Shown: positions 1 to 64,000 of the stretch, in pieces
How the letters are laid out: the number at the start of each line of letters is the position of its first letter
How positions within the stretch are numbered: position 1 is the first letter of the stretch
Assembly (NCBI GenBank): GCA_017465405.1
Contig: JAFTWG010000001.1
Coordinates: forward strand, 126,261 to 190,260
Length of the DNA: 64,000 nt
Direction: 5' to 3'
Source: Alphaproteobacteria bacterium
GTDB taxonomy: Bacteria; Pseudomonadota; Alphaproteobacteria; RF32; CAG-239
Made by a program: the position numbers and the translations under genes
The notes under the pieces: model-generated
What the model was told of the DNA's origin: nothing
Databases searched by the model: none
Seen by the model: the letters and a program-made list of their open reading frames with translations, nothing else

Positions 1-198
1 TTTTTTTCCATAGAAGAAAATATACCCAATTTTCTATACTTTTGTGTTTATATGATATAATAAAAACAACAAAAATGCATGTATTTTAATATAAAAGAAC
101 TCAAATACCCCATTTTAATATCAATATAAACATTTTTTTTGCACATCTTGACATTTCGTTTTTTATGTGTTATATGTATATACAATAGGAGTAAGTGT

Positions 199-1467
199 AT
201 GTTATCATCTTTTAAAATTCAAAACTTTAAGTCTATTCTTGATTTGAATTTAGATTTCAAATTTGATGAAGGAAAAGCACCTAACGGATACAAAGAACTA
301 GATACTGTAGTATTTCTTGAGCCGAAAAGGAATAATAGGTATATTCCATGTTTATCTATATACGGAGCCAATGCTTCTGGCAAAACAAATATTATAAAAG
401 CCTTAGATACATTTAAAGCTATTATAACGTCTCGCATTGACAACCTATATATACCTAATAAAATCAATACTAAATATGTATCGACATTATTCGAACTATC
501 ATTTTTTATAAAAAATAAAGAATATACATATCTGGTAGAGTATAACAAAGATACAATTGTTTTAGAGTCTCTAAAAGAAAATAATGATATTATATTTGAA
601 ATTTCATTAAAAAAACAAAATCTTATAAAAGTTTCAGGTAAAGGATATACTGAGCAACGGTTAAAAGAAATTTTGGATGTAGAATGCTGTGATACTAATA
701 AAAATCAAAAAATAACCTTTTTAAATCGTATAGCCACGAACTATAGCGGATTAAATAAAATCATATCAGATGTATACAAAGCAATAAAGGAAGATATAGA
801 GATATACCCTATAAATATGTTTCCATTATCATTTGGAATGGAAAAACTGGCGGCTTCACAAGATTATAAAGCAATAAATGCATCATTCGAAAAAATTACA
901 TCATTGCTAAGAAAATTAGATATTGATATTGAGCGTATGCAACTAGATAGAAACACAACTAAACTTGCTCAACCTATAGATTTGCAATCACAACCCTATA
1001 GCATATCGATAAAAGATAATATTTTATCGGTAGATTATATCTACTCATACCATAAGGATATTGATGGTAATGAGGTTAAATTTAAATTTACAGAAGAATC
1101 TGAAGGTACTCAAATAATAGCAGGTTTATTAGGTATATTTTTATCAGCTTTAGATAGAGGAGCAACTCTTATTATTGATGAATTAGAACGTTCTTTGCAT
1201 CCCTTATTATTAACTGAGGTTGTCAGATTATTTAAAGACAAGAGATATAATCGTAAAAATGCACAATTAATATTTACTGCTCATAATACAGATATTTTAG
1301 ATGCTGATTTATTAAGAATTTCTGAAATTGGCGTTGTAAAGAAAAATGCTAATAAAGGAACTGTATTAACAAGAGTTTCTTCTTTTGAGGGAATTAGAAA
1401 TGTAACCAATTTCAGAAAACAATACCTAAATGGTGCTTTCTCTGGTATTCCGCACCCTTATATATAA
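199..1467 (+). CDS. AAA/ABC-type ATPase, AbiLi-like (AAA_21 family); track ORF begins at 139 but the ATG at 199 has an AGGAG RBS
   Basis: Walker A 'GANASGKTN', Walker B 'LIIDELERSLHP', H-loop-like 'FTAHN'. N-terminus 'FKIQNFKSI' is typical of AAA_15/21 starts. An RloB-like gene follows immediately. Confidence 0.6.
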   Translation: MLSSFKIQNFKSILDLNLDFKFDEGKAPNGYKELDTVVFLEPKRNNRYIPCLSIYGANASGKTNIIKALDTFKAIITSRIDNLYIPNKINTKYVSTLFELSFFIKNKEYTYLVEYNKDTIVLESLKENNDIIFEISLKKQNLIKVSGKGYTEQRLKEILDVECCDTNKNQKITFLNRIATNYSGLNKIISDVYKAIKEDIEIYPINMFPLSFGMEKLAASQDYKAINASFEKITSLLRKLDIDIERMQLDRNTTKLAQPIDLQSQPYSISIKDNILSVDYIYSYHKDIDGNEVKFKFTEESEGTQIIAGLLGIFLSALDRGATLIIDELERSLHPLLLTEVVRLFKDKRYNRKNAQLIFTAHNTDILDADLLRISEIGVVKKNANKGTVLTRVSSFEGIRNVTNFRKQYLNGAFSGIPHPYI

Positions 1468-1478
1468 GGATAGAAAAA

Positions 1479-2057
1479 ATGAATTATCCCAAGAATGTAT
1501 ACATTATTATATGCGAAGGTCCTTCAGAAAAAGCGTATTTGCAAGAACTTAATCGCTATCTAGAAGATAATGATTATCCAGTTACAATCGTCCCCAAAAC
1601 AATAAACAATGGGCATTTTAAGCCTGCTCAAATAAAATTTAATGAAGTTAAAAAGCAAAATCCTAAAGATATCATTTATATTTGGGTTGATAAGGATACT
1701 TATATTAGGAATGATGAAGGCGATGGGGAAAAATATAATAAAAAGCCTAAGAATATTCCCGATTTTCATTTTAATTATCATAATTTTGAAGACTTTTTAG
1801 CTATGCATATGCCTGATGATATTTTATCTAATTGGCAAGAAATATGTAGAAAAAAGAACCATTTTAACAAACCTTTACATGCAAATATTTACGAACCATT
1901 ATATAAGCAAAACATTATTAATGATTATGAAAAGGGTTCTATGCCTTTTCCAATAACAAAAGAACAAATTATCAATGCATTAAAAAATCAAAAAGATACC
2001 TCCGTCTTATTTAAGAGTGATTTTTTAAATTTATTAGATGATTTGATAAAAAAATAA
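1479..2057 (+). CDS. RloB/AbiLii-like Toprim-superfamily protein, partner of the upstream ATPase
   Basis: N-terminal 'IIICEGPSEKAYL' matches the RloB CEGxTE-type motif. A downstream acidic 'IWVDKD' is consistent with Toprim DxD. It lies 11 bp after the ATPase stop. Confidence 0.5.
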   Translation: MNYPKNVYIIICEGPSEKAYLQELNRYLEDNDYPVTIVPKTINNGHFKPAQIKFNEVKKQNPKDIIYIWVDKDTYIRNDEGDGEKYNKKPKNIPDFHFNYHNFEDFLAMHMPDDILSNWQEICRKKNHFNKPLHANIYEPLYKQNIINDYEKGSMPFPITKEQIINALKNQKDTSVLFKSDFLNLLDDLIKK

Positions 2058-2077
2058 TAAAAATTATAACAAAGTTA

Positions 2078-2383
2078 TTACATATACTTTCTAACCAAAC
2101 CTTGAATTTCAGCGGCAAGACCGGCAGCCTTAAGGAGTTTGTTATGTTTGTTGCTTTTATCCGTCATATTAAAATATGCATATAGTAACATATTTGAGAC
2201 TAAATCTGCCTTTTCCATAATCTCTTTGATAAGGTCTTCAAATGTGCCGTTATAGGCTTCGGATAAGATTTTATAACTTTTAATCTTTTTATGGTTTTGC
2301 TTCAAAAACTCGTGCAAACCGTTAATATTATTGAAGTTTTTATATCCTTTGCGATTTGTAATTGTCTCAATCAACACCTTCAT
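2078..2383 (-). CDS. hypothetical protein (101 aa)
   Basis: ORF with no recognisable motif; transcribed divergently from the 2531 ORF. Confidence 0.3.
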   Translation of the reverse strand: MKVLIETITNRKGYKNFNNINGLHEFLKQNHKKIKSYKILSEAYNGTFEDLIKEIMEKADLVSNMLLYAYFNMTDKSNKHNKLLKAAGLAAEIQGLVRKYM

Positions 2384-2530
2384 ATCATGTCCTTTTGCTT
2401 TATAAAGGTATTTATGGATTTATATGTCAGATATTGTCGTAATAAAAAGCAATAATATCTAAAATCGCTTGATTTTAAGAATATTATTCAGTTTAATAAA
2501 AATATAATCAACTGACTAGGAAAATAAGCA

Positions 2531-3379
2531 ATGAGTATAGAAGACGAGATTAAAGCCTCTAAAGATTATTTGTTAACATTTGTTAGAGAAGATATAAAAA
2601 TACCAATACTTACTATTGATAATGTTGCCAGAGTTGAAGCAATGATACAAGTAGATTCAAGATATTCTAATAATAGAGATGAATATAATGGAGAGACTTC
2701 TTCAAATTTTTTTCATAAATTAAAAGAAATATTAAAAGATAAAGAAGAATTAAAAGATAATGAAAACACTTTAGAGACTTGTATTTATCAAATAGTACGC
2801 ACAATAGATAAGGAAAACAGCACTCATTTAAATTCAAATATAAGAGCAGAGGATGCTAAAGGTGATAATATAAAAAAAACAGGAAGGTACCTAATAGCAG
2901 ATAAAATCCTGCAGTTTAATAAAAAACGTTTTCTGGAGCATTTAACAAATCCCGACAAAGCATTAAAAGAAGATGGTCTTTTTCGAATAATTGAAATAAG
3001 TGGCGGACGTAAAAATACTTCTTTTGCCAGTAAATTTTGTCATTATGCATGTTTTAACTTATTTGATGATAAGAACAAAGACAATTATTCAATTTATGAC
3101 GCCGTAATAAGGATGGCTTTACCTATTTACATCAAGTGGCATAAAGTTACCGTTGAAAACATCAATTATAAGAATGAATATCGTAAAATAAGGAATGCTT
3201 TATGTAGAATAGATTATAAATTATATCAAACTATTGTTGATACTGTTCTAAAGGCTTCCGAAAGTGATATTAGTAGAAACGGATTTGACCATTTATTATG
3301 GTACTATTTCAAAGGAAAAAATGAGCAAGAAATAGAAGAAATCTACAACAGTATAGATACCATGAACAATTCTAAATAA
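2531..3379 (+). CDS. hypothetical protein (282 aa), possible abortive-infection-type protein
   Basis: Clean ORF with an upstream 'aggaaaataagcaATG' RBS and no family recognised; the role is suggested only by the island context. Confidence 0.35.
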   Translation: MSIEDEIKASKDYLLTFVREDIKIPILTIDNVARVEAMIQVDSRYSNNRDEYNGETSSNFFHKLKEILKDKEELKDNENTLETCIYQIVRTIDKENSTHLNSNIRAEDAKGDNIKKTGRYLIADKILQFNKKRFLEHLTNPDKALKEDGLFRIIEISGGRKNTSFASKFCHYACFNLFDDKNKDNYSIYDAVIRMALPIYIKWHKVTVENINYKNEYRKIRNALCRIDYKLYQTIVDTVLKASESDISRNGFDHLLWYYFKGKNEQEIEEIYNSIDTMNNSK

Positions 3380-3603
3380 TCCTAAATAAATTAGAATATT
3401 ATATTCTTAAATGGCCGTATTAAAATAAAAACGCCGCTAAATCAGTGGATTATTATAAAAAATATTGATTTTGCGGCTTGACAGCTGATTCTTGATATGT
3501 TTAAATCAAATCGAAGCGAGAGACATCGATAAGGTGTTTATCTCAAAAAAGTGAATTTATAACCAACTTGTCCCACTTTTAAGCGGACTAAAAGGAGATT
3601 TAA

Positions 3604-4137
3604 ATGAATACGAATATTTCGCATCCGAATATGGTGCAAGCGCTTATGAAAGCGTTATATCAAAACAATTTGCCCACAATTACAGATTTATTGAACCAAG
3701 GAGTTAATGTTAATCTACCATATAACGATAACGGCTGGACACCTTTTATGTGGGTATGTAAAGAGTTTTACGAAACTGATGTTGTCAAAATGTTCTTGGC
3801 TTATGGTGGCAATATTCATTCTCGCAACAAAGCCGGTGAAACTCCATTTATGATTGCTGCTAAAAAACGAAGCAATCCGGACACATTAGATGTTTTGCTT
3901 AAAGAAGGAAGCGATATTAACGCTCAAGATAATTCCGGAAATACTGCTCTTATGAAAGTAGTTCAACATCCGCAAGCAATGATGCGTTTATGTGTAATTG
4001 AGTTTCTTATCAAAAACGGTGCCGATGTTGATATTAAAAACAATGAAGGCAAAGATATTTGGGACTATGTCGATAATCATAAAGGCTTAAATGAGTTTAT
4101 CCTTTGTACATTGTTAGAGAGGTGTGCAAATGACTAA
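3604..4137 (+). CDS. ankyrin-repeat protein (177 aa)
   Basis: Repeats 'GWTPFMWVCKE', 'GETPFMIAAKK', 'GNTALMKVV' and 'KNGADVDIKNNEGKD' match the ANK consensus. RBS 'aaaggagatttaaATG'. Confidence 0.65.
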   Translation: MNTNISHPNMVQALMKALYQNNLPTITDLLNQGVNVNLPYNDNGWTPFMWVCKEFYETDVVKMFLAYGGNIHSRNKAGETPFMIAAKKRSNPDTLDVLLKEGSDINAQDNSGNTALMKVVQHPQAMMRLCVIEFLIKNGADVDIKNNEGKDIWDYVDNHKGLNEFILCTLLERCAND

Positions 4138-4456
4138 TATTCAAGAGATAGCAAGATTAAACGATGAGTTTAGAGCCAATCCATCAAAAGGAGTACTGAT
4201 TTTAACTCAAGGTATCAGATGTAATTCTTCAGAAGATATTGCAACCATTATCAACAAAGTGCGCAATTTCAATGACTTTAATAAAGACAATAATCCATAC
4301 GGTGAAAAAGATTTTGGAGCGTTTGAATTTAAGGGAAAGAAGATTTTCTGGAAAATTGATTATTATGACCGAGAACTTCTTTACATCTCGCCCGATGCCT
4401 GCAACCCAAAACTGACAAACCGTGTACTTACCATAATGTATGCAGATGAATACTAG
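4124..4456 (+). CDS. DUF3768-like small protein (110 aa); overlaps the ankyrin gene by 14 nt
   Basis: Motifs 'IARLNDEFR', 'NNPYGEKDFGAFEF' and 'FWKIDYYD', as remembered for DUF3768 proteins of plasmids and phages. Confidence 0.45.
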   Translation: MQMTNIQEIARLNDEFRANPSKGVLILTQGIRCNSSEDIATIINKVRNFNDFNKDNNPYGEKDFGAFEFKGKKIFWKIDYYDRELLYISPDACNPKLTNRVLTIMYADEY

Positions 4457-4464
4457 GAGGAAAT

Positions 4465-4617
4465 ATGAAATACGATATTATATGTTCCACAAGTGTAGAT
4501 GAACTGATTAAATGGGTAAACCAAAAACTAAAACAAGGTTGGAAACTTCAAGGCGGAATTGCCACAATGACACATCAACCGAGTTACACCGTGTTTTATC
4601 AAGCAATTATAAAATAA
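4465..4617 (+). CDS. DUF1737-like small protein (50 aa); below the 60-aa ORF-track cutoff
   Basis: Strong RBS 'taggaggaaatATG' 8 nt after the previous stop. 'ELIKWVNQKLKQGWKLQGGIATM...YTVFYQAIIK' resembles DUF1737 phage-associated proteins. Confidence 0.4.
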   Translation: MKYDIICSTSVDELIKWVNQKLKQGWKLQGGIATMTHQPSYTVFYQAIIK

Positions 4618-4687
4618 CAGAATATTTAAGACCGAAAGGCTGTGAGACTTATTTCCTTTCACTTACAGCCTTTCATAGGAGAAAGCC

Positions 4688-5272
4688 ATGACAAACAGTG
4701 AATTTGTAGATGATAAGAAAATTAAGGACATTTTGAACTTTATAAAATCAATGAAACATGCCGAGCAAATAAGAATGATGTTTCTTTGTTCCTTAAACGG
4801 TATGCGTTCAATCAATTTTGCATATTTGCAAGTAAAAGATGTTTTTAATGATGAGTTAAAAGTAAAAGACGTAATATGTCTTGATTATGATAAGAACAAA
4901 GGCAAGAACAAGTGCGAATATTATATGAACAGTCAATTAAAGAAAGAGTTTTGCGAATATTTGAAATATCTTCAAAACAAATGGGCTGATAAACTTTCGC
5001 CGGAAACATATCTGTTTACAAGCCAAAAACTCAATAAACCATATAACCGAGCATCAATAAGCAGGATGTTCAGTTCAATTTATAAAAAGTTCAACATTAA
5101 AGGGGCAAGCCATTTAGGCAGGCACTTGTTTGTATCAAAGTTGGTAAACTCCGGAGTTAATATCTGTTTGGTGCAAAAACTGGCTAATCATAAAAACATA
5201 TCAACTACACAGCATTACTTCAATTATAACCAACAAATGCTTGCCAATGCCGTAGAGAATGTGAAGATATGA
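4688..5272 (+). CDS. tyrosine recombinase (phage-integrase family), catalytic domain only; N-terminal core-binding domain absent
   Basis: Catalytic residues are seen: Arg in 'NGMRSINF', 'HLGRHLF' (HxxR) and 'HKNISTTQHY' (H...Y nucleophile). At 194 aa it is too short to include the SAM-like N-domain. Confidence 0.55.
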   Translation: MTNSEFVDDKKIKDILNFIKSMKHAEQIRMMFLCSLNGMRSINFAYLQVKDVFNDELKVKDVICLDYDKNKGKNKCEYYMNSQLKKEFCEYLKYLQNKWADKLSPETYLFTSQKLNKPYNRASISRMFSSIYKKFNIKGASHLGRHLFVSKLVNSGVNICLVQKLANHKNISTTQHYFNYNQQMLANAVENVKI

Positions 5273-5652
5273 TAACACTAGATAAAACGTGTTTTTTAGC
5301 GCATTGCGATTGGATTTATAACAATCGGTACAAGTTACAAAACAGACTTTGTGCTGATTTTGTGGTATCCGGATTTGTTATAAATGCTTTTGCCAGTCCG
5401 TATTACAGTTATTGTATCGATAAAATAACGGTCAGAAACTTAATCAAACTTTGGAACAATGGATTTGTTTATAATAATTTGCCATTAATCCATTACAGCC
5501 AATCTTATGGTGACAACTCAACACATATTGCTTACATTGATAATGGAAACCTAATTAATCAAACATTCTTCTACAATGATGAACAAAAGTATATCCCGAC
5601 AAATGAAGTAAAACAGATTTTGAAAGATTTGAGAATAAGTGTCAATAAATGA
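5269..5652 (+). CDS. hypothetical protein (127 aa); overlaps the recombinase stop by 4 nt
   Basis: ATGA overlap suggests translational coupling; no motif recognised. Confidence 0.3.
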   Translation: MITLDKTCFLAHCDWIYNNRYKLQNRLCADFVVSGFVINAFASPYYSYCIDKITVRNLIKLWNNGFVYNNLPLIHYSQSYGDNSTHIAYIDNGNLINQTFFYNDEQKYIPTNEVKQILKDLRISVNK

Positions 5653-5749
5653 CATTTCGCAAATTTAATTAGTTGTCATCAAGATTATTTTTATCTATCA
5701 TCATCTTACAGCACAAAGAATAATAGATAAAGATGTTAATAGCAGAAAT

Positions 5750-6163
5750 ATGAAGGAATATAATATGACAACATATAGAAAAGTATATAAAGGATTAACA
5801 TTAGAGCAAAAATCTTTATTAAGAGATTTACTCGTTTATCAAATAAGTAAGTATGATATTCAGAATAACATATCTAAACGTAGTACAGCTGTACATTTTC
5901 TGCATGATATATATGAAGATGATTTAATAGCATTTGATAGTACTATGATAATGATGGATGACATAATTAAAATATGCAGAACTGTTCCAGAAAACGAAAG
6001 AGCAAATATTCAGAGGCAGTTATTGTTAAATTCTGATGACGGACTAGTAGGTATTTTATCAATTTACTCTAATGAAACAATAAATGGACTAAAGGAAATT
6101 TTATCTTCCAAAGATAATATTCATATGGCATCAACAAGTTCTGCATGCTGGAGACATATTTAA
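5750..6163 (+). CDS. hypothetical protein (137 aa)
   Basis: ORF only. Confidence 0.3.
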   Translation: MKEYNMTTYRKVYKGLTLEQKSLLRDLLVYQISKYDIQNNISKRSTAVHFLHDIYEDDLIAFDSTMIMMDDIIKICRTVPENERANIQRQLLLNSDDGLVGILSIYSNETINGLKEILSSKDNIHMASTSSACWRHI

Positions 6164-6400
6164 AACTATTAATTATCAAAATTCTCACCTCTCAAAATGT
6201 TAAACAATGTTTGAAATTCTAACAAAGTTTAACATTTTTATTTTACTCATAAGCCCTACCCTATAAAAACACTAGGAAAACTGTCTATTACAAAGAAAAT
6301 GTTAAAGAAGGAATATTCTTTAACATTTTTATTTTTTTGCTTGTAATATAATTTAAATTAGTATAATATGGATTATATTAAATAATATATGAGGTGGATT

Positions 6401-7801
6401 ATGGAATTTATCGGAAGAACGAAAGAGCTTAAAGATTTAGAGCAAGAATATAAAAATAAACATTCCTTTGTGGTTTTGTATGGTCGGCGCAGAATTGGAA
6501 AAACCGAACTGATTAAGCAATTTATTAAAGATAAACCTGCTCTTTATTTTTTGGCAACGGAAGAGGCTGAACCACAGTGTATGAAAAGATTTTCGGCATC
6601 TTTAGCAGAATTTACCAAACAAGAATATTTAAAAAATGCAAACTTTAACGATTGGATAGAATTGTTTAAGATTTTTGCCGATGTGCAAAATAACCAAACT
6701 AAGATATTGGTTTTAGATGAATTTCAATATTTGGTGAATACTAATCCTGCATTTACCTCTGTATTTCAAAAAGTTTGGGATGAAGTCTTATCAAAAAAGG
6801 ACATAATGGTTATCATCTGCGGTTCTTATATCAATATGATGACACGTCAAGTTTTATCTGAAAAAAGCCCTCTATATGGTCGCCGCACCGCACAAATAAG
6901 ATTAGCGCCACTATCGTTTTGTGAAATTCAAGAGCACTATGCAACAGTTCCTTTTGCCGAATTGGTAGAACAATATGCCGTTACCGGAGGTGTTCCGAAA
7001 TATATGGAATTTTTTGCCAACGACAGTACACTGATGGAAAACATTGCCAGAACAGTTCTGAATACGAACGGTTTTTTGTATGATGAACCGGCATTTTTGC
7101 TCAATAAGGAAGTTAAGGAACCGGTTAACTATTACTCCATAATGAAAGTTATTGCAGCTGAAAATCACAAACTATCGGAAATAGCTTCGGCAATGCAAGT
7201 AGAAAGTAACCGTTTAACACCATATTTGGAAACCTTGCAGGGTTTGTATTTGTTGGAAAAACGTGTTCCGGTAACAGAAAACAACCCGGAAAAAAGCCGT
7301 AAAGGTCTTTATGTTATGCGAGATATTTTTATGCGTTTTTGGTTTAAGTTTGTATTTCCTTACAAAGGAGAACTTGAACTGGATAACCTTAATTTTGTTT
7401 TAAGTAAGCTGAATGAACATTTTATTGATAATCATGTTGCTTTTGTTTATGAAGATATTTGCCGTAACATATTTGCCGAACTATGCAAAAAAAGACTGAT
7501 TGATTTTGTGCCGTCACGTATCGGTTCATATTGGGGTAAAAACGAAGAAATTGATTTGGTTGCCGTAGATGAAAGCAATAAGCGTATTTTTGCAGCGGAA
7601 TGCAAATATTACAAAGATGACAAACCGGTTGATGTAGGGGTTTTCGCAAAATTACAAGAAAAGTGCAAGACTAAAGATTTTTCCGGAAACGACATTACTT
7701 ACGGGCTATTCTCCAAGAGTGGTTTTACTAGCCGTTTAAAAGAAATTGCCGCCGGAAATGATAAATTAATATTAATTAACGGCGTAAAACTGGAAAAGTA
7801 A
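6401..7801 (+). CDS. ATP-binding protein, archaeal-type ATPase with DUF234 C-terminal domain
   Basis: Walker A 'LYGRRRIGKTELI', Walker B 'ILVLDEFQYL', and a C-terminal region typical of DUF234. RBS 'gaggtggattATG' at 6401; the track starts at 6389. Confidence 0.6.
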   Translation: MEFIGRTKELKDLEQEYKNKHSFVVLYGRRRIGKTELIKQFIKDKPALYFLATEEAEPQCMKRFSASLAEFTKQEYLKNANFNDWIELFKIFADVQNNQTKILVLDEFQYLVNTNPAFTSVFQKVWDEVLSKKDIMVIICGSYINMMTRQVLSEKSPLYGRRTAQIRLAPLSFCEIQEHYATVPFAELVEQYAVTGGVPKYMEFFANDSTLMENIARTVLNTNGFLYDEPAFLLNKEVKEPVNYYSIMKVIAAENHKLSEIASAMQVESNRLTPYLETLQGLYLLEKRVPVTENNPEKSRKGLYVMRDIFMRFWFKFVFPYKGELELDNLNFVLSKLNEHFIDNHVAFVYEDICRNIFAELCKKRLIDFVPSRIGSYWGKNEEIDLVAVDESNKRIFAAECKYYKDDKPVDVGVFAKLQEKCKTKDFSGNDITYGLFSKSGFTSRLKEIAAGNDKLILINGVKLEK

Positions 7802-8181
7802 CCTTGTATTTTCATATTAAAAATAATTTCAAGCATCGAGTAAACTTTTTATCAATTTAACTTGGTCTTTCATTGCCAATATTTCGCTGTAATGATTGAC
7901 AAGTACATTGTAAAGTTGAGCGGATTTTTCTTTTATTCCTGCGTCCTCCTGCCAGCCAGAGTTCAAAAGTCGTCAAAATGGCGATTTTTTCTTTTATATA
8001 CAAGCATTTAAGCCGGTTCGAAGATTAGCCACCAAATATACTATACCCCAGATAATCTTCGAACTAATTTTAGCAAGAATTTAACATTTTCAATGAGTTA
8101 TGAAGTTCAGCATATATTTAAAATTTTACTTTACATAATGACATCAATCATTTACTCTGAACATTATAGGAGAAAACTCAT

Positions 8182-9396
8182 ATGTTTACATTGTTAGAAT
8201 TATTCAAAAATATAAACACAACCAAGGCATATTTTTTAGGAGCATTGATAACAGCAAATGAATGCTATATACAGGATAATATAAAATATTGGTCCGTACC
8301 GATAAGACATAATCCTGGACAAGCAACTCCTCACGAACTAAAACAGCACTATAATTTCCTAAAAGTACTGTCTAGAAAGGTTAATGGAAATATTTTAACA
8401 TCTGATATTTTGGGAAATAAAATGGGATTTGCTTCAGGAAAGCAAGGTTTTGCTGTTTTATTTACAAGTGATTTAAAAACAAATTTATCATCAATATTAC
8501 AAGCATCTCAGGTAATATTAACAATGAATTCAGATATAAAAAGATCTTTTTTAATTGGTGTTTTTGATGGGAGATCTTCTCTGGATAAAAATAGTACAAC
8601 GGACGAAATACGAAATATAGCGGTTGATTGTGAAGATAAAGCTGGACATGATATTATTTCATCGATCTTGTCTGATTTTGGAATTACCCCATTAAATCAA
8701 AACGAATCTCGAGAAAGATTGGAAGGCGGTAGACCCAGAAAAAATCAGTTAAGAATTCCTAAAAAGTATGTCTCTGAGTTTGCGACCAATATTGGTTTTA
8801 TTTCTCCTCTGAGATTTAAAGCATTTAAAAATAGCTTTTCTGAAATAATTCCTTATATAAAGAATGAAGACTCTTTATTACCAGGTTTAAAAAGTCTTTC
8901 TTATACCCAGACAGAAGATACCATAGAAGAAAATAAACTTGATGATTTGGTTATAAAAAGCACTAATATTGATAATATTAATCCTATTCTCCATACTTAT
9001 TCAGGGATTGCCAAACCCAAACCTGAACCTATTGTCTCTAAAGGACGTAAATTATATGCAAGAAATCCTCAAACAGCAGTTAATGCTTTAACATTGGCAT
9101 CCTACAAGTGTGAAATTGATGGTAATCACTACACGTTTATTAGAAAGAAAAATAACAAACCCTACACAGAACCTCATCACTTAGTACCCATGGCGTTTTC
9201 TGAAAGATTTGATGTTTCTCTTGATGTAGAAGAAAATATTGTGTCCTTATGCAGTAACTGTCATAATTTTTTGCACTATGGACGTGATGCAAAAGAGCTG
9301 TTAAATATTCTTTACCCAAAACGAAAAAATATGCTAGCTAACGTAGGTATAGATATTGATATAGATGACTTGTATGAAATGTACAACTTAGATTAA
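8182..9396 (+). CDS. putative restriction endonuclease: N-terminal LAGLIDADG-like double motif plus C-terminal HNH nuclease
   Basis: C-terminal 'CEIDGNH...EPHHLVP...LCSNCHNFLH' is an HNH motif. The N-terminus carries 'AYFLGALITANEC' and 'SFLIGVFDGRSSL' about 105 aa apart, which is the LAGLIDADG spacing. It converges on and overlaps the m5C methyltransferase stop by 4 nt. Confidence 0.5.
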   Translation: MFTLLELFKNINTTKAYFLGALITANECYIQDNIKYWSVPIRHNPGQATPHELKQHYNFLKVLSRKVNGNILTSDILGNKMGFASGKQGFAVLFTSDLKTNLSSILQASQVILTMNSDIKRSFLIGVFDGRSSLDKNSTTDEIRNIAVDCEDKAGHDIISSILSDFGITPLNQNESRERLEGGRPRKNQLRIPKKYVSEFATNIGFISPLRFKAFKNSFSEIIPYIKNEDSLLPGLKSLSYTQTEDTIEENKLDDLVIKSTNIDNINPILHTYSGIAKPKPEPIVSKGRKLYARNPQTAVNALTLASYKCEIDGNHYTFIRKKNNKPYTEPHHLVPMAFSERFDVSLDVEENIVSLCSNCHNFLHYGRDAKELLNILYPKRKNMLANVGIDIDIDDLYEMYNLD

Positions 9397-10448
9397 TCTT
9401 CATTTAGGAGAATTGTTTCAGCTATTGCCTTTGCTAATAAAGGAGGAACGGCGTTACCGACTTGTAGCATCTGGTCCATTTTCTTTCCATAAAAAATAAA
9501 ATTATCTGGAAAAGACTGTAATCTTGCTGCTTCCCTAACAGTGAGACATCTATCCTGAAATGGCAAGGTAAATTGTCCTGATGCAGGGGTGTCAAAGCGA
9601 GTTGTTATTGTTCTTGAAAAACCTTTAGGATTCATTCGCGTCCATGTACCACTATAAATAGATTTTGTTTGTTGGTCTTTAGGTAAATCATTTTTAGTGC
9701 TAGTTAACGTAACTAATTTTAATCTATCTAAAGCTATTTTACTATGCTTTGTTGAGATATGATTCCATACTCCATCTGACTTTATCCTCATAAGTTTTTG
9801 GTAATCACTTTTGGGCTGTTGCGTATATGGAACAAATTCTAGACCTTCGCCTGATTTTAAGATTGGCAAATCAGATATAGCATCTTCTACACAAGTTACC
9901 ATATGATTAGTATTAGGTAGTCTGTACCTTAAGTCACTGCCTAATTTACCTAAAAAAACAGCGCGTCTTCTTATTTGAGGAACTCCAAAATCTTCAGCCT
10001 TTAATATTTTTACATCAATATAATATCCTAATTCACCAAAACTATGAATAATCTGTTCTTTAAAATATCCATTTTCTGCTGTTAAAATATTTGGAACATT
10101 TTCTAACACAAAAAACTTAGGCTTAACAACTGAAACAACTTCGACAAACTTTTTGAACATAAAATTACGTTCGTCGTTTAGTCCTATCCTTTTTCCTTTT
10201 TGTGAAAATCCCTGACATGGCGGTCCTCCCATGACAACATCAATCTGATCCACATATTTTGAAAACTCTTTTACTATATCTATATCTCTAATATCCCTAG
10301 AATCAACTATAGTATCTGGATGATTTTTTTTATAAGCATTTGCAATACTTTTATTATATTCATTAGCCCAAAGTACTTTAAATCCAGCTAATTCAAATCC
10401 TAAAGACAGACCGCCAACACCAGCAAACAGATCAATAGCTGTTTTCAC
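9393..10448 (-). CDS. DNA (cytosine-5)-methyltransferase
   Basis: Motif I 'DLFAGVGGLSLGF', motif IV 'GGPPCQGFS' and an 'ENV' motif. Confidence 0.85.
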   Translation of the reverse strand: MKTAIDLFAGVGGLSLGFELAGFKVLWANEYNKSIANAYKKNHPDTIVDSRDIRDIDIVKEFSKYVDQIDVVMGGPPCQGFSQKGKRIGLNDERNFMFKKFVEVVSVVKPKFFVLENVPNILTAENGYFKEQIIHSFGELGYYIDVKILKAEDFGVPQIRRRAVFLGKLGSDLRYRLPNTNHMVTCVEDAISDLPILKSGEGLEFVPYTQQPKSDYQKLMRIKSDGVWNHISTKHSKIALDRLKLVTLTSTKNDLPKDQQTKSIYSGTWTRMNPKGFSRTITTRFDTPASGQFTLPFQDRCLTVREAARLQSFPDNFIFYGKKMDQMLQVGNAVPPLLAKAIAETILLNED

Positions 10449-11176
10449 TTAAACCCTCCCAATTTTCTAGTTGCAATATCATAATATTGCTCTTCCAGCT
10501 CTATCCCGTAAAAGCGTCTTTTTGCCTTTAATGCAGCTAACCCTGTAGAACCACTTCCCATAAAAGGATCTAGTACCAAATCGTTCTCATTTGTTAGTAG
10601 CTTTATAAAATGAGATAAAATTTCTTCTGGTTTCTGCGTTGGATGTTTGCCTTCTTTTTGTTCTTTAGCACTAATAACAGCTGATTCTATATAATCATGA
10701 ACAATTTTGCCTTCATTATTGAAAGTACCTGTTTTTCCTTGATTTATAAAATAAATCCAAGCTTCTGTTGAATTGATAAAATGTAGATTCATATTTCTTG
10801 GCATAGGATTTTTTTTATGCCAAATTCCAGTGGTTTTATAATAGAAACCATATTTTTCAGCAATATGAATGATTGTTTCTACTCTTATAATCGACATAAA
10901 CATTATCATAGCGCCACGCTTTTTTAAAACTCTTGCGCTTTCTTGGAAGAATTTATTCATCAATTCCTCCCATTTATCAGCTGCGGCAAAATCCCAATTT
11001 GATGCTGAAAAATGGTTTTTCCTTAATGCTCCAAGGTTTGTTTCTCTATTTTTCATAAACAATCCAAGATTATAAGGAGGATCAGTAAGTATGAGATCAA
11101 CACTTCTATCTCGTATGTCATGCATTTCTGACACACAATCACCTAAACCTAAGACATATTCCTTTTCTTTAATCAT
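10445..11176 (-). CDS. DNA methyltransferase, beta-class N6-adenine/N4-cytosine
   Basis: 'LILTDPPYN' (motif IV) precedes 'DPFMGSGSTG' (motif I). There is a 4-nt ATGA overlap with the downstream m5C methyltransferase. Confidence 0.8.
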   Translation of the reverse strand: MIKEKEYVLGLGDCVSEMHDIRDRSVDLILTDPPYNLGLFMKNRETNLGALRKNHFSASNWDFAAADKWEELMNKFFQESARVLKKRGAMIMFMSIIRVETIIHIAEKYGFYYKTTGIWHKKNPMPRNMNLHFINSTEAWIYFINQGKTGTFNNEGKIVHDYIESAVISAKEQKEGKHPTQKPEEILSHFIKLLTNENDLVLDPFMGSGSTGLAALKAKRRFYGIELEEQYYDIATRKLGGFK

Positions 11177-11496
11177 ATCTCATACTTTTTTTACTTAATT
11201 ACTCTAATGTGTTAACATAAAACGAATAATCTAAAAAATAAATAAAAAAATAAAGATACTATCAATTTTTCTTAGTAATGTATTTTTATAATAAACATAA
11301 TTTAGTTGCTATATGATGTCTCTACAATAGCTGAATTTACTTCTTCTTATAAATCTATATCAAATCCTAAATTTCGTACATGGGGTAAAAAACAACTTTT
11401 ATTATTCAAAAATAAAAGTTACTTTAACCTCGGTTTCCTAGCACCTAAAGTTAAAAACAATCGTATATCATCTCGCAAATTGTGTGTTCTATTTAG

Positions 11497-11531
11497 CCAA
11501 GAAAAAAGTCGTCATTGTTGACGACTTTTTT
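11497..11531. terminator. hairpin 'aaaaagtcgtcattgttgacgactttttt', bidirectional terminator at the nhaA 3' end
   Basis: Perfect inverted repeat flanked by A- and T-runs. Confidence 0.5.
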
Positions 11532-12690
11532 TGATGTGTTCTTGCCATTGAAAAATGGCTGCTCCCCATAATGCCGATAGTAATGAGCCACATAAAATTC
11601 CTAATCTCACTTCTCCTTGCATATATTCCGGCAAAGACAATTTGCCCACAAACAAGGCCATTGTAAAACCTATACCGGCAATAGCTGAAACTCCATATAA
11701 GTCCGCCAATTTAACATCTTTGGGGAACGAAGCAATTCCTATTTTGATAAGCATCCATGTACTCATAAATATACCTATTTGCTTTCCAAAAAATAAACCG
11801 AATATAATCCCTAAAGTCAATGTATGAGTAAATGTTTCTAATGTTATTCCTCCTAAATATAACCCCGCAGATGCAAAAGCAAAAACCGGCAAAATAACAA
11901 AATCGACCCAAGGTTTTAATTTATGGGACAAAGCTTCTAAGGGAGAACTTTTTCTTAAATGAACTCTCATCGGATAGGCCATAGCGACAACAACACCCGA
12001 TATTGTTGTATGAATACCACCGTTTAGGAAACAATACCACAAAACAACTCCTAATATAAAATAAGGAATAAAATTCGTTATTTCCATTTTATTCAAGAAA
12101 TATAATGCAATACAGGTTAAACTTGCGTAGCCTAACAAATCAATGGAAACACCTTGATTATAGAATAAGGCAATAATTAAAATAGCGCCTAAATCATCAA
12201 ATATTGCAATTGCCAACAGAAATATTTTTACAGCCTGCGGAACACTTTTGCCTACCAACATTAAAATACAAACAGCAAAAGCAATATCGGTTGCGGTCGG
12301 AATAGCCCAGCCATTCATATACTGAGGAGAATTATTATTTAAAATTGCATAAATGATTGCAGGACACACAATCCCTCCGAGTGCCGCTAATGCCGGAACA
12401 ATAATTTGTTTTGCATCTGACAAAAATCCCTCTTTCATTTCTCTTTTTAGTTCTAAGCCAATTTGCAAAAAGAAAAACACCATCAAAACATCATTAATCC
12501 ACCACTCCAGAGAGCGGGAAAATTTTATATCTGCCAAACCTAAAAACAATTGCGTTTCCCAAAAATGGGATATTGGTTCACGCCACGGACTATTTGCTAA
12601 ACAGACCGAAGCAAACATTGACAAAATCATTAAAATTCCGCTGGAAACTTCACTGCTGAAAAAATTACTGATTTTTTGTTTAATATCCAT
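11512..12690 (-). CDS. nhaA: Na+/H+ antiporter NhaA
   Basis: Polytopic membrane protein with an NhaA-like N-terminus and core ('ANSPWREPISHFWETQLFLG', 'ATDIAFA', 'AIFDDLGAI'). Confidence 0.8.
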   Translation of the reverse strand: MDIKQKISNFFSSEVSSGILMILSMFASVCLANSPWREPISHFWETQLFLGLADIKFSRSLEWWINDVLMVFFFLQIGLELKREMKEGFLSDAKQIIVPALAALGGIVCPAIIYAILNNNSPQYMNGWAIPTATDIAFAVCILMLVGKSVPQAVKIFLLAIAIFDDLGAILIIALFYNQGVSIDLLGYASLTCIALYFLNKMEITNFIPYFILGVVLWYCFLNGGIHTTISGVVVAMAYPMRVHLRKSSPLEALSHKLKPWVDFVILPVFAFASAGLYLGGITLETFTHTLTLGIIFGLFFGKQIGIFMSTWMLIKIGIASFPKDVKLADLYGVSAIAGIGFTMALFVGKLSLPEYMQGEVRLGILCGSLLSALWGAAIFQWQEHIKKSRQQ

Positions 12691-13087
12691 ATTTCTCCCC
12701 CTGATAATGGCAAAATTAAAGCCTAAACTACTCCACGCTTAGGTTGTTCAAGTATTTTGTTGGTTTATTCATATTCTAATTAAAACTCGCCCTTCAATAT
12801 TTAAACTGTCTTTCTATAAAAAATTAACTAAAATCGATTTTTCTTATAGATGACAGAATAATGATTAAAAGTTTCAATCTTTCACCCGAAATATTTACTA
12901 TAACTTCGGTTATATATATCTTTTACACATTAATAATGTGTAAAAATGTTCTCTAAGTGATTGTATAAATCAATAGTATCTCAAAGGAAACTATAGTACT
13001 TTCAGGTGCTTACTTTACATTTTGTTGCAGATATACTACCAATTATTTCATAACAATCTTAACTTCAATAAATAAAGGATATGGATT

Positions 13088-14350
13088 ATGAAAAAATTTT
13101 TAGCGACAACCGCTTTATGTACAACTTGTATGTTTAGTATTTCTGCTTATGCTTCAGGATACCAACTTAACGAATATTCTGTTACCAATCTCGGACGTTC
13201 TTTTGCCGGTGCCGGTATAGTTGGTGATGACTACTCTGCAATAGCTTATAACCCTGCCGGTATGACCTTGAAAAAATCCGGTACACAACTAAACTTTACC
13301 GTTGCGGAAATAGCATCTGAGATGAAGGGGCAAAATGCCAAACAAGGCAAAAAAACAGAAATGGATTTTGGGGTACCTCTACCTTCCGTATATGGACAAT
13401 ATCAAGTTAGCGACAAGTGGTTTGTCGGTGCCGGCATTTATGCTCCTTACGGATTAGCAACTAAATATAAAACAGATAGTTTTATTGCCGACAAAGCCAA
13501 AGAGTCTATTTTAGAAGTAATTGATTATAATGTTTCAGCTGCATATAAATTAAATTCTAAATGGTCTTTTGGTGCCAGCTTTATAGCACGTTATATCTAC
13601 GGCAAAATGACTAATAACATTAATGGGGCATCTTTCGGTGCCGGAGATACCAATATTAGCCGTAGCAAATTTGAACTTGACGGTTGGACATATACCGGAA
13701 CTTTTGGCATAATGTACGAACATAATGAAAATACTCGTTTCGGATTATCTTATAAACCAAAATCAGTACAAAGAGTAAAAGGCGACCATACCGTATCGTT
13801 AGCATATCCCTATAATATGCATCCGATATTAGGTAAATATGCAGGTGTTTATACCGATGGAAAAGCATCTCCCGACTTGCCGGAAACGGTTTTATTATCA
13901 GCTTATCATAAACCGTTTGAAAAGGTTGCTTTTACCGGAGCTGTTCGCTTTACTCGTTGGGGAGATTCATTTGAAGAATTTGATATGACTTCAAGTTTCA
14001 CCAAAGGATTAGGTTTGAAACCCGTTGATTATTCTTGGAAAGACACTTGGACAATCTCTCTCGGAACAGACTATTACGTTAACGATAATTGGACTTTGCG
14101 ATTGGGAACAGCTTGGGATCAATCTCCAACTCCGGATAATCAACATCGCACTCATAGAATACCAGATTCTGACAGAATATGGGCTTCCGTAGGTCTCAGC
14201 TATCATTATAAAAATATGCAACTTGATTTAGGATATGCTCATTTATTCATGAAAGAATCTTATATCAGAGATAGCGTAAATAAAGACCATGACACTCAAT
14301 ATAAAGCACATAGCAATATGTTTGGATTAGGTTTTCAATATAATTTCTAA
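13088..14350 (+). CDS. outer-membrane long-chain fatty acid/aromatic hydrocarbon transporter, FadL/OmpP1/TodX family
   Basis: Signal peptide, N-terminal 'SGYQLNEYSVTNLGRSFAGAG' characteristic of FadL, and a beta-barrel C-terminus 'GLGFQYNF'. Confidence 0.7.
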   Translation: MKKFLATTALCTTCMFSISAYASGYQLNEYSVTNLGRSFAGAGIVGDDYSAIAYNPAGMTLKKSGTQLNFTVAEIASEMKGQNAKQGKKTEMDFGVPLPSVYGQYQVSDKWFVGAGIYAPYGLATKYKTDSFIADKAKESILEVIDYNVSAAYKLNSKWSFGASFIARYIYGKMTNNINGASFGAGDTNISRSKFELDGWTYTGTFGIMYEHNENTRFGLSYKPKSVQRVKGDHTVSLAYPYNMHPILGKYAGVYTDGKASPDLPETVLLSAYHKPFEKVAFTGAVRFTRWGDSFEEFDMTSSFTKGLGLKPVDYSWKDTWTISLGTDYYVNDNWTLRLGTAWDQSPTPDNQHRTHRIPDSDRIWASVGLSYHYKNMQLDLGYAHLFMKESYIRDSVNKDHDTQYKAHSNMFGLGFQYNF

Positions 14351-14367
14351 ATCTTTTCATATTCGGC

Positions 14368-14410
14368 AAAACTCCGCATTTTATCAAACAAAATGCGGGG
14401 TTTTGTTTTA
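14368..14410 (+). terminator. rho-independent terminator after the FadL-like gene
   Basis: 'ccgcatttt...aaaatgcgg' stem followed by 'ggttttgtttt'. Confidence 0.6.
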
Positions 14411-14418
14411 ATAAATTT

Positions 14419-15471
14419 TTATTGTGACTCTTTAGTATTAAAATATGTTCCGCAATTTGAATATGTACCTGCATAATTCAAAATATAATTAAAAGGACAA
14501 TCCACAGATACAAAATACTCTGCATCATCGTCAATAACTTTACAGACCTCTTTCAAACTAACTCGTTTATTATCCTCTTTCGTCAATTTTACTTCATCCG
14601 GTTCAATGTTTTGTTCTTTTGCAATGTCTATAACAATTAATTGCTCTCTTAATGCTTCAAAAAAACTCGACACTCCGCTGAATCTCTCTTCTTTAGTGCC
14701 CCAATCTCTTCCATTATAAAACTCATTTATATTATTATAATTTTCCGTTAAATTTCCCAATTCAAAATTTTTCTTTAATAGTGCCATTTGATCATTTTCT
14801 GCTATTTCTATTTCTTTTTTGAATTTTTCTCTTACCTTATTCGGATAATTAACCATTTCATACCCTTGTGCCATACAAAATTCCGGATAGGCATACGTAT
14901 GTCTATATATCTCTCCTACGGCAAGTCCCAAATGAAAAGCCGGTCGATTAGTATCAGGCATGTATTTGTCTTTTAATTCAAACATACCAAAAATTCCAAT
15001 AACGGCTATAATTGAAAAAACAATAGGAAAACGTGTTAAAAAACTTCTCTTTTGTTCATCAATATTTTGTTTTGAAGGACGTATGACAAGAAGCAAATTA
15101 GCTAATATGGCAATAGCAATAACTGTATATATACCCCATTTGATTGTAGGGAAAAAAGATACATCTATATCATAAGTCAAGGCACCGGTGTAAAGCAATG
15201 CAATATTTGTTAAAATATATCCTGTCCCCGAACTTCTAAACGATCTTGCACGTTTTTGCACCAAAGCAGTCAAACAATATATTAACAGGAAAAATACTAT
15301 AATATATGATATAAAACCCAATATACATAATCTTGTCATCATCAAAAGTAAAAAAACAGCTATTATGTATGGTGTACGAGCAATTACACCTTTATAAGAA
15401 AAAAAGAGTTTAAAAATATTACCCGAAAACAAATATTGATTTATTTTTTTTAAAAATTGATTTATCTGCAT
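14419..15471 (-). CDS. hypothetical polytopic membrane protein (350 aa)
   Basis: Several hydrophobic helices in the N-terminal half; no family recognised. Confidence 0.4.
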   Translation of the reverse strand: MQINQFLKKINQYLFSGNIFKLFFSYKGVIARTPYIIAVFLLLMMTRLCILGFISYIIVFFLLIYCLTALVQKRARSFRSSGTGYILTNIALLYTGALTYDIDVSFFPTIKWGIYTVIAIAILANLLLVIRPSKQNIDEQKRSFLTRFPIVFSIIAVIGIFGMFELKDKYMPDTNRPAFHLGLAVGEIYRHTYAYPEFCMAQGYEMVNYPNKVREKFKKEIEIAENDQMALLKKNFELGNLTENYNNINEFYNGRDWGTKEERFSGVSSFFEALREQLIVIDIAKEQNIEPDEVKLTKEDNKRVSLKEVCKVIDDDAEYFVSVDCPFNYILNYAGTYSNCGTYFNTKESQ

Positions 15472-15664
15472 GGCTTTCTCCTTACCATCACATTATAATA
15501 ATGACCTTTAATTTTCAACATTAAATTTTATATCAATTACTGACATATATTCTAATCCCCATCAGATATATTAAAAAATTTAACATTCCTCTCTTGTATG
15601 CCACAAAAAAACACCGCTGATTAGCGGTGTAATTTTTAGCGTCAAACACTCGACATCGTAACCT

Positions 15665-16315
15665 CTAGACTTCGGTATTATTCTCACCATCAAAACCGGG
15701 ATTGATTCCGATATTGATAATGACGTCGACATACTCCTGTCTGAGCTTTACCGTTTTGACAAAATCGAAGGTCTTCTCACCTTGATGTGCCCTAAGGGTA
15801 ATAGTCGCTTCCGTGCAAAAATATAGTTTGTCACCATCCTCTTCATCTCCTAATTCTTTGGTTTGATAATCAATCAATTCAAAAGATGGCTCATAGTGCT
15901 CGCACTCTGAAGAATAAACTCGTGGAAGCACAACGACAAAATAATAACGCACGACATACGTGTCGAAAAATAAAGCCACTTTGTAGGTTTCTCGAACAAA
16001 GTTGATACCGTTTTCCGTGTAATAATTTGCAGATAGCGGTACGACACTCATTTCAAGATAATCACCTACACAATAGGCATCTACGATATTGCTTTCCTCA
16101 CTAGCCTCATCAATGTAGATGTAAGGAGCGAGTGTAGAAAGTTTGGAACCGTGAGAGCCGACACAGTAAACCGAATAATGTGTATCCGTTGCAGGAGCAC
16201 ATATCATTTCGGTGTCCGGAGAAACATTAAGAATCTCATCATCAGACCATACGCAAGAGGTTGTCATAGCACCTAGTACCATACAAACCAAAATTTTGAA
16301 AAACGCTTTTTTCAT
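15665..16315 (-). CDS. hypothetical lipoprotein (216 aa)
   Basis: Signal peptide with lipobox-like 'MTTSC'. Local GC is clearly above the window average. Confidence 0.4.
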   Translation of the reverse strand: MKKAFFKILVCMVLGAMTTSCVWSDDEILNVSPDTEMICAPATDTHYSVYCVGSHGSKLSTLAPYIYIDEASEESNIVDAYCVGDYLEMSVVPLSANYYTENGINFVRETYKVALFFDTYVVRYYFVVVLPRVYSSECEHYEPSFELIDYQTKELGDEEDGDKLYFCTEATITLRAHQGEKTFDFVKTVKLRQEYVDVIINIGINPGFDGENNTEV

Positions 16316-16510
16316 AATAGTATAGTGTTAGTTATTAGAATAATTTCTTAAGCGTTCTAATACTAACATTTTTTGTCCATAGTGTCAAGTATAACCCTTA
16401 CCTGATATTTTACGAATGAACGTATTATATAACAACAAAAAATCCTGAACTTGCAAAACGCAATTCAGGATTTTTAAAAGCTTTAGACCAAAGCACGATA
16501 AACACATTGG

Positions 16511-17140
16511 TTACTCATAAGAGCAAATTCGCCCACTGATAATAACCGGTTGGGTTCTTACTTTTTCCGGCAGACCGTTGGCAATCTTATACAAAATAAC
16601 GGTTGAAACATGGCGGTCAACGGCTACGTTGTAAATATCTCTTACTTGGTCTGATGCAAACTTGATTTCAAATGCCGAAATCTCATTTATATCGACATCT
16701 GCAGGAAGTTGTTGCAAAACCTCATCTACTCCGGGACGCAAACACATATAGTATCCGCCGTAACGATGATAACAGATAAAACGAGCTATTTCTTCAAGAC
16801 CTTCAACCTTAAGAGGTTTTTGTTTGTCATCGCACACGATGTGCTTTTTCGGACTGAAAGAAAAAAGATAACTCTGATTTATGTCAGTCGGTTTTACATA
16901 GACCAAAACAGAGTTTTCATCATTTTCTCCGGCATCAAGTTTTCTGCCTTTCTTATCCACACGTACCAAAGGTTTTATCTGTTTGGCACGGCGAATCAAC
17001 TCTTCATCAGGCATCTCATCAGCAGCAATCAGCATCGGAATAATTCTTTCATATTCTTCTGCAATCTTGCTCATAACACGATTGGGGTTTTTAACCAAAT
17101 CTTGCAAATTCTCAAATTCACGTTCAAAAATCTTGTCCAT
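16511..17140 (-). CDS. hypothetical protein (209 aa)
   Basis: ORF with coding-like composition and higher GC; no motif recognised. Confidence 0.4.
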   Translation of the reverse strand: MDKIFEREFENLQDLVKNPNRVMSKIAEEYERIIPMLIAADEMPDEELIRRAKQIKPLVRVDKKGRKLDAGENDENSVLVYVKPTDINQSYLFSFSPKKHIVCDDKQKPLKVEGLEEIARFICYHRYGGYYMCLRPGVDEVLQQLPADVDINEISAFEIKFASDQVRDIYNVAVDRHVSTVILYKIANGLPEKVRTQPVIISGRICSYE

Positions 17141-17454
17141 AATATAATAATTTAGAAGTTAAAAATACAAAATTAGACTTGCATACTACATCAACGATAA
17201 AAAAATGTCAACACCATGCCGAATGCGACATTTTTTGACATATTCAAACAATATCTTTATTTTATATCAACAGAAAGGAAATCAAAATGTGGTATGTTAA
17301 ACTCAATGGTAATATTCTTCCTACCCCATATCAATTTTTTAGTGATTGTTTAGCCGAATGTATCAGGCTAAAAAACACTATGTGTGCAGTAACAACCGAA
17401 CCTGTGCTAATAGGATAAGTTGAAAGAGAATGATATTCGAACAAACGAATTTTA

Positions 17455-17485
17455 AAAACCGCCGTCTCCGGCGGTTTTTTATTTA
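17455..17485. terminator. hairpin 'aaaaaccgccgtctccggcggttttt' downstream of secA
   Basis: GC-rich inverted repeat with flanking A/T runs. Confidence 0.6.
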
Positions 17486-20221
17486 TTAATTCACAATTTT
17501 GCCATGACAATGTTTATATTTTTGTCCGCTTCCGCAAGGACACGGATCATTACGAGAAACTTTGCCCCATGTATCAGGATTGTTAGCATCAAAAGCCTGT
17601 TTCCCATATTGGAACGGAACAGCTTTTTCTTTTGTCTCCGCTTGCGGTTGTTGTTGATTTGCATTTAACAAGTTTTGCGGTGTTTCGTGTACTTCTTGCA
17701 TTCTGGTCGGAGTTCTGCGTAATTGCAATTCTTCCGGCGATTGAGTTTGAATTTGAACACGACAAGTCATAAATGTTACTCTTTCACGCAACATATCAAG
17801 CATATCAGAAAACATGTTAAATGCTTCTTTCTTATACTCGTTAAGCGGATCTTTTTGACCATAAGCACGCAAGACAATAGTATAACGCATATAGTCTAAA
17901 CTTGCGATATGTTCTTTCCATAGTTGGTCTAAAACCTGCAATAAAATATTTTTTTCTACAAGTTTAACAATATTTTCGGGAAGATTAGCATTTTTTTCTA
18001 CCAGTTGCTTTTCAACCGTTTCAACAACACGTTGAATCATTACATCGCTGTCCATTTCCGGTTCTTTTGCCCATTCTTCCAAAGGCATCAAAAATCCGGT
18101 AACTCGTGCGATCTCTTGTTTGAGATCATCTAACATCCAGTCTTTTGGAGCAGTTCCTCCTCCTATGGCCGAAGCTACAATGTCGGTCAAAAATTCTTCA
18201 CGCATATCACTGACGGTATCAGACACATCAGAAACTTGCATCAATTCTTTTCTTTGTTCATAAATCACTTTGCGTTGATCGTTCATAACGTTGTCAAACT
18301 TCAACAAGTTTTTACGAATATCAAAGTTACGTTCTTCAACCTTTTGTTGAGCTTTTTCCAAAGCCTTACTTATCCATGGGTGAACCAAAGGTTCGCCTTT
18401 AGGCATACCCATTTTCTCCAGCATAGATGACATTCTTTCCGAACCGAAAATACGCATCAAATCGTCTTCCATAGAAAGGAAAAATTTAGATGTTCCGGGG
18501 TCTCCCTGACGACCGGCACGTCCACGTAATTGGTTGTCGATTCGGCGACTTTCGTGACGTTCGGTACCAAGAATATATAAACCGCCGGCAGCAATAACTT
18601 TTGCCTTATCTTCTTCTATTTCTTTTTTGAGTTTTTCTTTGATTTCGGCAATTTGTTCAGCCGTTTCATCACCTTTCAATATAGACTTTAGGCGCATATC
18701 CAAGTTACCGCCCAACTGAATATCGGTACCACGTCCGGCCATATTTGTAGCAATAGTAATAGCTCCTGAAACACCGGCTTGAGCAACAATCGATGCTTCT
18801 CTTTCATGGTGACGAGCATTTAACACTTCAAACTTAACATTACTTTTCTTGCTCAACATATCGGCAACAAGTTCCGATTTCTCAATTGAAGTAGTACCGA
18901 CCAAAACCGGTTGACCTTTTTCGTGACATTCCAAAATTGTTTTAATAATCGCATCATATTTTTCATCTGCGGTGCGATAAATTTCGTCATGTTGGTCATC
19001 ACGCAAAACCGGACGATTAGTCGGAATTTCGATACAAGATAAACCGTAAATGTCTACAAATTCTGCTTCTTCCGTCATAGCGGTACCGGTCATACCGGCA
19101 AGTTTCGGATATAAACGGAAATAATTTTGGAAAGTTATAGAAGCCAAAGTTTGGTTTTCTGATTGGATTCGCACACCTTCTTTTGCTTCAATAGCCTGGT
19201 GTAAACCATCCGAATAGCGACGACCTTCCATCATACGACCGGTAAATTCGTCAATAATAACAACTTTGCCGTCTTTTACGATATAATCGACATCTCTAAT
19301 CTGCATAATGTGAGCACGCAACGCATTGTTAACATGTTGAACTAACGAAACATTACCCATATCATAAAGACTACCGTCTTTAATCAAGCCTTTTTCTTTA
19401 AGCAATTTTTCAACATGTTCCATACCGCTCTCGGTCAAAACAACACTTTTTGCTTTTTCATCTTTTTCATAGTCTTTTTCAACCAAATGCGGAATTATGC
19501 TGTTTACGGCAACATATTTTTCCGAAGAATCTTCGGCAGCACCGGAAATAATAAGCGGGGTACGAGCTTCATCAATCAAAATAGAGTCAACTTCGTCCAC
19601 AATCGCATAGTGGAAAGGACGTTGCACCATTTCGCCAAGTTCAAACTTCATATTATCACGCAAATAGTCAAAACCCAATTCATTATTGGTTCCGTAAATA
19701 ATATCACAAGCGTATGCAACACGGCGTTCTTCGTCATTTTTTTCGTGAACGATATAATCTACGGTCAAACCCAAAAAGCGATAAACCTGTCCCATCCATT
19801 CAGCATCACGTTTTGCCAAATAGTCGTTTACGGTAACAATATGAACACCTTTTCCTTCCAATGCTTGCAAATATGCGGCCAAAGTCGCCACAAGAGTTTT
19901 ACCTTCACCGGTTTTCATTTCGGCAATCATACCTTTGTGCAAAACGATACCGCCGATTAATTGCACGTCGTAATGACGTTGACCTAAAGTTCTTTTTGCT
20001 GCTTCACGAACAACCGCAAAAGCTTCGGGCAACAAATCGTCTAATGTTTCGCCAAGTTTTAATCTGTCTCTGAACTCAACGGTCTTATTACGTAATTCAT
20101 CATCGCTGAGAGCTGAAATGGTCGGTTCTAAAGAATTTATCTTGTTAACTGTTTTTTGTTGTTTTTTGATAAAACGGTCATTGGCACTGCCAAAAAATAC
20201 CTTTGCGATTTTGCCTATCAT
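17486..20221 (-). CDS. secA: preprotein translocase ATPase SecA
   Basis: 911 aa with DEAD motor motifs ('MKTGEGKTL', '[19 protein letters not shown]') and a C-terminal zinc finger '[14 protein letters not shown]'. Confidence 0.95.
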
Positions 20222-20388
20222 TAAATTTCCACCTTGATATTATTAAAAGTTAACCTTACATTTAATGTTTATAATATATAAAGTCAATAGTTTGACTGCA
20301 TTTATAAACTTTTACTAAAGTTTTTTGTTGGAAAATTTTTATTTTAGGGTATAAATTATATCAGTTTTATTCTTTTGGAGGAAAATTT

Positions 20389-21201
20389 ATGAAAACTAAA
20401 TATATTGCTGCTGCCGTCTTGGCTTTAACATTGCTCAACCCTCTAAACGCAAGCGCAGAAGGAAAGAATGGTGTTGCTGCTGTTGTAAATGGCGAAAAAG
20501 TTACTGTTGCCGAAATTAAGAAAATTTATGACAACACTCCGCAAATTAATACTCAGGAAAAATGGGACGTTTTCTATCCTAAAGCTCTCAATGCGTGGGT
20601 GGACAGCAAATTGGTTCAACAAGCCGCTAACAAATCTGATGTAAAAAAATCTAAAGAGTTCAAAGAACAAGTAGAACTTTTCTCTAACGATTTGGCCAGC
20701 AGATTATATTTGAAACAAGAAGTTGAGAAAAAAATCAACAATAATGACCTCAAAAATCTTTATAACCAATATAAGACAAACTTTGTTTCCGAAAAAGAAA
20801 TGAAAGCTCGTCACATTTTGGTTGATAACGAAGCTACCGCTAATGACATTATCAAAAAAATCAAAAAAGGCGAAAAATTTGATGAATTAGCTAAAAAATA
20901 TTCTAAAGAAAAAAGAGCTGACCTCGGTTGGTTTACCAAAAATATGATGGTTCCTGATTTTGGTAATGCCGCTTTTGCTATGAAAAAAGGCGAGCTTTCA
21001 CAAAAACCGGTTAAAACACAATTCGGTTACCACATTATTTTGGTTGATGACCTTCGTGATTCTAAACCTTTGTCTTATGAACAAGCCGAACCACAATTAA
21101 AAGGCATTCTCGCACAAGAAGCCATTAAAGGGGTTATGGGTAACATTGTAAAAGGTGCAAAAATCGAAAAATATACTCTTGACGGTAAAGAAGCTAAATA
21201 G
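20389..21201 (+). CDS. secreted parvulin-type peptidyl-prolyl cis-trans isomerase (PpiC/SurA-like)
   Basis: Signal peptide and a rotamase core 'ARHILV...LGWFTKNMMVPDFGNAAF...FGYHIILV'. Confidence 0.75.
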   Translation: MKTKYIAAAVLALTLLNPLNASAEGKNGVAAVVNGEKVTVAEIKKIYDNTPQINTQEKWDVFYPKALNAWVDSKLVQQAANKSDVKKSKEFKEQVELFSNDLASRLYLKQEVEKKINNNDLKNLYNQYKTNFVSEKEMKARHILVDNEATANDIIKKIKKGEKFDELAKKYSKEKRADLGWFTKNMMVPDFGNAAFAMKKGELSQKPVKTQFGYHIILVDDLRDSKPLSYEQAEPQLKGILAQEAIKGVMGNIVKGAKIEKYTLDGKEAK

Positions 21202-21217
21202 TCAAGATGGCACTTAC

Positions 21218-21247
21218 GAAAAAACTCCGCTGATTAGCGGAGTTTTT
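21218..21247. terminator. hairpin 'aaaaaactccgctgattagcggagtttttt'
   Basis: Inverted repeat. Its core 'ccgctgattagcgg' is identical to the hairpin at 15607-15640. Confidence 0.55.
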
Positions 21248-21653
21248 TCATTTCTGATAACTTGTTATTGATATATTCTTTTCTTTTTGCCGACAGATGA
21301 GTTTTTTCGAGATGTTGTTCCAAAATATTTCTTATTTCTTCTCTATATTTTGCGGAAGATTTTGCAATTTTAGTCAGATAAAAAACCGCACCTTCAAAAA
21401 TCTGGTCATGTTTATCGTCAAGTTGCGGAACAATTTTTTTATATGGAGGATTGGTATTTGTTCCTTTTTTAGAAGTTCTTTTTTCAAACACCAATTTTTG
21501 AATTTCTCTTGCTGCGTTTTCGTTCATTGCTAAACGTTTGCGAGAAAAAAGTCCCGTTCTGTTTATCATTGACGACAATCGTTTAATTAAATTTTCCATC
21601 TGTCCTCCTCTATACTTTTCAAGAACATAATCGATAAAATTTAAAATTTCCAT
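21234..21653 (-). CDS. hypothetical protein (139 aa)
   Basis: ORF only. Confidence 0.3.
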   Translation of the reverse strand: MEILNFIDYVLEKYRGGQMENLIKRLSSMINRTGLFSRKRLAMNENAAREIQKLVFEKRTSKKGTNTNPPYKKIVPQLDDKHDQIFEGAVFYLTKIAKSSAKYREEIRNILEQHLEKTHLSAKRKEYINNKLSEMKKLR

Positions 21654-21717
21654 AAAAAAGATACTTGAATTTTTATTTTATTTTTTTAAGATATCAAAAA
21701 ATTATAAGGAAACTGAC

Positions 21718-22080
21718 ATGAAAAAGATTTTTTATTCATTTATTGCCATAATATTAATGATTACCGCTTGCGGAAAAGACAAATATGAAACCGCTGATAT
21801 TTTGATATTTACCCAGCAAGGATGTAGCCATTGTGAAAATGCGGTAGAATTTATCAACAATCGCATATTACCGAAAAATCCTGAACTTAAATTTGTAGAA
21901 GTTGACATCACTTATGATAGCAAAAATATACAAATATTAAAAAAATTCCTGACTAAATATAATTTCAAAGGTAACGAAATCGGAACTCCGATTATCATTT
22001 TCAACAACCAATTATTGATGGGTTGGAACATCAAAAACAAAGTAAAATTACAAAAAACTTTTGAATTTGATAAAGACTAA
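21718..22080 (+). CDS. thioredoxin/glutaredoxin-fold lipoprotein (CxxC)
   Basis: Lipobox 'ITAC', then 'FTQQGCSHCENAVEF' CxxC in a glutaredoxin-like context. Confidence 0.45.
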   Translation: MKKIFYSFIAIILMITACGKDKYETADILIFTQQGCSHCENAVEFINNRILPKNPELKFVEVDITYDSKNIQILKKFLTKYNFKGNEIGTPIIIFNNQLLMGWNIKNKVKLQKTFEFDKD

Positions 22081-23207
22081 TAAGTTTTTTGCAATATTTT
22101 AGCAACATCGGCAGCACTCATATTGCTTTGCGAGGCTTGTGAGTGCTGTTCTTTTGTTGGAGCAATGTCTTCTTTTGCGGTTTCTCTTTGAGCCTTCTTT
22201 GTCGCAATTTTAATATCCCCGAGTTTTGCCCCCAGTTTATTGAAAAACTCTCCATCCAAGGTTTTTCCTTGTTCAAGATATTCTTTATATAAAGGATATA
22301 TCTTAGGGGCTAAACGGTTCGCCGCATCAAAACCGTGATACCATTCCCTATCCGGATTATCTAAAGGAGAAACTCCTGTTCTTTTTTCATCCATCAACGC
22401 AGACGAACAAGCAGCAAAAGCTTCATCAAGTGCAGCCAATCCTTGAGCTCCTCTAACCTGACCTTGAGGACAGGCCTTTATATATTCATCCATAACATTA
22501 ACGACTTCTCGCATTTTTCCCTTTGCTTCGCCATTAATTATGTCTTTTTTGATTTGTGAACGTGCAAAAATATGGTGAGTTGCCTCGTGTAAAGGAGTAC
22601 TTATCTTATTTTCTCCTACCGTAGAATTTCCGACATAACTTTTTGAGCTTAATTGATAAGAAGGAAAGTTTTGATAAAAACCGGAACTTGTACACATCCC
22701 GTCATATAGCGGAATATTTGGAGAAGGATTGATATAGCCGATCAATTTATCCGTTTTTTCATCTACTCCAAAAAATTTATATAATTTGCTTACATCTTCC
22801 GTATAACCTAATTTTTCGTCTGCTTGTATACCATTCAAAGTTACTAAATTAGAAGCCATAGTCAGTTCTGCGGACTTATAAAACTCGTGATATGCACCGA
22901 AAGCCTTTTGCAAGTTAGGAGTAATTTTTTCCATATCTTCTTTTGAAATATCTAGATGTAACGACATACTTTGAGCAAAATCATCTATATTTTGAATTTG
23001 ACCGTTTTGAATATCTTTTCCGAGCAATGACAGTTTTTGAATTTTTCCGCCTATTCCTTTGGGATAACAGCCTTTTATCGCCTCAATATCCTGATTTTCA
23101 AAGCTTTTGAGATATGTATCAAATTGCGGCTGCCCATAGGCAGATAAAGTTTCTTGCCACATAAAGTAGAAGCTCATCATCTCATTTGCCTGAAACTCAA
23201 TCGCCAT
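22077..23207 (-). CDS. hypothetical protein with HExxH motif (putative zinc metallopeptidase, no signal peptide)
   Basis: 'TPLHEATHHIF' with a candidate third ligand Glu about 30 aa downstream ('NVMDEY'). Confidence 0.4.
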   Translation of the reverse strand: MAIEFQANEMMSFYFMWQETLSAYGQPQFDTYLKSFENQDIEAIKGCYPKGIGGKIQKLSLLGKDIQNGQIQNIDDFAQSMSLHLDISKEDMEKITPNLQKAFGAYHEFYKSAELTMASNLVTLNGIQADEKLGYTEDVSKLYKFFGVDEKTDKLIGYINPSPNIPLYDGMCTSSGFYQNFPSYQLSSKSYVGNSTVGENKISTPLHEATHHIFARSQIKKDIINGEAKGKMREVVNVMDEYIKACPQGQVRGAQGLAALDEAFAACSSALMDEKRTGVSPLDNPDREWYHGFDAANRLAPKIYPLYKEYLEQGKTLDGEFFNKLGAKLGDIKIATKKAQRETAKEDIAPTKEQHSQASQSNMSAADVAKILQKTY

Positions 23208-23648
23208 TTATAAAACTCCACCAAACAATTAAGTTTATTTTATCACACAAATTTAGACAAAACAAGATATTAAATTTTACATTCTCGCATAAGTAATATT
23301 TTTCTCTTTATTTTTGCTAATATTTGTTTTATGCTCACAGACAGATGCAGACAATAGTTTGTATTTAGTACCTAAAAAACGGTACGGGGCTTTCATCGGC
23401 TCTTACATTGTTCGGTGTTAGGGTATAACATCGTCATATTGTTAGTTGTTAATCTCCTCTAACAGTAAATATATCCCCGATTGAAATGGTTATTAACTTT
23501 TTTGGTCGGGGAGCTTTTAGCGTATGTTCAGAAGATTACCACTTTAAAGGCTATAAGAATCATTTAACAATGTATGATTGATGAACTCTCCGACCACCTC
23601 AAAAAAGGTGGTTTTATTTTATTTAACTAAATTTGGAGAATAAATCAT

Positions 23649-24053
23649 ATGAAAAAATTAATACTAATATTAATGATTGTAGCTATTTTGCCCGGATGTG
23701 CTACAATAATTAAAGGAAAAACTAAAGATATCAATATATTAACCAATACAGGGGAAGAAGCCGTAGTTGATGTTGTATCTGCTTCTGGTGTTCAAACTGT
23801 TACAATTCCATCAGTTGTAAATGTTAAAAAAGATAACAGACCGATAACTATTACAGTTAAAGGGGATAAATGTCACAGGGCAACAACCACTATAGTACCA
23901 GAAAAAGTAGAATTATGGACTATAGCTAATGTTTTCCTGTATGTATTTGATTTAACAGGAACAACAACAGATGCCTCAACTGGTGCTATGTGGGATTATG
24001 ATGACAGTATCGTAGTACCCGTATATCAAAAAAATGGCTGTTCATCTAGATAA
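23649..24053 (+). CDS. small lipoprotein (134 aa)
   Basis: 'ILPGCAT' lipobox after a hydrophobic signal. Confidence 0.4.
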   Translation: MKKLILILMIVAILPGCATIIKGKTKDINILTNTGEEAVVDVVSASGVQTVTIPSVVNVKKDNRPITITVKGDKCHRATTTIVPEKVELWTIANVFLYVFDLTGTTTDASTGAMWDYDDSIVVPVYQKNGCSSR

Positions 24054-25602
24054 AATTATTTTAAGCCTTTTAAGTATTGTATATATCAATAATGCTTATG
24101 CTCAATATGATTTTGATTTACAAAATGATATATACAAATCTTCTGATTGGCATAATTTATTGCATTATGAGAAAGGAAAAAGTGTTATCGATAAAAATAG
24201 CGCATTTTTCCTTTCTCCCGAAGGATATAAAAATCCTAAAGCAGAATATATTGCCACAATCAAAGAATTTTTAAATACAGATAACTTAAACGACAAACAT
24301 GCAATTTGTCGTTATCCGGCAAGATTTAACTATATTTTGCAAACATTAAATTTGTCTGACGATAAATTTCCTAAACCTAATTGCTACGATTATACAGAAT
24401 ATAAAAACAAAGTTCCTTTCGAAAAAATATCCATAATTTTTGCTGCCGAAAACAATATCAGTCCGTCAACAATGCTCGGACATTCGTTTTTAAAAATTGA
24501 AGGGCAAAATAAAGCTCACTCTTTCAGCTATTTTGCCGCTTTTGATACAACTAATTCTCTCAATTTTTATACCAAAGTATTAACTTCCGGTATCGATGGT
24601 ATGTATATATTATCCCCTTATAGAGTAAAACAAAACGAATATATAAATAAAGAAAAACGCTCATTATGGGAGTTTGAACTACAATTAAATGAAAACGAAA
24701 AAGAAAAGCTAAAGGCTCATTTATGGGAATTAAAAGATAAAAATATAAAATATAAATTTGTTTCCCATAACTGTAACACGGCTCTAATCAATATCTTAAA
24801 AACTGCAAATAGCAATTTTTCGTCCGGTAACATAAAACCTTTTATAACACCGGTAGAATATATTCAAGAATTGCAAGACAAAGACAAAATAAGCAACATA
24901 AGTATTGAACCATCAGTATCTCAAAAAAAAGCCATACAAAAATTCGGATTAAATTATGTCGGAAATGCCCCTAAACCTATGCGATTTTCTTTTTCTCAAG
25001 ATTTATCTAACAATATAAGCAATATAAATTTCAGTCCGGTATATCAAGATATAAGAGATATTTCCAATGCTTATTTTCCCGATTTAGAAAGCAAAATGCT
25101 TGATTTATCGTTCAATTATTACAATGCAAAAAAGAAATTTGTAATTGATAAAATTGATATATTAAAAATGCAATCCGTTATTGATTATCAAACGACGGGC
25201 AGCTTGTCTAAATATTTTCGTTTAGGTTTCGAGAACAATCTGTTTTCAAATAAAAATTCTATCAAACCAGTTGTAGAACTTGGATTGGGAATAGGAAAGA
25301 AAATTGCTTCAACCACTTTTTATATCTTACCTAAAATAGGATATCACTATGATAATTTTTCAAATTTTTATATAAATCCTCAAGTCGGTTTTATATCAAG
25401 AATAAATGATAAAACAAAGCTTTTATTTTCTTATGAAAAATATTTTAACAGCAATAAAAATAACATCGAATTTGAAGAAAAATATAACTTGTATTTAGGC
25501 TATAAAATATTTGAAAATACTGAAATGTATATTGACTACTCCCATTTTTATAATGCCAGAAACAGTGAAGCACTAACAACCGGTGTAACATTTCATTTTT
25601 AA
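24034..25602 (+). CDS. secreted/outer-membrane protein, possibly Lnb/DUF4105-like N-domain with C-terminal beta-barrel
   Basis: Signal peptide 'NNAYAQ' and a C-terminus ending 'TTGVTFHF', which is OMP-like. The family call is from memory only. Confidence 0.35.
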   Translation: MAVHLDKIILSLLSIVYINNAYAQYDFDLQNDIYKSSDWHNLLHYEKGKSVIDKNSAFFLSPEGYKNPKAEYIATIKEFLNTDNLNDKHAICRYPARFNYILQTLNLSDDKFPKPNCYDYTEYKNKVPFEKISIIFAAENNISPSTMLGHSFLKIEGQNKAHSFSYFAAFDTTNSLNFYTKVLTSGIDGMYILSPYRVKQNEYINKEKRSLWEFELQLNENEKEKLKAHLWELKDKNIKYKFVSHNCNTALINILKTANSNFSSGNIKPFITPVEYIQELQDKDKISNISIEPSVSQKKAIQKFGLNYVGNAPKPMRFSFSQDLSNNISNINFSPVYQDIRDISNAYFPDLESKMLDLSFNYYNAKKKFVIDKIDILKMQSVIDYQTTGSLSKYFRLGFENNLFSNKNSIKPVVELGLGIGKKIASTTFYILPKIGYHYDNFSNFYINPQVGFISRINDKTKLLFSYEKYFNSNKNNIEFEEKYNLYLGYKIFENTEMYIDYSHFYNARNSEALTTGVTFHF

Positions 25603-25668
25603 AAAATATCCCGAAAATTGCTTTATCAATTTTCGGGGTATTTCTCATGTCCAAACTTTTGGAAATGT

Positions 25669-26583
25669 TCATTTTTGTGTGCCTTTTATAAAATCTAGCA
25701 CATCACTCCATACTTTTTGTTTGCCTACTTCATTTAATACTTCGTGTCTCATTTTCGGATAAATCAAAGAGCTTACATTTTGATACCCTACTTTGTGCAT
25801 AAAATTAACCGCATTGTAAAATTTTTGCTCAGAAATCATACAAGCGTCATCGGAACCGGAAATAAAGAGAATGGGCATCGTCGGTTGAGAAACTTTCCAC
25901 CCTTTGTGGCAATAGGTTTCTCCCATCATCTTCATAAGATTGTTCGCTCCGTTCATTGTAAATCTGAAATTGCACAGAGGATTCTCTCGTACACTTTTTC
26001 GCGCCTCAGGGTCGGAACAAGTCCAAGCCTGTGTTCCCTCTGATACAAACTTTTTGTTATAAACATCGGATGTAAACATCTGAATCAATTTAGAACGAGA
26101 ACGACCAAACCCCGTTAAACAAGCAATTCCGGTCAAAAAACGTCCGACAACAGATAATGGATTCCAACTGGGACTGCCGCAAACTATCAAACCGGACAAG
26201 GTTGAATCGTTTTGCTTTGCATATACCCTCGCTGCTAATGAACCCATACTGTGACCGAGAAGATAATAAGGTAATCCGCAAAATTCCTTTAGTCCCCAGT
26301 CAACTATGGTTTTGATGTCAGCAACAAGTGCCTTGTAGCCGCCCGAATAGAAATATCCGAGATCGTTTATATCCTTAACACTCTCTCCGTGACCACGAAG
26401 ATCGGCAGCGATACAAACAATACCATTATCCGAAAGAAAATTCATTAGCGGTCTGAACCTTTCTTTACATCCACACATTCCATGCACAAGCTGAATAACG
26501 GCCAAAGGTTTATCCTTCGGTAGGCTTACCGCAACAGCAAGACTCAGGTCGTCATAACCTGATTTCAATGTGAAACTTTTCAT
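25669..26583 (-). CDS. alpha/beta hydrolase (lysophospholipase/monoacylglycerol lipase-like)
   Basis: Nucleophile elbow 'GHSMGS' and an HGxxG-like 'VHGMCG'. Confidence 0.7.
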   Translation of the reverse strand: MKSFTLKSGYDDLSLAVAVSLPKDKPLAVIQLVHGMCGCKERFRPLMNFLSDNGIVCIAADLRGHGESVKDINDLGYFYSGGYKALVADIKTIVDWGLKEFCGLPYYLLGHSMGSLAARVYAKQNDSTLSGLIVCGSPSWNPLSVVGRFLTGIACLTGFGRSRSKLIQMFTSDVYNKKFVSEGTQAWTCSDPEARKSVRENPLCNFRFTMNGANNLMKMMGETYCHKGWKVSQPTMPILFISGSDDACMISEQKFYNAVNFMHKVGYQNVSSLIYPKMRHEVLNEVGKQKVWSDVLDFIKGTQK

Positions 26584-26690
26584 AGGTAATAATTTATAAG
26601 TGATATTAGAATAGACAGAATTTTAAACAAAATCCCAATCCGTGTCAACAAAAAAGCGATGAAATATTGATTTTATACCTATGATATTTA

Positions 26691-29012
26691 TTAATGACGG
26701 CGCATTACTAAAAGACCTGTTCTTGTTCTCATATACTCTTTTTTAACCCCATTTTGTCTAATGATTTCCGCAATATCATCATATCCTTTTGTTACAGCAT
26801 ATAACATTGCCGTAGACCCATAATTACTTTCCGCATTAACATCGGCACCTTTAGATAAAAGTAATTCAACAATTTCTTTTTTCCCATCATACGATGCCTT
26901 CATCAATGCAGTATCGCCATTATCATCTTTAGCATTAATATCTGCTCCTTTTGATAAAAGTAATTCAACAATTTCTTTATGTCCGTTTGACGATGCATAT
27001 GTCAATGCAGTATAGCCATTATTACTAGCTTTAGCATTAATATCTGCTCCTTTTGATAAAAGTAATTCAACAACTTCTTTTTTTCCGCTCAACGATGCCA
27101 TTATCAATGCAGTACCAACATCATCATTAGCATTAATATCTGCTCCTTTTGATAAAAGTAATTCAACAACTTCTTTTTTTCCATTCAACGATGCAAACAT
27201 TAATGCAGTAAAGCCAGCTTTAGATTTAGCATTAATATCCGCACCTTTAGATAAAAGTAATTCAACAATTTCTTTATATCCTCGACCTGAAGCAGACATT
27301 AATGTGGTATTCCCATCATTCGCTATCACATTAATATTCGTACCTTTAGATAAAAGTAATTCAGCGATTTCTTTATATCCGTCCAGTAAAGCAAGGAAAA
27401 AAGCAGTATACCCATCATTATTTTTCGCATCAACATCAGCACCTTTTGATACAAGAAATTCAACAAATTCTTTATTTCCTAAAGTTGTAGCAAGTATCAA
27501 TGCTGTTTTACCTTCATTATTTTTTGAATTAATATTTGCTCCGCTGTTAATTTCTTTTTCTATATCCTCAAATGTTCGACCGTTTAACCATTCAATATTT
27601 GCGAGTGTATCAGCACTTTTTAAGCACGTGGTACGATCTTCATTTTCTTTACATCTATATAATTCCTTAAAATAACAAGGCTCAAGATATGGATTTGTTT
27701 TTCCAATATTTAATGTACCATAAATGCTAACAGATACTTTTTCGCCTTTAGTGGCTTTTTCTAATTTTTCAGATTCTTCTATACTCATTATACAAGGCAG
27801 AATTTCTGATATATCATAATATGTAATACTATCATAATTATCATTAAATTTCATTATATGAAAATCTTTAATTAGAATATTTTTACCATCATATTTGTCT
27901 GAAGTTCTTTTTCGCCCTCCCGGACTTTCTAAATCTGCGATAATACATCCAAATCCTTTACAAGCCCCTCGAACTCCAGGAATTACCATATCAAATGTAT
28001 AATCTATCTTTGATTTTTTATCTGAAGTATCATCTTCTGAAAATGATAAACGGCTATTAGCATAAACATCACACACTTCCTTTTTTTCCTCTATGTGTTT
28101 AAAAACATTTATAATTTTTTGAATATCATCTTTTTCTAATATATTTAATGGAAAACCATTTATAATTAAGCTTGTAACATTTGTAATTTGGTTTTTGACC
28201 ACAGCTTTATCTGATGGCACTATTTCTGTATTATTATCGGGCTGTGTACTATTAAGGTTAAATTTTTCTTTAATATGATTTAATTTACTATCTAAATCAC
28301 TATCGTTAAAATCAATTTCCATCAATTCTTTATAAACTTCATATGAGTTTTTTCCATTTTGGGAAGCTATCAAAATATCTATAGCTTTTTTAGTATATGT
28401 GTTATCAGTCTCCAGTGGTCTAAATACAAATTTTACATCAGGGTTATCTTGGATTAAGCTATTCAATACAGGGAAAAGTTTTTTTGAATATGGACAGTAA
28501 AAATCAAAAAATTCTGTAATAACAACTTTGGCATCATCTGGACCTACAACTATTCCATTATCATCATTTTCCAGAATCTTTATTTTTTCATTATTTAATT
28601 TTTTAAGATAGTCAGATTTATCTGGTGTCTGGATAATATTAACAACATTTGTTATTTTACAATTTTTGCCATTAGATAAGTTTAATTCTTCTTTCACCTC
28701 TCCGTTCTCGTATTTTGAAAGTAAATTGCCATTTAACACACCATCAATATAATTTGCTTCAATTTCAATTCCACCAGATGGAAAATATGAAGTAAACTTA
28801 CCATTTCTTTTTCCATCTTTATATAATACAACTTTTTCTAATACTTCATTATTATATTTTTTTACAATACCCGTAATCGGTTTTTGTTTTTTGTCATAAC
28901 ATATATTATCCGTATTACAGATAATATCATTATAATTATATTCTTTATCACCACATCCACAAAGTGTTGACAATACAGAAAGCATTAAAAGTGTTTTGTG
29001 TCCGAGTTTCAT
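26691..29012 (-). CDS. multidomain lipoprotein-signal protein: MORN/YwqK-like repeats + DsbA-like (CxxS) thioredoxin domain + 8-9 ankyrin repeats
   Basis: N-terminal 'LSTLCGCG'. MORN-like 'YKDGKRNGKFTSYFPSGG...NYIDGVLNG'. 'VVITEFFDFYCPYSKKLFPVLN...FVFRPL' is homologous to the DsbA at 48156-48884. The C-terminus has highly similar 33-aa ANK units 'GKKEVVELLLSKGADINAK'. Confidence 0.7.
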   Translation of the reverse strand: MKLGHKTLLMLSVLSTLCGCGDKEYNYNDIICNTDNICYDKKQKPITGIVKKYNNEVLEKVVLYKDGKRNGKFTSYFPSGGIEIEANYIDGVLNGNLLSKYENGEVKEELNLSNGKNCKITNVVNIIQTPDKSDYLKKLNNEKIKILENDDNGIVVGPDDAKVVITEFFDFYCPYSKKLFPVLNSLIQDNPDVKFVFRPLETDNTYTKKAIDILIASQNGKNSYEVYKELMEIDFNDSDLDSKLNHIKEKFNLNSTQPDNNTEIVPSDKAVVKNQITNVTSLIINGFPLNILEKDDIQKIINVFKHIEEKKEVCDVYANSRLSFSEDDTSDKKSKIDYTFDMVIPGVRGACKGFGCIIADLESPGGRKRTSDKYDGKNILIKDFHIMKFNDNYDSITYYDISEILPCIMSIEESEKLEKATKGEKVSVSIYGTLNIGKTNPYLEPCYFKELYRCKENEDRTTCLKSADTLANIEWLNGRTFEDIEKEINSGANINSKNNEGKTALILATTLGNKEFVEFLVSKGADVDAKNNDGYTAFFLALLDGYKEIAELLLSKGTNINVIANDGNTTLMSASGRGYKEIVELLLSKGADINAKSKAGFTALMFASLNGKKEVVELLLSKGADINANDDVGTALIMASLSGKKEVVELLLSKGADINAKASNNGYTALTYASSNGHKEIVELLLSKGADINAKDDNGDTALMKASYDGKKEIVELLLSKGADVNAESNYGSTAMLYAVTKGYDDIAEIIRQNGVKKEYMRTRTGLLVMRRH
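26780..27480. repeat. tandem ~99-bp nucleotide repeats inside the ankyrin gene
   Basis: 'agcattaatatctgctccttttgataaaagtaattcaacaa' recurs near 26932, 27032, 27130 and 27228. Confidence 0.7.
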
Positions 29013-29229
29013 TTTACATCTCCATAAAAGCCCATTTATGGCGATGCTAATTAATTATATTCATATCATTTTATATAAAATTCATAATTTCCAACAATTC
29101 TGTGGATTTATAGTCCTTTTTTATTTAAATTTTAACATTTTCCCCTTATTCTCAGGCTATATAATCTAAATGGGCATCTATTTTATATATCCTTGATAAA
29201 TAATAATACAATTTATCAAGGATTTAGTT

Positions 29230-29835
29230 ATGACAATTTATGCTTATATCAGGGTCAGTTCAGACCAACAGAACTGTGCTAATCAGAAATATAGTTTGGA
29301 TGAATATGCTGCTAAAAATAAAATTAAAATCAATGAATATATAGAAGAAACCATATCTTCAAGAAAGCATCTAAAAGATAGAAAATTAGGTAAATTATTG
29401 GATAAAATTGGTGAACAAGACCTAATCATCACCACTGAAATCTCAAGACTTGGAAGGAATATGCTTGAAGTAATGGGGATTCTCCAACAATGCTTGGAAA
29501 AAGAATGTGAAATCATTACTATAAAGGAAAATTACCATCTTGGTGCTGATATTCAGTCAAAAGTGCTTGCATTTGCATTCTCTCTTGCTGCTGAAATTGA
29601 AAGGCAACTTATCTCCCAAAGAACCAAGGAGTGTCTTAAAAGATTAAAAAATGAAGGCAAACATTTAGGAAGACCATATGGGTTTACATATAAAAAATTA
29701 AAAAAGAAGCATAATAAAATAAAAGAATTATTGGATAAAAATGTATCCAAGGCAGAAATATCAAGATTGATGGGATGCACTTGGTCCACACTTCATAGAT
29801 ACATCAATGAGTTTATAAAAGTAAAAGAACCATAG
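29230..29835 (+). CDS. serine recombinase (resolvase/invertase family) with C-terminal HTH
   Basis: 'IYAYIRVSSDQQ' catalytic Ser motif, 'EISRLGRN', and a C-terminal 'SKAEISRLMGCTWSTLHRY' HTH. Confidence 0.8.
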   Translation: MTIYAYIRVSSDQQNCANQKYSLDEYAAKNKIKINEYIEETISSRKHLKDRKLGKLLDKIGEQDLIITTEISRLGRNMLEVMGILQQCLEKECEIITIKENYHLGADIQSKVLAFAFSLAAEIERQLISQRTKECLKRLKNEGKHLGRPYGFTYKKLKKKHNKIKELLDKNVSKAEISRLMGCTWSTLHRYINEFIKVKEP

Positions 29836-29904
29836 ATTGCTCTATACTCCTAATTAATATTTTTTATAACTTTTTACCTTTGCCCCCAACTTTGACGATG
29901 AACC

Positions 29905-29933
29905 AACAAAAAACCGCCGAAATCGGCGGTTTT
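29905..29933. terminator. hairpin 'aaaaaccgccgaaatcggcggttttt'
   Basis: Inverted repeat with A/T flanks, between the recombinase and tRNA-Asp. Confidence 0.55.
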
Positions 29934-29937
29934 TAAG

Positions 29938-30014
29938 TGGCGGGAGTGACGAGGCTCGAACTCGCGACCTCCTGCGTGACAGGCAGGCGCTCTAACCAAC
30001 TGAGCTACACCCCC
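29938..30014 (-). tRNA. tRNA-Asp (GUC)
   Basis: Reverse complement reads 'GGGGGTGTAGCTCAGTTGGTTAGAGCGCCTGCCTGTCACGCAGGAGGTCGCGAGTTCGAGCCTCGTCACTCCCGCCA'. Anticodon stem cctgc/gcagg with loop ctGTCac, T-loop TTCGAGC, and an encoded CCA. Confidence 0.8.
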
Positions 30015-30185
30015 ACATAATTCGCTATCCTTATAACCAACATTTTTTATATTTGCAAGTGTTTTTTTTATTTTTTTTCATTTTTTTTATAAAATTAACA
30101 TTACCGTAATTTTTATCTGGTATTTTTTTATACGTTGTGCTAGAGTGCAACGTCGATAATTTTTTGATAATTAAAGGATAAAACT

Positions 30186-31580
30186 TTGGTTAAAAAGCTG
30201 ATAAAACAAATATATCCTACAATTAAGAGCAAACAATATTGGGTTACATTTTGTTCTACATTTGCCATTGGATTGGCCATAATTTTAGTTATGTTCAATT
30301 ATACACCGGTAGAAGCTTCGATTTCTCCGGAAAAAACTATTGAACAAATCAAAAACGAAGCTATAGAAAATTTTGAAGAAGAAACCGTTTTATCCGATAA
30401 CGATACCAATTTAGATGCTGTTGAAGAAGCAAAAAATATCCAAATCGTCGAAATAAAATCGGGCGATACATTATTAAAAATGTTAACCGGATTAGGACTT
30501 GATTATAACGAAGCCAACAATATATTCCTTGCTACCAAAAAAGTTTTTGATCCCAGAGATTTGCGAGTTGGTCAAAAGTTTGAGATAGAGCTGTCAGAAG
30601 ACGGCAAATCAGTTATCTCTATGCGTTCAACTTTACGTACCAGCGAACATTTACAATTATCTCAAAATGAAGAAGGTAAATATTCTGCACAAATCATTAA
30701 AGACGAGCTTACTTTAGAACTCCAGTCCGCTAAAGGAAAAATTAACGGAACTCTTTCTATTGCGATGAACAACAATGGTGTGCCAAAGAGTATTGTTGCC
30801 GATTTTATTAATATATACTCTTATAGCATAGATTTCCGTCGTGATGTAAAAAAAGGCGACAGCTACGAAATTATATATGAAAATTATATCACTCCTGAGG
30901 GAAAAATCGCTAAATATGGCAATATTATATATGCTGTTCTAAATCTTGGAAAAAGTAAAATAGAACTCTATCGTTTTAAGGATTCAAACGGAAATGTTGA
31001 CTATTATGATGCTAAAGGTTTAGCTTTGAAAAAAACATTAAGCCGCCGTCCAATGCAATATCAATCCGGTAGAATATCTTCATATTTCGGTCGTCGTCGT
31101 CACCCAATATACAAAGATATTCGAGTTCACTGGGGAATTGATTACCCTGCTCCCAAAGGTTCTCATATTTACGCCGCCGGTGATGGTGTGATTCAAGTTG
31201 CTCAATACCGTAGCGGATATGGCAACTACATAAAAATTCGTCATAACAGCGAATATAGCACCGCATACGGACACATGAACGGTTTTGCAAAAGGGATGAA
31301 ACCGGGAACCAGAGTTAAACAAGGTCAAATTATCGGCTATGTAGGTTCTACCGGTCGTTCTACCGGACCACATTTACACTACGAAGTCATTAAAAACGGC
31401 AAACGTGTCAATCCACTGACAATCAAAGCTTCTGCATCTGAAAACTTGCGCGGACAAAAGCTGGCAAAATTCAAAAAAGAAGTTGCAAAAATTAATAGCA
31501 CTTATGAAAAAATGCTGGCTAACAAGCAAAAAGAAGAAAAAATTGCCCAATCTCCGACTACCAACCCATCTGAGATTTAA
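30186..31580 (+). CDS. M23 family peptidoglycan endopeptidase with LysM-like N-region
   Basis: 'HWGIDYPAPKGSHIYAAGDG...GYVGSTGRSTGPHLHYEV' is the M23 HxxxD/HxH signature. The TTG start at 30186 is uncertain; the ATG at 30291 is an alternative. Confidence 0.75.
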   Translation: MVKKLIKQIYPTIKSKQYWVTFCSTFAIGLAIILVMFNYTPVEASISPEKTIEQIKNEAIENFEEETVLSDNDTNLDAVEEAKNIQIVEIKSGDTLLKMLTGLGLDYNEANNIFLATKKVFDPRDLRVGQKFEIELSEDGKSVISMRSTLRTSEHLQLSQNEEGKYSAQIIKDELTLELQSAKGKINGTLSIAMNNNGVPKSIVADFINIYSYSIDFRRDVKKGDSYEIIYENYITPEGKIAKYGNIIYAVLNLGKSKIELYRFKDSNGNVDYYDAKGLALKKTLSRRPMQYQSGRISSYFGRRRHPIYKDIRVHWGIDYPAPKGSHIYAAGDGVIQVAQYRSGYGNYIKIRHNSEYSTAYGHMNGFAKGMKPGTRVKQGQIIGYVGSTGRSTGPHLHYEVIKNGKRVNPLTIKASASENLRGQKLAKFKKEVAKINSTYEKMLANKQKEEKIAQSPTTNPSEI

Positions 31581-31995
31581 ATACTTCTTTATCAATTCCG
31601 TTGATTGTTAATATATCGGGATTTTTAATAATTTCCGGAAATTCGGTCATACGAAAAACACTTCGCTCATCTGCGCCATCAACAAATGCCGTCACATTAC
31701 CGGAAGCACATTCTATATATCTCTTTGATGCCACTCGCCAAACCTCGGCAATTTTCTCCATATCATCATCATTTTGAGCAAAGTCTTCTAAATTAAGCTC
31801 AAGCAAAGCTTTGCCGCAAGGGGTATAATCAAGAATTGTCGATGACCGATTTTGAGCAACATATTCTTTAGCTTTAATCTTATTTTCTTTTGACGGTTGA
31901 AAACTTACTGAAAAAACTACTACACTGTCTTTTGAAGTTTGCACATCATAAGTTAAAGCAATTTCCATTGCTTTTCGCAATAATTCTTTATCCAT
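31558..31995 (-). CDS. hypothetical protein (145 aa), translationally coupled to clpB
   Basis: Its ATG overlaps the clpB TAA stop by 1 nt (taATG); no motif recognised. Confidence 0.4.
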   Translation of the reverse strand: MDKELLRKAMEIALTYDVQTSKDSVVVFSVSFQPSKENKIKAKEYVAQNRSSTILDYTPCGKALLELNLEDFAQNDDDMEKIAEVWRVASKRYIECASGNVTAFVDGADERSVFRMTEFPEIIKNPDILTINGIDKEVFKSQMGW

Positions 31996-34550
31996 TATAT
32001 TTTCTCTATATCCAGTTCGTTATCTTTGACAACAATACTTGCCGTATCATTATCTGCTATATCTCCATTCAAAATTTTTAAGGCAAGTTTATTTTCTATC
32101 TGTGTTTTTATCAAACGTTTCAACGGACGAGCTCCGAAAATTTCATCATATCCGTTTTCTGAAATCCACGATACCGCAGCATCACTAAAATACAACTTAA
32201 TATTTCGTTCTTCTAATCTTTTTTCAATATTATGCAGTTGTATTTTTGCAATTTGACGAATATCCTCTTTACCCAACTTATGAAACATACTTATTTCATC
32301 TATTCGATTGATAAATTCAGGACGGAATGCCGTTTTAACAACATTCATAACGTCTTCCTTGCTGCCACCACGCATCAAAATATCCGAACCCAAATTTGAT
32401 GTCATAATTATTATGGTATTTTTGAAATCAACCGTACGTCCTTTGCTATCGGTTAAACGTCCGTCATCAAGAACCTGCAACAATATATTAAATACATCGG
32501 GATGCGCCTTCTCAACTTCGTCAAACAGCAAAACTTGATAAGGGCGACGACGAACAGATTCGGTCAAAGCTCCACCCTCTTCATATCCTACATAACCGGG
32601 AGGAGAACCGATAAGACGAGCAACCGCATGCTTTTCCATATATTCCGACATATCAATTCTAAACATTGCGTTTTCATCATTAAACAGAAACTCGGCCAAT
32701 GCTTTACTCAATTCGGTTTTACCGACACCGGTCGGACCTAAAAATAAAAACGATCCGATTGGTTGTTTATGATCACTAATTCCGGCACGAGAGCGACGAA
32801 CCGCATTGGAAACCGCCGAAATGGCATCTTTTTGCCCGACAACTCGTTGAGATAAAAATTCTTCCATACGTAGCAACTTATCTTTTTCGCCTTCCAACAT
32901 TTTATCTACCGGAATCCCCGTCCATTTAGAAATAACTTCAGCTATTGCCGTGTCGGTCACCACCTGTTCCGTTTCATTTTTTTGCTCTTCCGCCAAATTT
33001 TCAAGCTCTTTTAATTTCTTTTCTAATTGCGGAATCTCCCCATATTGCAACTGACCGGCTTTTTCAAATTGTCCATTTCTTTGGGCTATCATTACTTCTA
33101 TTTTAGCTTTGTCCAGCTTGTCTTTTACATCGGTCAAATCAGCCAATGCCTGCTTTTGCGAAAACCACTTTTCAGATAATCTTTTAGCTTTTTCTTCTTC
33201 ATCCGCAATATCTTTTTCTATCTCTTGCAGACGTTTTTTTGATTGTTCATCTTTTTCTTTTTTCAAGGCTTCTCTTTCAATTTTAAGCTGCAATATTTTT
33301 CTGTCTAAGCTATCTAATTCTTCCGGTTTAGAATCTATTGCCATTCTTAAAGCACTGGCGGCCTCATCCATTAAGTCTATTGCCTTGTCCGGTAAAAATC
33401 TGTCACTGATATATCTATCAGACAATGTCACCGCAGAAATTAGAGCGCTGTCCGAAATTCTGACTCCATGATGCAGTTCAAACTTTTCTTTAATTCCTCG
33501 TAAAATGGATATACTTTCTTCAATTCCGGGTTCTGCAACAAAAACCGGTTGGAAACGTCGAGCCAAAGCAGCATCTTTTTCAACATATTTTTTATATTCA
33601 TTTAATGTTGTTGCCCCCAAACAATGCAGTTCACCTCTGGCTAAAGCAGGTTTTAATAAATTAGAGGCATCCATAGAACCTTCACTTGCTCCGGCACCGA
33701 CAATTGTATGCATTTCATCAATAAACAAAATTATTTGTCCTTCCGATGCTTCGACATCTTTTAAAACTGCTTTTAAGCGTTCTTCAAACTCACCTCTGAA
33801 CTTTGCTCCGGCAATCAATGCTCCCATATCAAGAGCTAACAACCTTTTTCCTTTTAGACTTTCCGGAACATCATTATTGATAATACGCATTGCCAAGCCT
33901 TCAACAATTGCTGTTTTTCCTACTCCGGGTTCTCCGATAAGAACCGGATTATTTTTGGTTCTGCGTGATAAAACTTGAACCGAACGGCGAATTTCATTAT
34001 CTCTACCGATGACCGGATCAAGTTTTCCTTCTTTCGCTTTTGCCGTAATATCTATTGCATATTTTTTTAGAGCTTCAAAATTGTCTTCGGCATTTACACT
34101 ATCAGCTAAACGTCCTTGACGATAATCAGAAATAACCTGATTCATTTTTTGCGGATTGATGTCATTATTTTTCAAAATATTATATGCTTCGTTTCCGGCT
34201 GTTGTTACTAATGCTTGCAACAAACGCTCGACCGTAACATATTTATCGTTAGCTTTATCGGCAATTTTTTCCGCAGATAGTGTAACGGCAGAAAAATCTT
34301 GTGAAGCAACAGTTTGAACATTACCTGACACTTGCGGAATTTTTAAAAAAGCTTCATTCACATCATTTTTAAGACGGCTGATATTTCCACCGGATTGTGT
34401 AATTATCTTTTCTATTACATTATCATTTTCATCAAGCATGGCTTTTAACAGGTGAAGCGCCGTAATATACTGATGTTGAGATGCAATTGCATTATTAATT
34501 GCTGTTTTAATAAGTTCTTGAGAACGAGTAGTAAACTTTTCCGAATTCAT
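31995..34550 (-). CDS. clpB: chaperone ClpB (Hsp104/Hsp100 disaggregase)
   Basis: Two AAA modules ('[15 protein letters not shown]', '[17 protein letters not shown]') and a coiled-coil middle domain. True start '[11 protein letters not shown]' is at 34550 with an aggag RBS; the track ORF extends to 34613. Confidence 0.95.
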
Positions 34551-34666
34551 CTTGATATCTCCTATATGTAATATATAGTTAACGACAAATTGCAAAATCA
34601 AGTATCCAAACAAAAAAACCTCTCCGTTTCCGAAGAGGTTTTTTAATACCTTATATTAAATTGAAA

Positions 34667-35035
34667 TTACTTCAATTCAACTTTAGCACCAGCGTCTTCA
34701 AGTTTCTTCTTGATTTCTTCAGCTTCAGCCTTAGGAGCATTTTCCTTAATAGTTTTAGGAGCACCATCAACTAAATCTTTAGCTTCTTTCAAGCCTAATT
34801 GAGTGATAGCACGGATTTCTTTAATAACATTGATTTTGTTATCACCGGCAGCAACCAAAACTACTTCGAATTCATCTTTTTCTTCAGCAGCGGCAGCACC
34901 AGCACCCGGAGCAGCTACAGCAACAGCAGCGGCAGCAGAAACGCCCCATTTTTCTTCTAACATTTTTGAAAGATCAGCAGCTTCCATAACAGTCAAAGCT
35001 GACAATTCATCTACTAACTTGGCTAAATCGGCCAT
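34667..35035 (-). CDS. rplL: 50S ribosomal protein L7/L12
   Basis: '[22 protein letters not shown]...' with an Ala-rich hinge and conserved C-terminal domain. Confidence 0.95.
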
Positions 35036-35095
35036 TTTTTTTCTCCATAAATAAATTAAATCTTGTTTTATAAAAAACTACAACACACACAGCAA

Positions 35096-35578
35096 TTAAG
35101 CTGCTTCTTTTTCTGAATAAGCTTTGGTAACACGAGCCAATTGAGCACCCGGAGCTTGCAAAAGACCAATAATCTTTGCACGCAATTCGTCGAGAGACGG
35201 GATGCTTGCCAATGTTTTGATTTCGTCGATTGACAATACACCGGTACTTAAAGCACCACCAACGATAACCAATTTCTCATTACCTTTTGCGAATTCTACA
35301 CAAGCTTTACAAGCAGAAATCGGATCATTGGCGAATGCAATAGCAGTCGGACCTTTGAACAAATCTTCAAGACCTGCAAATTTTGTATCTTTCAGAGCCA
35401 GACGTGTGATGCGATTTTTAGTAACTCTGAAACCAGCTCCGGCTTTGCGGATGTTGTCACGCAATTCTGATACTTCTGCAACTGTCAATCCCTTATAGTG
35501 AGAGATTACAATTGACTCAGAATCATTGAACAACTGCTTTAATTCTTCGAGCAACTGTACTTTTTCATCACGATTCAC
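35096..35578 (-). CDS. rplJ: 50S ribosomal protein L10
   Basis: Position immediately upstream of rplL, and L10-like sequence. Confidence 0.9.
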   Translation of the reverse strand: MNRDEKVQLLEELKQLFNDSESIVISHYKGLTVAEVSELRDNIRKAGAGFRVTKNRITRLALKDTKFAGLEDLFKGPTAIAFANDPISACKACVEFAKGNEKLVIVGGALSTGVLSIDEIKTLASIPSLDELRAKIIGLLQAPGAQLARVTKAYSEKEAA

Positions 35579-35832
35579 TTTTCTATCTCCAAATTAAACA
35601 TTGCATAAACAATGTTTGATTTCACAATTCTACCACTGCAAGCAGTGGCAAGGTTAATCTGTCCGGGAGAAAAAATTAAGAAATTTTATTAACTCCGTCT
35701 ATGCAGGATATTTAAGGTTACCCGCCTGCAGTCTTGGACAGTTTCTCGGATATTTCCGAGATTGCGGGACGGACGAAAGTCCGTCCCAAACTCTTTAATC
35801 TCTAATTTTTACAATCAAGCTAGAGCCGATTA
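35579..35832 (-). promoter_or_regulatory. probable L10 (rplJ) leader, structured 5' UTR
   Basis: About 250 nt untranslated between rplA and rplJ. It contains the hairpin 'gggacggactttcgtccgtccc' and further paired segments. The position matches the L10-leader autoregulatory element; the fold was not computed. Confidence 0.35.
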
Positions 35833-36516
35833 TTAAAGATTAGAAAGATCAACATGTACACCAGCGCCCATTGTAGAGCTGATGCAAATTTTCTTCATAT
35901 AAGTACCTTTAGCACCTGAAGGTTTAGCTTTTATGATAGCATCAATCAAAGTTTTTGCATTTTCATAAATAGCTTCTTCGCTAAAGCTTACTTTACCGAT
36001 ACCGGCATGAACAATACCTGTTTTTTCTGCACGATATTGAACTTCACCGGCCTTAGCTTTTTTAACAGCTCCGGCAACATCCATGGTAACAGTACCCAAT
36101 TTCGGGTTTGGCATTAAGCCTTTAGGTCCCAAAATACGAGCAACACGACCAGCCATACCCATCATATCAGGAGTAGCGATACAACGATCAAAATCAACCT
36201 TTCCGGAAAGGATAGAGTCGATTAAGTTTTCAGCACCGACAACATCTGCACCTGCAGCCTTAGCTTCATCAGCTTTTTCGCCTTGAGCCAAAACAGCTAC
36301 ACGAATAGTTTTACCGGTACCGTTAGGTAAAGAGCATACACCTCTTACCATTTGATCGGCATATTTCGGATCAACACCAAGATTGATAGCCATATCAACA
36401 GTTTCGTCAAATTTGGCATTTGCATTTTCTTTAACAAGTTTAACAGCTTCTTTCAAAGAATAGAGCTTTGACTTGTCAATAGTTTTATAGATATTAGCAA
36501 TTCTCTTTCCTGTCAT
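35833..36516 (-). CDS. rplA: 50S ribosomal protein L1
   Basis: Typical L1 sequence downstream of rplK. Confidence 0.95.
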
Positions 36517-36520
36517 TGTC

Positions 36521-36961
36521 CTACTCCACTACTTTAACGCCCATAGAAACAGCTTGACCTTTAACCATATTCATAGCTGCTTCAACTGTTGAACAATTCA
36601 AGTCAGGAAGTTTTGCAGTAGCAATTTCTCTTACTTGATCCATGGTAATTTGACCAGCAACAGTTTTGCCCGGTTCTTTAGAAGCAGACTTAATTTTTGC
36701 AGCGGTCTTGATGTAGTAAGCAACCGGAGGAAGCTTTGTAATGAATGTGAAAGACTTATCTTCAAAAGCTGTAATAACTACAGGAACAGGAATACCCGGT
36801 TCCATTTTTTGAGTAGCAGCATTGAAAGCCTTACAAAATTCCATAATATTCAAGCCTTTTTGACCCAATGCAGGACCAACCGGAGGAGAAGGGTTTGCCT
36901 TTCCAGCGGGGATTTGAAGCTTGATTAATCCTAAAATCTTCTTTTTAGATTTAACAGCCAT
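36521..36961 (-). CDS. rplK: 50S ribosomal protein L11
   Basis: '[22 protein letters not shown]' L11 signature. Confidence 0.95.
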
Positions 36962-37118
36962 TTTAATACCTCACTTTAGGTTTGTGGTAAGATTATGGCT
37001 AATCCCCCACAAATTATTATAAATACACGATTCGCATTTCGATAGAACAGAGTCCTGTCGAAATGTTGCCTCTGTATAACACAACAATTTAATTTTGCAA
37101 GCTTTTTTTTACAAAAAA

Positions 37119-38882
37119 TTAATCAATTTTTATTTTTAGCAATTCTTCACATTGCTTATCCATTTGTTCTTCGACGTTAACATAATTTTTTACTATGTCA
37201 TCAATATCGGCTTGGGTAATTTTTCGTTCTCGCAAGTCTATGGCTTTATAATCTTTTCCATAGACAGAGTAATAATCCTCGTACTTCAAATCCCCACCGA
37301 TTATTTCATCAGAAAAAGAAACTCGTTTGTTTGGAATCCCCAAAGCATCAGCAAATATTAAACCATGCAAAGAAGAAGATAAAATGCAATAACAATCCAT
37401 CATATCACGTAAAACTTGTATCGGAGTATCTTCAACTGTAATAATTTTCACATTATCAGGTATAACATTTTTTATACTTTCTTCATTTTTATCATAGAAG
37501 TGAGGAATTACACCAATATACTTACCTTTGGGACGATTATAGTCCTTAACTATTTCCCTTATCAAAACAGCCGGATCCGCAGTTATACTTACATTAATCC
37601 CCAGTAATTGCTTTATCTTTTCTTGAGATTTTTTTCCTCTTATCGCAAATATATTAAGTTTTCTTCCAAATTTTTCCGGGAACACAATATCTCGATGCAT
37701 TCCTGTACCTATTATAGTAATTTCTTTCTTTTCACGAACATTTCCCTCAAATATACGCGACAACAAAGAGCCTACACAATATAAATTTGCTCGATTAAGA
37801 TTAGGTATTACACACCAACCATAAATATAACGAGCAATATAAAGATTAAGCATGTCTCCAAAATTCGAAAAACCGGAAAAAACAGCCATTCTCCAGATTT
37901 TTCTTTTTCCCGGATATCGTCTTTTTCTGGTCACATACCAACATTTTAAATATGTAATAATCTTTTTAAAATAAGAGACTTTGGAATATTTGATAATATT
38001 TTCTGTTAAAACACAGCCATTATTTTTTGCAAAATCATATATTTTTTCCAGTTCTGCACTTTCAAACCCGTATTTTTTTATATCTGCAAAAACTTTTCTG
38101 AAAACTTTTTTATACTTTCGCAATAATAGTTTTCTGTATTCAGGAATATAACGTATATTGATTTCCCCACCCAGAACTGCATATAAATTTTTTATAAGAG
38201 CGTTTTGTCCTTGATATATTCCCTCCGCACTTATCCTGTACATATACGAACAATCAGGCAACACCGCCAAATTTCCAAATTTCAACATATAAAGGGTCAT
38301 TGTTGTATCATTTACAAAATTATATGGAAAATTTTGCGGAAAACCAAAATAAAAAATATTTCTGAAAGTAATAGAACAATTATGTACATATAATTTTTCT
38401 TGAATATACGACACTATGGAATAAATTTTAACTTCTTCACAAATAGGGTGAGGTTTCATATTTCCATTTTCTTGAACAAGAGTATGCCCGCTTCCGCATC
38501 CTATACATTTAGGATTTGCATTCAATACATCAACTTGTTTTTGAAATTTATATTCATCTCCGTAATAATCATCACCATCAAGCAACATAAAAAATTTGCC
38601 TTTAGCGTGTTTAATTAAATTTAAACGATTCGAAGCAGCTTTTTCGATATTTATGCAGTTCAAATCTGCGCAAAAAGATTCATACACCTTAATAAAATCA
38701 TATTTATCAGTGTATTCCTTTATTATTTTCAGGCTTTCTTCCTTTTTACCATCAAGTCCGATTAGCACTTCATAATCAAAGTTTGTTTTTTGACATACAA
38801 TACTATTTAATGTATTTCGTATATATTTTTCTTGATTACAAAAAGTTACACACACAGATAACGTTACCATAATGAGCTCCAA
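37119..38882 (-). CDS. bifunctional glycosyltransferase: N-terminal GT2 family + C-terminal polysaccharide pyruvyl-transferase-like domain
   Basis: N-terminal 'VTLSVCVTFCNQEKYIRNTLNSIVCQ...DYEVLIGLDG...FMLLDGDDYY' shows the GT-A DxD. The C-terminal half 'FSNFGDMLNLYIARYI...IIGTGMH' resembles PS_pyruv_trans. Confidence 0.55.
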   Translation of the reverse strand: MELIMVTLSVCVTFCNQEKYIRNTLNSIVCQKTNFDYEVLIGLDGKKEESLKIIKEYTDKYDFIKVYESFCADLNCINIEKAASNRLNLIKHAKGKFFMLLDGDDYYGDEYKFQKQVDVLNANPKCIGCGSGHTLVQENGNMKPHPICEEVKIYSIVSYIQEKLYVHNCSITFRNIFYFGFPQNFPYNFVNDTTMTLYMLKFGNLAVLPDCSYMYRISAEGIYQGQNALIKNLYAVLGGEINIRYIPEYRKLLLRKYKKVFRKVFADIKKYGFESAELEKIYDFAKNNGCVLTENIIKYSKVSYFKKIITYLKCWYVTRKRRYPGKRKIWRMAVFSGFSNFGDMLNLYIARYIYGWCVIPNLNRANLYCVGSLLSRIFEGNVREKKEITIIGTGMHRDIVFPEKFGRKLNIFAIRGKKSQEKIKQLLGINVSITADPAVLIREIVKDYNRPKGKYIGVIPHFYDKNEESIKNVIPDNVKIITVEDTPIQVLRDMMDCYCILSSSLHGLIFADALGIPNKRVSFSDEIIGGDLKYEDYYSVYGKDYKAIDLRERKITQADIDDIVKNYVNVEEQMDKQCEELLKIKID

Positions 38883-38960
38883 CAGTACAAAATAATAATT
38901 ACCTACATAACATAATATTATAAATATGCAACTTTATTTTATTTATTCTATAAAAAACAA

Positions 38961-38990
38961 AAAAGGTCGCATATCTCTATGCGACCTTTT
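38961..38990. terminator. hairpin 'ggtcgcatatctctatgcgacc' with A/T flanks
   Basis: Inverted repeat between mscL and the GT gene. Confidence 0.5.
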
Positions 38991-39010
38991 TGCACCATAA
39001 AAAATTATGA

Positions 39011-39499
39011 TTATTTTTTAGCTCTCGGTTTTCTTGCTTTTGGAGCATCTTCCTTAGCCTTTTCAGACTTCAATTCAGAAGTACAATGAGGGCAACGAGT
39101 AGCTTTTATATCAACAGTTGAACAACAAAACGGACACTGCTTGGTTGTCGGAGCTGCAGCTTCCGCATCAGCTTCTTTTTTATCCAATGCAGATTGAAGC
39201 TTGTTTAATGCCTTAATTAAAATGAACACGGCAAAAGCCACAATGATAAAACTGATTAACGCATTAAAGAACAAACCATAGTTAATAGAAACAGGATTTT
39301 CTCCTGAAGAAATAACCCATTTCAAATCTGAAAAATCAACCTTACCTAATAACAAACCGATAGGAGGCATAATTACATCTTTAACCATTGAGTCAACAAT
39401 TTTACCGAAAGCGGCACCGATGATAATACCGACAGCCATATCAATAACATTGCCACGCATTGCGAATTTTTTAAATTCCGTAAAAAAAGATTTTATCAT
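39011..39499 (-). CDS. mscL: large-conductance mechanosensitive channel MscL with C-terminal zinc-ribbon extension
   Basis: '[20 protein letters not shown]' is the MscL TM1 signature. The C-terminal '[18 protein letters not shown]' is a CxxC..CxxC ribbon followed by a Lys/Arg tail. Confidence 0.8.
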
Positions 39500-39526
39500 T
39501 TTTAGTTCCTTACATTAGTTTACAAA

Positions 39527-39556
39527 TAAAAAAGGCTGAAAATATCGCTTTCCAGC
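39527..39556 (-). terminator. terminator downstream of nusG
   Basis: Minus-strand hairpin 'ggctggaaagcgatattttcagcc' followed by 'ttttttatttg'. Confidence 0.5.
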
Positions 39557-39578
39557 CCTAAATTTTTCATATTGCCGG

Positions 39579-40109
39579 TTAAATTTTTTCAACCTGATTA
39601 AAGTCTAAATCAACCGGAGTCGGACGACCGAAAATAGAAACAGAAAGTTTCAAACGAGATTTTTCTGTATCAACATCTTCAACCAAACCGATAAATGAAG
39701 CAAACGGACCATCACAAACTCTGACTTGTTCGCCAACTTCAAATTTGATAATGGTTTGCGGACGTTCAACACCTTCTTCAATTTGTTTGATAATACGCTC
39801 TGCTTCTGCATCAGAAATCGGGAGAGGCTTATTTCTCGGCCCCAAAAATCCGGTAACACGAGGAGTGTTTTTAATAACCATCCAACAATCGTCTGACATT
39901 TCCATTTTCACCAAGACATATCCCGGGAAAAATTTACGTTCAGAGTTTACTTTGGTACCCTTCTTAACTTCAACAACATTCTCGGTAGGCACCATAACCT
40001 CAAGAATTTTATCTTCCATATTTTTTAATACGGCTTGTTCTCTAAGCGATTCGGCAACCTTTTTCTCAGAACCGGAATAAACGTGAACAACATACCAACG
40101 AGCGGCCAT
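39579..40109 (-). CDS. nusG: transcription antiterminator NusG
   Basis: 'WYVVHVYSGSEKKV' N-terminal NGN domain and KOW motif. ATG at 40109 has an AGGAG RBS; the track uses a TTG at 40127. Confidence 0.9.
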   Translation of the reverse strand: MAARWYVVHVYSGSEKKVAESLREQAVLKNMEDKILEVMVPTENVVEVKKGTKVNSERKFFPGYVLVKMEMSDDCWMVIKNTPRVTGFLGPRNKPLPISDAEAERIIKQIEEGVERPQTIIKFEVGEQVRVCDGPFASFIGLVEDVDTEKSRLKLSVSIFGRPTPVDLDFNQVEKI

Positions 40110-40119
40110 AAACTGTCTC

Positions 40120-40308
40120 CTAACCAAAGATTAATTTAACGAGAAAGCCGAAAAACTGATCAACAAAAAAGAAAAATGTTGCAGCAATAGCGACCAAAAC
40201 CAAAACCATAAAAGAAGTTTGTGTAACTTCTCCTCTTGTCGGCCATGTAACTTTTTTAACCTCTTGTTTTACTTGTCTGAAAAATGTAATCGGATTAACT
40301 TTTGCCAT
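40120..40308 (-). CDS. secE: preprotein translocase subunit SecE
   Basis: 62 aa, 'FFRQVKQEVKKVTWPTRGEV' followed by one TM helix. Canonical position upstream of nusG. Confidence 0.85.
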   Translation of the reverse strand: MAKVNPITFFRQVKQEVKKVTWPTRGEVTQTSFMVLVLVAIAATFFFFVDQFFGFLVKLIFG

Positions 40309-40540
40309 CGACTTTACCCAAATATAAAAACTTTAAACCCAACACCGAAAATCGGCGAAACCACAACTGCAAACATTATCGAATTTAGCCTCGATATGTA
40401 TCGCAGACTTTTTAAGTTGTGCTTAATAAATATCTTTTAAGGCGATATGTCAAGCAATTATTTTATAATATCCTGATTTTTACTGTTTTTATACATATAA
40501 AGCCGGAGGTTATCCGGCTTTATATTCTTTTGTAAAAAAA

Positions 40541-41782
40541 TTAGCTCAAGTCTTTTCGGGTTCCATCCATATTAATTAACGTCTTTACTCCGTCAGCAAC
40601 TAACACATCCAGTTGTTTACCGAATTTCTTAGAACGTTTTAGCATAGTTACGATTTTACCTTCTTTCTGCAACTCTTTAGCTGTTTTTACTACATCTGCA
40701 AAAGACACATTGTCATCATAAGCCAAAACAACTTTTTCATTCATAAGTGGAACAAAACCTTCTTCTTGCAGAATGGCAGAAATTCGTTCAAATCCGATAG
40801 AAAAACCAACCGCCGGAACAGATTCTCCCAAAAACTTGCCAATCATACCGTCATAACGACCACCGCCGGCAACTGAAGAGCCAAATTTAGGGCTGACAAT
40901 TTCAAAAACCATACCGGTATAATATCCCATTCCTCTAACCAAAGACTTGTCATATACCGCTGTATATTTTCCGTCAGATACGGAATTGGCGAAATCTAAA
41001 ACTTTTTTAAGATTTTCAACCACATCTTTATTAGAACAATATTTTTCCGCAGCCGATAAAGCATTTTCATCTGCTACGCTCAAAATATCTATAAATTTCG
41101 CAACCACCTCAGAAGAATATTCTTTTTCCAAAAGCTCGTTTTTAACCCCGTCCAAACCTATTTTATCAAGTTTGTCAAAACTGATGCAAACAGAAGAAAC
41201 ATCATCAGCATTAAATCCTGCCGATAAAATCATATCAGTTAAAATGCGTCTATCATTGATTCTGACCGTAAAATCGCTAAAACCAATATCTTGCAGAGCA
41301 GAAGTAGTAGCTGCAATCAATTCCATTTCCGCATTTATACTTGCATCGCCGATTATATCAATATCGCATTGATAAAATTCACGCAACCGACCTTTTTGAG
41401 GTCTTTCAGCGCGAAATACCTTATCAATTTGCAAAGCCTTAAAGGGGGATGAAAGAAGATGTCTGTTGTTTGCATAATAACGAGATAAAGGCATTGTTAA
41501 GTCATAGCGGAGACCACTATCAACCAAATCATTTTCGGTTAAATTTTCTTGAGATAAATCCAATTTTTGTCCGCGTTTAAGCAATTTGAATATCATTGCT
41601 AAATTTTCGCCACCGTCACTTTGATTTAATCTGTCAATATCTTCCATAATCGGAGTATTAATCTTATTAAATCCGTAGCTCTTATATGAATTTTCAATTT
41701 TAGAACGCAAATAATCTCTGATTTCCACCTCTTTGGGCAAAAAATCTTTTGTGCCGCGAACCGGCAATGTGCTCATTTTCAT
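40541..41782 (-). CDS. hisS: histidine--tRNA ligase
   Basis: Class II aaRS motifs 'GTKDFLP', 'FRAERPQKGRLREFYQCD' and 'GGGRYDGM'. Start 'MKMSTLPVRG' is at 41782; the track starts at 41830. Confidence 0.9.
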   Translation of the reverse strand: MKMSTLPVRGTKDFLPKEVEIRDYLRSKIENSYKSYGFNKINTPIMEDIDRLNQSDGGENLAMIFKLLKRGQKLDLSQENLTENDLVDSGLRYDLTMPLSRYYANNRHLLSSPFKALQIDKVFRAERPQKGRLREFYQCDIDIIGDASINAEMELIAATTSALQDIGFSDFTVRINDRRILTDMILSAGFNADDVSSVCISFDKLDKIGLDGVKNELLEKEYSSEVVAKFIDILSVADENALSAAEKYCSNKDVVENLKKVLDFANSVSDGKYTAVYDKSLVRGMGYYTGMVFEIVSPKFGSSVAGGGRYDGMIGKFLGESVPAVGFSIGFERISAILQEEGFVPLMNEKVVLAYDDNVSFADVVKTAKELQKEGKIVTMLKRSKKFGKQLDVLVADGVKTLINMDGTRKDLS

Positions 41783-41910
41783 CTTTCTTTCCCTTATTTT
41801 ATACAAACAACAGCAACTTTTATAAAACACAAATAAACATAAATCAATTTTTTTATTATAACTTTCTTTAAGATAATCTTACTGATTTTATTTATACAAT
41901 AAAAAAAAGG

Positions 41911-41938
41911 CCCTAAAGGACCTTTTTTAGAAAACTGC
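41911..41938. terminator. hairpin 'aaaaaaaaggccctaaaggacctttttt'
   Basis: Inverted repeat with A/T flanks. Confidence 0.5.
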
Positions 41939-41944
41939 TTTCAA

Positions 41945-42415
41945 TCAGATAATCACTTTCTGAGGTGCTGCCGCTTTGAGAACAAAGTGCAAATACACGT
42001 CAGAACGTTCCACACCATCATCACACTTCACACCGTTATCCCAACAGTATCGGGCATCAATCCGTCCATGCCAATCAGTATATACCGATGATGTTTTGGC
42101 TTGCTCAATCTCAAAATCGAACTGCCTGCTGCAAGAGTTAAACTCGGCAATTTCATCTGCCGCAACCAAACGAGCCCATAAACAGTTTGGATTTTTCTCA
42201 CGAAATTCCGCCACATAGGCATACGCTTCTTCCAAAGTCAGATTTTTTGCGAACGGAACTGCCGACATATAGACATTAACCTCCTCAACCGCAAAAATCC
42301 CCTTAGAACAATCGTGAAAACGATCTGTCTTTAGCCAAGCTACAAAACGTTTGCTTTTAACATCTGCATCTGCGAGATGAAAAAAATCTTCGTTCAGAAA
42401 TTTAATTTTTTCCAT
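41945..42415 (-). CDS. hypothetical protein (156 aa), markedly higher GC than surroundings
   Basis: ORF with about 45% GC by eye against a ~30% background. Confidence 0.4.
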   Translation of the reverse strand: MEKIKFLNEDFFHLADADVKSKRFVAWLKTDRFHDCSKGIFAVEEVNVYMSAVPFAKNLTLEEAYAYVAEFREKNPNCLWARLVAADEIAEFNSCSRQFDFEIEQAKTSSVYTDWHGRIDARYCWDNGVKCDDGVERSDVYLHFVLKAAAPQKVII

Positions 42416-42570
42416 AGTTTTGGTTTTGATTTAATTTAATAAAAATATCTTTTCATAAACTAAACATTATCATAGATTTCTTTGATAATCAACCGCCTTT
42501 TTCGATTAACATACAACAAAAACAAGCCCAATCCTAATGATTGAGCTTGTTGCATGGCAATATCAAAATA

Positions 42571-43155
42571 TTATTCTCCTTGATCACCTTTTCCAAAAAA
42601 TTTAGCAAGTCTTGATGATATGTTACTGCTTTGTGCATCTTGTTTTTTATACTTTGCAACAGTATTTTTAGCATCCATGGGAATACCATTTTCTTTTCTA
42701 TTGTGTTCTACAGTCATAACTCTAGACTTTTCAATATCACGTATTTTTCCGTCTTTTGTAATTGCACCGCTTTTCACATCTTCAAAATATCTAAAAGTTA
42801 TATCAGCTACTAAATAAGGATTGACATCATCTCCCATCGCTAAATCATATCGCTCATGAGCCTTTTTCATATCCTCTCTTGAAATTTCTGTTACATCAGT
42901 TGGTAATTTTCTTATAAGATGTGCAGCTGCTAATGTTGATAATACCAGTTCAGGAGAATCAGAAAACTTCTCAGGATTAACTTCTTTGAGAGCTTCCATT
43001 CTAACCTTTAGAATTTCTGGTATTGCTTCTACCTCATCTGGCCATTTAGAAACTGTTTTTGACAATTCAGATTTACGTCTTTGATACATTCTTTCCATAA
43101 GCTCAGATACTTTATCTACATTTTCTTCAGTTACTCTTATGCCTTCCCATCCCAT
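42571..43155 (-). CDS. hypothetical protein (194 aa)
   Basis: ORF only. Confidence 0.35.
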   Translation of the reverse strand: MGWEGIRVTEENVDKVSELMERMYQRRKSELSKTVSKWPDEVEAIPEILKVRMEALKEVNPEKFSDSPELVLSTLAAAHLIRKLPTDVTEISREDMKKAHERYDLAMGDDVNPYLVADITFRYFEDVKSGAITKDGKIRDIEKSRVMTVEHNRKENGIPMDAKNTVAKYKKQDAQSSNISSRLAKFFGKGDQGE

Positions 43156-43386
43156 TTTATTCTCTCCCCTAATAAATGATTTAACTAGCAGTTATAATAT
43201 CACACTTTATAAAAAAAACAACGCCATTATGACAAAATCATTGTTAAAATTTTTGTCCAGATAAATAAGCAAACAAATCTTTAAAGTCTTTTTATCAATA
43301 AACAAAAAAACTCTTTACTTTAGACAAAATTTATAGTATTAGTGTAACTAATAACTAAATTATTAACATCTATTAAATTTAAAGAA

Positions 43387-44136
43387 ATGGAACAGAAAAT
43401 CGTTAATTTTGTGGTTTCCCATAGTGAAATCAGTGCAGAAGATTTTGAAAAAATGACTTGGGCAGAACAAGTTGACTACATCTTACTGCATCTTGCAGGT
43501 GGTAGCAATCGTTGGTGCATCAACAAAAACTTCATGAGTTTCATGGCTCAATGTGGTAAGGAATGCATTAAGATGGATAGACAGACAGGACAAAAACTTG
43601 CTCCTACACTATTTGTTATCGCTATGCAACGACTTTCAAAGGGTGCGGTACTGCACGATGTGGTAAACTTTAAGGAACAGTTATCAAACAGATTTTGGCT
43701 ATATTCGTCGGCTCATGATGACTATCATATCATGACGCCTGATTGTCTAGAATTTATCTACAACGGCCTTATGGTTGCTGCACAACTTGAACCTACTAGA
43801 GATTATGCTCTAAAAATCGCTTGGGGGCTCACTGAACATCTTGACGAAAACGGCAATTGCCTCAATGGTTTTGACTTGTACTGCGAAAATTCAGCAGAAG
43901 AAGGGAAAAAATTATATGCTAAGGCTATTGAAATCATCGAAAAAACTGCATCCGCAGAGGATATCTTTTCTCGATATTCAAAACCGGGACAGTGGCAAAA
44001 GCACAAGCTGTGGCTGAAAAACTATCTCATGGAAAACAATCGCTGGAACGACTTTTTCAAAAAGATAGACGTTTCTACGAGTTTGTTTAATTTTCGCAAA
44101 CGTATGCAAATAATCCGAGAGATTAAATGTGCATAA
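43387..44136 (+). CDS. hypothetical protein (249 aa)
   Basis: ORF with about 40% GC, followed by a strong terminator. Confidence 0.4.
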   Translation: MEQKIVNFVVSHSEISAEDFEKMTWAEQVDYILLHLAGGSNRWCINKNFMSFMAQCGKECIKMDRQTGQKLAPTLFVIAMQRLSKGAVLHDVVNFKEQLSNRFWLYSSAHDDYHIMTPDCLEFIYNGLMVAAQLEPTRDYALKIAWGLTEHLDENGNCLNGFDLYCENSAEEGKKLYAKAIEIIEKTASAEDIFSRYSKPGQWQKHKLWLKNYLMENNRWNDFFKKIDVSTSLFNFRKRMQIIREIKCA

Positions 44137-44160
44137 AGTAGCACAATGATTTAAACAATA

Positions 44161-44190
44161 AAAAAAGACCGCTTTCAACGGTCTTTTTTT
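44161..44190 (+). terminator. rho-independent terminator 'aaaaaagaccgctttcaacggtcttttttt'
   Basis: Perfect stem plus a T7 run. Confidence 0.7.
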
Positions 44191-44211
44191 ATTGGCAGGG
44201 GCAGTAAGATT
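44184..44211. repeat. direct repeat copy 1: duplicated tRNA-Trp 3' end plus downstream flank (att-like)
   Basis: 'tttttttattggcaggggcagtaagatt' matches 44369-44395 at every base except a single extra T in the T-run. Confidence 0.7.
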
Positions 44212-44348
44212 GACTTGATTTATAAAAATCTGCGTCGCACTGGCGCTCATTGGCTTTTGCCAACCGCGATACCCGGTATCGCTTTCGCTTGTAGTCAAAC
44301 TCACTTTCTCGTGAGTTCGAACCATAACTTTCCCTATTGCCAACAAAA

Positions 44349-44376
44349 AAACCACCTAAAAAGGTGGCTTTTTTAT
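44349..44376. terminator. hairpin 'aaaaaaaccacctaaaaaggtggctttttt' immediately 3' of tRNA-Trp
   Basis: Inverted repeat that could terminate in either direction. Confidence 0.55.
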
Positions 44377-44395
44377 TGGCAGGGGCAGTAAGATT
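44369..44395. repeat. direct repeat copy 2 (part of tRNA-Trp 3' end)
   Basis: See copy 1. Confidence 0.7.
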
Positions 44396-44452
44396 CGAAC
44401 TCACGACACTCGGTTTTGGAGACCGATGCTCTACCAACTGAGCTATACCCCT
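44377..44452 (-). tRNA. tRNA-Trp (CCA)
   Basis: Reverse complement 'AGGGGTATAGCTCAGTTGGTAGAGCATCGGTCTCCAAAACCGAGTGTCGTGAGTTCGAATCTTACTGCCCCTGCCA'. Anticodon stem tcggt/accga with loop ctCCAaa, T-loop TTCGAAT, and an encoded CCA. Confidence 0.85.
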
Positions 44453-44523
44453 ATTGCATCTTGCGTAAATGTTAATACACAATATTAATCAATAAATCAA
44501 GAGTTTTTTTATTTTATTTTATT

Positions 44524-45630
44524 TTAATTTCCCTCGATATGCAACAACAACGATGCTGATATCATTGTAATTATCAATGTCGGCGCCCATACTGCTAATG
44601 TCATCGGAATATAATTATTGATACCGAAAGCATAAATAACCTGTGACAGAAAATAAACAATAAATCCGGTCGAAATTCCGCCAACAATCATAAACATAAC
44701 ACCGCCTCTTCGGGTATTTCCGCGCAAAGCAAAAACAGCTGCCACCAATACCATCGCCATCAACAAAAAGGGTGATGCCCACAATGATAAATATCTCATT
44801 TTATGACGTACAACAGAAAAACCCGACTGCTCATAAAACTTTATTGTTTCCGGTAAATCCCAGAATGAAATAGCTTCCGGGTCAATAAAATTCTCCTTAA
44901 TTCTATCTATCGTTAATGTTGTTTTATAGTCATAATTACTCAATTTTTGAGTTGGTTTTCCGGCCTCAAAAATTTTTACTGACTTCATTTCCATCTGGTC
45001 GCCACGCAATTCTGCAGCATAAGCTTCTATTCGGCTCAACAATTTGGAATTTTCACTCAACTCAAGTACACTGACTTTTCGCAATAATAAAACATCATTT
45101 TCTTGACGAACGGATTTTGCCTCCAATACTCTGATAGTATTATCTTCTCCCGCCTCTCTAATCCACAGACCTTTATCAGAAAACAAAACGGCTTTGGGAT
45201 TTTTGGTTTTAAAACGATAGTTCATAGTTTCATGAACTTCGTACAAATATGAAGATATAGGATTAATAATGGCAATATTTATCATTCCGACAACAAAAAC
45301 CGCAAAAAGAACCGGTGCCAAAAATCCCCATATAGAAACTCCGGCCGCACGCATTATTACAAATTCGTTAGAGCGGCTAACTTTCCAAAATGTAACCATT
45401 GCAGCAATCATCATTACAAAAGGAAAAACCATTTCAAATGTTCTGGGCAGTTTTGAAAAAGACATTTTTAATATAAACATAAAATCAACATCAGGTCTTT
45501 CGGCAGTACGACGCAGTTGTTCAATAATCTCAAACATTAAAATTACACCGACAATCATCAGCAATACAGCAATAAAACTCAAAATAAGCTGACGTGTTAA
45601 ATATCTGCCTAAAATAGATGTAGGATTCAT
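44524..45630 (-). CDS. LPS export ABC permease, LptF/LptG (YjgP/YjgQ) family
   Basis: N-terminal 'ILGRYLTRQLILSFIAVLLMIVGVILMFEIIEQL' is typical; 6 TM helices with a periplasmic loop. Confidence 0.7.
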   Translation of the reverse strand: MNPTSILGRYLTRQLILSFIAVLLMIVGVILMFEIIEQLRRTAERPDVDFMFILKMSFSKLPRTFEMVFPFVMMIAAMVTFWKVSRSNEFVIMRAAGVSIWGFLAPVLFAVFVVGMINIAIINPISSYLYEVHETMNYRFKTKNPKAVLFSDKGLWIREAGEDNTIRVLEAKSVRQENDVLLLRKVSVLELSENSKLLSRIEAYAAELRGDQMEMKSVKIFEAGKPTQKLSNYDYKTTLTIDRIKENFIDPEAISFWDLPETIKFYEQSGFSVVRHKMRYLSLWASPFLLMAMVLVAAVFALRGNTRRGGVMFMIVGGISTGFIVYFLSQVIYAFGINNYIPMTLAVWAPTLIITMISASLLLHIEGN

Positions 45631-45691
45631 ATTAAAAACCTCTGTTAATCTCGGCTACAACATATAAAAAAATATCTTTTTTTGCAAGCAA

Positions 45692-46360
45692 TCATTTTTT
45701 ATCTTTTGCTTCTTCAATGAGTTCATTTACAAACTTTTGCAAACCATCTTGTTGACGAACTCTTTTCATTCTTTCACCGGAAATGATACGACGAATTTTT
45801 TCAACCGTATCCTCAAGTTCGGCATTAACCACAACATAGTCAAACTCATCCCAGTGAACAATTTTATCAACTACCAAATTCATACGTTTTTCTATGACTT
45901 CTGTACTATCCGTTCCTCTATTTTCCAATCGTTCACGAACTTCCTTAATTGAAGGAGGCAACAAATAAATGGTAACCACATCTTTAGGTGCTCTTTGACG
46001 CATTTGACGAGCACCTTCCCAATCTATATCAAAGACCACGTCTTCGCCAACGTTCAGAAAGCTGTCAACTTCAGAACGAAGTGTTCCGTAACGATTTCCA
46101 TATTGCGAATCAACAAATTCATAAAAAGCATCTTCTTCAATATATTTGTTATATTGTTCATCACTGACAAAATAATAATCAACTCCGTCAACTTCATTAT
46201 GACGGGGAGGACGTGTTGTTACCGAAACCGAAAATTTCAGTTTATCATCTCTTTTGAGAAGTTCTTTTATAACTGTTCCTTTACCGGTACCGGAAGGTGC
46301 ATCAATCAAAAACATTGCACCTTTACGAACTTTTCGCAAATAATTGATAATATCTTCCAT
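45692..46360 (-). CDS. gmk: guanylate kinase
   Basis: 'APSGTGKGT' P-loop and 'SVSVTTRPPRHNEVDGVDYYFV'. Start may be the internal Met at 46315. Confidence 0.85.
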   Translation of the reverse strand: MEDIINYLRKVRKGAMFLIDAPSGTGKGTVIKELLKRDDKLKFSVSVTTRPPRHNEVDGVDYYFVSDEQYNKYIEEDAFYEFVDSQYGNRYGTLRSEVDSFLNVGEDVVFDIDWEGARQMRQRAPKDVVTIYLLPPSIKEVRERLENRGTDSTEVIEKRMNLVVDKIVHWDEFDYVVVNAELEDTVEKIRRIISGERMKRVRQQDGLQKFVNELIEEAKDKK

Positions 46361-46363
46361 TTT

Positions 46364-47248
46364 CTACTCCATATTTTGTACTTGTTCACGTAATTGTTCT
46401 ATTGTAGCTTTTAATTCCATACCACAATTTATAATTTGCACATCTGCCGCTTTTGAACAGGTTGTGTTTGCTTCTCGATTAAATTCCTGACACAAAAAAT
46501 CCATTCTGCGTCCTACACTTTGCCCGCTGTTTAAAAGTTGCTCCGCCGTTTTTAAATGCGCACGTAAACGGTCAATTTCTTCTCTTATATCCGCCTTATT
46601 AACCAAAAAAACAATTTCTTGAGCTAAGCGTTCTTCTGTAATGTTAATGTCATTCCCTAAAAATTCGGAAATTTGTTGTTTTAATTTTTCCGCAATAGTT
46701 GTCGGAACTTTTTCTGCTTTTTCAACAATTTGTTCTACAATATCAGATATTTTTTTCAATAATCCGCCTAAAACTTCCGCTATTTTTTCACCTTCTTTTT
46801 GACGGTCATTTTGCAATCCGATACAACATTTTTCAAAATCAGCGAGCAAAACTTTTTTCAATTCATCTATAAGCTCATCATCATAAGTTTTACGTTCAAT
46901 TTCCACAACCCCGTTTATATTCAATAATTCCCCGGCCGTAGGCATATTAACCTTACCGGATTGTGCTAAATTCAGAGCTGTTTCAGACAGCAAATTTAGT
47001 AGTTCTTCATTAATTTTTACTTTTGGTGTTTCAGCATCGGCACTAATGTCCAGATTTACATTTATTGTTCCTCTTTCAAAATATTTTTGTGCCACAGACT
47101 TCAGCTCCAAACTCATCACATCTAGCCACGACGGCAATCTTACTTTAAAGTCAAGATTTTTACCGTTAACACTTTTCATTTCAAAAGCCCAATCAAACAA
47201 CGTATCACGAACTTGACATCTGCCGCTTGAACGTGAAAAACCGGTCAT
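46364..47248 (-). CDS. yicC: YicC family stress-induced protein (UPF0701)
   Basis: 'MTGFSRSSG...WAFEMKSVNGKNLDFKVRLP' at the N-terminus, plus the conserved yicC-gmk pairing. Confidence 0.75.
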   Translation of the reverse strand: MTGFSRSSGRCQVRDTLFDWAFEMKSVNGKNLDFKVRLPSWLDVMSLELKSVAQKYFERGTINVNLDISADAETPKVKINEELLNLLSETALNLAQSGKVNMPTAGELLNINGVVEIERKTYDDELIDELKKVLLADFEKCCIGLQNDRQKEGEKIAEVLGGLLKKISDIVEQIVEKAEKVPTTIAEKLKQQISEFLGNDINITEERLAQEIVFLVNKADIREEIDRLRAHLKTAEQLLNSGQSVGRRMDFLCQEFNREANTTCSKAADVQIINCGMELKATIEQLREQVQNME

Positions 47249-47335
47249 ACTGGATATTTTCAAAAAAATTCTCCTCAAATTGTTTTTTTCGTTTATTATA
47301 AATATAAAATATTAACAATCAATGGATAAAAAAAT

Positions 47336-48100
47336 ATGGCAACAAAATTTAAGAATATCGTTATCACCGGTGCTTCATCAGGTATAGGTGAAGCTCTAAC
47401 CGAATATTACGCTCAAAAAGGAGCTGAAAATATTTTTATTTGCGGACGTAATGTTGAAAGACTGGAAAAGGTAGCTGACATAAGCCGAAAATATAAATGT
47501 AATATATACAGTAAAATTATTGATGTTACCGATTCTGAACAACTGAAATCATGGATTGAAGAAGCAAATCAAATTGCTCCGCTAAATCTAGTGGTAGCTA
47601 ATGCCGGTGTTGCAACTTTAGAAGAAACTCCCGAAAATATATATAATACGTTTAATATAAACGTATTGGGAGTACTGCATACGATTTTACCGGCTTTGGA
47701 TATTTTCAAAAAAAGAGAAAATAAAAAAGCTTGCGCTATTGCAATTATGAGTTCAATAGCTGGTTATCACGGTCTTGCAGCTTGTCCGTCATATAGTGCC
47801 AGCAAAGCATGTGTCAAAGCCTATGGTGAAGCTTTGCGAGCATCTTTAAGAGGTAGCAGTATTCAAGTAAATGTTATCTGTCCCGGATTTGTAAAATCTC
47901 GTATTACCGACAAAAACACTTGTCCGATGCCGTTTTTCATGTCTGCGGAAAAAGCAGCACAAATTATCGGAAGCAGAATTGAACGCAACGTCGGGCTAAT
48001 CGCTTTTCCGTGGCAAATGCGTTTGGCAACTTGGGCTGTATCAATTTTACCGAATTGGATAAGCAATTATATTTATTCAAAACTTCCGCACAAAGTATAA
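47336..48100 (+). CDS. short-chain dehydrogenase/reductase (SDR)
   Basis: 'ITGASSGIGEA' cofactor motif and 'YSASKACVKAY' catalytic YxxxK. Confidence 0.75.
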   Translation: MATKFKNIVITGASSGIGEALTEYYAQKGAENIFICGRNVERLEKVADISRKYKCNIYSKIIDVTDSEQLKSWIEEANQIAPLNLVVANAGVATLEETPENIYNTFNINVLGVLHTILPALDIFKKRENKKACAIAIMSSIAGYHGLAACPSYSASKACVKAYGEALRASLRGSSIQVNVICPGFVKSRITDKNTCPMPFFMSAEKAAQIIGSRIERNVGLIAFPWQMRLATWAVSILPNWISNYIYSKLPHKV

Positions 48101-48105
48101 CAAAA

Positions 48106-48134
48106 AAATCGCTCTGAAATCAGAGCGATTTTTT
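48106..48134 (+). terminator. terminator 'aaaaatcgctctgaaatcagagcgatttttt'
   Basis: Stem-loop plus T-run after the SDR gene. Confidence 0.6.
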
Positions 48135-48155
48135 ATAAATGCAACTCAAAAAATA

Positions 48156-48884
48156 CTATTTTGCTGCATCAATTTTTGCTTGAATTTCAGCAGAGAACGG
48201 TTGAACAATTTCACCATTCAAAATCAAAGTCGGAACACCGCCTACTTCAATATTTTGAGCCAATTCGTTGTTAGCAGCGAAAGCAGCTTCAACCTTTTCA
48301 GATTTCATATCTTCTTTCATTTTGTTAACATCGATACCGGCTTTTTCTGCCAATTCATTAACCAATTCTTCGCTCAAAGATTTTTGAACTGTGAACAATG
48401 CTGTATGCAATTCTGTAAATTTGCCTTGTTCATTAGCAGCCAAAACTGCTTTCGCAGCATATTCAGAGTGCGGAGAAACGAAAGCTAATGGTCTCAATAC
48501 CAATTTTACATCAGTATTTTTAGCCAAAACTTGATTCAACTCTGGGAACAATCTGTGGCAGTATCCGCAAGCATAATCAAAAAATTCAACAATTACAACT
48601 TCAGCATCAGCACTACCTTGGAAAGGAGCATTGTCAGCTTTCAAAGCTTCTTCATGTTCTTTAATTTTAGCTTTTAAATTAGCTTCTGCTTCTTCTCTGG
48701 CTTTAATTTCATAGGCTTGCAAAGCATTGATTACATATTCCGGATGGTCTTTCAAAATTTGTTCAACATTAACCGGAGCATTGTTTTGTTCAGCAGCTTT
48801 TTTAGCACATGGCAAATAGTCTTTAACCAAAGCAGCAACAGCAACCAACAAAGCGATAATTGAAATAACAAGTGATTTTTTCAT
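48156..48884 (-). CDS. periplasmic thiol:disulfide interchange protein, DsbA family
   Basis: Signal peptide and 'EFFDYACGYCHRLFPEL' CxxC in a DsbA-like context. Confidence 0.7.
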   Translation of the reverse strand: MKKSLVISIIALLVAVAALVKDYLPCAKKAAEQNNAPVNVEQILKDHPEYVINALQAYEIKAREEAEANLKAKIKEHEEALKADNAPFQGSADAEVVIVEFFDYACGYCHRLFPELNQVLAKNTDVKLVLRPLAFVSPHSEYAAKAVLAANEQGKFTELHTALFTVQKSLSEELVNELAEKAGIDVNKMKEDMKSEKVEAAFAANNELAQNIEVGGVPTLILNGEIVQPFSAEIQAKIDAAK

Positions 48885-49035
48885 TATTTAATCCTCAAAT
48901 TATAAATCATAAAACACTGTTAATCTAAACAATATCTGTTAATATTACAAGAATAAAAAAATATTTATTCCAAAAATCTAATCTTTTTTAACTTTTAAGA
49001 ATTATTATATAGCGATAAATAATGGAGGATTATAC

Positions 49036-49695
49036 ATGTTTAAGCTAAAAATTTCACTTTTTTCAAAAACCAAATCACTGGAAGCAAAAATAGATAGTTT
49101 TCATGACAAGATTATCGATTCTGCTACTATTTTTCGCAAAGCTGTAAACACATTTTTTTCAAGTGATGATTTTGATGATTTGAAAAAAGTCAGTAAACAG
49201 ATAAAAAAAGTTGAACATCAGGCAGATGATTTACGCCGTGAAATTGAAAATCAATTATATGCTCAAAATTTGTTGCCTAACCTCCAAGCTGATATATTAA
49301 AATTGGTTGAAAGCCTTGATGAAATAAACAATCACTTCGATAAAGTTGTATATAAATTTTATATTGAACGACCGGAAATTCCTGAAAATTTAAAGAGAAA
49401 TATTATAAAATTGTGCAATCAAGTTGCTGATAGCGGCGAATATATGGGAATTGCTTCTCGCGCATTTTTTAAAGACTTGAGTGCAGTCAGAGACTACACT
49501 CACAAGGTTTATCTGATGGAACAAGAATCTGATGAAACTTATAACACCATAAAAAAAGCTATTTTCAAATCAGACTTACCTTTAGCAAACAAATTACAAC
49601 TCGATTCTTTTATTAATCGCATTACCGAAATTGCGGATATTGCAGAAGATTGTGCCGATGAATTACTGATTTTCACCCTTAAGAGAGATATTTAA
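49036..49695 (+). CDS. DUF47/PhoU-like phosphate transport regulator (Pit accessory protein)
   Basis: Helical protein immediately upstream of the Pit transporter, overlapping it by 1 nt. Confidence 0.6.
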   Translation: MFKLKISLFSKTKSLEAKIDSFHDKIIDSATIFRKAVNTFFSSDDFDDLKKVSKQIKKVEHQADDLRREIENQLYAQNLLPNLQADILKLVESLDEINNHFDKVVYKFYIERPEIPENLKRNIIKLCNQVADSGEYMGIASRAFFKDLSAVRDYTHKVYLMEQESDETYNTIKKAIFKSDLPLANKLQLDSFINRITEIADIAEDCADELLIFTLKRDI

Positions 49696-50744
49696 TGTTA
49701 AGTTTTTTAGTTTTTTTGAGTAGCGGTCTTTTTTTAGGATGGTCATTAGGAGCTAATGACGGAGCCAATCTTTTTGGTACGGCAGTCGGAACCAAAATGG
49801 TAAAGTTTAGAACAGCTGCGATAATTTCATCAATATTCGTAACTTTAGGAGCTGTTATTGCCGGTAGCGGCACAACCGAAACAATCAACAAGCTCGGACA
49901 CATAAATGCTATTGCCGGCGCATTTATGGTAGTTTTTGCCGCAGCATTGACTATTTACTGGATGACAAAAGCTCGCATATCAGTATCAACTTCACAAGCC
50001 ATTGTAGGAGCCATCATAGGTTGGAATATATACAGCGCCAGACCGACCGATTATTCACTTTTAACAACTATTGCCGGTACTTGGATATTTTGCCCGATTC
50101 TTTCCGCAATATTTGCTATTATCTTATACTTTTTTACTAAAATAGTTCTTAAATGGTGTAAAATATCTCTCATCAGACAAGATTGTTATATCCGGATCGG
50201 CTTAATTTTAGCCGGAGCTTTCGCAGCCTATGCTTTGGGAGCTAATAACATAGCAAACGTTATGGGAGTTTTTACCGGCTCCAATATGTTAAATGCTCTA
50301 CCGTTACCATTCGGATTATCGCTTTCTCCGACACAGGTATTATTCTTAATTGGCGGTATTGCAATAAGTGTAGGTATTTTTACTTATTCAAAAGCGACGA
50401 TGAATGCCGTCGGTAGAGATATTATGCAAATGAGTCCGACTGCTGCTTGGATTGTCGTTGTTGCACAATCTTTGGTATTATTCGTTTTTGCTTCTCCGAA
50501 TTTACACAACTTTTTAATATCTCATAATCTTCCGGCAATTCCCTTGGTTCCTGTTTCAAGCTCTCAAGCAGTAATCGGAGCAGTTATGGGTATCGGATTA
50601 TTAAAAGGCGGAAACGGGATTAATTGGAAACTCATAGGCAGAATTATAATCGGTTGGGTTGCCACACCTGCAATCGCCACTCTGGTTTGCTATATTTCGT
50701 TGTTTGTTTTAGCAAATGTATTTAATCTGACCGTTTATAACTAA
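49695..50744 (+). CDS. inorganic phosphate transporter, PiT family
   Basis: Duplicated 'GANDGANLFGTAVGT' and 'GANNIANVMG' signature motifs. Confidence 0.8.
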   Translation: MLSFLVFLSSGLFLGWSLGANDGANLFGTAVGTKMVKFRTAAIISSIFVTLGAVIAGSGTTETINKLGHINAIAGAFMVVFAAALTIYWMTKARISVSTSQAIVGAIIGWNIYSARPTDYSLLTTIAGTWIFCPILSAIFAIILYFFTKIVLKWCKISLIRQDCYIRIGLILAGAFAAYALGANNIANVMGVFTGSNMLNALPLPFGLSLSPTQVLFLIGGIAISVGIFTYSKATMNAVGRDIMQMSPTAAWIVVVAQSLVLFVFASPNLHNFLISHNLPAIPLVPVSSSQAVIGAVMGIGLLKGGNGINWKLIGRIIIGWVATPAIATLVCYISLFVLANVFNLTVYN

Positions 50745-51185
50745 CTACACACGATGATATGGGTGTCCGGCAATTATTGTTTGAATACGATAAATTTGTT
50801 CGGATAATACTGCTCGCATTAAAATATGCGGTAATGTAAGTTTTCCGAACGATAGCAATAAATCTGCCCTATCTCTGGTAGATTGCAAATGGCCATCGGC
50901 ACCTCCGATTAAAAAACATAACTCGGAGCATCCGTTAATTTGCCATTTTTCCACTTTTGCTGCCAACTCCGTACTTTTCATATTTTCGCCACGTTCATCA
51001 AGAACAATTACTTTTGCTCCGCTCGGTATTACCGATTGCAAAAATTTGGCTTCTTCTTCCTGATTGGAATTATCAGCTTCTTTTATAACCACATTCCAAG
51101 ATGAACGCTTTATATATTCATCTATCAAAGCTTTTTCCGGAGAATTTTTTTTACATTTTCCTATTGCTGCTATCGTAACTTTCAT
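50745..51185 (-). CDS. rlmH: 23S rRNA (pseudouridine1915-N3)-methyltransferase RlmH
   Basis: SPOUT fold with the C-terminal '...IAGHPYHR' typical of RlmH. Confidence 0.8.
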   Translation of the reverse strand: MKVTIAAIGKCKKNSPEKALIDEYIKRSSWNVVIKEADNSNQEEEAKFLQSVIPSGAKVIVLDERGENMKSTELAAKVEKWQINGCSELCFLIGGADGHLQSTRDRADLLLSFGKLTLPHILMRAVLSEQIYRIQTIIAGHPYHRV

Positions 51186-51234
51186 TTTATCAGTCCCATA
51201 TTAGAAAAAGCAGTTCTTTTGAACTGCCTTTATC

Positions 51235-51576
51235 TTATTCTTCACGCATATTAGCGATTGCATTCCACATTTTTTCCAAATTGTAAAACTCACGAACTTC
51301 CGGACGGAAAATGTGAACAATTACATCAAAAGCATCAATCAAAACCCAATCGCCTTTTGTTTCACCTTCGCTAACAGATTTATAACCGGCTTCTTTCAAA
51401 TTTTCTTGGATTCTTTGGGCAATAGAAATTACATGTCTGTCCGAATTACCGGAAGCAACAACCATTTCGTTGGCAATAGATGTTTTTCCTCTCAAATCAA
51501 TTACTACAACATCTTCTGCTTTACCATCTTCTAAAGAAGATTTTACAATATCTAAAATTTCATTTTCTTTTGTCAC
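51235..51576 (-). CDS. rsfS: ribosomal silencing factor RsfS (Iojap)
   Basis: 113 aa, 'DWVLIDAFDVIVHIF'; position upstream of rlmH. Confidence 0.8.
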   Translation of the reverse strand: MTKENEILDIVKSSLEDGKAEDVVVIDLRGKTSIANEMVVASGNSDRHVISIAQRIQENLKEAGYKSVSEGETKGDWVLIDAFDVIVHIFRPEVREFYNLEKMWNAIANMREE

Positions 51577-51591
51577 TTTTTTATCCTCTCA

Positions 51592-52674
<1,083 letters not shown>

Positions 52675-52728
52675 TTACAAATAAAATAAAGGGGGCTTAT
52701 AGCCCCCTCCACCTTAAAGACTGACTGA

Positions 52729-52980
52729 TTATTCAGTAACAACTGAAACAAAAGTCTTATCACCAGATTTTCTGAAGGCTACTTTACCTTCAACCAAAGC
52801 GAAAATAGTGTGGTCTTTACCCATACCTACATTATCACCCGGATGATATTTGGTTCCACGTTGACGGATAATGATGTTTCCGGCAATAACTGCTTGACCG
52901 CCAGACTTTTTCAAGCCCAAGCGACGGCCTTCGGTATCACGTCCGTTATCGCTACTACCACCTGACTTCTTGTGTGCCAT
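52729..52980 (-). CDS. rpmA: 50S ribosomal protein L27
   Basis: '[10 protein letters not shown]...RQRGTK...PG.NVG.G.D.T' L27 signature. Confidence 0.95.
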
Positions 52981-53008
52981 AACTTATCTCCTTTAATCTC
53001 TCTATTCG

Positions 53009-53314
53009 TTAAGCAATTTCTGCAATTTTAACGATAGTAATATTCTGTCTGTGGCCTTTTTTACGACGATAGTTTTGTCTTCTTTTCTTTTTGAAAACAA
53101 TAACTTTGTCAGCTTTAGCCTGTTTAACAATAGTAGCTTTAACAGATGCACCGGCTACCAATGGAGCACCGATAACATCGTCTTTTGCCAACACTTCGCT
53201 GAAAACAACACTTGCACCGGCTTCACCAGCAAGTTTTTCAACTTTAATAACATCACCGGTAGTAACTTTATATTGTTTTCCGCCTGTTCTAATTACTGCG
53301 TACATTTTTTTCAC
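53009..53314 (-). CDS. rplU: 50S ribosomal protein L21
   Basis: '[14 protein letters not shown]' start; L21-L27 pairing. Confidence 0.95.
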
Positions 53315-53401
53315 CTAATATATTTTGATTATTTAAACACAAAACGTTGTTTGCAATATACATAACTTTTTTTTGCTGTCAACAACATTTTCAATAAAAA
53401 A

Positions 53402-53911
53402 TTAACTATTCTTCTTTTTATTCGCAAACCGATACAATTCGGGACGCATAAATTTGCCTTGCCAAATGCCTGCTTTTTCCTTTTTCGCATAATTTTCGGC
53501 TTTTTTATACGGAATTCCTTCATCTCTGTATACAACCGCCCAACCGGCACGTACCATTTTTTCATTTATATCCGTATTATCGATGTAACATACACTTAAA
53601 CTTCTTCTATACCTGTCTTTTGAATGTTCTTTACATTCTACATCTCCAGATTTTACAATATCTTCGAGATATTTTTTTGCTTTTATTCCACAGGAATATT
53701 TTTTGTGATTTTTATCATAACAATATTGTTTATATTCCGGCGAGTCGATTCCTAATAGTCTGACACGAGTGCTTCCTATCTCCAGACTATCGCCGTCAAC
53801 CACTTTAATTTTATTGCTGGCATCAGCTTTTATAACACTTGTATAAGGATAAAAATAATGTGCAATCACAAAAAGAATCAGCGCAAAAATGGTTTTTAAA
53901 GCTTTAGACAT
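53402..53911 (-). CDS. thermonuclease (staphylococcal nuclease homolog), membrane-anchored/secreted
   Basis: N-terminal TM/signal, then 'VVDGDSLEI...VRLLGIDSPE...RYRRSL...GWAVVY', matching SNase catalytic residues. Confidence 0.7.
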   Translation of the reverse strand: MSKALKTIFALILFVIAHYFYPYTSVIKADASNKIKVVDGDSLEIGSTRVRLLGIDSPEYKQYCYDKNHKKYSCGIKAKKYLEDIVKSGDVECKEHSKDRYRRSLSVCYIDNTDINEKMVRAGWAVVYRDEGIPYKKAENYAKKEKAGIWQGKFMRPELYRFANKKKNS

Positions 53912-54033
53912 CGTCTTTCCCCTAAAAAAGAATACTATTAATTATGCAAATACTAAATTATTACTTGATAAGCAAGAAAAATACTTTTATTATAACTACA
54001 GTTTTAGGTTAATTAACTAAAGGATTTAAAGTC

Positions 54034-54915
54034 GTGTCTAAAATAAAAGCCATTGTCTTGTTGAGTTTTGTATTATTTGCAACAAGTAACTGTAGTTTCT
54101 GGAATCGTAGTGTACAAGAGGTTATGAACGATCCTTTTAATACTGCAAATACTCCACCTCCGGAATATGTTAAACGCCATGTACAAATGGCCCCGTTACA
54201 AATGCCTCGCAACATCATTGTTTGTCGTTCAAAACAATGTGCTCCGGTAAATTTGTCAATGTCCAAAGAATATATCTATAACAGTTTGGTTCAGTTAATG
54301 CAAAACAACAATAATCAAAAGGCTTTGATTTGTGCTGCTGACACCGGAACTCGAAATTGTTACAGCAATTTCATTTCTTTACCGATAACAGTTGGCATTA
54401 CCCCTGCTTATATGTTTGTTGATTCGGTAAAAATCAGCGATGTTCATGTATCAAAAGGTGCTCGCTCAATTAAATTGATGCTTAACTATAATGTTACATA
54501 TAATGGTCAAACTCCGGATTGTGCTCCTGACAAGACATTGTTATTTGTAAAAAATACCGATAATATTGTTATGGAAGATGAAGGATATCAATGTAAAATG
54601 ACCACTATCGGTACAACTACCGTAAAAACATTATTCTTAATCGACTACATTGATATGGATTACGGATTTATCGGCGGTTATTACTCTATAGGACTTTCCG
54701 GACCTGCATATGGCGGTGGCAGCGGTTATATGATGATACGTTTAGCTAAAAAAGCTCTTCCGTTAAAAGAAAACCTGCCGGTAGCTCCTAAAAAGCACCC
54801 CAGTCAAGTAGAAATTGATGCAGCAAATCACATGGCTCATCCGGTTTCAAATGCAATGCCTGCAAATCAAAATACAGGCGGAGTGCAGATTTTTCCGATA
54901 AACAGAAAAAAATAA
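54034..54915 (+). CDS. hypothetical secreted protein/lipoprotein (293 aa), Cys-rich
   Basis: Signal peptide 'AIVLLSFVLFATSNCS'; no family recognised. Confidence 0.4.
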   Translation: MSKIKAIVLLSFVLFATSNCSFWNRSVQEVMNDPFNTANTPPPEYVKRHVQMAPLQMPRNIIVCRSKQCAPVNLSMSKEYIYNSLVQLMQNNNNQKALICAADTGTRNCYSNFISLPITVGITPAYMFVDSVKISDVHVSKGARSIKLMLNYNVTYNGQTPDCAPDKTLLFVKNTDNIVMEDEGYQCKMTTIGTTTVKTLFLIDYIDMDYGFIGGYYSIGLSGPAYGGGSGYMMIRLAKKALPLKENLPVAPKKHPSQVEIDAANHMAHPVSNAMPANQNTGGVQIFPINRKK

Positions 54916-54932
54916 AAACACAAGTAAACTCA

Positions 54933-54960
54933 AAGGCTCTGAACAATCAGAGCCTTTTTA
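54933..54960 (+). terminator. terminator 'aaaggctctgaacaatcagagccttttt'
   Basis: Stem-loop plus T-run. Confidence 0.6.
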
Positions 54961-54961
54961 T

Positions 54962-54989
54962 TTGACATTAACATCTGTTTTGGTACAAT
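54962..54989 (+). promoter_or_regulatory. near-consensus sigma70-type promoter
   Basis: TTGACA (54962-54967), a 16-nt spacer, then TACAAT (54984-54989). Confidence 0.45.
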
Positions 54990-55014
54990 TGCGACAACTT
55001 AATATTATTATGCC

Positions 55015-55224
55015 ATGATAACATTGTCATTCATTGCAATTGTCCTTTTGGGAACATTGTTTCTTTTTGCTTTCAGCAAGTTACTCAAAAGTATTTTTAA
55101 TGCTGTTGCCGTTTTTAAATATCGGAAAAATCCTGACGGAATACATATTTCATCACCGGGATTTTGCATTAACGGCAAGTCTAAGAAAATAGAAGGAGGA
55201 AGTAAAGTAAAAACCCCTTTCTGA
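55015..55224 (+). CDS. small hydrophobic protein (69 aa) between two terminators
   Basis: 'ITLSFIAIVLLGTLFLFAF' is a single TM helix, followed by a basic tail. It is preceded by the promoter above and followed by the hairpin at 55226-55258. Confidence 0.3.
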   Translation: MITLSFIAIVLLGTLFLFAFSKLLKSIFNAVAVFKYRKNPDGIHISSPGFCINGKSKKIEGGSKVKTPF

Positions 55225-55225
55225 A

Positions 55226-55258
55226 AAAATAAGCAGGCCATCTGAAAAGACGCCTGCT
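55226..55258 (+). terminator. terminator 'aagcaggccatctgaaaagacgcctgctttt'
   Basis: Stem 'aagcaggc/gcctgctt' plus T-run. Confidence 0.55.
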
Positions 55259-55267
55259 TTTGCATTT

Positions 55268-56206
55268 TTATTGTTTGGCAACATATGAAAAATATCGCGG
55301 TTTTTCATAAACAACTATCTTACGTATTCTCTCAAAGTTAATTGTTTTATTACCATAAATAATCTTTCCGTCTTGATAAGGCATTTCTCCATGACGTTCT
55401 TGGTATTCTTTCAAATCATGCAAATTCATAAACACACCGTTATCAAAAAACACGTTCCAACCATAGCAAGATTCTGTTTCAACATGAATTACTCTGATTG
55501 TTTTATCCGTATCCAAAAATTCCGGTGTATTCTCCGGAGAGATTTTGTAGCTTTTATCTTTTAACTCACCACTATACCAATTCAAAATTTCTTGTTGACG
55601 TTCAGCTGTATTTTCTACAAAACTACTTTCATCAACCGTTGCCGGATTGAATTTTTCACCTCTTGAAGATGGCTCTTGAACAACAATTTCTTCTGCCGGA
55701 GTTGCATCAAATTCAACATCAGAGATATTAAAATCATCTTCTTTATCAAAAGAAAAATCATCATCTTCTACAACAATTTCAGGTTCTGCCAAAACAAGCT
55801 CTGATTCTACTTCAGGTTTGATTTCGGATTGTGGCTCCGGTTTAGGTTCTTCCTTTTTGGTCGGCATCGGTGCAGGAATGGGAGCATTAGGAGCAAGTTT
55901 TCCGGCACGAGCCGCTTGAAATGAATTTAGTGCGGCATCAAAATCATCAATATCAAAATTAGCAAAATCGGCAGGTGTCGTATTTTGTAATTTTTCAATA
56001 TCATCAGTGTTTGAATCGACAATATCTTCTATTTCTATAGTAGCATTAGAAAACTCTGCCGACTTATTTTCAGCAACAACATCTTCTAAAAAATCATTTA
56101 AACCGGCATCTTTAACATCATCAAGATTGATATTGTTATTATCTTCATCTTCAATATCATACAAGGCTTTTAAATCGATACCTAAATCTTTTTCATCTTC
56201 TTCCAT
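55268..56206 (-). CDS. hypothetical highly acidic protein (312 aa)
   Basis: The N-terminal two-thirds is D/E-rich and low-complexity. The C-terminal ~90 aa is globular, 'YGWNVFFDNGVFMNLHDLKEYQERHG'. Confidence 0.35.
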   Translation of the reverse strand: MEEDEKDLGIDLKALYDIEDEDNNNINLDDVKDAGLNDFLEDVVAENKSAEFSNATIEIEDIVDSNTDDIEKLQNTTPADFANFDIDDFDAALNSFQAARAGKLAPNAPIPAPMPTKKEEPKPEPQSEIKPEVESELVLAEPEIVVEDDDFSFDKEDDFNISDVEFDATPAEEIVVQEPSSRGEKFNPATVDESSFVENTAERQQEILNWYSGELKDKSYKISPENTPEFLDTDKTIRVIHVETESCYGWNVFFDNGVFMNLHDLKEYQERHGEMPYQDGKIIYGNKTINFERIRKIVVYEKPRYFSYVAKQ

Positions 56207-56311
56207 ATTTATTCCTTAACCAAAAATTCTTTACATTATTTGTATCAAAAAATTTCTTTTAATTCAACACCGAATGTTTACTATCGAAAAACATATCTTC
56301 GGATATGCGAA

Positions 56312-57682
56312 TTATAAGGGAATACTAATGAGTACCCTCAAGCCTCCCATCGGTGAATCTTGCAATTCAATTACTCCTCCGTGAGAAGTTACAATATCTT
56401 TTGCAATTGATAATCCCAATCCGACACCGCCGGTTTCTTTATTTCTGGATTCATCCAAGCGATAAAATGCCTTAAATACATCTTCTCTTTTTTCGGCAGG
56501 AATCCCAGGACCATCATCATCGACTGTAACCTCCACTTTACAACCGACACTTTCTAAACTTACGGCAATAGTTTTTCCGTAGTTAAAAGCATTTCCGATG
56601 ACATTACTTAATGCACGTTTTAAAGCTTGTTCACGACCTTGAACAGCACTTACTTGGTCATTAGTAGAGTATCGAATAAGAGCTTTATTTGATGTTCTGA
56701 ACTTATTTATAATACTCAAAATAACTTCATTTAAGTCTACAAAACTCGGCTTTTCTCCACCTTCGCCACTAACAAACGATAAATAACCGTCTAACATTTT
56801 TTCCATTTCGGTAACGTCTTGCAAAAACTCTTCTTTATCAAGTCCGCTTTTTTCTTTATTGTCAGGCAATAAAGCCAACTGCAAACGCATTCTTGTCAAT
56901 GGAGTGCGTAAATCATGAGATACACCTGCCAACATTTGTGTACGCTCGCTAATTTGGCGTTGAATACGTTCTTTCATTTTAATAAATGCAATACCAGCTT
57001 TTCTGACTTCTGATGAACCGAACGGTTTGAAATCTTTGTTATCAATACCCTTACCAAAATCTTCCGCTGCTTCTGCCAAATTGGCAATAGAACGAACTTG
57101 GATACGCAAAAACATAACCGCAACCAAGAATAAAAGCATTGACGTACCAATCATCCATGCAACAAAACCAAAAATTGAAGTTGAGAAAATATTTTTAGAA
57201 TTTGTCGTAAATTGATAAAGACCTTCTTGTGTCTCGACAAAAACTATTAAATCTTGATCTTTAAGATATATACTGGTTATATCATCAGGAAATTTCTTTG
57301 CTAAAGATTCTTCTAAAAATCCGGTAATCATTTTATTATTACGACGAACTTTTCTTATAACATCATGTTTTTCATCGTTATTATAATATTTAAAACTCAA
57401 ATCATATTGTTTTTCCGACAGCTCTTGAATTTCTGCAATTTGGTTTGGAGCATGTTCTGCCAGTTCCATCGTAAATGCCATATTAGACGTTAAATTAGAA
57501 GACAAACGACGCCCTACTCTTCCCCAAGAACCATCAAAAAATGCCACTATCGACACCACTTGAACAACAATAAGCGGAATAAAAATCAATAACATTGTTC
57601 TAAAAAACAATGTCTTTGGCATGAACTTTATTCTGACATATTTCAAAAAATTTTCAATTTTATTTGGAAAAACTAAATGCAT
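56312..57682 (-). CDS. sensor histidine kinase, EnvZ-like
   Basis: Two TM helices, a HAMP region, H-box 'LAGVSHDLRTPLTRMRL', and ATPase G-boxes 'GGVGLGLSI'. Confidence 0.75.
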   Translation of the reverse strand: MHLVFPNKIENFLKYVRIKFMPKTLFFRTMLLIFIPLIVVQVVSIVAFFDGSWGRVGRRLSSNLTSNMAFTMELAEHAPNQIAEIQELSEKQYDLSFKYYNNDEKHDVIRKVRRNNKMITGFLEESLAKKFPDDITSIYLKDQDLIVFVETQEGLYQFTTNSKNIFSTSIFGFVAWMIGTSMLLFLVAVMFLRIQVRSIANLAEAAEDFGKGIDNKDFKPFGSSEVRKAGIAFIKMKERIQRQISERTQMLAGVSHDLRTPLTRMRLQLALLPDNKEKSGLDKEEFLQDVTEMEKMLDGYLSFVSGEGGEKPSFVDLNEVILSIINKFRTSNKALIRYSTNDQVSAVQGREQALKRALSNVIGNAFNYGKTIAVSLESVGCKVEVTVDDDGPGIPAEKREDVFKAFYRLDESRNKETGGVGLGLSIAKDIVTSHGGVIELQDSPMGGLRVLISIPL

Positions 57683-57693
57683 TGTTATCTCCT

Positions 57694-58383
57694 TTATTCT
57701 GTCAACAACATATATCCTTTTCCCCTTACCGTTTGCAGATAACGAGGATTTTTTGAATCTTTCTCTATTTTTTTACGCAATCTGGTTACTTGCACATCAA
57801 TTGAACGAGGACCTTGCCCGGCCCCTAACAATTCTGCCAATCTTTCACGACTGAATATTTGACCGGATTTTTGTCCCAACATAGACAACATAGCCTGTTC
57901 AACCGGAGTTATGTGAATAATCTGTCCTTGTTTGTTGGTTAGCTCTTTTTTATCCAAATCGTACCAACATAATCCGAGATTTAATTTTGAATTTACTTTA
58001 TCTCTTTCTTGCGGTGCTCTTTTTAAAATATTTTTAATTCTCAAAACTAATTCTTTCGGTTCGAAAGGCTTGGCTAAATAATCATCAGCCCCCAACTCAA
58101 GTCCGTTAATTCTATCGCCGGCCTCTCCCATTGCCGTTAATAAAATAACCGGCACACTGTCTTCTTTGCGAAGTTTAGATAAAAACTCCAAACCCGTCTC
58201 ATTTGGCATCATAATGTCAACAATAAGTATATCAAACTTATATTCTTTGAGCATATCCCTAGCCTCGTCAGCTCCTTTAGCAGACGATACCATAAAGTCG
58301 TTCTCTCTCAAAAAACGAGTTAAGAGAGAACGCAATCTGGTATCATCGTCTACTACAAGAATATGAGTTCTTTTGCCAATCAT
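57694..58383 (-). CDS. response regulator, OmpR family
   Basis: 'ILVVDDD' receiver domain and a winged-helix C-terminus 'VDVQVTRLRKKIE...RYLQTVRGKGY'. Confidence 0.85.
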   Translation of the reverse strand: MIGKRTHILVVDDDTRLRSLLTRFLRENDFMVSSAKGADEARDMLKEYKFDILIVDIMMPNETGLEFLSKLRKEDSVPVILLTAMGEAGDRINGLELGADDYLAKPFEPKELVLRIKNILKRAPQERDKVNSKLNLGLCWYDLDKKELTNKQGQIIHITPVEQAMLSMLGQKSGQIFSRERLAELLGAGQGPRSIDVQVTRLRKKIEKDSKNPRYLQTVRGKGYMLLTE

Positions 58384-58395
58384 AATGGCTCCGCA

Positions 58396-59151
58396 CTATT
58401 CAGCTGTTGTCACTGATTTGTTTTTAGGTTTTCTTCCACGTTTTACCGGGTATGTTCCGCTTTTTTTATTTCCCGGCTTAGGTCCGCGTTTTTTCTGTGC
58501 GGTATTTTTTACCTTTTCGGAAACTGCCGTCTTTACCTTTACGGCAATTTTCTTTACTTCTTGTTCAACCACTTTAACCGGATTTTTCTTATTATTTTCT
58601 ACGGTATAAATATAGTCTAAACATTTTTCAAAATATTGATATCCGGTTATAAAAGTAAGAATCCCGGCAACCCACAACATCCATTCTCCCAAGAAACCAA
58701 CATATTCACCGATAACATAAAGTTTTTCGAGCAAAATCATCGAGATTGCAACCATTTGGAATCCTGTTTTCCACTTTGCCAAGCGAGTTACAGGCATTCC
58801 CACACGAAATTCTGCTAAAAATTCACGCAATCCGGAAACCAAAACTTCACGGCACATAATGATAATTACCGGAATATAACTGATAGGATGTACCATCCCG
58901 TTTGCAACGATAATCAACAATGCAGAAACAACCAAAAGTTTGTCAGCAATAGGATCAAGCAAACGTCCTAAAACAGAATTTTGATTGCGCGCACGCGCCA
59001 AATAACCGTCTAAATAATCGGTAATTGATGCGATAACAAACAAAACACCTGCTAAAATAGACCATAATGTTGTATGAATATAAATAGCTAAAAATATTAC
59101 TGGAATAACAACAATTCTAGAAATTGTCAGAATATTTGGAAGATTATACAT
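58396..59151 (-). CDS. pgsA: CDP-diacylglycerol--glycerol-3-phosphate 3-phosphatidyltransferase with about 70-aa Lys-rich C-terminal extension
   Basis: 'DYLDGYLAR...GRLLDPIADK' CDP-alcohol phosphatidyltransferase motif. The tail 'KKRGPKPGNKKSGTYPVKRGRKPKNK' is AT-hook-like. Confidence 0.8.
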   Translation of the reverse strand: MYNLPNILTISRIVVIPVIFLAIYIHTTLWSILAGVLFVIASITDYLDGYLARARNQNSVLGRLLDPIADKLLVVSALLIIVANGMVHPISYIPVIIIMCREVLVSGLREFLAEFRVGMPVTRLAKWKTGFQMVAISMILLEKLYVIGEYVGFLGEWMLWVAGILTFITGYQYFEKCLDYIYTVENNKKNPVKVVEQEVKKIAVKVKTAVSEKVKNTAQKKRGPKPGNKKSGTYPVKRGRKPKNKSVTTAE

Positions 59152-59207
59152 AATTTTACACCTATAATTTGTTTAAGTTAACTCTATGCTATAATATTGC
59201 ATAATTT

Positions 59208-61013
59208 TTATTTGTGAAAGTAATTAAATATTTTTTCCGCTATTTTTTTACTGATTCCGTTCACTTTTTGCAAATCTGATATATTTGCCTGCGAAACAGC
59301 CTCAAGCGAACCGAAATAATTAAGCAATTTTTTCTTTCTATCACGTCCGATTCCATCAATTTCATCCAGTTTAGAAACAAACATTGATTTTCCCCTCTTT
59401 TTGCGATGTGTTCCTATTGCAAAACGGTGAGCCTCATCACGAATATTTTGCATATAAAATGCCAAAGGGGATTGGAATGGCAATGAAAAACTTTCTTTTC
59501 CTTTCATGTGATAAAATTCTTTTCCGGCATTTCGCTCCGGACCTTTAGAAATAGCTATTATTGCAATATCTGATAAATCATAATTTTTTAAACATTCATG
59601 AACAGCATTTAACTGTCCCATGCCACCATCAAGCAAAATAACATCAGGTTTGTTTTCTGCAGTCATTTTATCAAAACGACGAGTTAAAACCTCTTTCATC
59701 ATAGCAAAATCATCATTTGTAATTTCTTCGTTTTTTATATTAAACGTCCTATATGATTTTTTATCAAAACCTTCAGGTGTCGCTACAATCATCGCACCGA
59801 CAGCATAACTTCCCTGAATATGCGAGTTATCATAAACTTCAATTCGTTGAGGAATATTTTTCAGTCCGAAAACCTTTTTCATCTCTTGTAAATTATTTAA
59901 CACCGAAGTCTCCAAAGCCATTTTACGTTCTAAAGCTTCTTTAGCGTTTTTTAATGTATTTTGCAAAACCTTATGCTTTGCACCTTTTTTATAGGTATTA
60001 ATTTTTACGCCTAATGCCTGTTCTAAAAATTCTCGTCCTTGAGGCTCTTCCGAAACAATTATTTCATCCGGTAATTGATGACTGGCATAAAATCGGCTCA
60101 AAAAAGCTTCTAATATTTCTTTTGCATCTGCACCATGTACTTGTTTCGGGAAAAAAGCTATATTACCGCAGTTTTGTCCGGCTCTGATAAAAAACACTTG
60201 CACACAACAACAACTATGCTGAACATATATAGCAATAACATCTGCCGATTTTATATTATCATATTCGGTAGTTTTTCCTTGTTGAATATTGGTTAAAGCT
60301 TTTATTCTGTCACGATATAAAATCGCCGTTTCAAAATCGCAAGCATCACTTGCTTCCTGCATTTTCTGTGACATTTGTTCTTGAATATTAATATTTTTCC
60401 CCTCAAGAAATTCAACAGCTTCATTCACCAGTTTTTTATAATCTTCTTTTGATATCTTTCCCACGCAAGGAGCAGAACATCTTTTAATTTGATACATCAA
60501 ACACGGGCGTTCCCGATTCTTAAATTCACTGTCACTGCAAGAACGCAATAAAAAGGCTTTTTGCAATAAATCAAGAGTATTATTGACAGCCAAGACATTA
60601 GCAAACGGACCAAAATATTTGTATCCGGATTTTTTAACTCCTCGATATTTTTTTAATACAGGAAAATCATCATTTACATTCAAACTTAAATAAGGAAAAG
60701 TTTTATCATCACGAAGTAAGATATTATATTTTGGCTCAAGCTTTTTTATCAACTCATTTTCAAGTAACAAAGCTTTTGTTTCCGATTCGACAACAATAAA
60801 TTCCATACGACATATTTGCGCGACCATTCTTTGTAAACGAGCCGGAAGTTTATCAATATGCGAATAAGCTACAATCCTTTTTCTTATATTCTTGGCTTTA
60901 CCTACGTATAGAACTTTTTCATTTTCGTCAATCATTCGATATACACCGGGGGATTCCGGAGCTACTTTTATATTTTTCTCCAGAATTTCTAATCCCCGTT
61001 TTATATCAAACAA
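59208..61013 (-). CDS. uvrC: excinuclease ABC subunit C
   Basis: GIY-YIG 'GVYRMIDENEKVLYVGKAKNIRKR', a UvrBC-interacting region, and C-terminal RNaseH-like/HhH regions. Confidence 0.9.
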   Translation of the reverse strand: MFDIKRGLEILEKNIKVAPESPGVYRMIDENEKVLYVGKAKNIRKRIVAYSHIDKLPARLQRMVAQICRMEFIVVESETKALLLENELIKKLEPKYNILLRDDKTFPYLSLNVNDDFPVLKKYRGVKKSGYKYFGPFANVLAVNNTLDLLQKAFLLRSCSDSEFKNRERPCLMYQIKRCSAPCVGKISKEDYKKLVNEAVEFLEGKNINIQEQMSQKMQEASDACDFETAILYRDRIKALTNIQQGKTTEYDNIKSADVIAIYVQHSCCCVQVFFIRAGQNCGNIAFFPKQVHGADAKEILEAFLSRFYASHQLPDEIIVSEEPQGREFLEQALGVKINTYKKGAKHKVLQNTLKNAKEALERKMALETSVLNNLQEMKKVFGLKNIPQRIEVYDNSHIQGSYAVGAMIVATPEGFDKKSYRTFNIKNEEITNDDFAMMKEVLTRRFDKMTAENKPDVILLDGGMGQLNAVHECLKNYDLSDIAIIAISKGPERNAGKEFYHMKGKESFSLPFQSPLAFYMQNIRDEAHRFAIGTHRKKRGKSMFVSKLDEIDGIGRDRKKKLLNYFGSLEAVSQANISDLQKVNGISKKIAEKIFNYFHK

Positions 61014-61025
61014 TTTTTTGCTCCG

Positions 61026-61343
61026 TTAAAAAACAAATTGTTCAAAGATAAATGCGCTGACAGCAGCCGAAGCAATCAATAATATACTTTGACTGATAAA
61101 ACGTTTAAAAGTCTCTGACCAATCTATAGTTGAACTATATCCTTTAAAAACTTGATTGAACGCAAATGTATACACAAAAGCAATGGCTATCGCTACCAAA
61201 TAAGTGTCATACCACATAAATATTGAATAGAGTTTATCCGTATTGAAGCGATACGATAAGAAGGCTCCACTACCCAATCCCAGAAGAAACATCGGATTTA
61301 AAACCGTGCCACTCGAAAAAAAGTTAAGAATACCTCGAAACAT
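61026..61343 (-). CDS. small membrane protein (105 aa), hypothetical
   Basis: Three hydrophobic segments. Confidence 0.3.
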   Translation of the reverse strand: MFRGILNFFSSGTVLNPMFLLGLGSGAFLSYRFNTDKLYSIFMWYDTYLVAIAIAFVYTFAFNQVFKGYSSTIDWSETFKRFISQSILLIASAAVSAFIFEQFVF

Positions 61344-62689
61344 TATGCCTCCTGAAATTTTTTAACCGCATCAATAATCATATTAGCAGATTCTTCAACG
61401 ATTGCTTTATCGCTACCGGAAACCCATACTCGGATTTTTGGCTCGGTTCCCGATGGGTGTAACACAACTCGTCCTATCCCTTCCATTTTATTCTTAGCTG
61501 CTTCAACTATTGTTTTAACTTCATCGGAAGCAACCGCTTTTTTTACTGTTTCTCTATCCGCAACAGAAACACTGACAAAAACATAAGGGTCGAAATCGAA
61601 TAGCGGAAATACTTCATTAGGTTTTTTACCGCTTTTCATCAAAGCTAAACAAACCAACAAAGCATTAACCATTCCATCACCGCTTTTGCAATAATCAAGA
61701 GCAACAATATGACCGGATTCTTCACCACCGATACTGCAACCTACTTCTTGCATTTTTGCAATAATTGCTCTTTCGCCTACTTTTACGCTATGATAATCAA
61801 ATCCTAAATTTCTGACATATCTTTCCATTGCTGTATTAGAAATAATTGTAGATACAACAGAATCACCGCGATATTTACCGATTTGTTTGAGATATTGCGC
61901 CAAAAAAGCTATAAGCTGTTCTGCGGGAACTTTTCGTCCTTCACTGTCACAAACCAACAATCTGTCTCCATCTCCATCAACGGCAATACCTATATGTGCA
62001 TGCGATTCTCTTACTGTTTCGTATAGTTTTTCCGGATGTTGAGAACCACAATCTTTGTTAATATTATAACCGTCAGGTTCATTACCCAAAACGATTACTC
62101 CGGCACCTAAATCCTTAAACACTTGAGGCATAATTCCGGCAAAGCAACCGTTAGCACAATCCAACACCACACGCAATCCGGTCAAAGGACGAGGCTCATC
62201 AATAATTTGTTTTGCTTTTTCCAAATACATAACTATAGCGTCTTTCACTTCGGTAATTCTACCCAATTTTTCGCTACCTAGTTCAAACTCACCTCTTTCT
62301 ACCATTTCTTCTAATTTAGCGGTAACTTCATCATCAAATTTATCACCGGTAGAATCAATAAGTTTAATTCCGTTATCATAATAAGGATTATGAGAAGCAG
62401 TTATCATAACCGACATATCTACATCTAAATCCGCTGTTATTGAAGTTAATGCCGGAGTTGGCAAAACACCTAACAAAACAACATCAACACCAGCCGCTAA
62501 AAATCCGGCAGTTAATGCAGATTGTAACATTTCTCCCGAAATTCTGGTATCACGAGCGATTGCAACTTTATGATAAACTTTACAAATTTCCAAACCGCAA
62601 GCGGTACCTAACTTTGATGCAAAATCAACATTCATCGGAAATTTATTAGCTACTCCGCGAACACCATCAGTTCCAAACAATTTTCCCAT
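61343..62689 (-). CDS. glmM: phosphoglucosamine mutase
   Basis: 'GVMITASHNPYYDNGIKL' phosphoserine loop and 'GGEESGH'. Confidence 0.9.
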   Translation of the reverse strand: MGKLFGTDGVRGVANKFPMNVDFASKLGTACGLEICKVYHKVAIARDTRISGEMLQSALTAGFLAAGVDVVLLGVLPTPALTSITADLDVDMSVMITASHNPYYDNGIKLIDSTGDKFDDEVTAKLEEMVERGEFELGSEKLGRITEVKDAIVMYLEKAKQIIDEPRPLTGLRVVLDCANGCFAGIMPQVFKDLGAGVIVLGNEPDGYNINKDCGSQHPEKLYETVRESHAHIGIAVDGDGDRLLVCDSEGRKVPAEQLIAFLAQYLKQIGKYRGDSVVSTIISNTAMERYVRNLGFDYHSVKVGERAIIAKMQEVGCSIGGEESGHIVALDYCKSGDGMVNALLVCLALMKSGKKPNEVFPLFDFDPYVFVSVSVADRETVKKAVASDEVKTIVEAAKNKMEGIGRVVLHPSGTEPKIRVWVSGSDKAIVEESANMIIDAVKKFQEA

Positions 62690-62812
62690 AATAAAAACTC
62701 CTTAATTAAACAATGAAAATAATATACAAGCATAAAAAATAAATATCAATCATATTAACATTTTACGCATAATTAAAATATTTGTACTATGCTGTTCTAA
62801 AGGAGATAAAAA

Positions 62813-63394
62813 ATGAATTTACCCGAAATAATAAAAGGCAAAAAAGTTACACTAATCCGTCCATATCCGGCAACTTTTGAATTGGCAAAAGAAATATTTG
62901 CAGCTATTGACAGTTCTCGTTCCTCTTTAGAAAGATGGTTTGCTTGGACCGAAACAACAAAATCTGCCGAAGATTCTTTTATTTATCTTATTGATTGGTG
63001 TCAAAAACATTGGGAAGAACAAAGCGGATTTGCTTATATTATCAGAGAAAACGAAAATAATAAATTAGTCGGCATGATAGACCTTGTGAAAGTAAGTAAA
63101 TCATCGTTAAAAACTCAATTCGGTTATTGGCTAAGAGAAGACGCACAAGGAAACGGTTATATGCACGATGCCGTAACAAGTTTAGAAAAAGTTTGTTTTG
63201 ACTGCGGTTTCAACCGTATTGAAATCAGAAACAATACCGCAAACATCCGCTCGGCCAATGTAGCGAAACGAGCCGGATATAATTTAGACGGTATTTTACG
63301 TCAAAATCGATGGGATAAAAAAACACAATCTTTTCACGACAGCAACGTTTGGTCAAAAATCAAAAGCGATTTAGAAAATACCATTATAAAATAG
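62813..63394 (+). CDS. GNAT family N-acetyltransferase (RimJ/RimL-like)
   Basis: 'FGYWLREDAQGNGYMHDAV' acetyl-CoA binding region. Confidence 0.65.
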   Translation: MNLPEIIKGKKVTLIRPYPATFELAKEIFAAIDSSRSSLERWFAWTETTKSAEDSFIYLIDWCQKHWEEQSGFAYIIRENENNKLVGMIDLVKVSKSSLKTQFGYWLREDAQGNGYMHDAVTSLEKVCFDCGFNRIEIRNNTANIRSANVAKRAGYNLDGILRQNRWDKKTQSFHDSNVWSKIKSDLENTIIK

Positions 63395-63444
63395 AAAAGC
63401 TTGAAAATGCTGACTAAAAGTCAGTCATTTTCAAGCTCAAGTTA

Positions 63445-63651
63445 CTAATCCCCTAAAAGGCCGTCCCAGAATCTCCACATCACCACAAAGGTAATAAGAG
63501 AGAGGACTATTGTCCAAAATATATTAATGCCTATTGCTATATGGAAGAGTCCATACAACAAGTAGCCTGCAAGGAACATGAGAACTCCCTCAACTCCTAT
63601 AAAGACGATAAACACTAATACGCCGACAACCCTCTTCAAGAAATCGAACAT
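63445..63651 (-). CDS. small membrane protein (68 aa), hypothetical
   Basis: Two hydrophobic helices; low confidence. Confidence 0.25.
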   Translation of the reverse strand: MFDFLKRVVGVLVFIVFIGVEGVLMFLAGYLLYGLFHIAIGINIFWTIVLSLITFVVMWRFWDGLLGD

Positions 63652-64000
63652 AATATACAGTGAAAGATTCTATTGCTCAAGCAACACGGGCTCACCACCT
63701 CCGTTTTTAAAAGAATATAGAACAGTCAGAACTCTTGAGCGAACTGACAGAATAATAATCTAATATAATGTATCTAAAAAGATAATAAATTACTTTTAGC
63801 ATATCATTTTCTAGACAAAAAACAAGCGTTATTTTTGTCTTGTCATCTGTTGTTTTCATACTAAATCATAAAATTTAGGAAGATGTATAAAAAAAGAGAA
63901 AAAATTTTAGTGTATATAGAAATACATGAATTTTTTCTCTTTGAAGTTTTGGGTTAAAATATATCTCATAAAAAACTCGGAGAATGAGGTAAATAATAAG

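Follow-up and report, generated by a model that had tools for sequence, protein, structure and literature searches.

The window (the whole 64,000-nt stretch of DNA analyzed) belonged to a gut alphaproteobacterial MAG. Its beginning, up to nhaA, displayed the following genes and features, where "slot" denotes an insertion point for cargo within a conserved backbone:

199..1467, + strand: AbiLi, ABC/AAA_21 ATPase, 422 aa as called, slot 2a cargo (PADLOC 2.6e-70; Pfam AAA_21 4.5e-29)
1479..2057, + strand: AbiLii, RloB-family partner of AbiLi, 192 aa, starting 11 nt past AbiLi (PADLOC 1.5e-9; weak precomputed RloB match)
2078..2383, - strand: 101-aa ORF, backbone rather than cargo, no family match
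2531..3379, + strand: 282-aa ORF, slot 2b cargo, no family match
3477..3598, + strand: promoter-like site (3477-3506) and conserved 48-nt leader (3551-3598), from junction alignment
3604..4137, + strand: ankyrin-repeat protein, 177 aa, backbone (Pfam Ank 1.1e-21)
4130..4456, + strand: DUF3768 protein, 108 aa as called, backbone (Pfam 4.7e-32)
4465..4617, + strand: DUF1737 protein, 50 aa, backbone (Pfam 3.4e-7)
4688..5272, + strand: short tyrosine recombinase, 194 aa, catalytic domain only (Pfam Phage_integrase 1.5e-21, residues 6-182)
5269..5652, + strand: 127-aa ORF, backbone, overlapping the recombinase stop by 4 nt, no family match
5765..6163, + strand: 132-aa ORF, slot 3 cargo, no family match
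6194..6329, no strand: twin-palindrome non-coding element, P1 6194-6238 and P2 6296-6329, with common arms AAAATGTTAAA / TTTAACATTTT
6401..7801, + strand: ATPase_2 + DUF234 ATPase, 466 aa (PADLOC PDC-S27 1.5e-61; DUF234 1.3e-23; ATPase_2 3.3e-23)
7952..8107, + strand: internal att-like repeat, comprising a copy of the last ~7 nt of tRNA-Gln(UUG) (CCAGCCA), a terminator hairpin (predicted at 7965-7989) and 3' flank
8182..9396, + strand: putative restriction endonuclease, 404 aa, with N-terminal double-LAGLIDADG-like and C-terminal McrA-type HNH domains
9393..10448, - strand: C5 cytosine DNA methyltransferase, 351 aa (Pfam 5.2e-74; TIGR00675 3.6e-67; PADLOC MTase_II 1.7e-110)
10445..11176, - strand: N4/N6 DNA methyltransferase, 243 aa (Pfam N6_N4_Mtase 7e-43; PADLOC MTase_II 1.6e-57)
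11492-11532, + strand: right island boundary, a degenerate tRNA-end remnant (TTTAGCCA) plus the nhaA terminator hairpin (predicted at 11501-11532)
11512-12690, - strand: nhaA (6.4e-133)

All genes named in the preliminary description were found where it had placed them, and its estimate that five or more ORFs belonged to no recognizable family was roughly right: four called genes (101-aa, 282-aa, 127-aa, and 132/137-aa ORFs) had no Pfam, NCBIfam, PADLOC, or PHROGs match, and AbiLii and the 404-aa nuclease fell below Pfam cut-offs. A 59-aa ORF at 4512-4691 corresponded to no gene call in the source assemblies. As stated there, the left edge lay beyond the window: the island extended leftward on the same scaffold for more than 9.8 kb (a lower bound on size), with, in listed order, a further gene for an ankyrin protein, the Hsp70-like three-gene set, an HTH gene of 174 aa, McrC, McrB, and AIPR. 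Window 1-11504 was probably the portion nearest nhaA of a genomic island that spans 21 kb or more and is composed of a backbone, defense cargo, and a separate restriction-modification (RM) module; the island was strain-specific, and the first 11 kb were its visible half.

The sequence comparison was applied to two close relatives. L005, from the same species (NhaA 99%), shared 97.6% nucleotide identity over window 11504-16388 (nhaA-FadL), with homology resuming at window 11504, and it contained none of the island genes; the genes between its nhaA and tRNA-Gln(UUG) included AbiV and one for a Type I/IIG-like methyltransferase. The block was therefore accessory, because L005 lacked the island genes and had other defense genes in that place. 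The second relative, L006, had only window 6195-8123 (the DUF234 module) in common (95% nucleotide identity), and gene order was thus not conserved. PADLOC matched AbiLi/AbiLii, PDC-S27, and the two Type II methyltransferases, and the block was variable, horizontally acquired, and defense-carrying, as the proposal of a mobile defense island had it. The left part of the island was compositionally foreign: window -8521 to 3478 had 25-28% GC and, relative to the remainder of the window, tetranucleotide z scores of 4 to 7.5. Window 3479-11478 lay near the genome norm (z 0.9 to 1.7). The nearest McrC relatives outside the lineage had 64-68% identity, and those named by taxon, a minority of the matches, were Firmicutes.

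The backbone was composed of (i) the 101-aa ORF, the ankyrin–DUF3768–DUF1737–recombinase–127-aa operon, and the twin-palindrome element within the window and (ii) a second ankyrin gene and the replication-initiator-like HTH gene left of it, the latter with weak likeness to phage replication initiators (PHROG 2.5e-4). At least 80 contigs from gut and rumen metagenomes carried this backbone, and one contig had two copies of it. Of 80 metagenome loci with the recombinase, 76 also had DUF1737, 74 DUF3768, 65 the ankyrin gene, 61 the 127-aa gene, 45 the second ankyrin gene, 35 the HTH gene, and 34 the 101-aa gene (median 43% identity, mostly directly upstream of the ankyrin operon). The site at 3477..3598, matched in 22/80 loci at a median 87% identity, would serve as promoter and leader of the backbone operon. 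Homologues of the 127-aa ORF had 41-59% identity in the first-examined loci; the gap from the DUF1737 end to the recombinase gene was 70 nt here, and the two were 1 nt apart or overlapping in relatives. The literature searched contained no description of this combination (two ankyrin genes, DUF3768, DUF1737, 194-aa recombinase, and twin palindromes), and a literature search for DUF3768 returned nothing. The kind of element is already known; the backbone represents a new, undescribed mobile-element family.

The ankyrin–DUF3768–DUF1737 genes had been taken for a defense-type module; they were assigned to the backbone, and not to the cargo, because they were kept while every adjoining defense gene varied. 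That they are themselves a defense or anti-defense system instead of element housekeeping is unlikely. They were always found among defense genes, the ankyrin protein matched PADLOC candidate PDC-M72A (6.4e-21), and DUF3768 is a family often encoded by plasmids of alphaproteobacteria (482 records, 252 of them conjugative), anti-defense genes being common on conjugative ones; however, the PDC-M72A match was limited to the ankyrin repeats, DUF3768, DUF1737, and the 127-aa ORF had no PADLOC match, and the genes persisted through the turnover of their neighbors.

The cargo inserted at backbone hot spots comprised AbiLi/AbiLii, the 282-aa ORF, and the 132-aa ORF, with the Hsp70-like trio, McrBC, and AIPR left of the window; the DUF234/PDC-S27 ATPase counted as hot-spot cargo less strictly. 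The last was a candidate defense gene by its PADLOC match, PDC-S27 being a candidate family, and it was present in 19/80 islands, ~220 nt past the palindrome wherever a palindrome was detected. AbiLii, the 282-aa ORF, the 132-aa ORF, the 404-aa nuclease, McrB, and the Hsp70 trio were absent from 80/80 related islands; McrC had a single match there (23% identity), and the AbiLi/AbiLii pair had no close homologue among them (ATPase ~26% identity at 8 loci, AbiLii none). Slot 2 measured 523-5379 bp (n=45) and slot 3 2-6768 bp (n=36). At the point identical to that of the 282-aa ORF, four related islands contained unrelated DNA of 0, 1.2, 1.5, and 2.9 kb; the position of the 132-aa ORF was occupied in relatives by T5orf172, CoiA_N, DarT, or HipA genes; and swapped slot 2 cargo was the sole difference between L055 and L057. 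The 135 non-redundant ORFs adjoining the backbone matched many PADLOC families, including TmtA, mad3, HEC-06, AriA, AbiLi, SspE, GajA, PtuA, and PDC-S01. Cargo would be swapped between related elements by homologous recombination in the conserved backbone flanks, as suggested by the sharp junctions inside those flanks, and the defense modules may function independently of one another.

The recombinase, described as an orphan catalytic domain, proved to have the full length typical of its family and to be more strongly conserved than any other backbone gene. Its relatives formed more than 120 clusters (76-94% identity), nearly all of 193-194 aa; the few sampled relatives of other lengths seem to reflect alternative starts or artefacts of assembly, and distant relatives (27-36% identity) had 185-200 aa and aligned end to end. 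R40, H142, R145, H168, and Y177 aligned with XerA, so that the full catalytic set was present and the enzyme is predicted to be intact. Its identity was 77-88% in the first-examined loci, against 40-69% for adjoining genes, with a median of 87% across the 80 loci.

The twin palindromes had a fixed geometry of 41+61+30 nt in 31 loci, and their arms matched twice, with 0 matches expected by chance. The stems were near-invariant (20/29 pairs never changed, and two pairs shifted from U-A to U-G), the loops and flanks were variable, and the homologies of the window with L006 and of L063 with L064 stopped at the edges of the element. These features, together with the conservation and apparent intactness of the recombinase and the different cargos held at one identical point, are what an integron-like platform would predict, in which the recombinase, perhaps with DUF1737, captures or exchanges defense cassettes at the twin palindromes and slot borders; the island also shared with integrons a tyrosine recombinase beside a variable gene array and palindromic sites. 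Such a platform is nevertheless rather improbable here: the recombinase consists of the catalytic domain only and failed integron-integrase models (17-31 bits versus cut-offs of 265-435), no attC-like site followed each cargo, no repeated site surrounded individual cargos, no target duplication was seen at slot 2b junctions, the cargos had their own promoters and mixed directions, the GTTAAAC...GTTTAAC order, as read from sequence, was opposite to that of R''/R' in attC, and the palindromes lay 0.26-7.3 kb away from the recombinase gene. The slot junctions lay between terminator and promoter, which is also expected from homologous recombination in conserved flanks.

A phase-variation switch, with the recombinase as a FimB/FimE-type invertase flipping a promoter segment to toggle downstream cargo such as DUF234, has quite a low probability. 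The recombinase had the single-domain size of FimB-type invertases, as did all relatives at 27-36% identity (~190 aa), the NCBIfam "tyrosine-type DNA invertase" aligned residues 4-182 with model positions 10-181 of 200, and inverted arms enclosed a 61-nt segment ~70 nt upstream of the DUF234 start; but that model scored 33.6 bits against a cut-off of 221, the P1(41)-61-P2(30) order relative to the recombinase was constant in 31 loci, the central 61-nt segment aligned in reverse no better than forward, and no further conserved inverted-repeat pair occurred near the recombinase gene. Under the preferred reading of a mobile-element backbone, the short recombinase would serve the element itself rather than defense, for instance by resolving or rearranging it, possibly with the twin palindromes as sites.

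The RM module was Type II (HNH nuclease plus C5 and N4/N6 methyltransferases) and had on either side a copy of the tRNA-Gln 3' end with its terminator; this flanking points to two acquisitions, with the module separately acquired. The preliminary description stood as to a variable defense island; its simple string of five modules gave way to a backbone whose slots hold cargo, alongside an RM segment with flanking repeats of its own. The nuclease HNH domain matched PDB 6ghc (3.2e-12) and the PADLOC HNH model (7e-13). The AF2 model of the 404-aa protein (pLDDT 90.9) resembled I-DmoI by Foldseek (E 1e-6, TM 0.6), and the putative enzyme is of unusual predicted build, an I-DmoI-like double-LAGLIDADG fold fused to a McrA-type HNH domain. 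To our knowledge, no restriction enzyme has a double-LAGLIDADG (I-DmoI-like) fold. Full-length nuclease homologues adjoined the same methyltransferase pair in unrelated contigs, and the 587-aa PADLOC model PDLC03279 spanned both methyltransferases in tandem. The Type IIS systems MnlI and Eco31I/Esp3I/Alw26I have one HNH nuclease plus two methyltransferases of different classes; the present module resembled them in its HNH nuclease, C5, and amino-methyltransferase, the PADLOC Type II model likewise fusing both methyltransferase types, and differed from them in the predicted double-LAGLIDADG fold of the nuclease N-terminal domain.

The repeats structuring the island corresponded to the 3' end and 3' flank of tRNA-Gln(UUG), the element at 7952-8107 being that 3' flank. 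The anchor would thus be the tRNA 3' end and not nhaA, whose adjacency, given weight in the preliminary description, appears incidental, and the island probably lies between nhaA and a tRNA-Gln(UUG) gene beyond the left window end. Neither that gene nor an integrase occurred within the 21.3 kb of island sequence read, and no excised form or attP was observed. The tRNA-end repeats were also present in L005, L006, L019, L059, L122, and L145. L005 contained four repeat copies, one beside the real tRNA: a 24-nt stretch there (CCAGCCACAGTTCAAAAATCGTCA) recurred at the nhaA end with one mismatch, and two further copies were inside its island. In L007, a tRNA-Gln gene directly abutted the nhaA terminator; this locus was rejected as a clean empty site, the tRNA being the CUG isoacceptor and synteny beyond nhaA being lost on both sides.

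Relatives displayed integration machinery. L066 was a 13.7-kb element with the same backbone and a P4-type integrase, bounded by 64 nt of the tRNA-Lys 3' half in direct repeat; in 14 loci, a large serine recombinase gene was located downstream of the backbone, and it abutted the tRNA (Gln, Lys, or Glu) in those with a tRNA detected. As a point against such an origin of the present island, the window backbone was inverted relative to the tRNA compared to L055 and L066, although L082 and L089 had the window's orientation. Elements of this family would integrate site-specifically at the 3' ends of tRNA genes, by a P4-type integrase or a large serine recombinase in relatives, and the island may have grown through successive integrations at one tRNA. 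A decayed prophage or phage satellite with defense genes as morons is most improbable: a recombinase, the weakly phage-like HTH gene, and the tRNA integration common in such elements are in its favor, but recombinase relatives were not found in IMG/VR, and structural, packaging, and lysis genes were absent from the 21 kb and from related islands.

Unlike pipolins (PMC11551731), the visible part of the island lacked the pipolin-defining primer-independent PolB, and its core genes were wholly different. As in the AbiL abortive-infection system, both components, known here from sequence, matched PADLOC models and were adjacent and co-directional, although the AbiLii match was weak (1.5e-9) and covered a partial profile stretch. 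P2/P4-like elements hold different defense cargos at fixed insertion points between conserved element genes, and Prochlorococcus tycheposon arrays arise by tandem accretion at a tRNA, leaving partial tRNA repeats behind. The island shared the fixed cargo points and the partial tRNA repeats, as would follow from tandem accretion, and it differed in backbone, host lineage, recombinases, and its lack of phage genes. More generally, tRNA-integrated genomic or defense islands carrying integrases are an established concept. The present island departed from them in its distinct backbone gene set and in having no integrase in the 21 kb read here. It agreed with them, taking the E. coli defense-island repertoire (PMC10121019) for comparison, in its strain-variable content, probably beside a tRNA gene, direct repeats of the tRNA 3' end, several unrelated defense systems packed together, and relatives with P4-type or large serine integrases.

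The window was identical to part of the 713-kb metagenome scaffold ERZ28654267 scaffold_1, and the closest genome records were gut and rumen 'Alphaproteobacteria bacterium' MAGs. A real accessory island with defence genes, bounded by nhaA at the right, occupied the left part of the window and ran on into the adjoining scaffold. In general type the island was familiar: mobile elements integrated at tRNA genes are well known to carry defence islands, and the overall picture was ordinary. Its element family was previously undescribed and displayed a clear backbone-and-slot architecture: a backbone composed of a 101-aa ORF, an ankyrin–DUF3768–DUF1737–194-aa recombinase–127-aa operon, twin palindromes and, leftward, a second ankyrin gene and an HTH gene, with cargo in slot 2 (between the two ankyrin genes) and slot 3 (from the 127-aa gene to the palindromes). 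All genes named in the preliminary description were recovered in place by gene calling and by searches of Pfam, NCBIfam, and PADLOC:

Genes with family matches from the left end of the window to nhaA
199-1467, AbiLi (PADLOC, 2.6e-70)
1479-2057, AbiLii (PADLOC, 1.5e-9; weak RloB)
3604-4137, ankyrin protein (Pfam Ank)
4130-4456, DUF3768 protein (Pfam)
4465-4617, DUF1737 protein (Pfam)
4688-5272, 194-aa tyrosine recombinase (Pfam Phage_integrase)
6401-7801, ATPase_2/DUF234 protein (PADLOC PDC-S27, 1.5e-61)
8182-9396, 404-aa nuclease (HNH models)
9393-10448, minus strand, C5 methyltransferase (Pfam, NCBIfam, PADLOC)
10445-11176, minus strand, N4/N6 methyltransferase (Pfam, PADLOC)
11512-12690, minus strand, nhaA (Pfam)

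Four further called genes, the 101-aa, 282-aa, 127-aa, and 132-aa ORFs, had no family match in Pfam, NCBIfam, PADLOC, or PHROGs.

The left edge had been placed outside the window, and the same scaffold bore this out: a second ankyrin gene, an Hsp70-like three-gene set, a 174-aa HTH gene, McrC, McrB, and an AIPR gene continued leftward, and thus the island spanned at least positions -9801 (negative coordinates lying left of the window) to 11504. Extension from AbiLi added 1.3 kb and revealed the AIPR gene rather than an island boundary. The island was split in two by composition: -8521 to 3478 had 25-28% GC and tetranucleotide z scores of 4 to 7.5, and 3479-11478 was near the genome norm (34.8% GC for the window without the island). 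The far left, covered by locus L159 (1-3816, window about -9800 to -5985), held McrBC and the AIPR gene, the latter truncated by the locus end. The McrC search gave a cluster representative only 93% identical, on a 2.9-kb contig; the nearest relatives outside the lineage had 64-68% identity, and the few with a taxon name came from gut Firmicutes, which suggests transfer between phyla.

Accessory status was assessed against 46 loci fetched around NhaA relatives. The closest, L005 (NhaA 99% identity), had 97.6% nucleotide identity to window 11504-16388 and contained none of the window's island genes; downstream of nhaA it carried instead an AbiV/HEPN gene and a Type I/IIG-like methyltransferase that includes a specificity domain, along with several unknown genes; this variable block ran as far as a tRNA-Gln(UUG) gene, 9 kb away from nhaA. 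L006 (NhaA 96%) had only the DUF234 module in common (window 6195-8123, 95% identity), and its remainder comprised a Type IIG enzyme, a HipA fragment, and a large serine recombinase. Two observations had been named beforehand as speaking against an accessory island, namely gene order conserved in relatives and no defence-family HMM match; the gene contents of L005 and L006 and the PADLOC matches went the other way on both.

Three minor observations came from the same comparison. A second variable point lay at window 16388, 5 kb from nhaA, where synteny with L005 broke between a 216-aa and a 209-aa ORF and L005 had 6.3 kb of unrelated sequence. A stretch about 125 nt long on the upstream side of the N4/N6 methyltransferase (window 11333-11456) had 79% identity to L005 14327-14450, upstream of an unrelated methyltransferase, and may serve as a leader or regulatory element that restriction-modification modules have in common. 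Window 26691-30014, a 26% GC stretch, may be a second mobile-element remnant: it contained a serine resolvase gene (29230-29835) 71% identical to resolvases inside related islands, adjoining tRNA-Asp (29938-30014) and a 773-aa ankyrin/DSBA-domain gene.

The intergenic region 7952-8107 recurred four times in L005, one copy lying directly 3' of the real tRNA-Gln(UUG), twice in L006, and also in L019, L059, L122, and L145; read in the tRNA sense, each copy opened with 7-12 nt from the tRNA 3' terminus (..CCAGCCA), continued through the tRNA's terminator hairpin, and ran some 80 nt into the flank. A 24-nt stretch beside the tRNA was repeated with one mismatch at the nhaA end of L005, so that direct copies of the tRNA 3' end flanked the 9-kb L005 island on both sides. 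The same arrangement (64 nt, 97%) bracketed the insert in L066, a complete 13.7-kb element with a P4-type integrase and ends made of the tRNA-Lys 3' half. In the window, the nhaA end (11492-11532) held a degenerate copy, TTTAGCCA, plus a hairpin, at which L005 homology resumed; this copy and the internal one at 7952-8107 were the only two seen, the tRNA end lying beyond the readable sequence. From these repeats, we infer that the integration target was probably the tRNA-Gln 3' end, nhaA being simply the next gene, and that the restriction-modification segment (about 8108-11491), between two repeat copies, was probably acquired separately from the rest. The predicted left end would be a tRNA-Gln(UUG) gene on the window plus strand with its 3' end facing the island, reading ...CCAGCCA(C/G)AGTTCAAAAGTCGTCA; L082 and L089 had tRNA-Gln(UUG) in that orientation, 4.3 kb upstream of the recombinase and on the same strand. 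Rfam searches of L005, L006, and L051 gave tRNA as the only match. L007 (NhaA 90%) had a tRNA-Gln(CUG) gene directly against the nhaA terminator with nothing between; its flanks were not syntenic, so it was rejected as an empty site and supports only tRNA-Gln/nhaA adjacency. In fourteen loci, the backbone was followed downstream by a gene for a large serine recombinase, which abutted the tRNA (Gln, Lys, or Glu) in every case where one was detected. From -9801 to 11504, neither a P4-type nor a large serine integrase was found, although relatives do have one; the missing integrase may lie further left or have been lost.

The backbone was defined from recombinase homologue neighbourhoods together with a scan of 80 metagenome loci:

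Occurrence of backbone genes among the 80 loci
DUF1737, 76 loci
DUF3768, 74 loci
Ankyrin (177 aa), 65 loci
127-aa ORF, 61 loci
Second ankyrin, 45 loci
174-aa HTH gene, 35 loci
101-aa ORF, 34 loci

AbiLii, the 282-aa and 132-aa ORFs, the 404-aa nuclease, McrB, and the Hsp70-like trio occurred in none of these loci, and McrC gave one match at 23% identity. The backbone marked a widespread element family, undescribed until now, in uncultured gut and rumen Alphaproteobacteria. Several observations speak for mobility of this family: the complete element L066, the large serine recombinases beside tRNA genes, the tRNA-Gln(UUG) position in L082 and L089, and one contig with two backbone copies. To these are added the occurrence of DUF3768 elsewhere as a characteristic gene of alphaproteobacterial plasmids, of which many are conjugative, and a weak resemblance of the HTH gene to phage replication initiators; literature searches found no paper on DUF3768 and, for DUF1737, Stx-phage esterase contexts only, and an AF2 model of DUF3768 made without an alignment was unusable (pLDDT 51). 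A 48-nt leader (3551-3598, GTGAATTTATAACCAACTTGTCCCACTTTTAAGCGGACTAAAAGGAGA) just upstream of the ankyrin operon was nearly identical across diverged islands and had no Rfam match; the surrounding leader and promoter stretch was matched in 22 of the 80 loci at a median identity of 87%.

The cargo slots were seen as length variation at fixed points. The two ankyrin genes were 523 to 5379 bp apart (n=45), and the palindromes lay 2 to 6768 bp from the 127-aa gene (n=36). L055 and L057, with identical recombinases, had as their sole difference 5.0 kb replaced by 2.1 kb between the ankyrin genes, with junctions just past a terminator and about 130 nt ahead of the operon start. L148, L155, L156, and L158 carried 0, 1.2, 1.5, and 2.9 kb, respectively, at one identical point, without target duplication, and the 282-aa ORF of the window was located at this very point. 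AbiL lay between the second ankyrin gene and the 101-aa ORF, and the 132-aa ORF between the 127-aa ORF and the palindromes. Wherever a DUF234 gene and a palindrome were both detected, the gene lay about 220 nt beyond the palindrome; in the window, L006, and L122 it was the final gene before the tRNA-flank repeat. A PADLOC census of 135 non-redundant neighbouring ORFs matched many defence families. With a recognisable backbone and defined slots, the family is therefore a practical guide to new defence genes, for example the 282-aa ORF, the 132-aa ORF, and the Hsp70-like trio. This last set (L159:5410-8683, window about -4390 to -1120, minus strand) encoded proteins of 373 aa, 473 aa (an Hsp70/actin-fold ATPase), and 239 aa, had 25% GC and no PADLOC match, and sat in a backbone cargo slot; it is a candidate new defence system. 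Two Logan contigs of run SRR12529334 ended at window 3550-3577 with about 27 nt of overlap, just within the conserved sequence that borders the slot 2 cargo on its right; this is a hint that strains differing in cargo coexisted in the sample.

The 194-aa recombinase had been described as an orphan catalytic domain, and this part of the description fell: it was not a remnant, being full length for its family and with its catalytic residues kept. More than 120 homologue clusters were listed at 76-94% identity, nearly all of 193-194 aa, and distant relatives (27-36% identity) of 185-200 aa aligned end to end; R40, H142, R145, H168, and Y177 aligned with the XerA catalytic residues. The sampled longer or shorter homologues resembled alternative starts or assembly artefacts, which disposed of a DUF1737-recombinase fusion. 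One exact sequence was indexed in 354 blocks of the assembly collection, and 132 metagenome stretches encoded a relative; a scan of IMG/VR found none. This highly conserved minimal tyrosine recombinase, a new feature of the element, was also the best-conserved backbone gene (median identity 87% vs 42-67% for the others) and hardly ever occurred without the 50-aa DUF1737 protein and DUF3768 as partners.

Downstream of the recombinase, 38 of 45 long loci had a non-coding element of fixed geometry, a 41-nt palindrome, a 61-nt spacer, and a 30-nt palindrome (window 6194-6329), fixed in 31 loci from different species. Both palindromes shared the arms AAAATGTTAAA and TTTAACATTTT; the stems were nearly invariant, so covariation was of little help, and loops and flanks drifted. 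An RNA-structure test found two U-A to U-G changes, which fit a plus-strand hairpin or terminator. Possible readings are a terminator pair, an operator, an origin, or a recombination site; an attC-like reading of GTTAAAC...GTTTAAC was rejected because its order is opposite to that of attC.

Our preferred guess for the recombinase is a role in element maintenance. A FimB/FimE-type DNA invertase was suggested by an alignment to model NF007370 spanning most of both sequences, but the score was 33.6 bits against a cut-off of 221 and the segment between the palindromes had a single orientation in 31 loci, so neither an invertase nor inversion of this segment is supported by the present data. Nor do they support an integron-like role, given scores of 30.8 bits for TIGR02249 (cut-off 265) and 16.9 for NF011946 (cut-off 435), a protein without the N-terminal domain, and no attC site after each cassette or repeated site at the cargo borders. 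The pipolin hallmark, a primer-independent family B DNA polymerase, was sought, and no polymerase domain occurred in any gene of the 21 kb. Beyond maintenance, the recombinase, DUF1737, DUF3768, and the twin palindromes could together form a new site-specific recombination system that loads or swaps defence genes at the slots, a capture platform distinct from integrons, which we regard as improbable.

AbiLi and AbiLii, 11 nt apart, both matched the PADLOC definition and by gene content form a predicted AbiL system. The DUF234 ATPase matched PDC-S27 over residues 6-427, a family that is itself a candidate defence gene only. In the putative Type II restriction-modification module, the methyltransferases belonged to recognised classes (DNA_methylase 5.2e-74 and N6_N4_Mtase 7e-43, both far above the cut-offs). 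Full-length homologues of the 404-aa nuclease (R404) formed about 80 clusters at 36-64% identity, and homologues at 40-42% adjoined the same pair, an N6_N4 methyltransferase of ~240 aa and a C5 methyltransferase of ~355 aa, in two unrelated contexts (L071-L074 and L075-L078), so the trio is a unit. That the two methyltransferases differ in class suggests, by analogy with MnlI and Eco31I, that the site is asymmetric and Type IIS-like; the one support is a PADLOC Type II model fusing both methyltransferase types.

R404 joined a homing-endonuclease-type LAGLIDADG scaffold to an HNH domain, a new combination for a restriction-modification nuclease, and a literature search found no paper on LAGLIDADG-HNH restriction enzymes. 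Its C-terminus was a McrA-type HNH domain with the active-site residues H332/H333, N352, and C357/C360/H361 intact and invariant in 43 homologues; since this domain was closest to the Type IV enzyme McrA, R404 may be modification-dependent. The N-terminus had a monomeric double-LAGLIDADG fold like that of I-DmoI (AF2 model, pLDDT 90.9), a double αββαββα fold matched to I-DmoI by Foldseek with probability 1.0, E 1e-6, and TM 0.6 on the target; Pfam LAGLIDADG_3 gave 6.3e-4, under the cut-off. In LAGLIDADG homing endonucleases, one catalytic acidic residue ends each LAGLIDADG helix; R404 had an invariant acidic residue only in the second: the first motif, YFLGALITANE, had none, and the second, FLIGVFDGRSS, was invariant, with G126, D129, and G130 kept in all 43 homologues. 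If active, R404 would represent a new recognition fold among restriction enzymes. Plasmid homologues matched the HNH half only; they were free-standing 'HNH endonuclease' genes, and in the single record inspected no methyltransferase lay beside the gene. In another lineage (L075:1-6233), the methyltransferase pair was flanked by an R404 homologue on one side and LlaJI-type R1/R2 (AAA_5 plus RE_LlaJI) on the other, so that a single methyltransferase pair there appears to serve two different nucleases.

Follow-up and report, generated by a model that had tools for sequence, protein, structure and literature searches.

The window, by which we mean the whole stretch of 64,000 nucleotides that was analyzed (contig JAFTWG010000001.1, positions 126,261 to 190,260), carries two co-directional genes on its forward strand close to its first nucleotide. 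The first gene, ORF1, lies at 199–1467 and encodes an ABC ATPase of 422 aa and 48 kDa that is AbiLi/RloA-like and of the SMC/Rad50-like AAA_21/AAA_15 type. The second gene, ORF2, lies at 1479–2057 and is the presumed effector gene, with a product of 192 aa and 23 kDa that is predicted to be a divergent Toprim nuclease of the RloB/AbiLii type. Open reading frames as long as these (422 and 192 codons) are not due to chance at a GC content of 26–28%, and identical or related proteins are encoded on many public contigs. The ATG of ORF1 at 199 follows a Shine-Dalgarno-like AGGAG (187–191, forward strand, as read from the sequence) at a distance of 7 nt. We preferred this start codon over the TTG at 139, and thus rejected a longer ORF1 (139–1467), because the N-terminus MLSxF is common to all 44 aligned homologs. 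Proteins identical to both are recorded on a metagenome-assembled contig of 713 kb with the label 'Alphaproteobacteria bacterium', where ORF1 is annotated as 'ATP-binding protein'.

The second gene had been predicted to lie 11 bp downstream of the first, and this spacing is exact (1468–1478). The sequence AAGGA at 1466–1470 on the forward strand, which reads as the ribosome-binding site of ORF2, overlaps the stop codon of ORF1, and this overlap suggests that ORF2 is translationally coupled to ORF1. Promoter and terminator scans of positions 1–2600 gave 17 promoter-like sites, with 18.6 expected, and no terminator. By eye, a TTGACA is present at 148–153 with a TATATG 17 nt downstream, which we do not claim as a promoter. 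Rfam showed no RNA family within the pair or close to it; its only matches were two tRNAs, located at 29.9 kb and 44.4 kb. The antisense ORFs at 219–548, 1560–1781, and 1642–1800 were taken as chance ORFs inside coding regions.

The original prediction had placed Walker A, Walker B, and H-loop motifs in the first protein. All three are indeed present, and their key residues are invariant in the alignment of ORF1 with 44 homologs of 45–88% identity. The Walker A motif (P-loop) GANASGKT is encoded at 364–387 (residues 56–63, with G56, N58, G61, and K62 invariant), the Walker B motif LIIDE at 1168–1182 (residues 324–328, with D327 and E328 invariant), and the H-loop FTAHN at 1273–1287 (residues 359–363, with H362 invariant), all on the forward strand. 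The same alignment revealed an ABC signature-like SEGTQ at 1099–1113 on the forward strand (residues 301–305, with S301, G303, and T304 invariant) and, just after Walker B, a D-loop SLH (residues 332–334 of ORF1, with S332 and H334 invariant). ORF1 ends with the C-terminal tail FRKQYLNGAFSGIPHPYI (1411–1464, forward strand, residues 405–422), which is nearly invariant in the 44 homologs and of which the G-x-F-G-x-IP part is kept even in a Lactococcus prophage homolog. In the predicted structure, the confidence falls in this region, with block pLDDT values of 75 to 37 over residues 401–422. Near-invariance together with low predicted confidence would fit a docking peptide, and the tail is thus a possible candidate for such a role.

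ORF1 belongs to the families that had been proposed for it, as it passed the Pfam cut-offs of both AAA_21 (4.4e-29, 103 bits, cut-off 27) and AAA_15 (1.1e-8, 35.6 bits, cut-off 32.1). Among the 44 families matched in PADLOC, AbiLi (PDLC02335) was by far the best with 8.1e-69 and 230 bits, about 130 bits above AriA of PARIS, for which the models gave 1.9e-28 and 7.3e-11. HEC-01A, PDC-M12A, mad3, PtuA, and GajA followed with lower scores, GajA only weakly. NCBIfam has no model that matches either ORF1 or ORF2, and the PHROGs family that matches ORF1, phrog_5836, has no function assigned there. An AlphaFold2 model of ORF1, built on the 44 homologs, reached a pLDDT of 88, and its top Foldseek matches were Rad50, SMC/cohesin heads, the SMC-like ATPase of retron-IA, PtuA of Septu, and the OLD protein of Thermus. 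The OLD protein of Thermus scotoductus was also the only solved structure that matched ORF1 by sequence (PDB search, E 0.0016). As it was in principle possible that ORF1 is the ATPase of an ABC transporter, we considered three aspects that bear on this identity. The Pfam scan of ORF1 gave no match to ABC_tran, no transporter was among the top 50 structural matches of the model, and no permease gene adjoins the pair. Domain scan, fold matches, and gene neighborhood thus rule out a transport ABC ATPase, which the original prediction had named as the finding that would speak against it. Judged by its Pfam and PADLOC matches and by its predicted fold, ORF1 is an SMC/Rad50-like ABC ATPase of the defense-associated AAA_15/21 group.

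ORF2 carries the CEGxxE-type N-terminus that had been claimed for the second protein, in the form of CEGPSE (1512–1529, forward strand, residues 12–17). This motif contains the Toprim glutamate E13 directly after strand beta1, plus E17. It is followed by WVDKD (1683–1697, forward strand, residues 69–73), which holds the Toprim DxD at the end of beta3, and by NFEDF (1782–1796, forward strand, residues 102–106), an acidic pair after beta4 that the alignment identifies as the counterpart of the CFExW..LH motif of canonical RloB. A word-indexed homolog search with ORF2 found 18 relatives of 37–100% identity. When 1.84 billion cluster representatives were searched exhaustively with a profile, 304 passed E <= 1e-3 and 133 passed E <= 1e-30, nearly all with a length of 190–230 aa. 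In an alignment of 128 cluster representatives taken from this search, D71, D73, E104, and D105 are invariant, and C12, E13, G14, E17, Y20, H110, H128, P132, Y150, and K152 are conserved to at least 90%. A Cys/His metal site (C12, H110, C123, and H128) was rejected, as C123 is not conserved across the wider family.

The original prediction had further assigned the second protein to RloB. A direct match to the Pfam RloB model (PF13707, gathering score 31.5 bits) did not result, even at E <= 10, and this part of the assignment did not hold for ORF2 itself. However, the model is matched by 7 of the 18 close homologs (best 6.2e-10) and by 73 of the 128 cluster representatives at E <= 1e-3 (best 2.6e-12), with 55 of these 128 sampled relatives lacking a match at E <= 0.001. 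The precomputed annotation of the assembly collection lists a 'weak' RloB match for ORF2. An alignment of the ORF2 family with a canonical RloB by hhalign gave an E-value of 3.6e-5 at a probability of 71%, and the motifs were in register: CEGxSE with (C/S)EGxxTE, WVDxD with WxxxDxD, and NFEDFLxMH with CFExWxLLH. The canonical RloB proteins used here, which pair with ATPase relatives on plasmids of Klebsiella, Hymenobacter, and Clostridium, reach 99–138 bits on PF13707. Homology to RloB is thus seen through the relatives of ORF2. The only PADLOC match of ORF2 was AbiLii (PDLC02337) with 1.5e-9 and 36.7 bits, and canonical AbiLii partners score higher on this model (64–100 bits). A tblastn search of 72,556 plasmids with ORF2 returned nothing at E <= 1, which indicates that the canonical plasmid RloB proteins are too distant for pairwise searches. 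PHROGs had no family for ORF2, and sequence searches of the PDB with ORF2 as a single sequence or with profiles of 18 and 128 sequences gave only chance matches, such as a bile-acid receptor and PDE8A. ORF2 is annotated as 'hypothetical protein' in the public record, a label that is explained by the only partial recognition of its clade by the Pfam RloB model.

The AlphaFold2 model of ORF2 is of high confidence (pLDDT 94.6, pTM 0.90) and predicts a core in the order beta1 (6–12), alpha1, beta2 (35–41), alpha2, beta3 (65–71), and beta4 (97–99). Toprim domains, including that of RloB, are defined by a glutamate after beta1 and a DxD after beta3 (PMC12065111). ORF2 has both features in the model as well as in the alignment of the 128 relatives, with E13 right after the beta1 strand and D71-K-D73 at the end of the beta3 strand. 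Two methods placed Toprim regions of the OLD family at the top of the structural matches of the ORF2 model. The first Foldseek matches were 6nk8 and 6njv at modest E-values of 0.016–0.017, close to generic Rossmann-like folds, and the predicted fold on its own is therefore supportive rather than decisive. In combination, fold, motifs, and transitive homology to RloB make the Toprim assignment convincing. The nearest structure of AbiLii itself is also 6NJV, according to a 2026 review of lactococcal Abi systems (PMC13064643).

With both proteins assigned, it can be asked whether the pair is PARIS (AriA/AriB), or a split OLD or Gabija system, instead of AbiL. The logic of an ATPase plus a Toprim protein is common to all of these systems, and AbiL has been placed among the ABC ATPase plus Toprim systems, together with PARIS, OLD, Gabija, and MADS (PMC11464382; for this grouping, see also PMC13064643). 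The matches of ORF1 to the AriA models, its weak match to GajA, and its PDB match to Thermus OLD would agree with such an identity. However, ORF1 clearly prefers AbiLi over AriA, and ORF2 matched neither DUF4435 nor AriB nor OLD-like_TOPRIM in Pfam and PADLOC. ORF2 is also about 100 residues shorter than the 35-kDa AriB. In OLD proteins of class 1 (P2/Thermus) and class 2 (Burkholderia/Xanthomonas), as well as in GajA of Gabija, ATPase and Toprim are fused, whereas they are found here on separate proteins, with a stop codon and 11 bp between the reading frames. The identity of OLD-family nucleases to the present proteins is only 12–14%, and no GajB-like helicase gene adjoins the pair. Taken together, we regard PARIS, OLD, or Gabija as a very improbable identity of the pair and continue with AbiL.

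If the two genes form a functional unit, they should be found together at other loci as well. All examined homologs of the ATPase (45–88% identity) are followed by a gene for an RloB-like protein of 192–198 aa that begins 7–16 bp downstream. The exact 11-bp spacing recurs at loci L001, L005, L011, L017, and L020. The compared loci cover a range of identities to ORF2 (L011–13, 76%; L005–7, 50%; L014–16, 45%) or to the ATPase (L017, 54%; L018–19, 49%; L020–22, 57%), and the RloB-like partners at the ATPase-homolog loci are 47–51% identical to ORF2. The neighborhoods of these loci are mutually unrelated, with a periplasmic binding protein and a NUDIX protein, an efflux pump and a type ISP restriction enzyme, a TPR protein, or HTH/Metallophos proteins, and only the two genes are constant. 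More distant ATPase relatives on plasmids and prophages (below 30% identity) are then followed by proteins that match Pfam RloB or PADLOC AbiLii. These include a pair in a Lactococcus prophage that is annotated 'abortive phage resistance protein'. The assembly collection lists one relative of the ATPase, P0045, in 356 of its blocks, showing that the module is common in metagenomes. As a possible third component, we considered the convergent 101-aa gene at 2078–2383 on the reverse strand. It is conserved (69% identity) in the closest relatives only and absent from distant loci, and hence not part of the core module.

These comparisons also bear on the view that the genes are decaying, non-functional remnants or serve a non-defense housekeeping function, such as DNA repair. 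The Rad50/SMC-like fold of ORF1 and the lack of a direct functional annotation of ORF2 in the public record would be in line with this. However, both ORFs have full length in comparison to their homologs, with every catalytic residue intact, and their patchy, context-independent distribution inside defense islands is typical of defense genes and not of core repair. Decay or a housekeeping role is thus hardly conceivable for the AbiL-type pair.

A defense island extends over the first 11 kb of the window and the 8 kb that precede it on the source contig. On the 5' side of the pair are McrBC, an HSP70-like pair, and an Ank-repeat gene, and the neighbors of the pair are Ank-repeat and small unassigned genes. 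On the 3' side, there is a block of Ank, DUF3768, DUF1737, and tyrosine-recombinase genes, with the integrase-bearing cassette 2.6 kb downstream. A DUF234 ATPase, also downstream, matches the PADLOC candidate PDC-S27 (1.5e-61). An HNH/type IV-like protein and two DNA methyltransferases are encoded 6–9 kb downstream of the pair, and ordinary genes such as NhaA and FadL start past 11.5 kb.

Restriction-modification (R-M) genes in this island raise the question of whether the pair serves as an RloA/RloB-type accessory to an R-M locus, as in the type I hsd locus of Campylobacter, that works only together with neighboring R-M genes. The name RloB derives from type I R-M loci (PMC10440598; PMC12065111), and the upstream McrBC as well as the downstream methyltransferases and HNH/type IV-like protein would suit such a function. 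However, hsdR/M/S genes are absent within 8 kb on either side of the pair, the two methyltransferases are separated from it by seven or more unrelated genes, and there are homologous pairs that lack R-M genes in their vicinity. Given the absence of flanking hsd genes, an R-M-embedded role fails, and we consider it highly implausible.

A somewhat more serious alternative to phage defense as the main role is that of a type II toxin-antitoxin-like addiction module that stabilizes a mobile island, with ORF2 as the toxin and ORF1 as the antitoxin. Other pairs of an AAA ATPase and a TOPRIM_OLD protein act as toxin-antitoxin systems in neutralization assays, with the ATPase neutralizing the toxin in the validated pairs (PMC10440598). 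AbiLii of Fusobacterium nucleatum was toxic in E. coli, but its own AbiLi did not neutralize it (PMC3985639). An Ank/DUF3768/DUF1737/integrase block accompanies the pair in close relatives. However, more distant copies of the pair are surrounded by housekeeping-type genes and have no integrase close by, and an ATPase of 422 aa whose catalytic motifs are all fully conserved goes beyond what simple neutralization requires. Since the pair is also found at a distance from genes of mobile elements, addiction is the less likely main role, and we regard it as improbable. In any case, addiction and defense are compatible and not mutually exclusive.

The AbiLi/AbiLii (RloA/RloB-like) architecture that had been predicted is well borne out by the scores on the AbiLi and AbiLii models, the adjacency of the genes, and their conserved pairing. 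In our view, the two genes are very probably a co-translated AbiL-type (RloA/RloB-like) anti-phage module in a defense island of a low-GC bacterial chromosome, a reading that builds on the observed gene architecture, domain identities, catalytic motifs, pairing, and island context. How such a module could work is proposed here because of the analogy with PARIS, OLD, and AAA-neutralized Toprim toxins, and complex formation, trigger, substrate, and abortive outcome are modeled on these systems. An oligomer of ORF1 would bind the ORF2 nuclease and hold it inactive, and ORF1 would at the same time sense the infection. Release or activation of ORF2 would then be brought about by a trigger from the phage, in a step coupled to the binding or hydrolysis of ATP. 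The acidic cluster of ORF2 (E13/E17, D71/D73, and E104/D105) may coordinate metal ions and cut tRNA or other RNA, or DNA. This cleavage would stop phage production, and the infected cell would be lost.

The ORF2 clade has traits of its own, as the NFED acidic pair is clade-specific and the helical C-terminal half is conserved (H110, H128, Y150, and K152). We tentatively mention that ORF2 could represent a distinct compact sub-type of AbiL effectors with its own substrate or activation mode, for example a specific tRNA, as in the case of AriB, and that the ORF1 tail (…FSGIPxPYI) could latch the nuclease in the inactive state, although we hold this extension of the AbiL reading to be rather doubtful. 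The pair belongs to the known AbiL/RloAB family, and the concept itself is not new. What is added is one more ATPase–Toprim pair of the AbiL/RloAB type, from a poorly studied low-GC bacterium that is known only from metagenome assemblies. Mildly new is that ORF2 falls into a clade of compact RloB-like proteins, with about 300 clusters at 50% identity, which Pfam RloB recognizes only in part. As the pair is small and well predicted, it would also be a convenient experimental model. We know of no AbiL-type system with a solved structure, a known trigger, or a known substrate or tRNA target.

With regard to known systems, the pair shares with PARIS the split arrangement of an ABC ATPase sensor (AriA) and a Toprim effector (AriB, a DUF4435 tRNA nuclease). 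In PARIS, a hexamer of the ATPase sequesters the Toprim nuclease, which is released upon sensing of a phage protein and then cleaves tRNA (PMC11464382). By analogy, PARIS is likely to be a suitable mechanistic template for the pair of ORF1 and ORF2. More closely related are RloA/RloB pairs on plasmids, which have the same gene order, such as the 'ATP-binding protein' and 'RloB family protein' of Clostridium estertheticum pCF008-A or the pair with the 'RloA' of Hymenobacter. Their RloA-type ATPases are 24–30% identical to ORF1 over 99% of the length; the RloB partners are recognized by Pfam RloB, which ORF2 misses.

The best counterpart is AbiL of Lactococcus lactis, a two-gene system that acts after phage transcription (PMC13064643). 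In the AbiL of plasmid pND861 (PADLOC model) and in ORF55/ORF56 of the Lactococcus prophage proPhi7, the two co-directional genes are in the same order, with an ATPase of about 410–460 aa and a Toprim/RloB protein of about 190 aa. The ATPase ORF55, which is AbiLi-like, scores 254 bits on the PADLOC AbiLi model in comparison to 230 bits for ORF1, and the two ATPases are 28% identical. ORF2 and proPhi7 ORF56 both have 192 aa and both match the AbiLii model, with 25% identity over 134 aa. In contrast to canonical AbiLii/RloB, ORF2 is part of a separate short clade that has NFED in place of CFExW, and unlike the plasmid-borne AbiL, the present pair is chromosomal, in a Gram-negative host that is represented by a gut-type MAG.

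The source contig 5' of the window (L001 1-6231, the upstream part of the locus on that contig) encodes McrBC, and an HSP70/MreB-like protein of 473 aa is found there adjoining a 373-aa protein of no assigned kind. A further Ank-repeat gene lies immediately 5' of the gene for the ORF1 ATPase. We therefore conclude that the defence island reaches past the window start on the source contig.

On the other side of the pair, a gene for a 101-aa protein (2078-2383, minus strand) is convergent with ORF2, the two stop codons being separated by 20 bp. Its product had no family match and shares 69% identity with its positional counterpart in L011, a relative's locus; more distant pair-carrying loci are without this gene. 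Immediately 3' of the pair, we also observed a slot of changing content. In the window, it is occupied by a gene for a 282-aa protein (2531-3379, plus strand), for which nothing matched in Pfam, PADLOC, or PHROG, whereas the relatives' loci L011-L013, in which ORF2 is 76% identical, carry a KAP-family NTPase at this position (9057-10550). The 282-aa protein may be an uncharacterised defence cargo gene product. On one side, the slot is bordered by the conserved minus-strand gene of 101/103 aa, and on the other by a block that begins with an Ank-repeat protein (3604-4137, plus strand; PADLOC candidate PDC-M72A, 6.4e-21), whose gene overlaps the start of that for a DUF3768 protein (4124-4456, plus strand). 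A DUF1737 gene and then a short tyrosine recombinase (4688-5272) follow 3' of the DUF3768 gene, and the block is kept in the relatives' loci L012 and L013.

Window 8182-11176 is probably an R-M-like cluster at the end of the defence island. Here, the gene for a 404-aa protein (8182-9396, plus strand), which gave weak LAGLIDADG_3 and HNH matches and a PADLOC type IV restriction match (7e-13), is convergent with two overlapping minus-strand genes for a C5 cytosine methyltransferase (9393-10448) and an N4/N6 methyltransferase (10445-11176). Across the entire 64-kb window, Rfam gave no match except two minus-strand tRNA genes (29941-30014 and 44380-44452).

Within the pair itself, the C-terminal tail of ORF1 (residues 405-422, window 1411-1464; FRKQYLNGAFSGIPHPYI) is near-invariant among 44 homologs and partially retained in a 28% identical homolog from a Lactococcus prophage. 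As AlphaFold confidence falls to 37-55 over this conserved tail, it would fit a putative partner-binding peptide.

The island also encodes a 470-aa ATPase_2/DUF234 protein (6389-7801, plus strand) that matched the PADLOC candidate system PDC-S27 (1.5e-61). Because a homolog of 31% identity also adjoins the AbiL-like pair in L005 and L006, which belong to a different lineage, PDC-S27-like ATPases and AbiL-like pairs may tend towards co-localisation.

Follow-up and report, generated by a model that had tools for sequence, protein, structure and literature searches.

Gamma-Mobile-Trio (GMT) islands, found in Vibrio and other Gammaproteobacteria, are mobile elements whose mobility has been demonstrated and whose cargo consists mostly of anti-phage defence genes (bioRxiv 10.1101/2023.03.28.534373). 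A compact recombination site is known from Tn4430, where the IRS combines an inverted motif pair around a short spacer with two direct-repeat motifs at a fixed distance (PMC2847244). One of the protein domains considered here, DUF1737 (PF08410), is the capsid-binding domain of the gp84 (NanS-p) esterase of Stx phage phi24B, in which it forms a small module of a helix and three strands that oligomerises as hexamers (bioRxiv 10.64898/2026.04.10.717836). For a second, DUF3768, literature searches with the terms ‘DUF3768’ and ‘PF12599’ returned no paper, and the family is also absent from the text and supplements searched of PMC11541004.

Here we describe a locus in which genes for an ankyrin-repeat protein (Ank), DUF3768 and DUF1737 are the front of a five-gene operon that continues with a small tyrosine recombinase (Int194) and an orphan protein (o127). 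The operon is accompanied by a 136-bp non-coding element that may serve as a recombination site. The locus lies in a 64,000-nucleotide stretch of DNA, hereafter the window, and its features are collected in Table 1.

Table 1. Features of the locus; positions are counted from the first nucleotide of the window.
Feature	Position	Strand	Length	Description
o101	2078..2383	-	101 aa	divergent framework gene, no known domain
operon leader	3432..3603	+	~170 bp	5' of Ank; TTGACA 3478-3483; non-canonical putative -10 TTAAAT 3501-3506; long 5' UTR
Ank	3604..4137	+	177 aa	first operon gene; ankyrin-repeat protein
DUF3768	4130..4456	+	108 aa	ATG start overlapping the Ank stop
DUF1737	4465..4617	+	50 aa	AGGAGG ribosome-binding site
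hairpin	4634..4674	+	13-bp stem	in the 70-nt DUF1737-recombinase gap; no T-run after the stem
Int194	4688..5272	+	194 aa	minimal tyrosine recombinase, catalytic domain only
o127	5269..5652	+	127 aa	orphan protein; start overlaps the recombinase stop
o137	5750..6163	+		variable cargo between operon and site; outside the conserved module
double-palindrome element	6194-6329		136 bp	non-coding, sharply bounded, downstream of the operon
palindrome P1	6194..6238			AAAATGTTAAAC - 21-nt spacer - GTTTAACATTTT; left edge of the site
palindrome P2	6296..6329			AAAATGTTAAAGAA - GGAATA - TTCTTTAACATTTT; right edge of the site

Anatomy and conservation of the operon

A reading of the letters alone (the sequence-only reading) had described the Ank, DUF3768 and DUF1737 genes as an overlapping three-gene operon. 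All three open reading frames were located, tightly packed and co-oriented, and the overlap is real; the unit, however, is not complete at three genes, as it comprises five genes and the 136-bp site. The overlap of Ank with the next frame had been put at 14 nt, a value that applies only to a mechanical GTG start at 4124. Homologues of DUF3768 begin with M-T/N/S-N throughout, which fits the ATG at 4130 behind GAGAGG, and the true overlap is therefore 8 nt. A gap of 8 nt follows DUF3768, the AGGAGG of the DUF1737 gene overlapping the TAG stop of its neighbor, and Int194 and o127 overlap by 4 nt (ATGA). The 50-residue frame with a very strong ribosome-binding site that had been proposed at this position is borne out by the AGGAGG motif, by the source’s own gene caller and by its pairwise dN/dS (median 0.08).

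The domain assignments of that reading were likewise confirmed by profile search, in which all three proteins pass the Pfam thresholds. Namely, Ank matches PF00023 (E=1e-21) and PF12796 (E=1e-20); DUF3768 matches PF12599 (E=4.6e-32, 110.3 bits against a cut-off of 25), with residues 25-107 covering profile positions 1-83 of 83; and DUF1737 matches PF08410 (E=3.4e-7, 30.5 bits against a cut-off of 24), with residues 2-50 covering positions 3-52 of 53. The source’s precomputed hits label this last match ‘weak’. DUF3768 has a near-neutral charge, as read from its sequence, and no recognisable DNA-binding fold, and a fold search with it gave no informative match. An apparent DUF3768-DUF1737 fusion (P0005 and P0008; 170 aa), at first taken as Rosetta-stone evidence and the sole supposed evidence of a physical link, was rejected as a gene-calling artefact because the L176 DNA has in-frame TAG stops that the source’s caller read as Q.

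Int194 matches PF00589 (E=1.5e-21, 77 bits) across residues 6-182. Its catalytic hexad is intact, with R40, K73, H142, R145, H168 and Y177 invariant among 69 unique family sequences. The catalytic match begins at residue 6 and the modal family length is 194 aa, leaving Int194 without an N-terminal core-binding (SAM-like) domain; its closest solved relatives are Xer-type enzymes. One widespread lineage (L088-L090) has a frameshifted Int194 gene beside an intact trio, which indicates that the recombinase is dispensable at least there. The o127 gene lies directly 3' of the recombinase in about 40 loci, and directly 3' of the trio in variants without a recombinase. It is rare, with only 46 clusters among 1.84 billion representatives; C28 and H75 are invariant, and neither its structure nor a fold search was informative.

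The gene order of the module recurs in about 50 loci of metagenome-assembled genomes of gut and rumen Alphaproteobacteria. Across 80 genome loci compared, all five genes are present in 30 and at least part of the module in 51; Ank is immediately 5' of DUF3768 in 42 of these 51, DUF1737 is found in 43, and the trio keeps the same order in 37, so that the three families do co-occur elsewhere. Two to three module copies occur in each of 13 assemblies. Purifying selection acts across all conserved module genes (pairwise median dN/dS of 0.05-0.21), with values of 0.17 for Ank, 0.10 for DUF3768 and 0.046, the lowest in the operon, for Int194. The two small frames of the trio are thus coding and have homologues, as the earlier reading had supposed.

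The wider framework around the operon takes in the divergent o101 gene and, upstream of the window, a second Ank paralogue. In 35-40 related loci o101 lies on the minus strand upstream of Ank (dN/dS 0.20), and it has no match in Pfam, NCBIfam, PHROG or PADLOC; in the window, a cargo gene at 2531-3379 separates it from the operon. The leader is nearly identical among five loci whose sequences are unrelated further upstream; the conserved leader starts at 3432. We place a putative operon promoter in this leader by eye; a consensus promoter scan of 3432..3603 called none. The gap between DUF1737 and the recombinase is 2, about 70 or about 420 nt depending on the lineage, and in the window it holds a hairpin with an RNA folding energy of -20.2 kcal/mol (z=-4.4). 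A search of positions 1-12000 against Rfam gave no match. The o137 gene is confined to the window’s own lineage, and elsewhere its slot holds GNAT, NERD, GmrSD, RT or PHP-SMC genes.

The double-palindrome element

The 136-bp element carries four copies of one half-site motif, AAATGTTAAA, arranged as two palindromes. Sequence to the left of P1 is unrelated from locus to locus, and the right half of the element begins with GCCnTTTTCAAAAC. In P2, conserved arms of 14 bp enclose a 6-bp spacer that differs between loci; these inverted arms around a spacer of 6-8 bp, near a recombinase gene, are the arrangement of lox, dif and IRS-type sites, and the 14-6-14 type of geometry resembles lox and dif cores. 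ATGTTAAA occurs both in the half-site and in the XerD arm of the E. coli dif site; dif mimicry was considered and set aside, as ATGTTAAA is oriented the opposite way relative to the spacer.

The length of the element is fixed in 82 of 87 unique copies, the total staying at 134-136 bp though the middle diverges. A T-to-C change hits both arms of a palindrome, in P1 and P2 in L024 and in P1 only in L019 and L105. What is conserved is the arm sequence and not the pairing, a left arm of AAA(A/C)AA standing opposite an unchanged TTCTTT.

In genome loci whose downstream flank spans 4 kb or more, Int194 and the element occur together in 28, Int194 without the element in 3, the element without Int194 in 0 and neither in 28 (Fisher p=1e-13). 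Among the loci with neither are five close relatives in which Ank, DUF3768 and o127 are retained but Int194 and the element have been lost together. The association also holds in reverse: a metagenome search with P2 alone returned 67 loci and recovered the operon, and 24 of the 28 loci so found whose P1-side flank extends for 3 kb or more carry Int194 in the expected orientation. The element approaches the Int194 stop to a minimum of about 155 bp, in a lineage without o127.

Most loci have a single copy of the element, and a second copy is present only in L023, L126 and L101. Extra cassettes in L023 and L126 are bounded by a partial second copy, whereas L101 has two full copies; L126 furthermore has a mosaic junction inside the element, and in L035 the element is inverted. 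The P2 spacers on either side of an inserted cassette differ, a pattern at odds with simple conservative exchange at P2. Since the site is intact in the chromosome, it is not a split attP. A screen for long-range inverted repeats around an invertible segment found none that recurs, and it was this screen that revealed P1 and P2. Analogous palindromes were sought beside the pairs of short recombinase and DUF3768 genes of high-GC taxa, and none was convincing; L081 has one P1-like palindrome, AAAATGCTAC-N25-GTAGCATTTT.

Island setting and proposed role

The sequence-only reading had placed the trio in a defence-island context, and the neighboring genes agree: an AAA_21 ATPase with RloB, a PDC-S27-type ATPase, a type IV HNH enzyme and two methyltransferases lie within 11 kb, and McrBC and AIPR just upstream of the window. 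Across loci the module is always set amid changing defence cargo, including pAgo, R-M, McrBC, retron-type RT, HipA, GmrSD and others, and its own core stays identical or nearly so. Between L087 and L088 the core is 97.7% identical and the flanks are swapped; att-like repeats at these cargo junctions were discarded as an explanation because the breakpoints are gene borders with no common repeat. Searches for att duplications, excised circles and empty sites found none, there was no circular contig among all fetched loci, and neither a relaxase in the islands examined nor a relaxase or T4SS gene in the window was found.

Outside the module, distant DUF3768 genes are located in plasmid regions of the leading or establishment type, in early-gene arrays of lytic phages, or beside other short recombinases. 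DUF3768 is found on 500 plasmids, of which 258 are conjugative. Its neighbors in six sampled plasmids include an ArdC-like zincin, SSB, a large ParB, DUF2493, DUF932 and DUF4942, and it is by these neighbor genes, not by mapped oriT sites, that we judge the placement to be in leading regions. In lytic Rhizobium phages (one phage neighborhood sampled) the gene lies amid small early-type genes. A viral origin was considered and rejected: DUF3768 is present in only 13 phage records, and the P2 pattern has 0 matches in IMG/VR viral contigs. Direct adjacency to short tyrosine recombinases (193-229 aa) is seen in distant taxa and in different order (L069 from Paracoccus, L071 and L078); in L080, an acidobacterium of the Terriglobales, the two genes are about 1.6 kb apart, and in L081 DUF3768 precedes the recombinase gene.

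Because the module is constant while its defence cargo turns over, it behaves like the backbone of a mobile element. We propose, with a probability of about 0.45 and thus tentatively, that gut and rumen Alphaproteobacteria harbour a family of defence islands, mobile or recombining, whose invariant backbone consists of the five-gene operon and the 136-bp site and serves as an establishment-plus-recombination core. Int194 would bind the four half-sites and recombine at the site, and this recombination could either resolve a circular form or dock and exchange cargo. Tandem partial copies, mosaic junctions and one inversion are candidate comparative traces of recombination there. Ank, DUF3768, DUF1737 and probably o127 would be co-translated partners in one protein complex, which would neutralise or modulate a host factor and in this way help the element to establish itself in a new cell; solo DUF3768 proteins encoded in the leading regions of plasmids or amid phage early genes would do the same job. 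It is this placement of DUF3768 homologues that makes an anti-defence or establishment role plausible. The recombinase may share the trio’s transcript because both are required right after entry.

Several other explanations deserve consideration. The trio, possibly with o127, could provide accessory subunits of the recombinase that act in site recognition, synapsis control or directionality at P1 and P2, with DUF1737 and Ank tethering DUF3768 or driving its oligomerisation, at the service of an Int194 that has no core-binding domain. The shared operon of coupled or closely spaced genes is consistent with this, as are the short recombinases adjoining DUF3768 in distant taxa and the four half-sites at fixed spacing, as in accessory-arm systems (TnpI/IRS, PMC2847244). 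We nevertheless consider it rather unlikely: no recombinase adjoins DUF3768 in the six plasmid and one phage neighborhoods sampled, the trio is kept in loci that have lost Int194 and the site (L036, L040-L042, L044) or have a frameshifted Int194, and neither the charge of DUF3768 nor its fold suggests DNA binding. In a gene-capture platform, the 136-bp site would be the place where Int194 docks circular defence cassettes and thereby assembles and reshuffles the islands, Ank-DUF3768-DUF1737(-o127) replacing the missing DNA-binding domain; such a platform would be analogous to an integron in function, although its proteins and site architecture are unrelated, and it appears unlikely to us. We find it similarly improbable that P1 and P2 are a bidirectional terminator or insulator pair, or an oriT, marking the operon end, with arrays arising by homologous recombination. 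Each palindrome folds into a hairpin with A and T runs beside it, the P2 spacers on the two sides of a cassette are unlike, and a nearby oriT would make sense beside leading-region-type DUF3768 homologues. Yet the conservation of arm sequence over pairing, a fixed length around a diverging middle, the disappearance of the element and Int194 together from close relatives in which the remaining genes are retained, the lack of an Rfam family match and the lack of a relaxase in any island examined all count against it.

The trio had also been suggested to be a phage-defence cassette, and nothing that we tested supports a stand-alone system of this kind. Such a system would have DUF1737 sensing or binding phage capsid, with DUF3768 acting as effector and Ank as scaffold. 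PADLOC-DB v2 gave no match for DUF3768, DUF1737, Int194 or o127, and Ank matches the repeat regions of PDC-M72A and MzaA only. Moreover, the module stays constant amid the turnover of defence genes at 2-3 copies per genome, it is tightly linked to a recombinase and a DNA site, and the DUF3768 homologues are on the side of the invader (conjugative plasmids and lytic phages), all of which makes this reading quite unlikely. An addiction module of the toxin-antitoxin type stabilising the island, with DUF3768 as toxin and either the small DUF1737 protein or Ank as antidote, seems to us very unlikely.

Comparison with described systems

With the five-gene operon and the 136-bp site as a search handle, defence islands can be located in little-studied, uncultured Alphaproteobacteria of gut and rumen, a use for which GMT islands, integrons and satellite hot spots are precedents. 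Between and around the conserved blocks, the cargo abounds in known systems as well as in unannotated genes, which are candidate new systems. For DUF3768, a family of more than 1000 members, short tyrosine recombinases and plasmid establishment regions are the first genomic context. Furthermore, the small size of both the catalytic-domain-only recombinase and its candidate site permits direct testing, and the pair, if active, could become a tool.

As in the GMT islands, a few conserved genes, including a tyrosine recombinase and proteins with no assigned function, define islands of defence cargo and serve as a handle. There is no sequence kinship, however: Int194 scores 29.1 bits on the GmtY model against a cut-off of 340, and the other operon proteins have no match in NCBIfam, including to GmtZ and GmtX. 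The partners here are Ank, DUF3768, DUF1737 and o127, the recombinase is reduced to its catalytic domain, and mobility is inferred rather than demonstrated. The NCBIfam Xer models also score below their cut-offs on Int194 (XerA 59.6/220, XerD 51.2/330, XerC 51.1/335 bits).

The likeness to integrons lies in a tyrosine recombinase near a site with variable, often same-strand cargo, and in tandem sites that bracket cassettes (L023, L126 and L101). Int194 is nevertheless far below the integron integrase cut-offs (TIGR02249, 30.8 against 265 bits; PRK15417, 16.9 against 435). Individual cassettes here lack bounding sites of their own, as in L087, where a 5.5-kb cargo of six genes has no internal site, and the site follows the recombinase gene on the same strand instead of lying divergently.

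On alphaproteobacterial conjugative plasmids DUF3768 keeps the company of plasmid leading-region genes (PMC11541004), namely ArdC-like, SSB, large ParB, DUF932 and DUF4942 genes. In the window, by contrast, it is chromosomal and joined to Ank, DUF1737 and a recombinase, with no relaxase or T4SS gene near. DUF1737 differs from its counterpart in phi24B gp84 in being a free-standing protein of 50 aa in a non-phage context with no capsid genes near, and a capsid-binding role here would be pure extrapolation from that case. The TnpI/IRS system of Tn4430 (PMC2847244) shares with this locus a recombinase gene near a compact site (~116-136 bp) with four motifs. The four motifs here form two palindromes, there is no transposase, and Int194 is the putative partner of the candidate site.

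Conserved gene order around the DUF3768 gene

The trio, whose genes encode an ankyrin-repeat (Ank), a DUF3768 and a DUF1737 protein, comes from an uncultured alphaproteobacterium of the gut, on a scaffold 714 kb long. These domains had been guessed in a sequence-only reading, and Pfam recovered each of them, with Ank at E=1e-21 and above its curated threshold, DUF3768 at 110 bits (threshold 25) and DUF1737 at 30.5 bits (threshold 24). In profile searches of Pfam, NCBIfam and PADLOC, the Ank protein hit nothing beyond generic repeat models. The overlap of the first two genes also exists, but measures 8 nt rather than the 14 nt claimed: every homologue of the DUF3768 gene begins with M-(T/N/S)-N, which matches the ATG at 4130 with its upstream GAGAGG and therefore places the start 8 nt inside the Ank gene. 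As that reading described, the 50-aa gene starts 8 nt past the DUF3768 stop, with an AGGAGG ahead of it that overlaps this stop; it is also predicted by the source database's own gene caller.

Features of the island and its surroundings (window coordinates)
Feature	Position	Strand	Detail
AAA_21/AAA_15 ATPase and RloB-like protein	139/199-2057		422 aa; 192 aa
o101	2078-2383	opposite to trio	101 aa
Leader block	3432-3603		~170 bp
Ank	3604-4137	+	
DUF3768	4124/4130-4456	+	start 4130
DUF1737	4465-4617	+	50 aa
Int194	4688-5272		194 aa, tyrosine recombinase
o127	5269-5652		127 aa, orphan
P1	in 6194-6329		AAAATGTTAAAC, 21-nt spacer, GTTTAACATTTT
P2	in 6194-6329		AAAATGTTAAAGAA, GGAATA, TTCTTTAACATTTT
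Cargo right of P1/P2	6389-11176		
Na+/H+ antiporter gene	11512-12690		
Ank-like ORF	26691-29012	-	773 aa

Scanning a DUF3768 alignment against one genome per species yielded 80 loci, the ORFs of which were then profile-searched with the window's proteins. At least part of a shared gene order was found in 51 of the 80; the other 29, which are more distant, carried DUF3768 alone. Among the 51 loci, Ank lies directly 5′ of DUF3768 in 42 and DUF1737 directly 3′ in 43, followed by the recombinase gene Int194 in 44 and then, in about 40, by the orphan o127, whose start overlaps the Int194 stop. Thirty loci hold the complete five-gene set, and 13 assemblies carry two or three copies of the module on different contigs. 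The divergent gene o101 and, further upstream, a second Ank paralogue are also recurrent. Median pairwise dN/dS was 0.17 for Ank, 0.10 for DUF3768, 0.08 for DUF1737, 0.046 for Int194, 0.21 for o127 and 0.20 for o101. Given this recurrent order and low dN/dS, the three genes do co-occur elsewhere and do carry a coding signal, the two points on which the sequence-only reading had made its three-gene cassette depend. The leader block 5′ of Ank is near-identical in five loci, with unrelated DNA beyond it, and delimits the operon on its left side; it contains a TTGACA hexamer, and a consensus scan called no promoter within it.

In the lineage of loci L088-L090, whose DUF3768 protein (P0031) is found on 151 contigs, Int194 is split into ORFs of 61 and 133 aa (10497-11080) beside intact Ank, DUF3768 and DUF1737 genes, and appears to be decaying. 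The 773-aa ORF, well outside the island, matches the operon-Ank profile at E=4.5e-66, and ankyrin-repeat proteins seem abundant in this genome.

Two database proteins of 170 aa each, P0005 and P0008, were considered as natural DUF3768-DUF1737 fusions and rejected as an artefact of the genetic code applied by the source's gene caller. The DNA behind P0008 (locus L176, 820-990) has an in-frame TAG at both places where the protein has Q and does not translate to the query protein; in this lineage the two genes share a frame with a single TAG between them. Since TAG stops had been read as Gln, these records are no evidence of fusion. It is conserved adjacency and coupling that point to a possible physical interaction among the trio.

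A minimal recombinase and a double palindrome

Int194 is a bare catalytic domain (PF00589 over residues 6-182 of 194), and R40, K73, H142, R145, H168 and Y177 are invariant among 69 unique sequences. Among proteins of solved structure, Xer-type enzymes are its closest relatives, and the equivalog models scored far under their cut-offs against it. An inverted-repeat screen brought out a recurrent palindrome, which in the window belongs to a 136-bp element 3′ of the operon made up of P1 and P2. Alignment of 86 unique copies revealed almost invariant arms and a variable 6-bp P2 spacer. The middle of the element splits into subtypes, its total length nonetheless being constant in 82 of 87 copies, and its two flanks are unrelated from one locus to the next. 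It is the arm sequence that is conserved, not base pairing, with AAA(A/C)AA opposite an unchanged TTCTTT. In some lineages T-to-C changes occur in both arms of a palindrome: L024 has them in P1 and P2, L019 and L105 in P1 alone. Arm conservation, fixed length and these paired changes suggest that all four half-sites may be read by one protein. Rfam yielded no family matches in the site region.

When the count was limited to genome loci whose downstream flank was 4 kb or longer, 28 of 31 with Int194 had the site, versus 0 of 28 without it (Fisher p=1e-13). Within the close clade only, the corresponding counts were 28/31 and 0/6 (p=4e-5), the latter group including five loci that have kept Ank, DUF3768 and o127 and lost both Int194 and the site. 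The P2 pattern alone, used as a metagenome query, returned 67 loci; 28 of them reached 3 kb or more on the side of P1, and of these 24 had Int194 in the expected orientation, 23 of the 24 together with DUF3768. Viral contigs contained no match to the same pattern. Where one lineage lacks o127, the site starts ~155 bp past the Int194 stop. The comparative evidence that Int194 and the double palindrome would form a recombinase-site pair is strong, with catalysis predicted.

Several loci carry traces of rearrangement at the site. In L023 and L126, a full element is followed by a related cassette, a partial second copy (right half and P2) and then the gene that lies directly 3′ of the single element in other loci. 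L126 is a mosaic that changes from L038-like to L030-like sequence (97.8%) exactly at the start of the element's right half. Two full copies lie 6.7 kb apart in L101, solitary P2 sites occur in L146 and L115, and in L035 (8390-8542) the element and ~19 nt of flank are inverted relative to L034, L030 and L039, with both flanks collinear. These traces fit a recombination hot spot; they fall short of proof for site-specific exchange because a cassette has different P2 spacers on its two sides and similar products could come from homologous recombination between copies of 75-136 bp. L035 also has a NERD/zinc-ribbon gene in place of a GNAT gene between o127 and the element.

Defence cargo and island limits

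The defence-island setting proposed from the sequence was borne out by precomputed-Pfam neighbourhoods, where constant genes are ringed and interrupted by varying cargo. Across loci this cargo includes short pAgo with a DpnII-like nuclease, type I and type IIG R-M, Eco57I with ResIII, reverse transcriptase, HipA, DUF2130, KAP NTPase, GmrSD, AbiEii and a PHP-SMC ATPase. In the window's lineage the cargo pairs AAA_21 with RloB and adds an ATPase of the PDC-S27 type, a type IV HNH enzyme and two methyltransferases; McrBC and AIPR lie upstream. Loci L087 and L088 have a common 4.3-kb core (97.7% identity) and differ in the left flank and the post-o127 cassette.

The AAA_21/AAA_15 ATPase and RloB-like protein, a candidate OLD/Abi-type two-gene defence system, sit between the upstream Ank paralogue and o101 in this lineage. 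Cargo to the right encodes a DUF234/ATPase_2 protein that hits the PADLOC candidate PDC-S27 (E=1.5e-61), a protein of 404 aa whose C-terminus resembles type IV methyl-directed HNH enzymes, and C5 and N4/N6 DNA methyltransferases from convergent genes. A PDC-S27 gene lies directly 3′ of the site in several unrelated islands (L047, L054, L087), in two tandem copies in L047. G+C is 30.7% in the island part (1-11200) versus 34.7% in 11200-64000, and the right edge appears to fall between the methyltransferase (11176) and the antiporter gene.

L001 is the window's locus together with DNA upstream of it (its coordinates are window coordinates + 5871), and the L001 positions that follow lie upstream of the window. 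Six copies of an iteron-like repeat, CGAAATGTATATTTCC, at 540-674, spaced 20-31 bp (mostly 21-22 bp), adjoin a minus-strand 174-aa gene that stands where an HTH_36 gene is found in other islands; they may act as operators or as an origin. A 64-nt sequence repeated perfectly and in direct orientation (1051-1114 and 4969-5032) covers the ribosome-binding site of the upstream Ank paralogue and the first 16 nt of that gene. Its two copies enclose a 3.9-kb cassette of three genes, one of them for an HSP70/ParM-like ATPase, and the cassette looks like a recent insertion with its target duplicated. The conserved non-coding motif CTATTATAATAG occurs at L001 758-769 and in 18 other loci, each of which has a single copy, on the plus strand in every case. 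The motif is found a few hundred bp 5′ of the second Ank paralogue (~260-310 in two loci measured), or ~430 bp 5′ of DUF3768 in loci without Ank, and the left L087/L088 breakpoint falls within it.

Possible roles of the trio and relation to known islands

DUF3768 is found on 500 plasmids, mostly of Rhodobacterales and Sphingomonadales, 258 of them typed conjugative. Its neighbours on six sampled plasmids include an ArdC-like zincin, SSB, large ParB proteins, DUF2493, DUF932, DUF4942, DUF1173, Fic and an SOS-response peptidase; on one cyanobacterial plasmid an Ank gene lies 750 bp downstream. In lytic Rhizobium phages it sits within runs of small hypothetical genes. It directly follows other short tyrosine recombinases (193-229 aa) in distant loci L069 (Paracoccus), L071 and L078 (proteobacterial MAGs), follows a longer recombinase in two more, and lies ~1.6 kb from a short one in L080 (acidobacterium). 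Six distant loci (L069, L071, L078, L057, L058, L095) encode directly 3′ of DUF3768 a 175-186-aa protein with a weak BtrH_N match, invariant Cys24, His136 and Asp152 in papain-like order, and no detectable relation to o127. The Paracoccus gene set of recombinase, DUF3768 and this partner lies directly after a McrBC system. DUF1737 family members are mostly small free-standing proteins. In the NanS-p esterase of phi24B, a 2026 preprint identifies DUF1737 as the N-terminal domain, which binds capsid and forms hexamers (bioRxiv 10.64898/2026.04.10.717836).

The best-supported reading is that 3432-5652 and 6194-6329 form the backbone of a mobile or recombining defence-island family. The trio would then be co-translated partners with a role in the element's own life cycle, not in host defence. 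Early expression on entering a new cell is all that leading-region neighbourhoods on plasmids, early-gene arrays of phages and positions beside integrases have in common, and for this reason we tentatively assign DUF3768, at slightly below even odds, to establishment or counter-defence, with Ank and DUF1737 as lineage-specific partners. Alternatively, the trio might be accessory subunits of the recombinase, next to which it is usually encoded and without which Ank and DUF3768 persist in five loci. It might also be a stand-alone defence system, set among defence genes yet part of the constant order rather than the varying cargo, or its coupled genes might be an addiction module. The P1/P2 site, similarly, might have a non-recombinational role.

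Most loci here have a single site, and no sites lie inside multi-gene cargo, so the arrangement is not that of an integron array. Defence-rich islands with a core module centred on a recombinase have precedents in GMT islands, integrons and mobilisable islands; the protein set, minimal recombinase and double-palindrome site described here matched none of these when tested.

Follow-up and report, generated by a model that had tools for sequence, protein, structure and literature searches.

MnlI is a Type IIS HNH restriction enzyme accompanied by m6A and m5C methyltransferases (PMC2441816, PMC4081073). The HpyAVI methyltransferases of H. pylori are described as MnlI-like and as acting on CCTC and GAGG (PMC3411764, PMC3597690). 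In such systems, GAGG receives m6A and CCTC receives m5C. LlaJI also employs two methyltransferases for an asymmetric site, together with McrBC-like subunits (PMC1459862). In BfiI, LlaJI and EcoRII, one B3-like recognition fold is combined with various nucleases. Type IV enzymes of the EcoKMcrA/ScoMcrA type use NEco, SRA or sulphur-binding domains to read modified DNA, and work without a cognate methyltransferase.

A module comparable to the HpyAVI type was identified at positions 8182-11176 of the window, which is a stretch of 64,000 nucleotides from an Alphaproteobacteria contig. Three intact ORFs were present in the ORF listing, with the following features.

8182..9396, + strand: endonuclease gene, 404 aa, an ORF identical to MBQ8784533.1
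8182..8916, + strand: N-terminal DNA-recognition domain (aa 1-245), predicted pseudo-dimeric LAGLIDADG fold, catalytically dead
8224..8262, + strand: LAGLIDADG-like motif 1 (aa 15-27, KAYFLGALITANE), with Ala25 at the catalytic-equivalent position
8548..8586, + strand: LAGLIDADG-like motif 2 (aa 123-135, FLIGVFDGRSSLD), with Arg131 at the catalytic-equivalent position
8917..9033, + strand: linker (aa 246-284), one long helix and a variable segment joining the two domains
9034..9393, + strand: C-terminal HNH nuclease module of EcoKMcrA type (aa 285-404)
9393..10448, - strand: C5-cytosine DNA methyltransferase, 351 aa, with PCQ at 10212-10220 and ENV at 10095-10103
10445..11176, - strand: beta-class N6-adenine DNA methyltransferase, 243 aa, with DPPY at 11072-11083 and FMGSG at 10550-10564
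9393..9396, both strands: TTAA within both convergent stop codons (endonuclease TAA, and methyltransferase TAA on the opposite strand)

The two methyltransferase genes overlapped by 4 nt (10445-10448), and the stops of the endonuclease and m5C genes had 4 nt in common (9393-9396). No terminator-like site was found between the endonuclease and m5C genes; the TTAA common to both stops leaves no room for an intergenic one. The convergent endonuclease/m5C layout recurred in loci L001 and L007. MBQ8784533.1 was annotated as a 'hypothetical protein' of an Alphaproteobacteria MAG, and the identical protein was found on 5 contigs of the public collection. A total of 78 full-length homologs of the endonuclease, with 35-64% identity, were recovered. 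Truncated members were present in the endonuclease clade as well.

The m5C methyltransferase matched PF00145 (E 5e-74) and also TIGR00675; its PCQ motif lies at aa 77-79 and its ENV motif at aa 116-118. It had 42-43% identity over 348 aa to the H. pylori M2.HpyAVI ortholog (E 1e-96). The beta-class methyltransferase matched PF01555 (E 7e-43), with DPPY (aa 32-35) upstream of FMGSG (aa 205-209). Its best solved relative was M1.HpyAVI (5hek, E 7e-34), with a local identity of about 38% and a global one of 34%, and CcrM came next. The module is a genuine, conserved restriction-modification unit with m5C and beta-class N6A methyltransferases.

For the C-terminal part of the endonuclease, the HNH core was located at aa 330-365. 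The Pfam HNH match (E 3e-3) was under the curated cut-off, while phmmer gave E 3e-12 against the HNH domain of McrA, and the domain is of EcoKMcrA type. Within the core at aa 310-366, C310, H316, C357 and C360 were the probable Zn ligands, and H333, N352 and H361 the catalytic residues. All of these were invariant in the family alignment, where the invariant HNH residues E330, H332, H333, N352, C357, C360, H361 and H365 were found, so the HNH site is intact. The linker formed a helix at 246-263 and then coil in the AlphaFold model, and was the region with most length variation in the family alignment. When plasmids were searched by tblastn, only stand-alone HNH proteins were matched, with aa ~248-404 as the common region; one plasmid match reaching back to aa 182 was dropped, as HHalign gave no confirmation. 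Many proteins with the same HNH module carried SRA-type domains (PF18491) or stood alone without methyltransferases. An earlier note on this DNA had read the locus as an m5C methyltransferase (PCQ/ENV) overlapping a beta-class one (DPPY before FxGxG) by 4 nt, with a convergent 404-aa gene ending in a clear HNH motif. The gene content and coordinates agreed with it exactly, the two methyltransferase identities were confirmed by PF00145, PF01555 and the motif positions, and the HNH motif by the McrA match and the invariant residues.

The N-terminal part showed two LAGLIDADG-like motifs (aa 15-27 and 123-135) lying 107 aa apart. Pfam LAGLIDADG_3 gave a match (E 6e-4, 20.4 bits) under its cut-off of 22.5. 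The family HMMER profile matched only the McrA HNH domain among PDB sequences and gave no LAGLIDADG match, and NCBIfam returned no family for the endonuclease except a spurious match to an intein-containing RNA polymerase subunit. The LAGLIDADG kinship was not visible to HMMER, thus structure comparison was needed. In the AlphaFold model of the 404-aa protein (pLDDT 90.7, pTM 0.90), an alpha-beta-beta-alpha-beta-beta-alpha topology occurred twice, and the two units were packed through the two motif helices. Foldseek matched it to I-DmoI with E 1.7e-6 and a target-normalised TM of 0.62; PI-SceI, PI-PfuI and I-Tsp061I were further LAGLIDADG structures matched. The nearest structural match overall was WhiA, to which identity in the structural alignment was 11-14%. 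Residues A16 and G20 of motif 1, and G126, D129, G130 and D135 of motif 2, were invariant in the family alignment, and the invariant polar residues of the domain were H43, N44, K87, D135, D149, N174, R186, Q189 and R191. The weak Pfam signals for LAGLIDADG and HNH were made solid by structure prediction and conservation, and according to the model the endonuclease is a two-repeat LAGLIDADG fold joined to an HNH nuclease.

The catalytic positions of this fold were then occupied by other residues. In monomeric LAGLIDADG homing endonucleases, with which the domain has fold, topology and a motif-helix spacing of ~105 residues in common (I-DmoI, PI-SceI, PI-PfuI, I-Tsp061I), each motif helix ends in Asp or Glu, whereas A25 and R131 were present here. 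Across 144 relatives, position 25 was A, S, L, C, G or N and never D or E (0/144), and position 131 was R in 132 of them and K in another 9, with no acidic residue in any. D129 corresponds to the first Asp of LAGLI-D-ADG, which is not catalytic, and the catalytic position is R131. R131 aligned with E117 of I-DmoI, and motif 1 was set in register with D21; this register came from aligning the motifs and from a HHalign match to an I-DmoI sequence that was weak, not from superposed coordinates. Replacement of the active-site acids by Ala25 and Arg131 leaves the LAGLIDADG scaffold unable to cut. Since neither catalytic position was ever acidic and no HNH residue varied, a recognition scaffold is the best reading of the LAGLIDADG part, which makes it a DNA reader instead of a nuclease. 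The two motifs with homing-endonuclease spacing that the earlier note had pointed out were thus borne out by the predicted topology and Foldseek, with a LAGLIDADG fold appearing in the structure prediction, and its view of a DNA-recognition scaffold was supported by the 0/144 counts. Its remark that motif 1 lacks the catalytic Asp stands for Ala25, but the lack is not confined to motif 1, since motif 2 has no acid either (Arg131).

Compared with the HpyAVI-type operon, the locus had a similar composition, in which a beta-class m6A methyltransferase of 232-243 aa overlaps an m5C methyltransferase of 351-355 aa, and an endonuclease of ~405 aa carries its HNH domain at the C-terminus. HHalign aligned the endonuclease family to the 407-aa HNH endonuclease of H. 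pylori (97.6%, E 3.7e-12, 352 columns), and the alignment took in both LAGLIDADG-like motifs as well as R186, Q189 and R191. The N-domain alone gave 76% (E 2e-5), and the L. aviarius endonuclease matched the family with 96.8%. However, pairwise identity between the H. pylori and window endonucleases was only ~25%, and the gene order was different: endonuclease, m5C and m6A are co-directional in H. pylori, while m6A and m5C are followed by a convergent endonuclease here. The H. pylori endonuclease model had low confidence (pLDDT 59.7), and is not independent evidence because it was built with the window endonuclease family in its alignment. The earlier note did not recognise the fusion among characterised Type II enzymes; it is probably present in the HpyAVI-type endonuclease. 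Kinship with a characterised family of REBASE, which the note had named as refuting its view, was therefore found in part, though at only ~25% identity. The R.HpyAV (CCTTC) system was absent from the H. pylori strains retrieved. The window system would be a divergent, distant relative of the MnlI-like Type IIS kind, where the presumed link to R.MnlI (AAU87367.1) is drawn through the published likeness of the HpyAVI methyltransferases (PMC3411764). No description of the recognition domain of MnlI/HpyAVI enzymes as a LAGLIDADG fold was found in the literature searched, and the word LAGLIDADG is absent from the reviews PMC4081073 and PMC2441816. The LAGLIDADG fold in this enzyme type seems to have gone unnoticed so far.

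A CCTC/GAGG-like recognition site is possible for the window system. Four residues of M1.HpyAVI probed for substrate choice, P41, N111, K165 and T166 (PMC5173035), all differed here, so the site may differ from GAGG. In the window, CCTC/GAGG occurred at an observed/expected ratio of 1.0, which speaks neither for nor against such a site; CCTC, CCTTC and GGTGA had no meaningful depletion in the k-mer count, and only the palindromes GATC, CATG and GGCC were depleted.

The reader domain was strictly co-inherited with the methyltransferase pair. Both methyltransferase orthologs (57-83% identity) were present in all 9 N-domain loci with enough flank, while the pair was found in none of the 73 loci which had the HNH module alone in common (Fisher p 3e-12). 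Six more loci held the same reader in a different architecture, and N6_N4 and m5C methyltransferase genes were present in all six, making 15/15 loci overall. In L092 and L093 the reader was fused to a PLD nuclease, following the domain order of BfiI. In L094-L097 it was a separate protein of 217-252 aa beside McrB/McrC or AAA_5/RE_LlaJI genes, and not the N-terminus of the McrB-like subunit. The methyltransferases of L092-L094 were ~55% identical to those of the window. The linkage held whether the genes were convergent, divergent or co-directional, and over four effector types. One carrier of the complete module is a cultured isolate, Blautia wexlerae MSK.20.46 (L009), whose endonuclease is 38% identical. 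Among the loci examined, the reader-domain gene was never seen inside an intron or intein, and was always clustered with two methyltransferases.

Most probably, the three genes constitute a restriction-modification system that is Type IIS-like and belongs with MnlI/HpyAVI, with a dead LAGLIDADG reader and an HNH cutter. A short asymmetric site would be protected by one methyltransferase per strand, with N6-methyladenine placed on one strand by the beta-class enzyme and 5-methylcytosine on the opposite one by its partner. The N-terminal 245 residues would form a single-chain pseudo-dimeric LAGLIDADG scaffold, whose beta-sheet saddle bears the invariant polar residues and may read the unmethylated site. 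The helical linker would tether the EcoKMcrA-type HNH (beta-beta-alpha-metal) domain, the presumed sole nuclease activity. Its cuts probably fall on one side of the site, a fixed and small number of bases away, and double-strand cutting might be achieved through transient dimerisation via HNH.

Where the cut falls is the point on which a neighbouring account departs from this one: the same system could be Type IIP- or IIA-like, with the cut inside the site or directly next to it, or nick one strand. Each chain has a single HNH site, in keeping with such activity, yet the account is unlikely, for the same reader occurred with a PLD nuclease in a fusion of BfiI domain order, and EcoKMcrA reportedly dimerises via its HNH domains (Czapinska et al. 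2018). A recognition domain, a ~40-residue linker, a nuclease and two unlike methyltransferases make up the Type IIS pattern, as in MnlI (CCTC 7/6) and HpyAV/Hin4II (PMC4081073, PMC2816704), although nicking has been shown by some HNH enzymes (PMC3017599, PMC3592412). The endonuclease might instead be an inactive remnant beside solitary epigenetic methyltransferases, as with HpyAVI in H. pylori 26695, where the MnlI-type endonuclease is reported to be non-functional or absent (PMC3411764). Truncated clade members also fit a remnant, but the ORF in the window was full length, kept all invariant residues of both domains and was identical on 5 contigs, which makes decay very improbable.

The McrA match had raised the reading of a Type IV modification-dependent enzyme, in which the LAGLIDADG-like domain senses modified bases and the methyltransferases are unrelated or orphan. 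That the HNH module is nearest to EcoKMcrA and is often carried with SRA-type domains (PF18491) or without methyltransferases agrees with it; this reading was rejected on gene context, and has only a slight chance of being right. The N-domain occurred with the N6_N4 and m5C pair in 15/15 loci, in any gene order and with four effector types, a methylation-dependent nuclease would poison its own host if it lay beside two methyltransferases that look active, except where the sites differ, and the HpyAVI/MnlI relatives are classical restriction-modification systems. Still more remote is the idea that the protein stands on its own, as a homing endonuclease or a selfish mobile nuclease, cutting a long target by LAGLIDADG with or without HNH. 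The fold best matches I-DmoI, PI-SceI and PI-PfuI among such enzymes and recombinase genes are present in the mobile or defence island around it, but the canonical catalytic acids were missing in 144/144 relatives, the methyltransferases were always linked with no intron or intein location, and WhiA, the nearest structure overall, is a non-catalytic LAGLIDADG DNA-binding protein.

WhiA is the known protein most like the window reader, with a degenerate LAGLIDADG domain that binds DNA. The WhiA Pfam families gave no match to the endonuclease. WhiA has a C-terminal helix-turn-helix and regulates transcription in sporulation and cell division, whereas in the window protein, encoded in a restriction-modification operon, the C-terminal part is an HNH nuclease. 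Homing endonucleases of this fold have targets of 14-40 bp, and a short site would be expected for the window endonuclease. EcoKMcrA is homologous in the HNH domain; unlike the EcoKMcrA/ScoMcrA enzymes, the window endonuclease is equipped with a LAGLIDADG-like reader, and its methyltransferase pair is obligatory. The evolutionary logic is the same as in BfiI, LlaJI and EcoRII, though the reader is LAGLIDADG-derived and not B3-like.

What stands out is the assignment of the fold, together with the shuffling of modules. The HNH, GIY-YIG and PD-(D/E)XK nuclease folds are common to restriction enzymes and homing endonucleases, but LAGLIDADG has generally been regarded as confined to homing endonucleases, maturases and WhiA. 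Restriction-modification systems may possess, in the dead LAGLIDADG scaffold, a transferable module for recognising short sites, which would be inherited as a cassette with the m6A and m5C pair and have been combined with three or more unrelated effectors (two subtypes of HNH, PLD, and McrBC/LlaJI-type GTPase-nuclease pairs, where it is a separate subunit), and which probably also forms the DNA-binding domain of MnlI/HpyAVI; the chance of this is put at slightly under even. If so, no earlier use of the LAGLIDADG homing-endonuclease fold by restriction enzymes would be on record. If the fold assignment holds, the MnlI-like recognition domain, from an old commercial enzyme family, would gain a fold, the scaffold of 14-40-bp targets would be able to shrink to a short asymmetric site, and a clean natural case would be given of one reader and methyltransferase cassette with HNH, PLD and McrBC-type cutters. 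LAGLIDADG scaffolds have already been engineered as meganucleases, therefore enzyme engineers might find use for a reader-only LAGLIDADG that works with a nuclease tethered to it.

Recombinase genes accompany the module in its mobile or defence island. For the host genome, it amounts to an ordinary defence module that varies between strains and is part of a mobile island.

The module consisted of three genes:

8182..9396, plus strand: endonuclease, 404 aa, intact ORF
9393..10448, minus strand: C5-cytosine DNA methyltransferase, 351 aa (PF00145, E 5e-74; PCQ, ENV, QxRxR and GNAVPP motifs)
10445..11176, minus strand: beta-class N6/N4 methyltransferase, 243 aa (PF01555, E 7e-43; DPPY at aa 32-35 before FMGSG at aa 205-209)

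With ORFs intact and motifs and Pfam matches present, the three-gene module with an m5C (PCQ/ENV) and a beta-class methyltransferase (DPPY before FxGxG) described in an earlier note was confirmed, as were the 4-nt overlap of the two minus-strand methyltransferase genes and the convergent 404-aa gene. The 243-aa enzyme probably methylates adenine at N6, since M1.HpyAVI and CcrM, its nearest solved relatives, are adenine methyltransferases. The endonuclease had an exact match in MBQ8784533.1, which is annotated as a 'hypothetical protein' and comes from an uncultured alphaproteobacterial MAG. The stop codons of the endonuclease and m5C genes overlapped in the palindrome TTAA (9393-9396), no terminator was found between the two genes, and overlapping convergent TTAA stops were kept in the closest relatives (L001:3490-3493). 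Such convergent genes, with overlapping stops and without a terminator, may control or delay endonuclease expression through transcriptional interference. Two terminator-like hairpins flanked the module, one at the nhaA 3' end, just past the methyltransferase operon on its upstream (5') side (11501-11532), and another after the DUF234 gene, upstream of the endonuclease gene (7965-7989).

In the 404-aa protein, LAGLIDADG_3 (E 6e-4, aa 119-205) and HNH (E 3e-3) were both matched under the Pfam cut-offs, while for aa 284-380 a phmmer search of PDB sequences hit EcoKMcrA in its HNH domain (E 3e-12). When 52 full-length homologs (35-64% identity) were aligned, two conserved motifs emerged, AYFLGAI.SA.E (aa 15-27) and FL.GAFDGRSS.D (aa 123-135), along with an invariant HNH core (E330, H332, H333, N352, C357, C360, H361 and H365). 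Structure prediction by AlphaFold2 on this alignment (pLDDT 90.7, pTM 0.90) gave the N-terminal region a confident two-repeat fold, alpha-beta-beta-alpha-beta-beta-alpha occurring twice in aa 13-220. Fold, conservation and the EcoKMcrA match agreed that a LAGLIDADG double motif and a C-terminal HNH were joined in one protein, as the note had claimed.

The catalytic reference positions were taken by us to be those of I-CreI (LAGFVDGD20G) and I-DmoI (D21, E117). In this register, which came from aligning the motifs and from a weak match to I-DmoI in HHalign rather than from superposed coordinates, they corresponded to Ala25 and Arg131. The lack of the catalytic Asp noted before in motif 1 was thus borne out, and motif 2 equally lacked the acid, with D129 being its first, structural Asp. 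In a set of 144 relatives covering all architectures, residue 131 was Arg in 132 and Lys in 9, position 25 was A/S/L/C/G/N, and an acidic residue was found at neither. Since these positions were never acidic, the LAGLIDADG scaffold is, judged by sequence, catalytically dead, as in WhiA, with the HNH site intact. Polar residues that never vary in the N-domain (H43, N44, K87, D135, D149, N174, R186, Q189 and R191) sat on or beside predicted beta-strands, which in LAGLIDADG proteins form the DNA-reading saddle, and they may contact DNA.

The McrA type of the HNH domain would be in keeping with a Type IV, methylation-dependent enzyme; this possibility is opposed by the gene context, in which the N-domain (reader, aa 1-245) was linked to the methyltransferase pair. 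Among 86 related loci, all nine with the N-domain and enough flank carried both methyltransferase orthologs (57-83% identity), against 0/73 loci sharing only the HNH module (Fisher p 3e-12). The linkage was seen where the genes converge (the window, L001 and L007) and where they diverge around a small HTH gene (L003-L006, L009, L019 and L045). The methyltransferases were better conserved than the reader, which is expected if three proteins keep one specificity and restriction endonucleases drift faster. The reading as a two-methyltransferase restriction-modification system was upheld by a pair homologous to M1/M2.HpyAVI and strictly linked to the reader.

The HNH module could also stand alone. 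A 302-aa HNH protein on E. coli plasmid NZ_CP129241.1 (L098:3773-4681) matched aa 248-404 (HHalign E 3e-44), and its gene adjoined AAA ATPase and UvrD-like helicase genes, with no methyltransferase beside it on the plasmid. Matches to the window protein by tblastn came from more than 1400 plasmids, mostly enterobacterial, and were of the partial C-terminal kind among the matches listed.

The beta-class methyltransferase was closest to H. pylori M1.HpyAVI (5hek, E 7e-34), and the m5C enzyme was 43% identical to an M2.HpyAVI ortholog over its whole length. M1/M2.HpyAVI are encoded by overlapping H. pylori genes and, MnlI-like, methylate GAGG and CCTC, while strain 26695 is without a functional MnlI-type endonuclease (PMC3411764, PMC3597690, PMC5173035). 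MnlI (CCTC 7/6) belongs to the Type IIS enzymes, has an HNH nuclease and is accompanied by one m6A and one m5C methyltransferase (PMC2441816, PMC4081073, PMC5714182). In two H. pylori loci retrieved via the M1.HpyAVI protein (L087 and L090), a 387-407-aa 'HNH endonuclease' gene lay directly before the m5C gene and overlapped it; we infer from the literature that this endonuclease is of the R.MnlI type. BLAST aligned it with the window endonuclease only in the HNH region, and profile comparison with the homolog alignment covered 352 columns (residues 7 to 396, 97.6%, E 3.7e-12), including FNLGVLLS (motif 1), FLSGFFESRGSID (motif 2) and the R..Q.R strand. The N-domain alone gave 76% (E 2e-5), and a Ligilactobacillus homolog 96.8%. 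Identities for endonuclease, m5C and m6A were 25%, 42% and 34% between window and H. pylori, and 32%, 55% and 66% between H. pylori and L. aviarius. We conclude that the window system falls in a sister clade of HpyAVI/MnlI-type systems, with an architecture in common, and our verdict is a divergent MnlI-like Type IIS restriction-modification system.

Only 98 relatives of aa 1-245 were found among 1.84 billion representative proteins, in several architectures:

reader + McrA-type HNH: the arrangement of the window protein
reader + different small HNH: P0455, P0457
N-terminal PLD nuclease + C-terminal reader, ~465 aa: P0443, P0449, P0462
stand-alone reader, 217-252 aa

P0462 scored above the Pfam LAGLIDADG_3 cut-off (29.6 bits), and the PLD fusions have the domain order of BfiI. 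In L092 and L093 the PLD fusion was followed by N6_N4 and m5C methyltransferases; in L094 (4359-9473) a 252-aa reader came before genes for McrB-like and McrC proteins and for the same pair. The methyltransferases of L092-L094 were ~55% identical to the window's. In L095-L097 (L095:2701-7699), a 217-aa reader lay between the pair and AAA_5 and RE_LlaJI genes. The pair persists across nucleases, and the motif 2 form FD[GST][RK] is kept in every architecture; on comparative grounds this is strong support for the LAGLIDADG-derived domain as the element that sets specificity in step with the methyltransferases, with the nuclease interchangeable. This parallels the B3-like reader common to BfiI, EcoRII and LlaJI. 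LlaJI has two methyltransferases for an asymmetric site and McrBC-like subunits (PMC1459862); L094 and L095 resemble LlaJI-like systems in which a separate subunit reads the DNA. In Ligilactobacillus aviarius (L088:2654-8475), an HpyAVI-like operon (endonuclease, m5C, m6A) was directly followed by AAA_5 and RE_LlaJI genes, and one methyltransferase pair may serve two different nucleases.

By sequence comparison, the system thus combines an apparently dead LAGLIDADG reader, a seemingly live HNH nuclease and two methyltransferases of different chemistry, strictly linked to the reader. The dead site and the linkage favour the recognition scaffold proposed earlier, with DNA binding as a presumed property. 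The asymmetric single-chain reader would bind a short asymmetric site when unmethylated, and the linker (aa 246-284) would place the HNH domain so that it cuts on one side of the site, a few bases away, as MnlI does. Cleavage of both strands would probably need transient dimerisation of HNH domains, as in EcoKMcrA, which reportedly dimerises through them. A CCTC/GAGG-like site is plausible because of the methyltransferase homology and the reader residues common with the H. pylori endonuclease. In the window m6A methyltransferase, however, the residues linked to substrate choice in M1.HpyAVI (PMC5173035) were different, and the site may differ too.

Full-text searches of papers outside the subscription journals returned no paper linking LAGLIDADG to MnlI, HpyAVI, Type IIS recognition domains or BfiI-like/LlaJI-like systems, and two large Type II enzyme classifications and a His-Me finger survey made no mention of LAGLIDADG. 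The LAGLIDADG-derived reader is apparently unreported so far, and the interest lies in it and in its recombination with HNH, PLD and McrBC/LlaJI effectors. The fusion had been called unrecognised among Type II enzymes; as a published fold assignment this apparently stands, but the fusion itself is probably not absent from characterised families, since the H. pylori HpyAVI-operon endonuclease could be aligned with the window protein.

The module was found on the margin of a variable defence/mobile island (139-7801):

139-1467: AAA_21 ATPase
1479-2057: 192-aa partner of the AAA_21 ATPase
3604-4137: ankyrin-repeat protein
4124-4456: DUF3768 protein
4688-5272: short tyrosine recombinase, catalytic domain only
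6389-7801: DUF234/ATPase_2 protein with a weak Mrr_cat-like C-terminus

Core genes (nhaA and a fadL-like outer-membrane protein) restarted at 11512. A DUF3768 gene was near the module in the window (4124-4456) and in L001 (1305-1622), which may reflect a common mobile-element backbone. Avoidance of CCTC/GAGG was not found by k-mer statistics over window 1-64000, a result that speaks neither for nor against such a recognition site. Over the same range palindromes were strongly avoided, with observed/expected ratios of 0.20 for GATC (z -19), 0.48 for CATG, 0.43 for GGCC, 0.45 for CTAG, 0.37 for GATATC and 0.34 for GAATTC, a pattern that points to other Type IIP restriction systems acting on the lineage.
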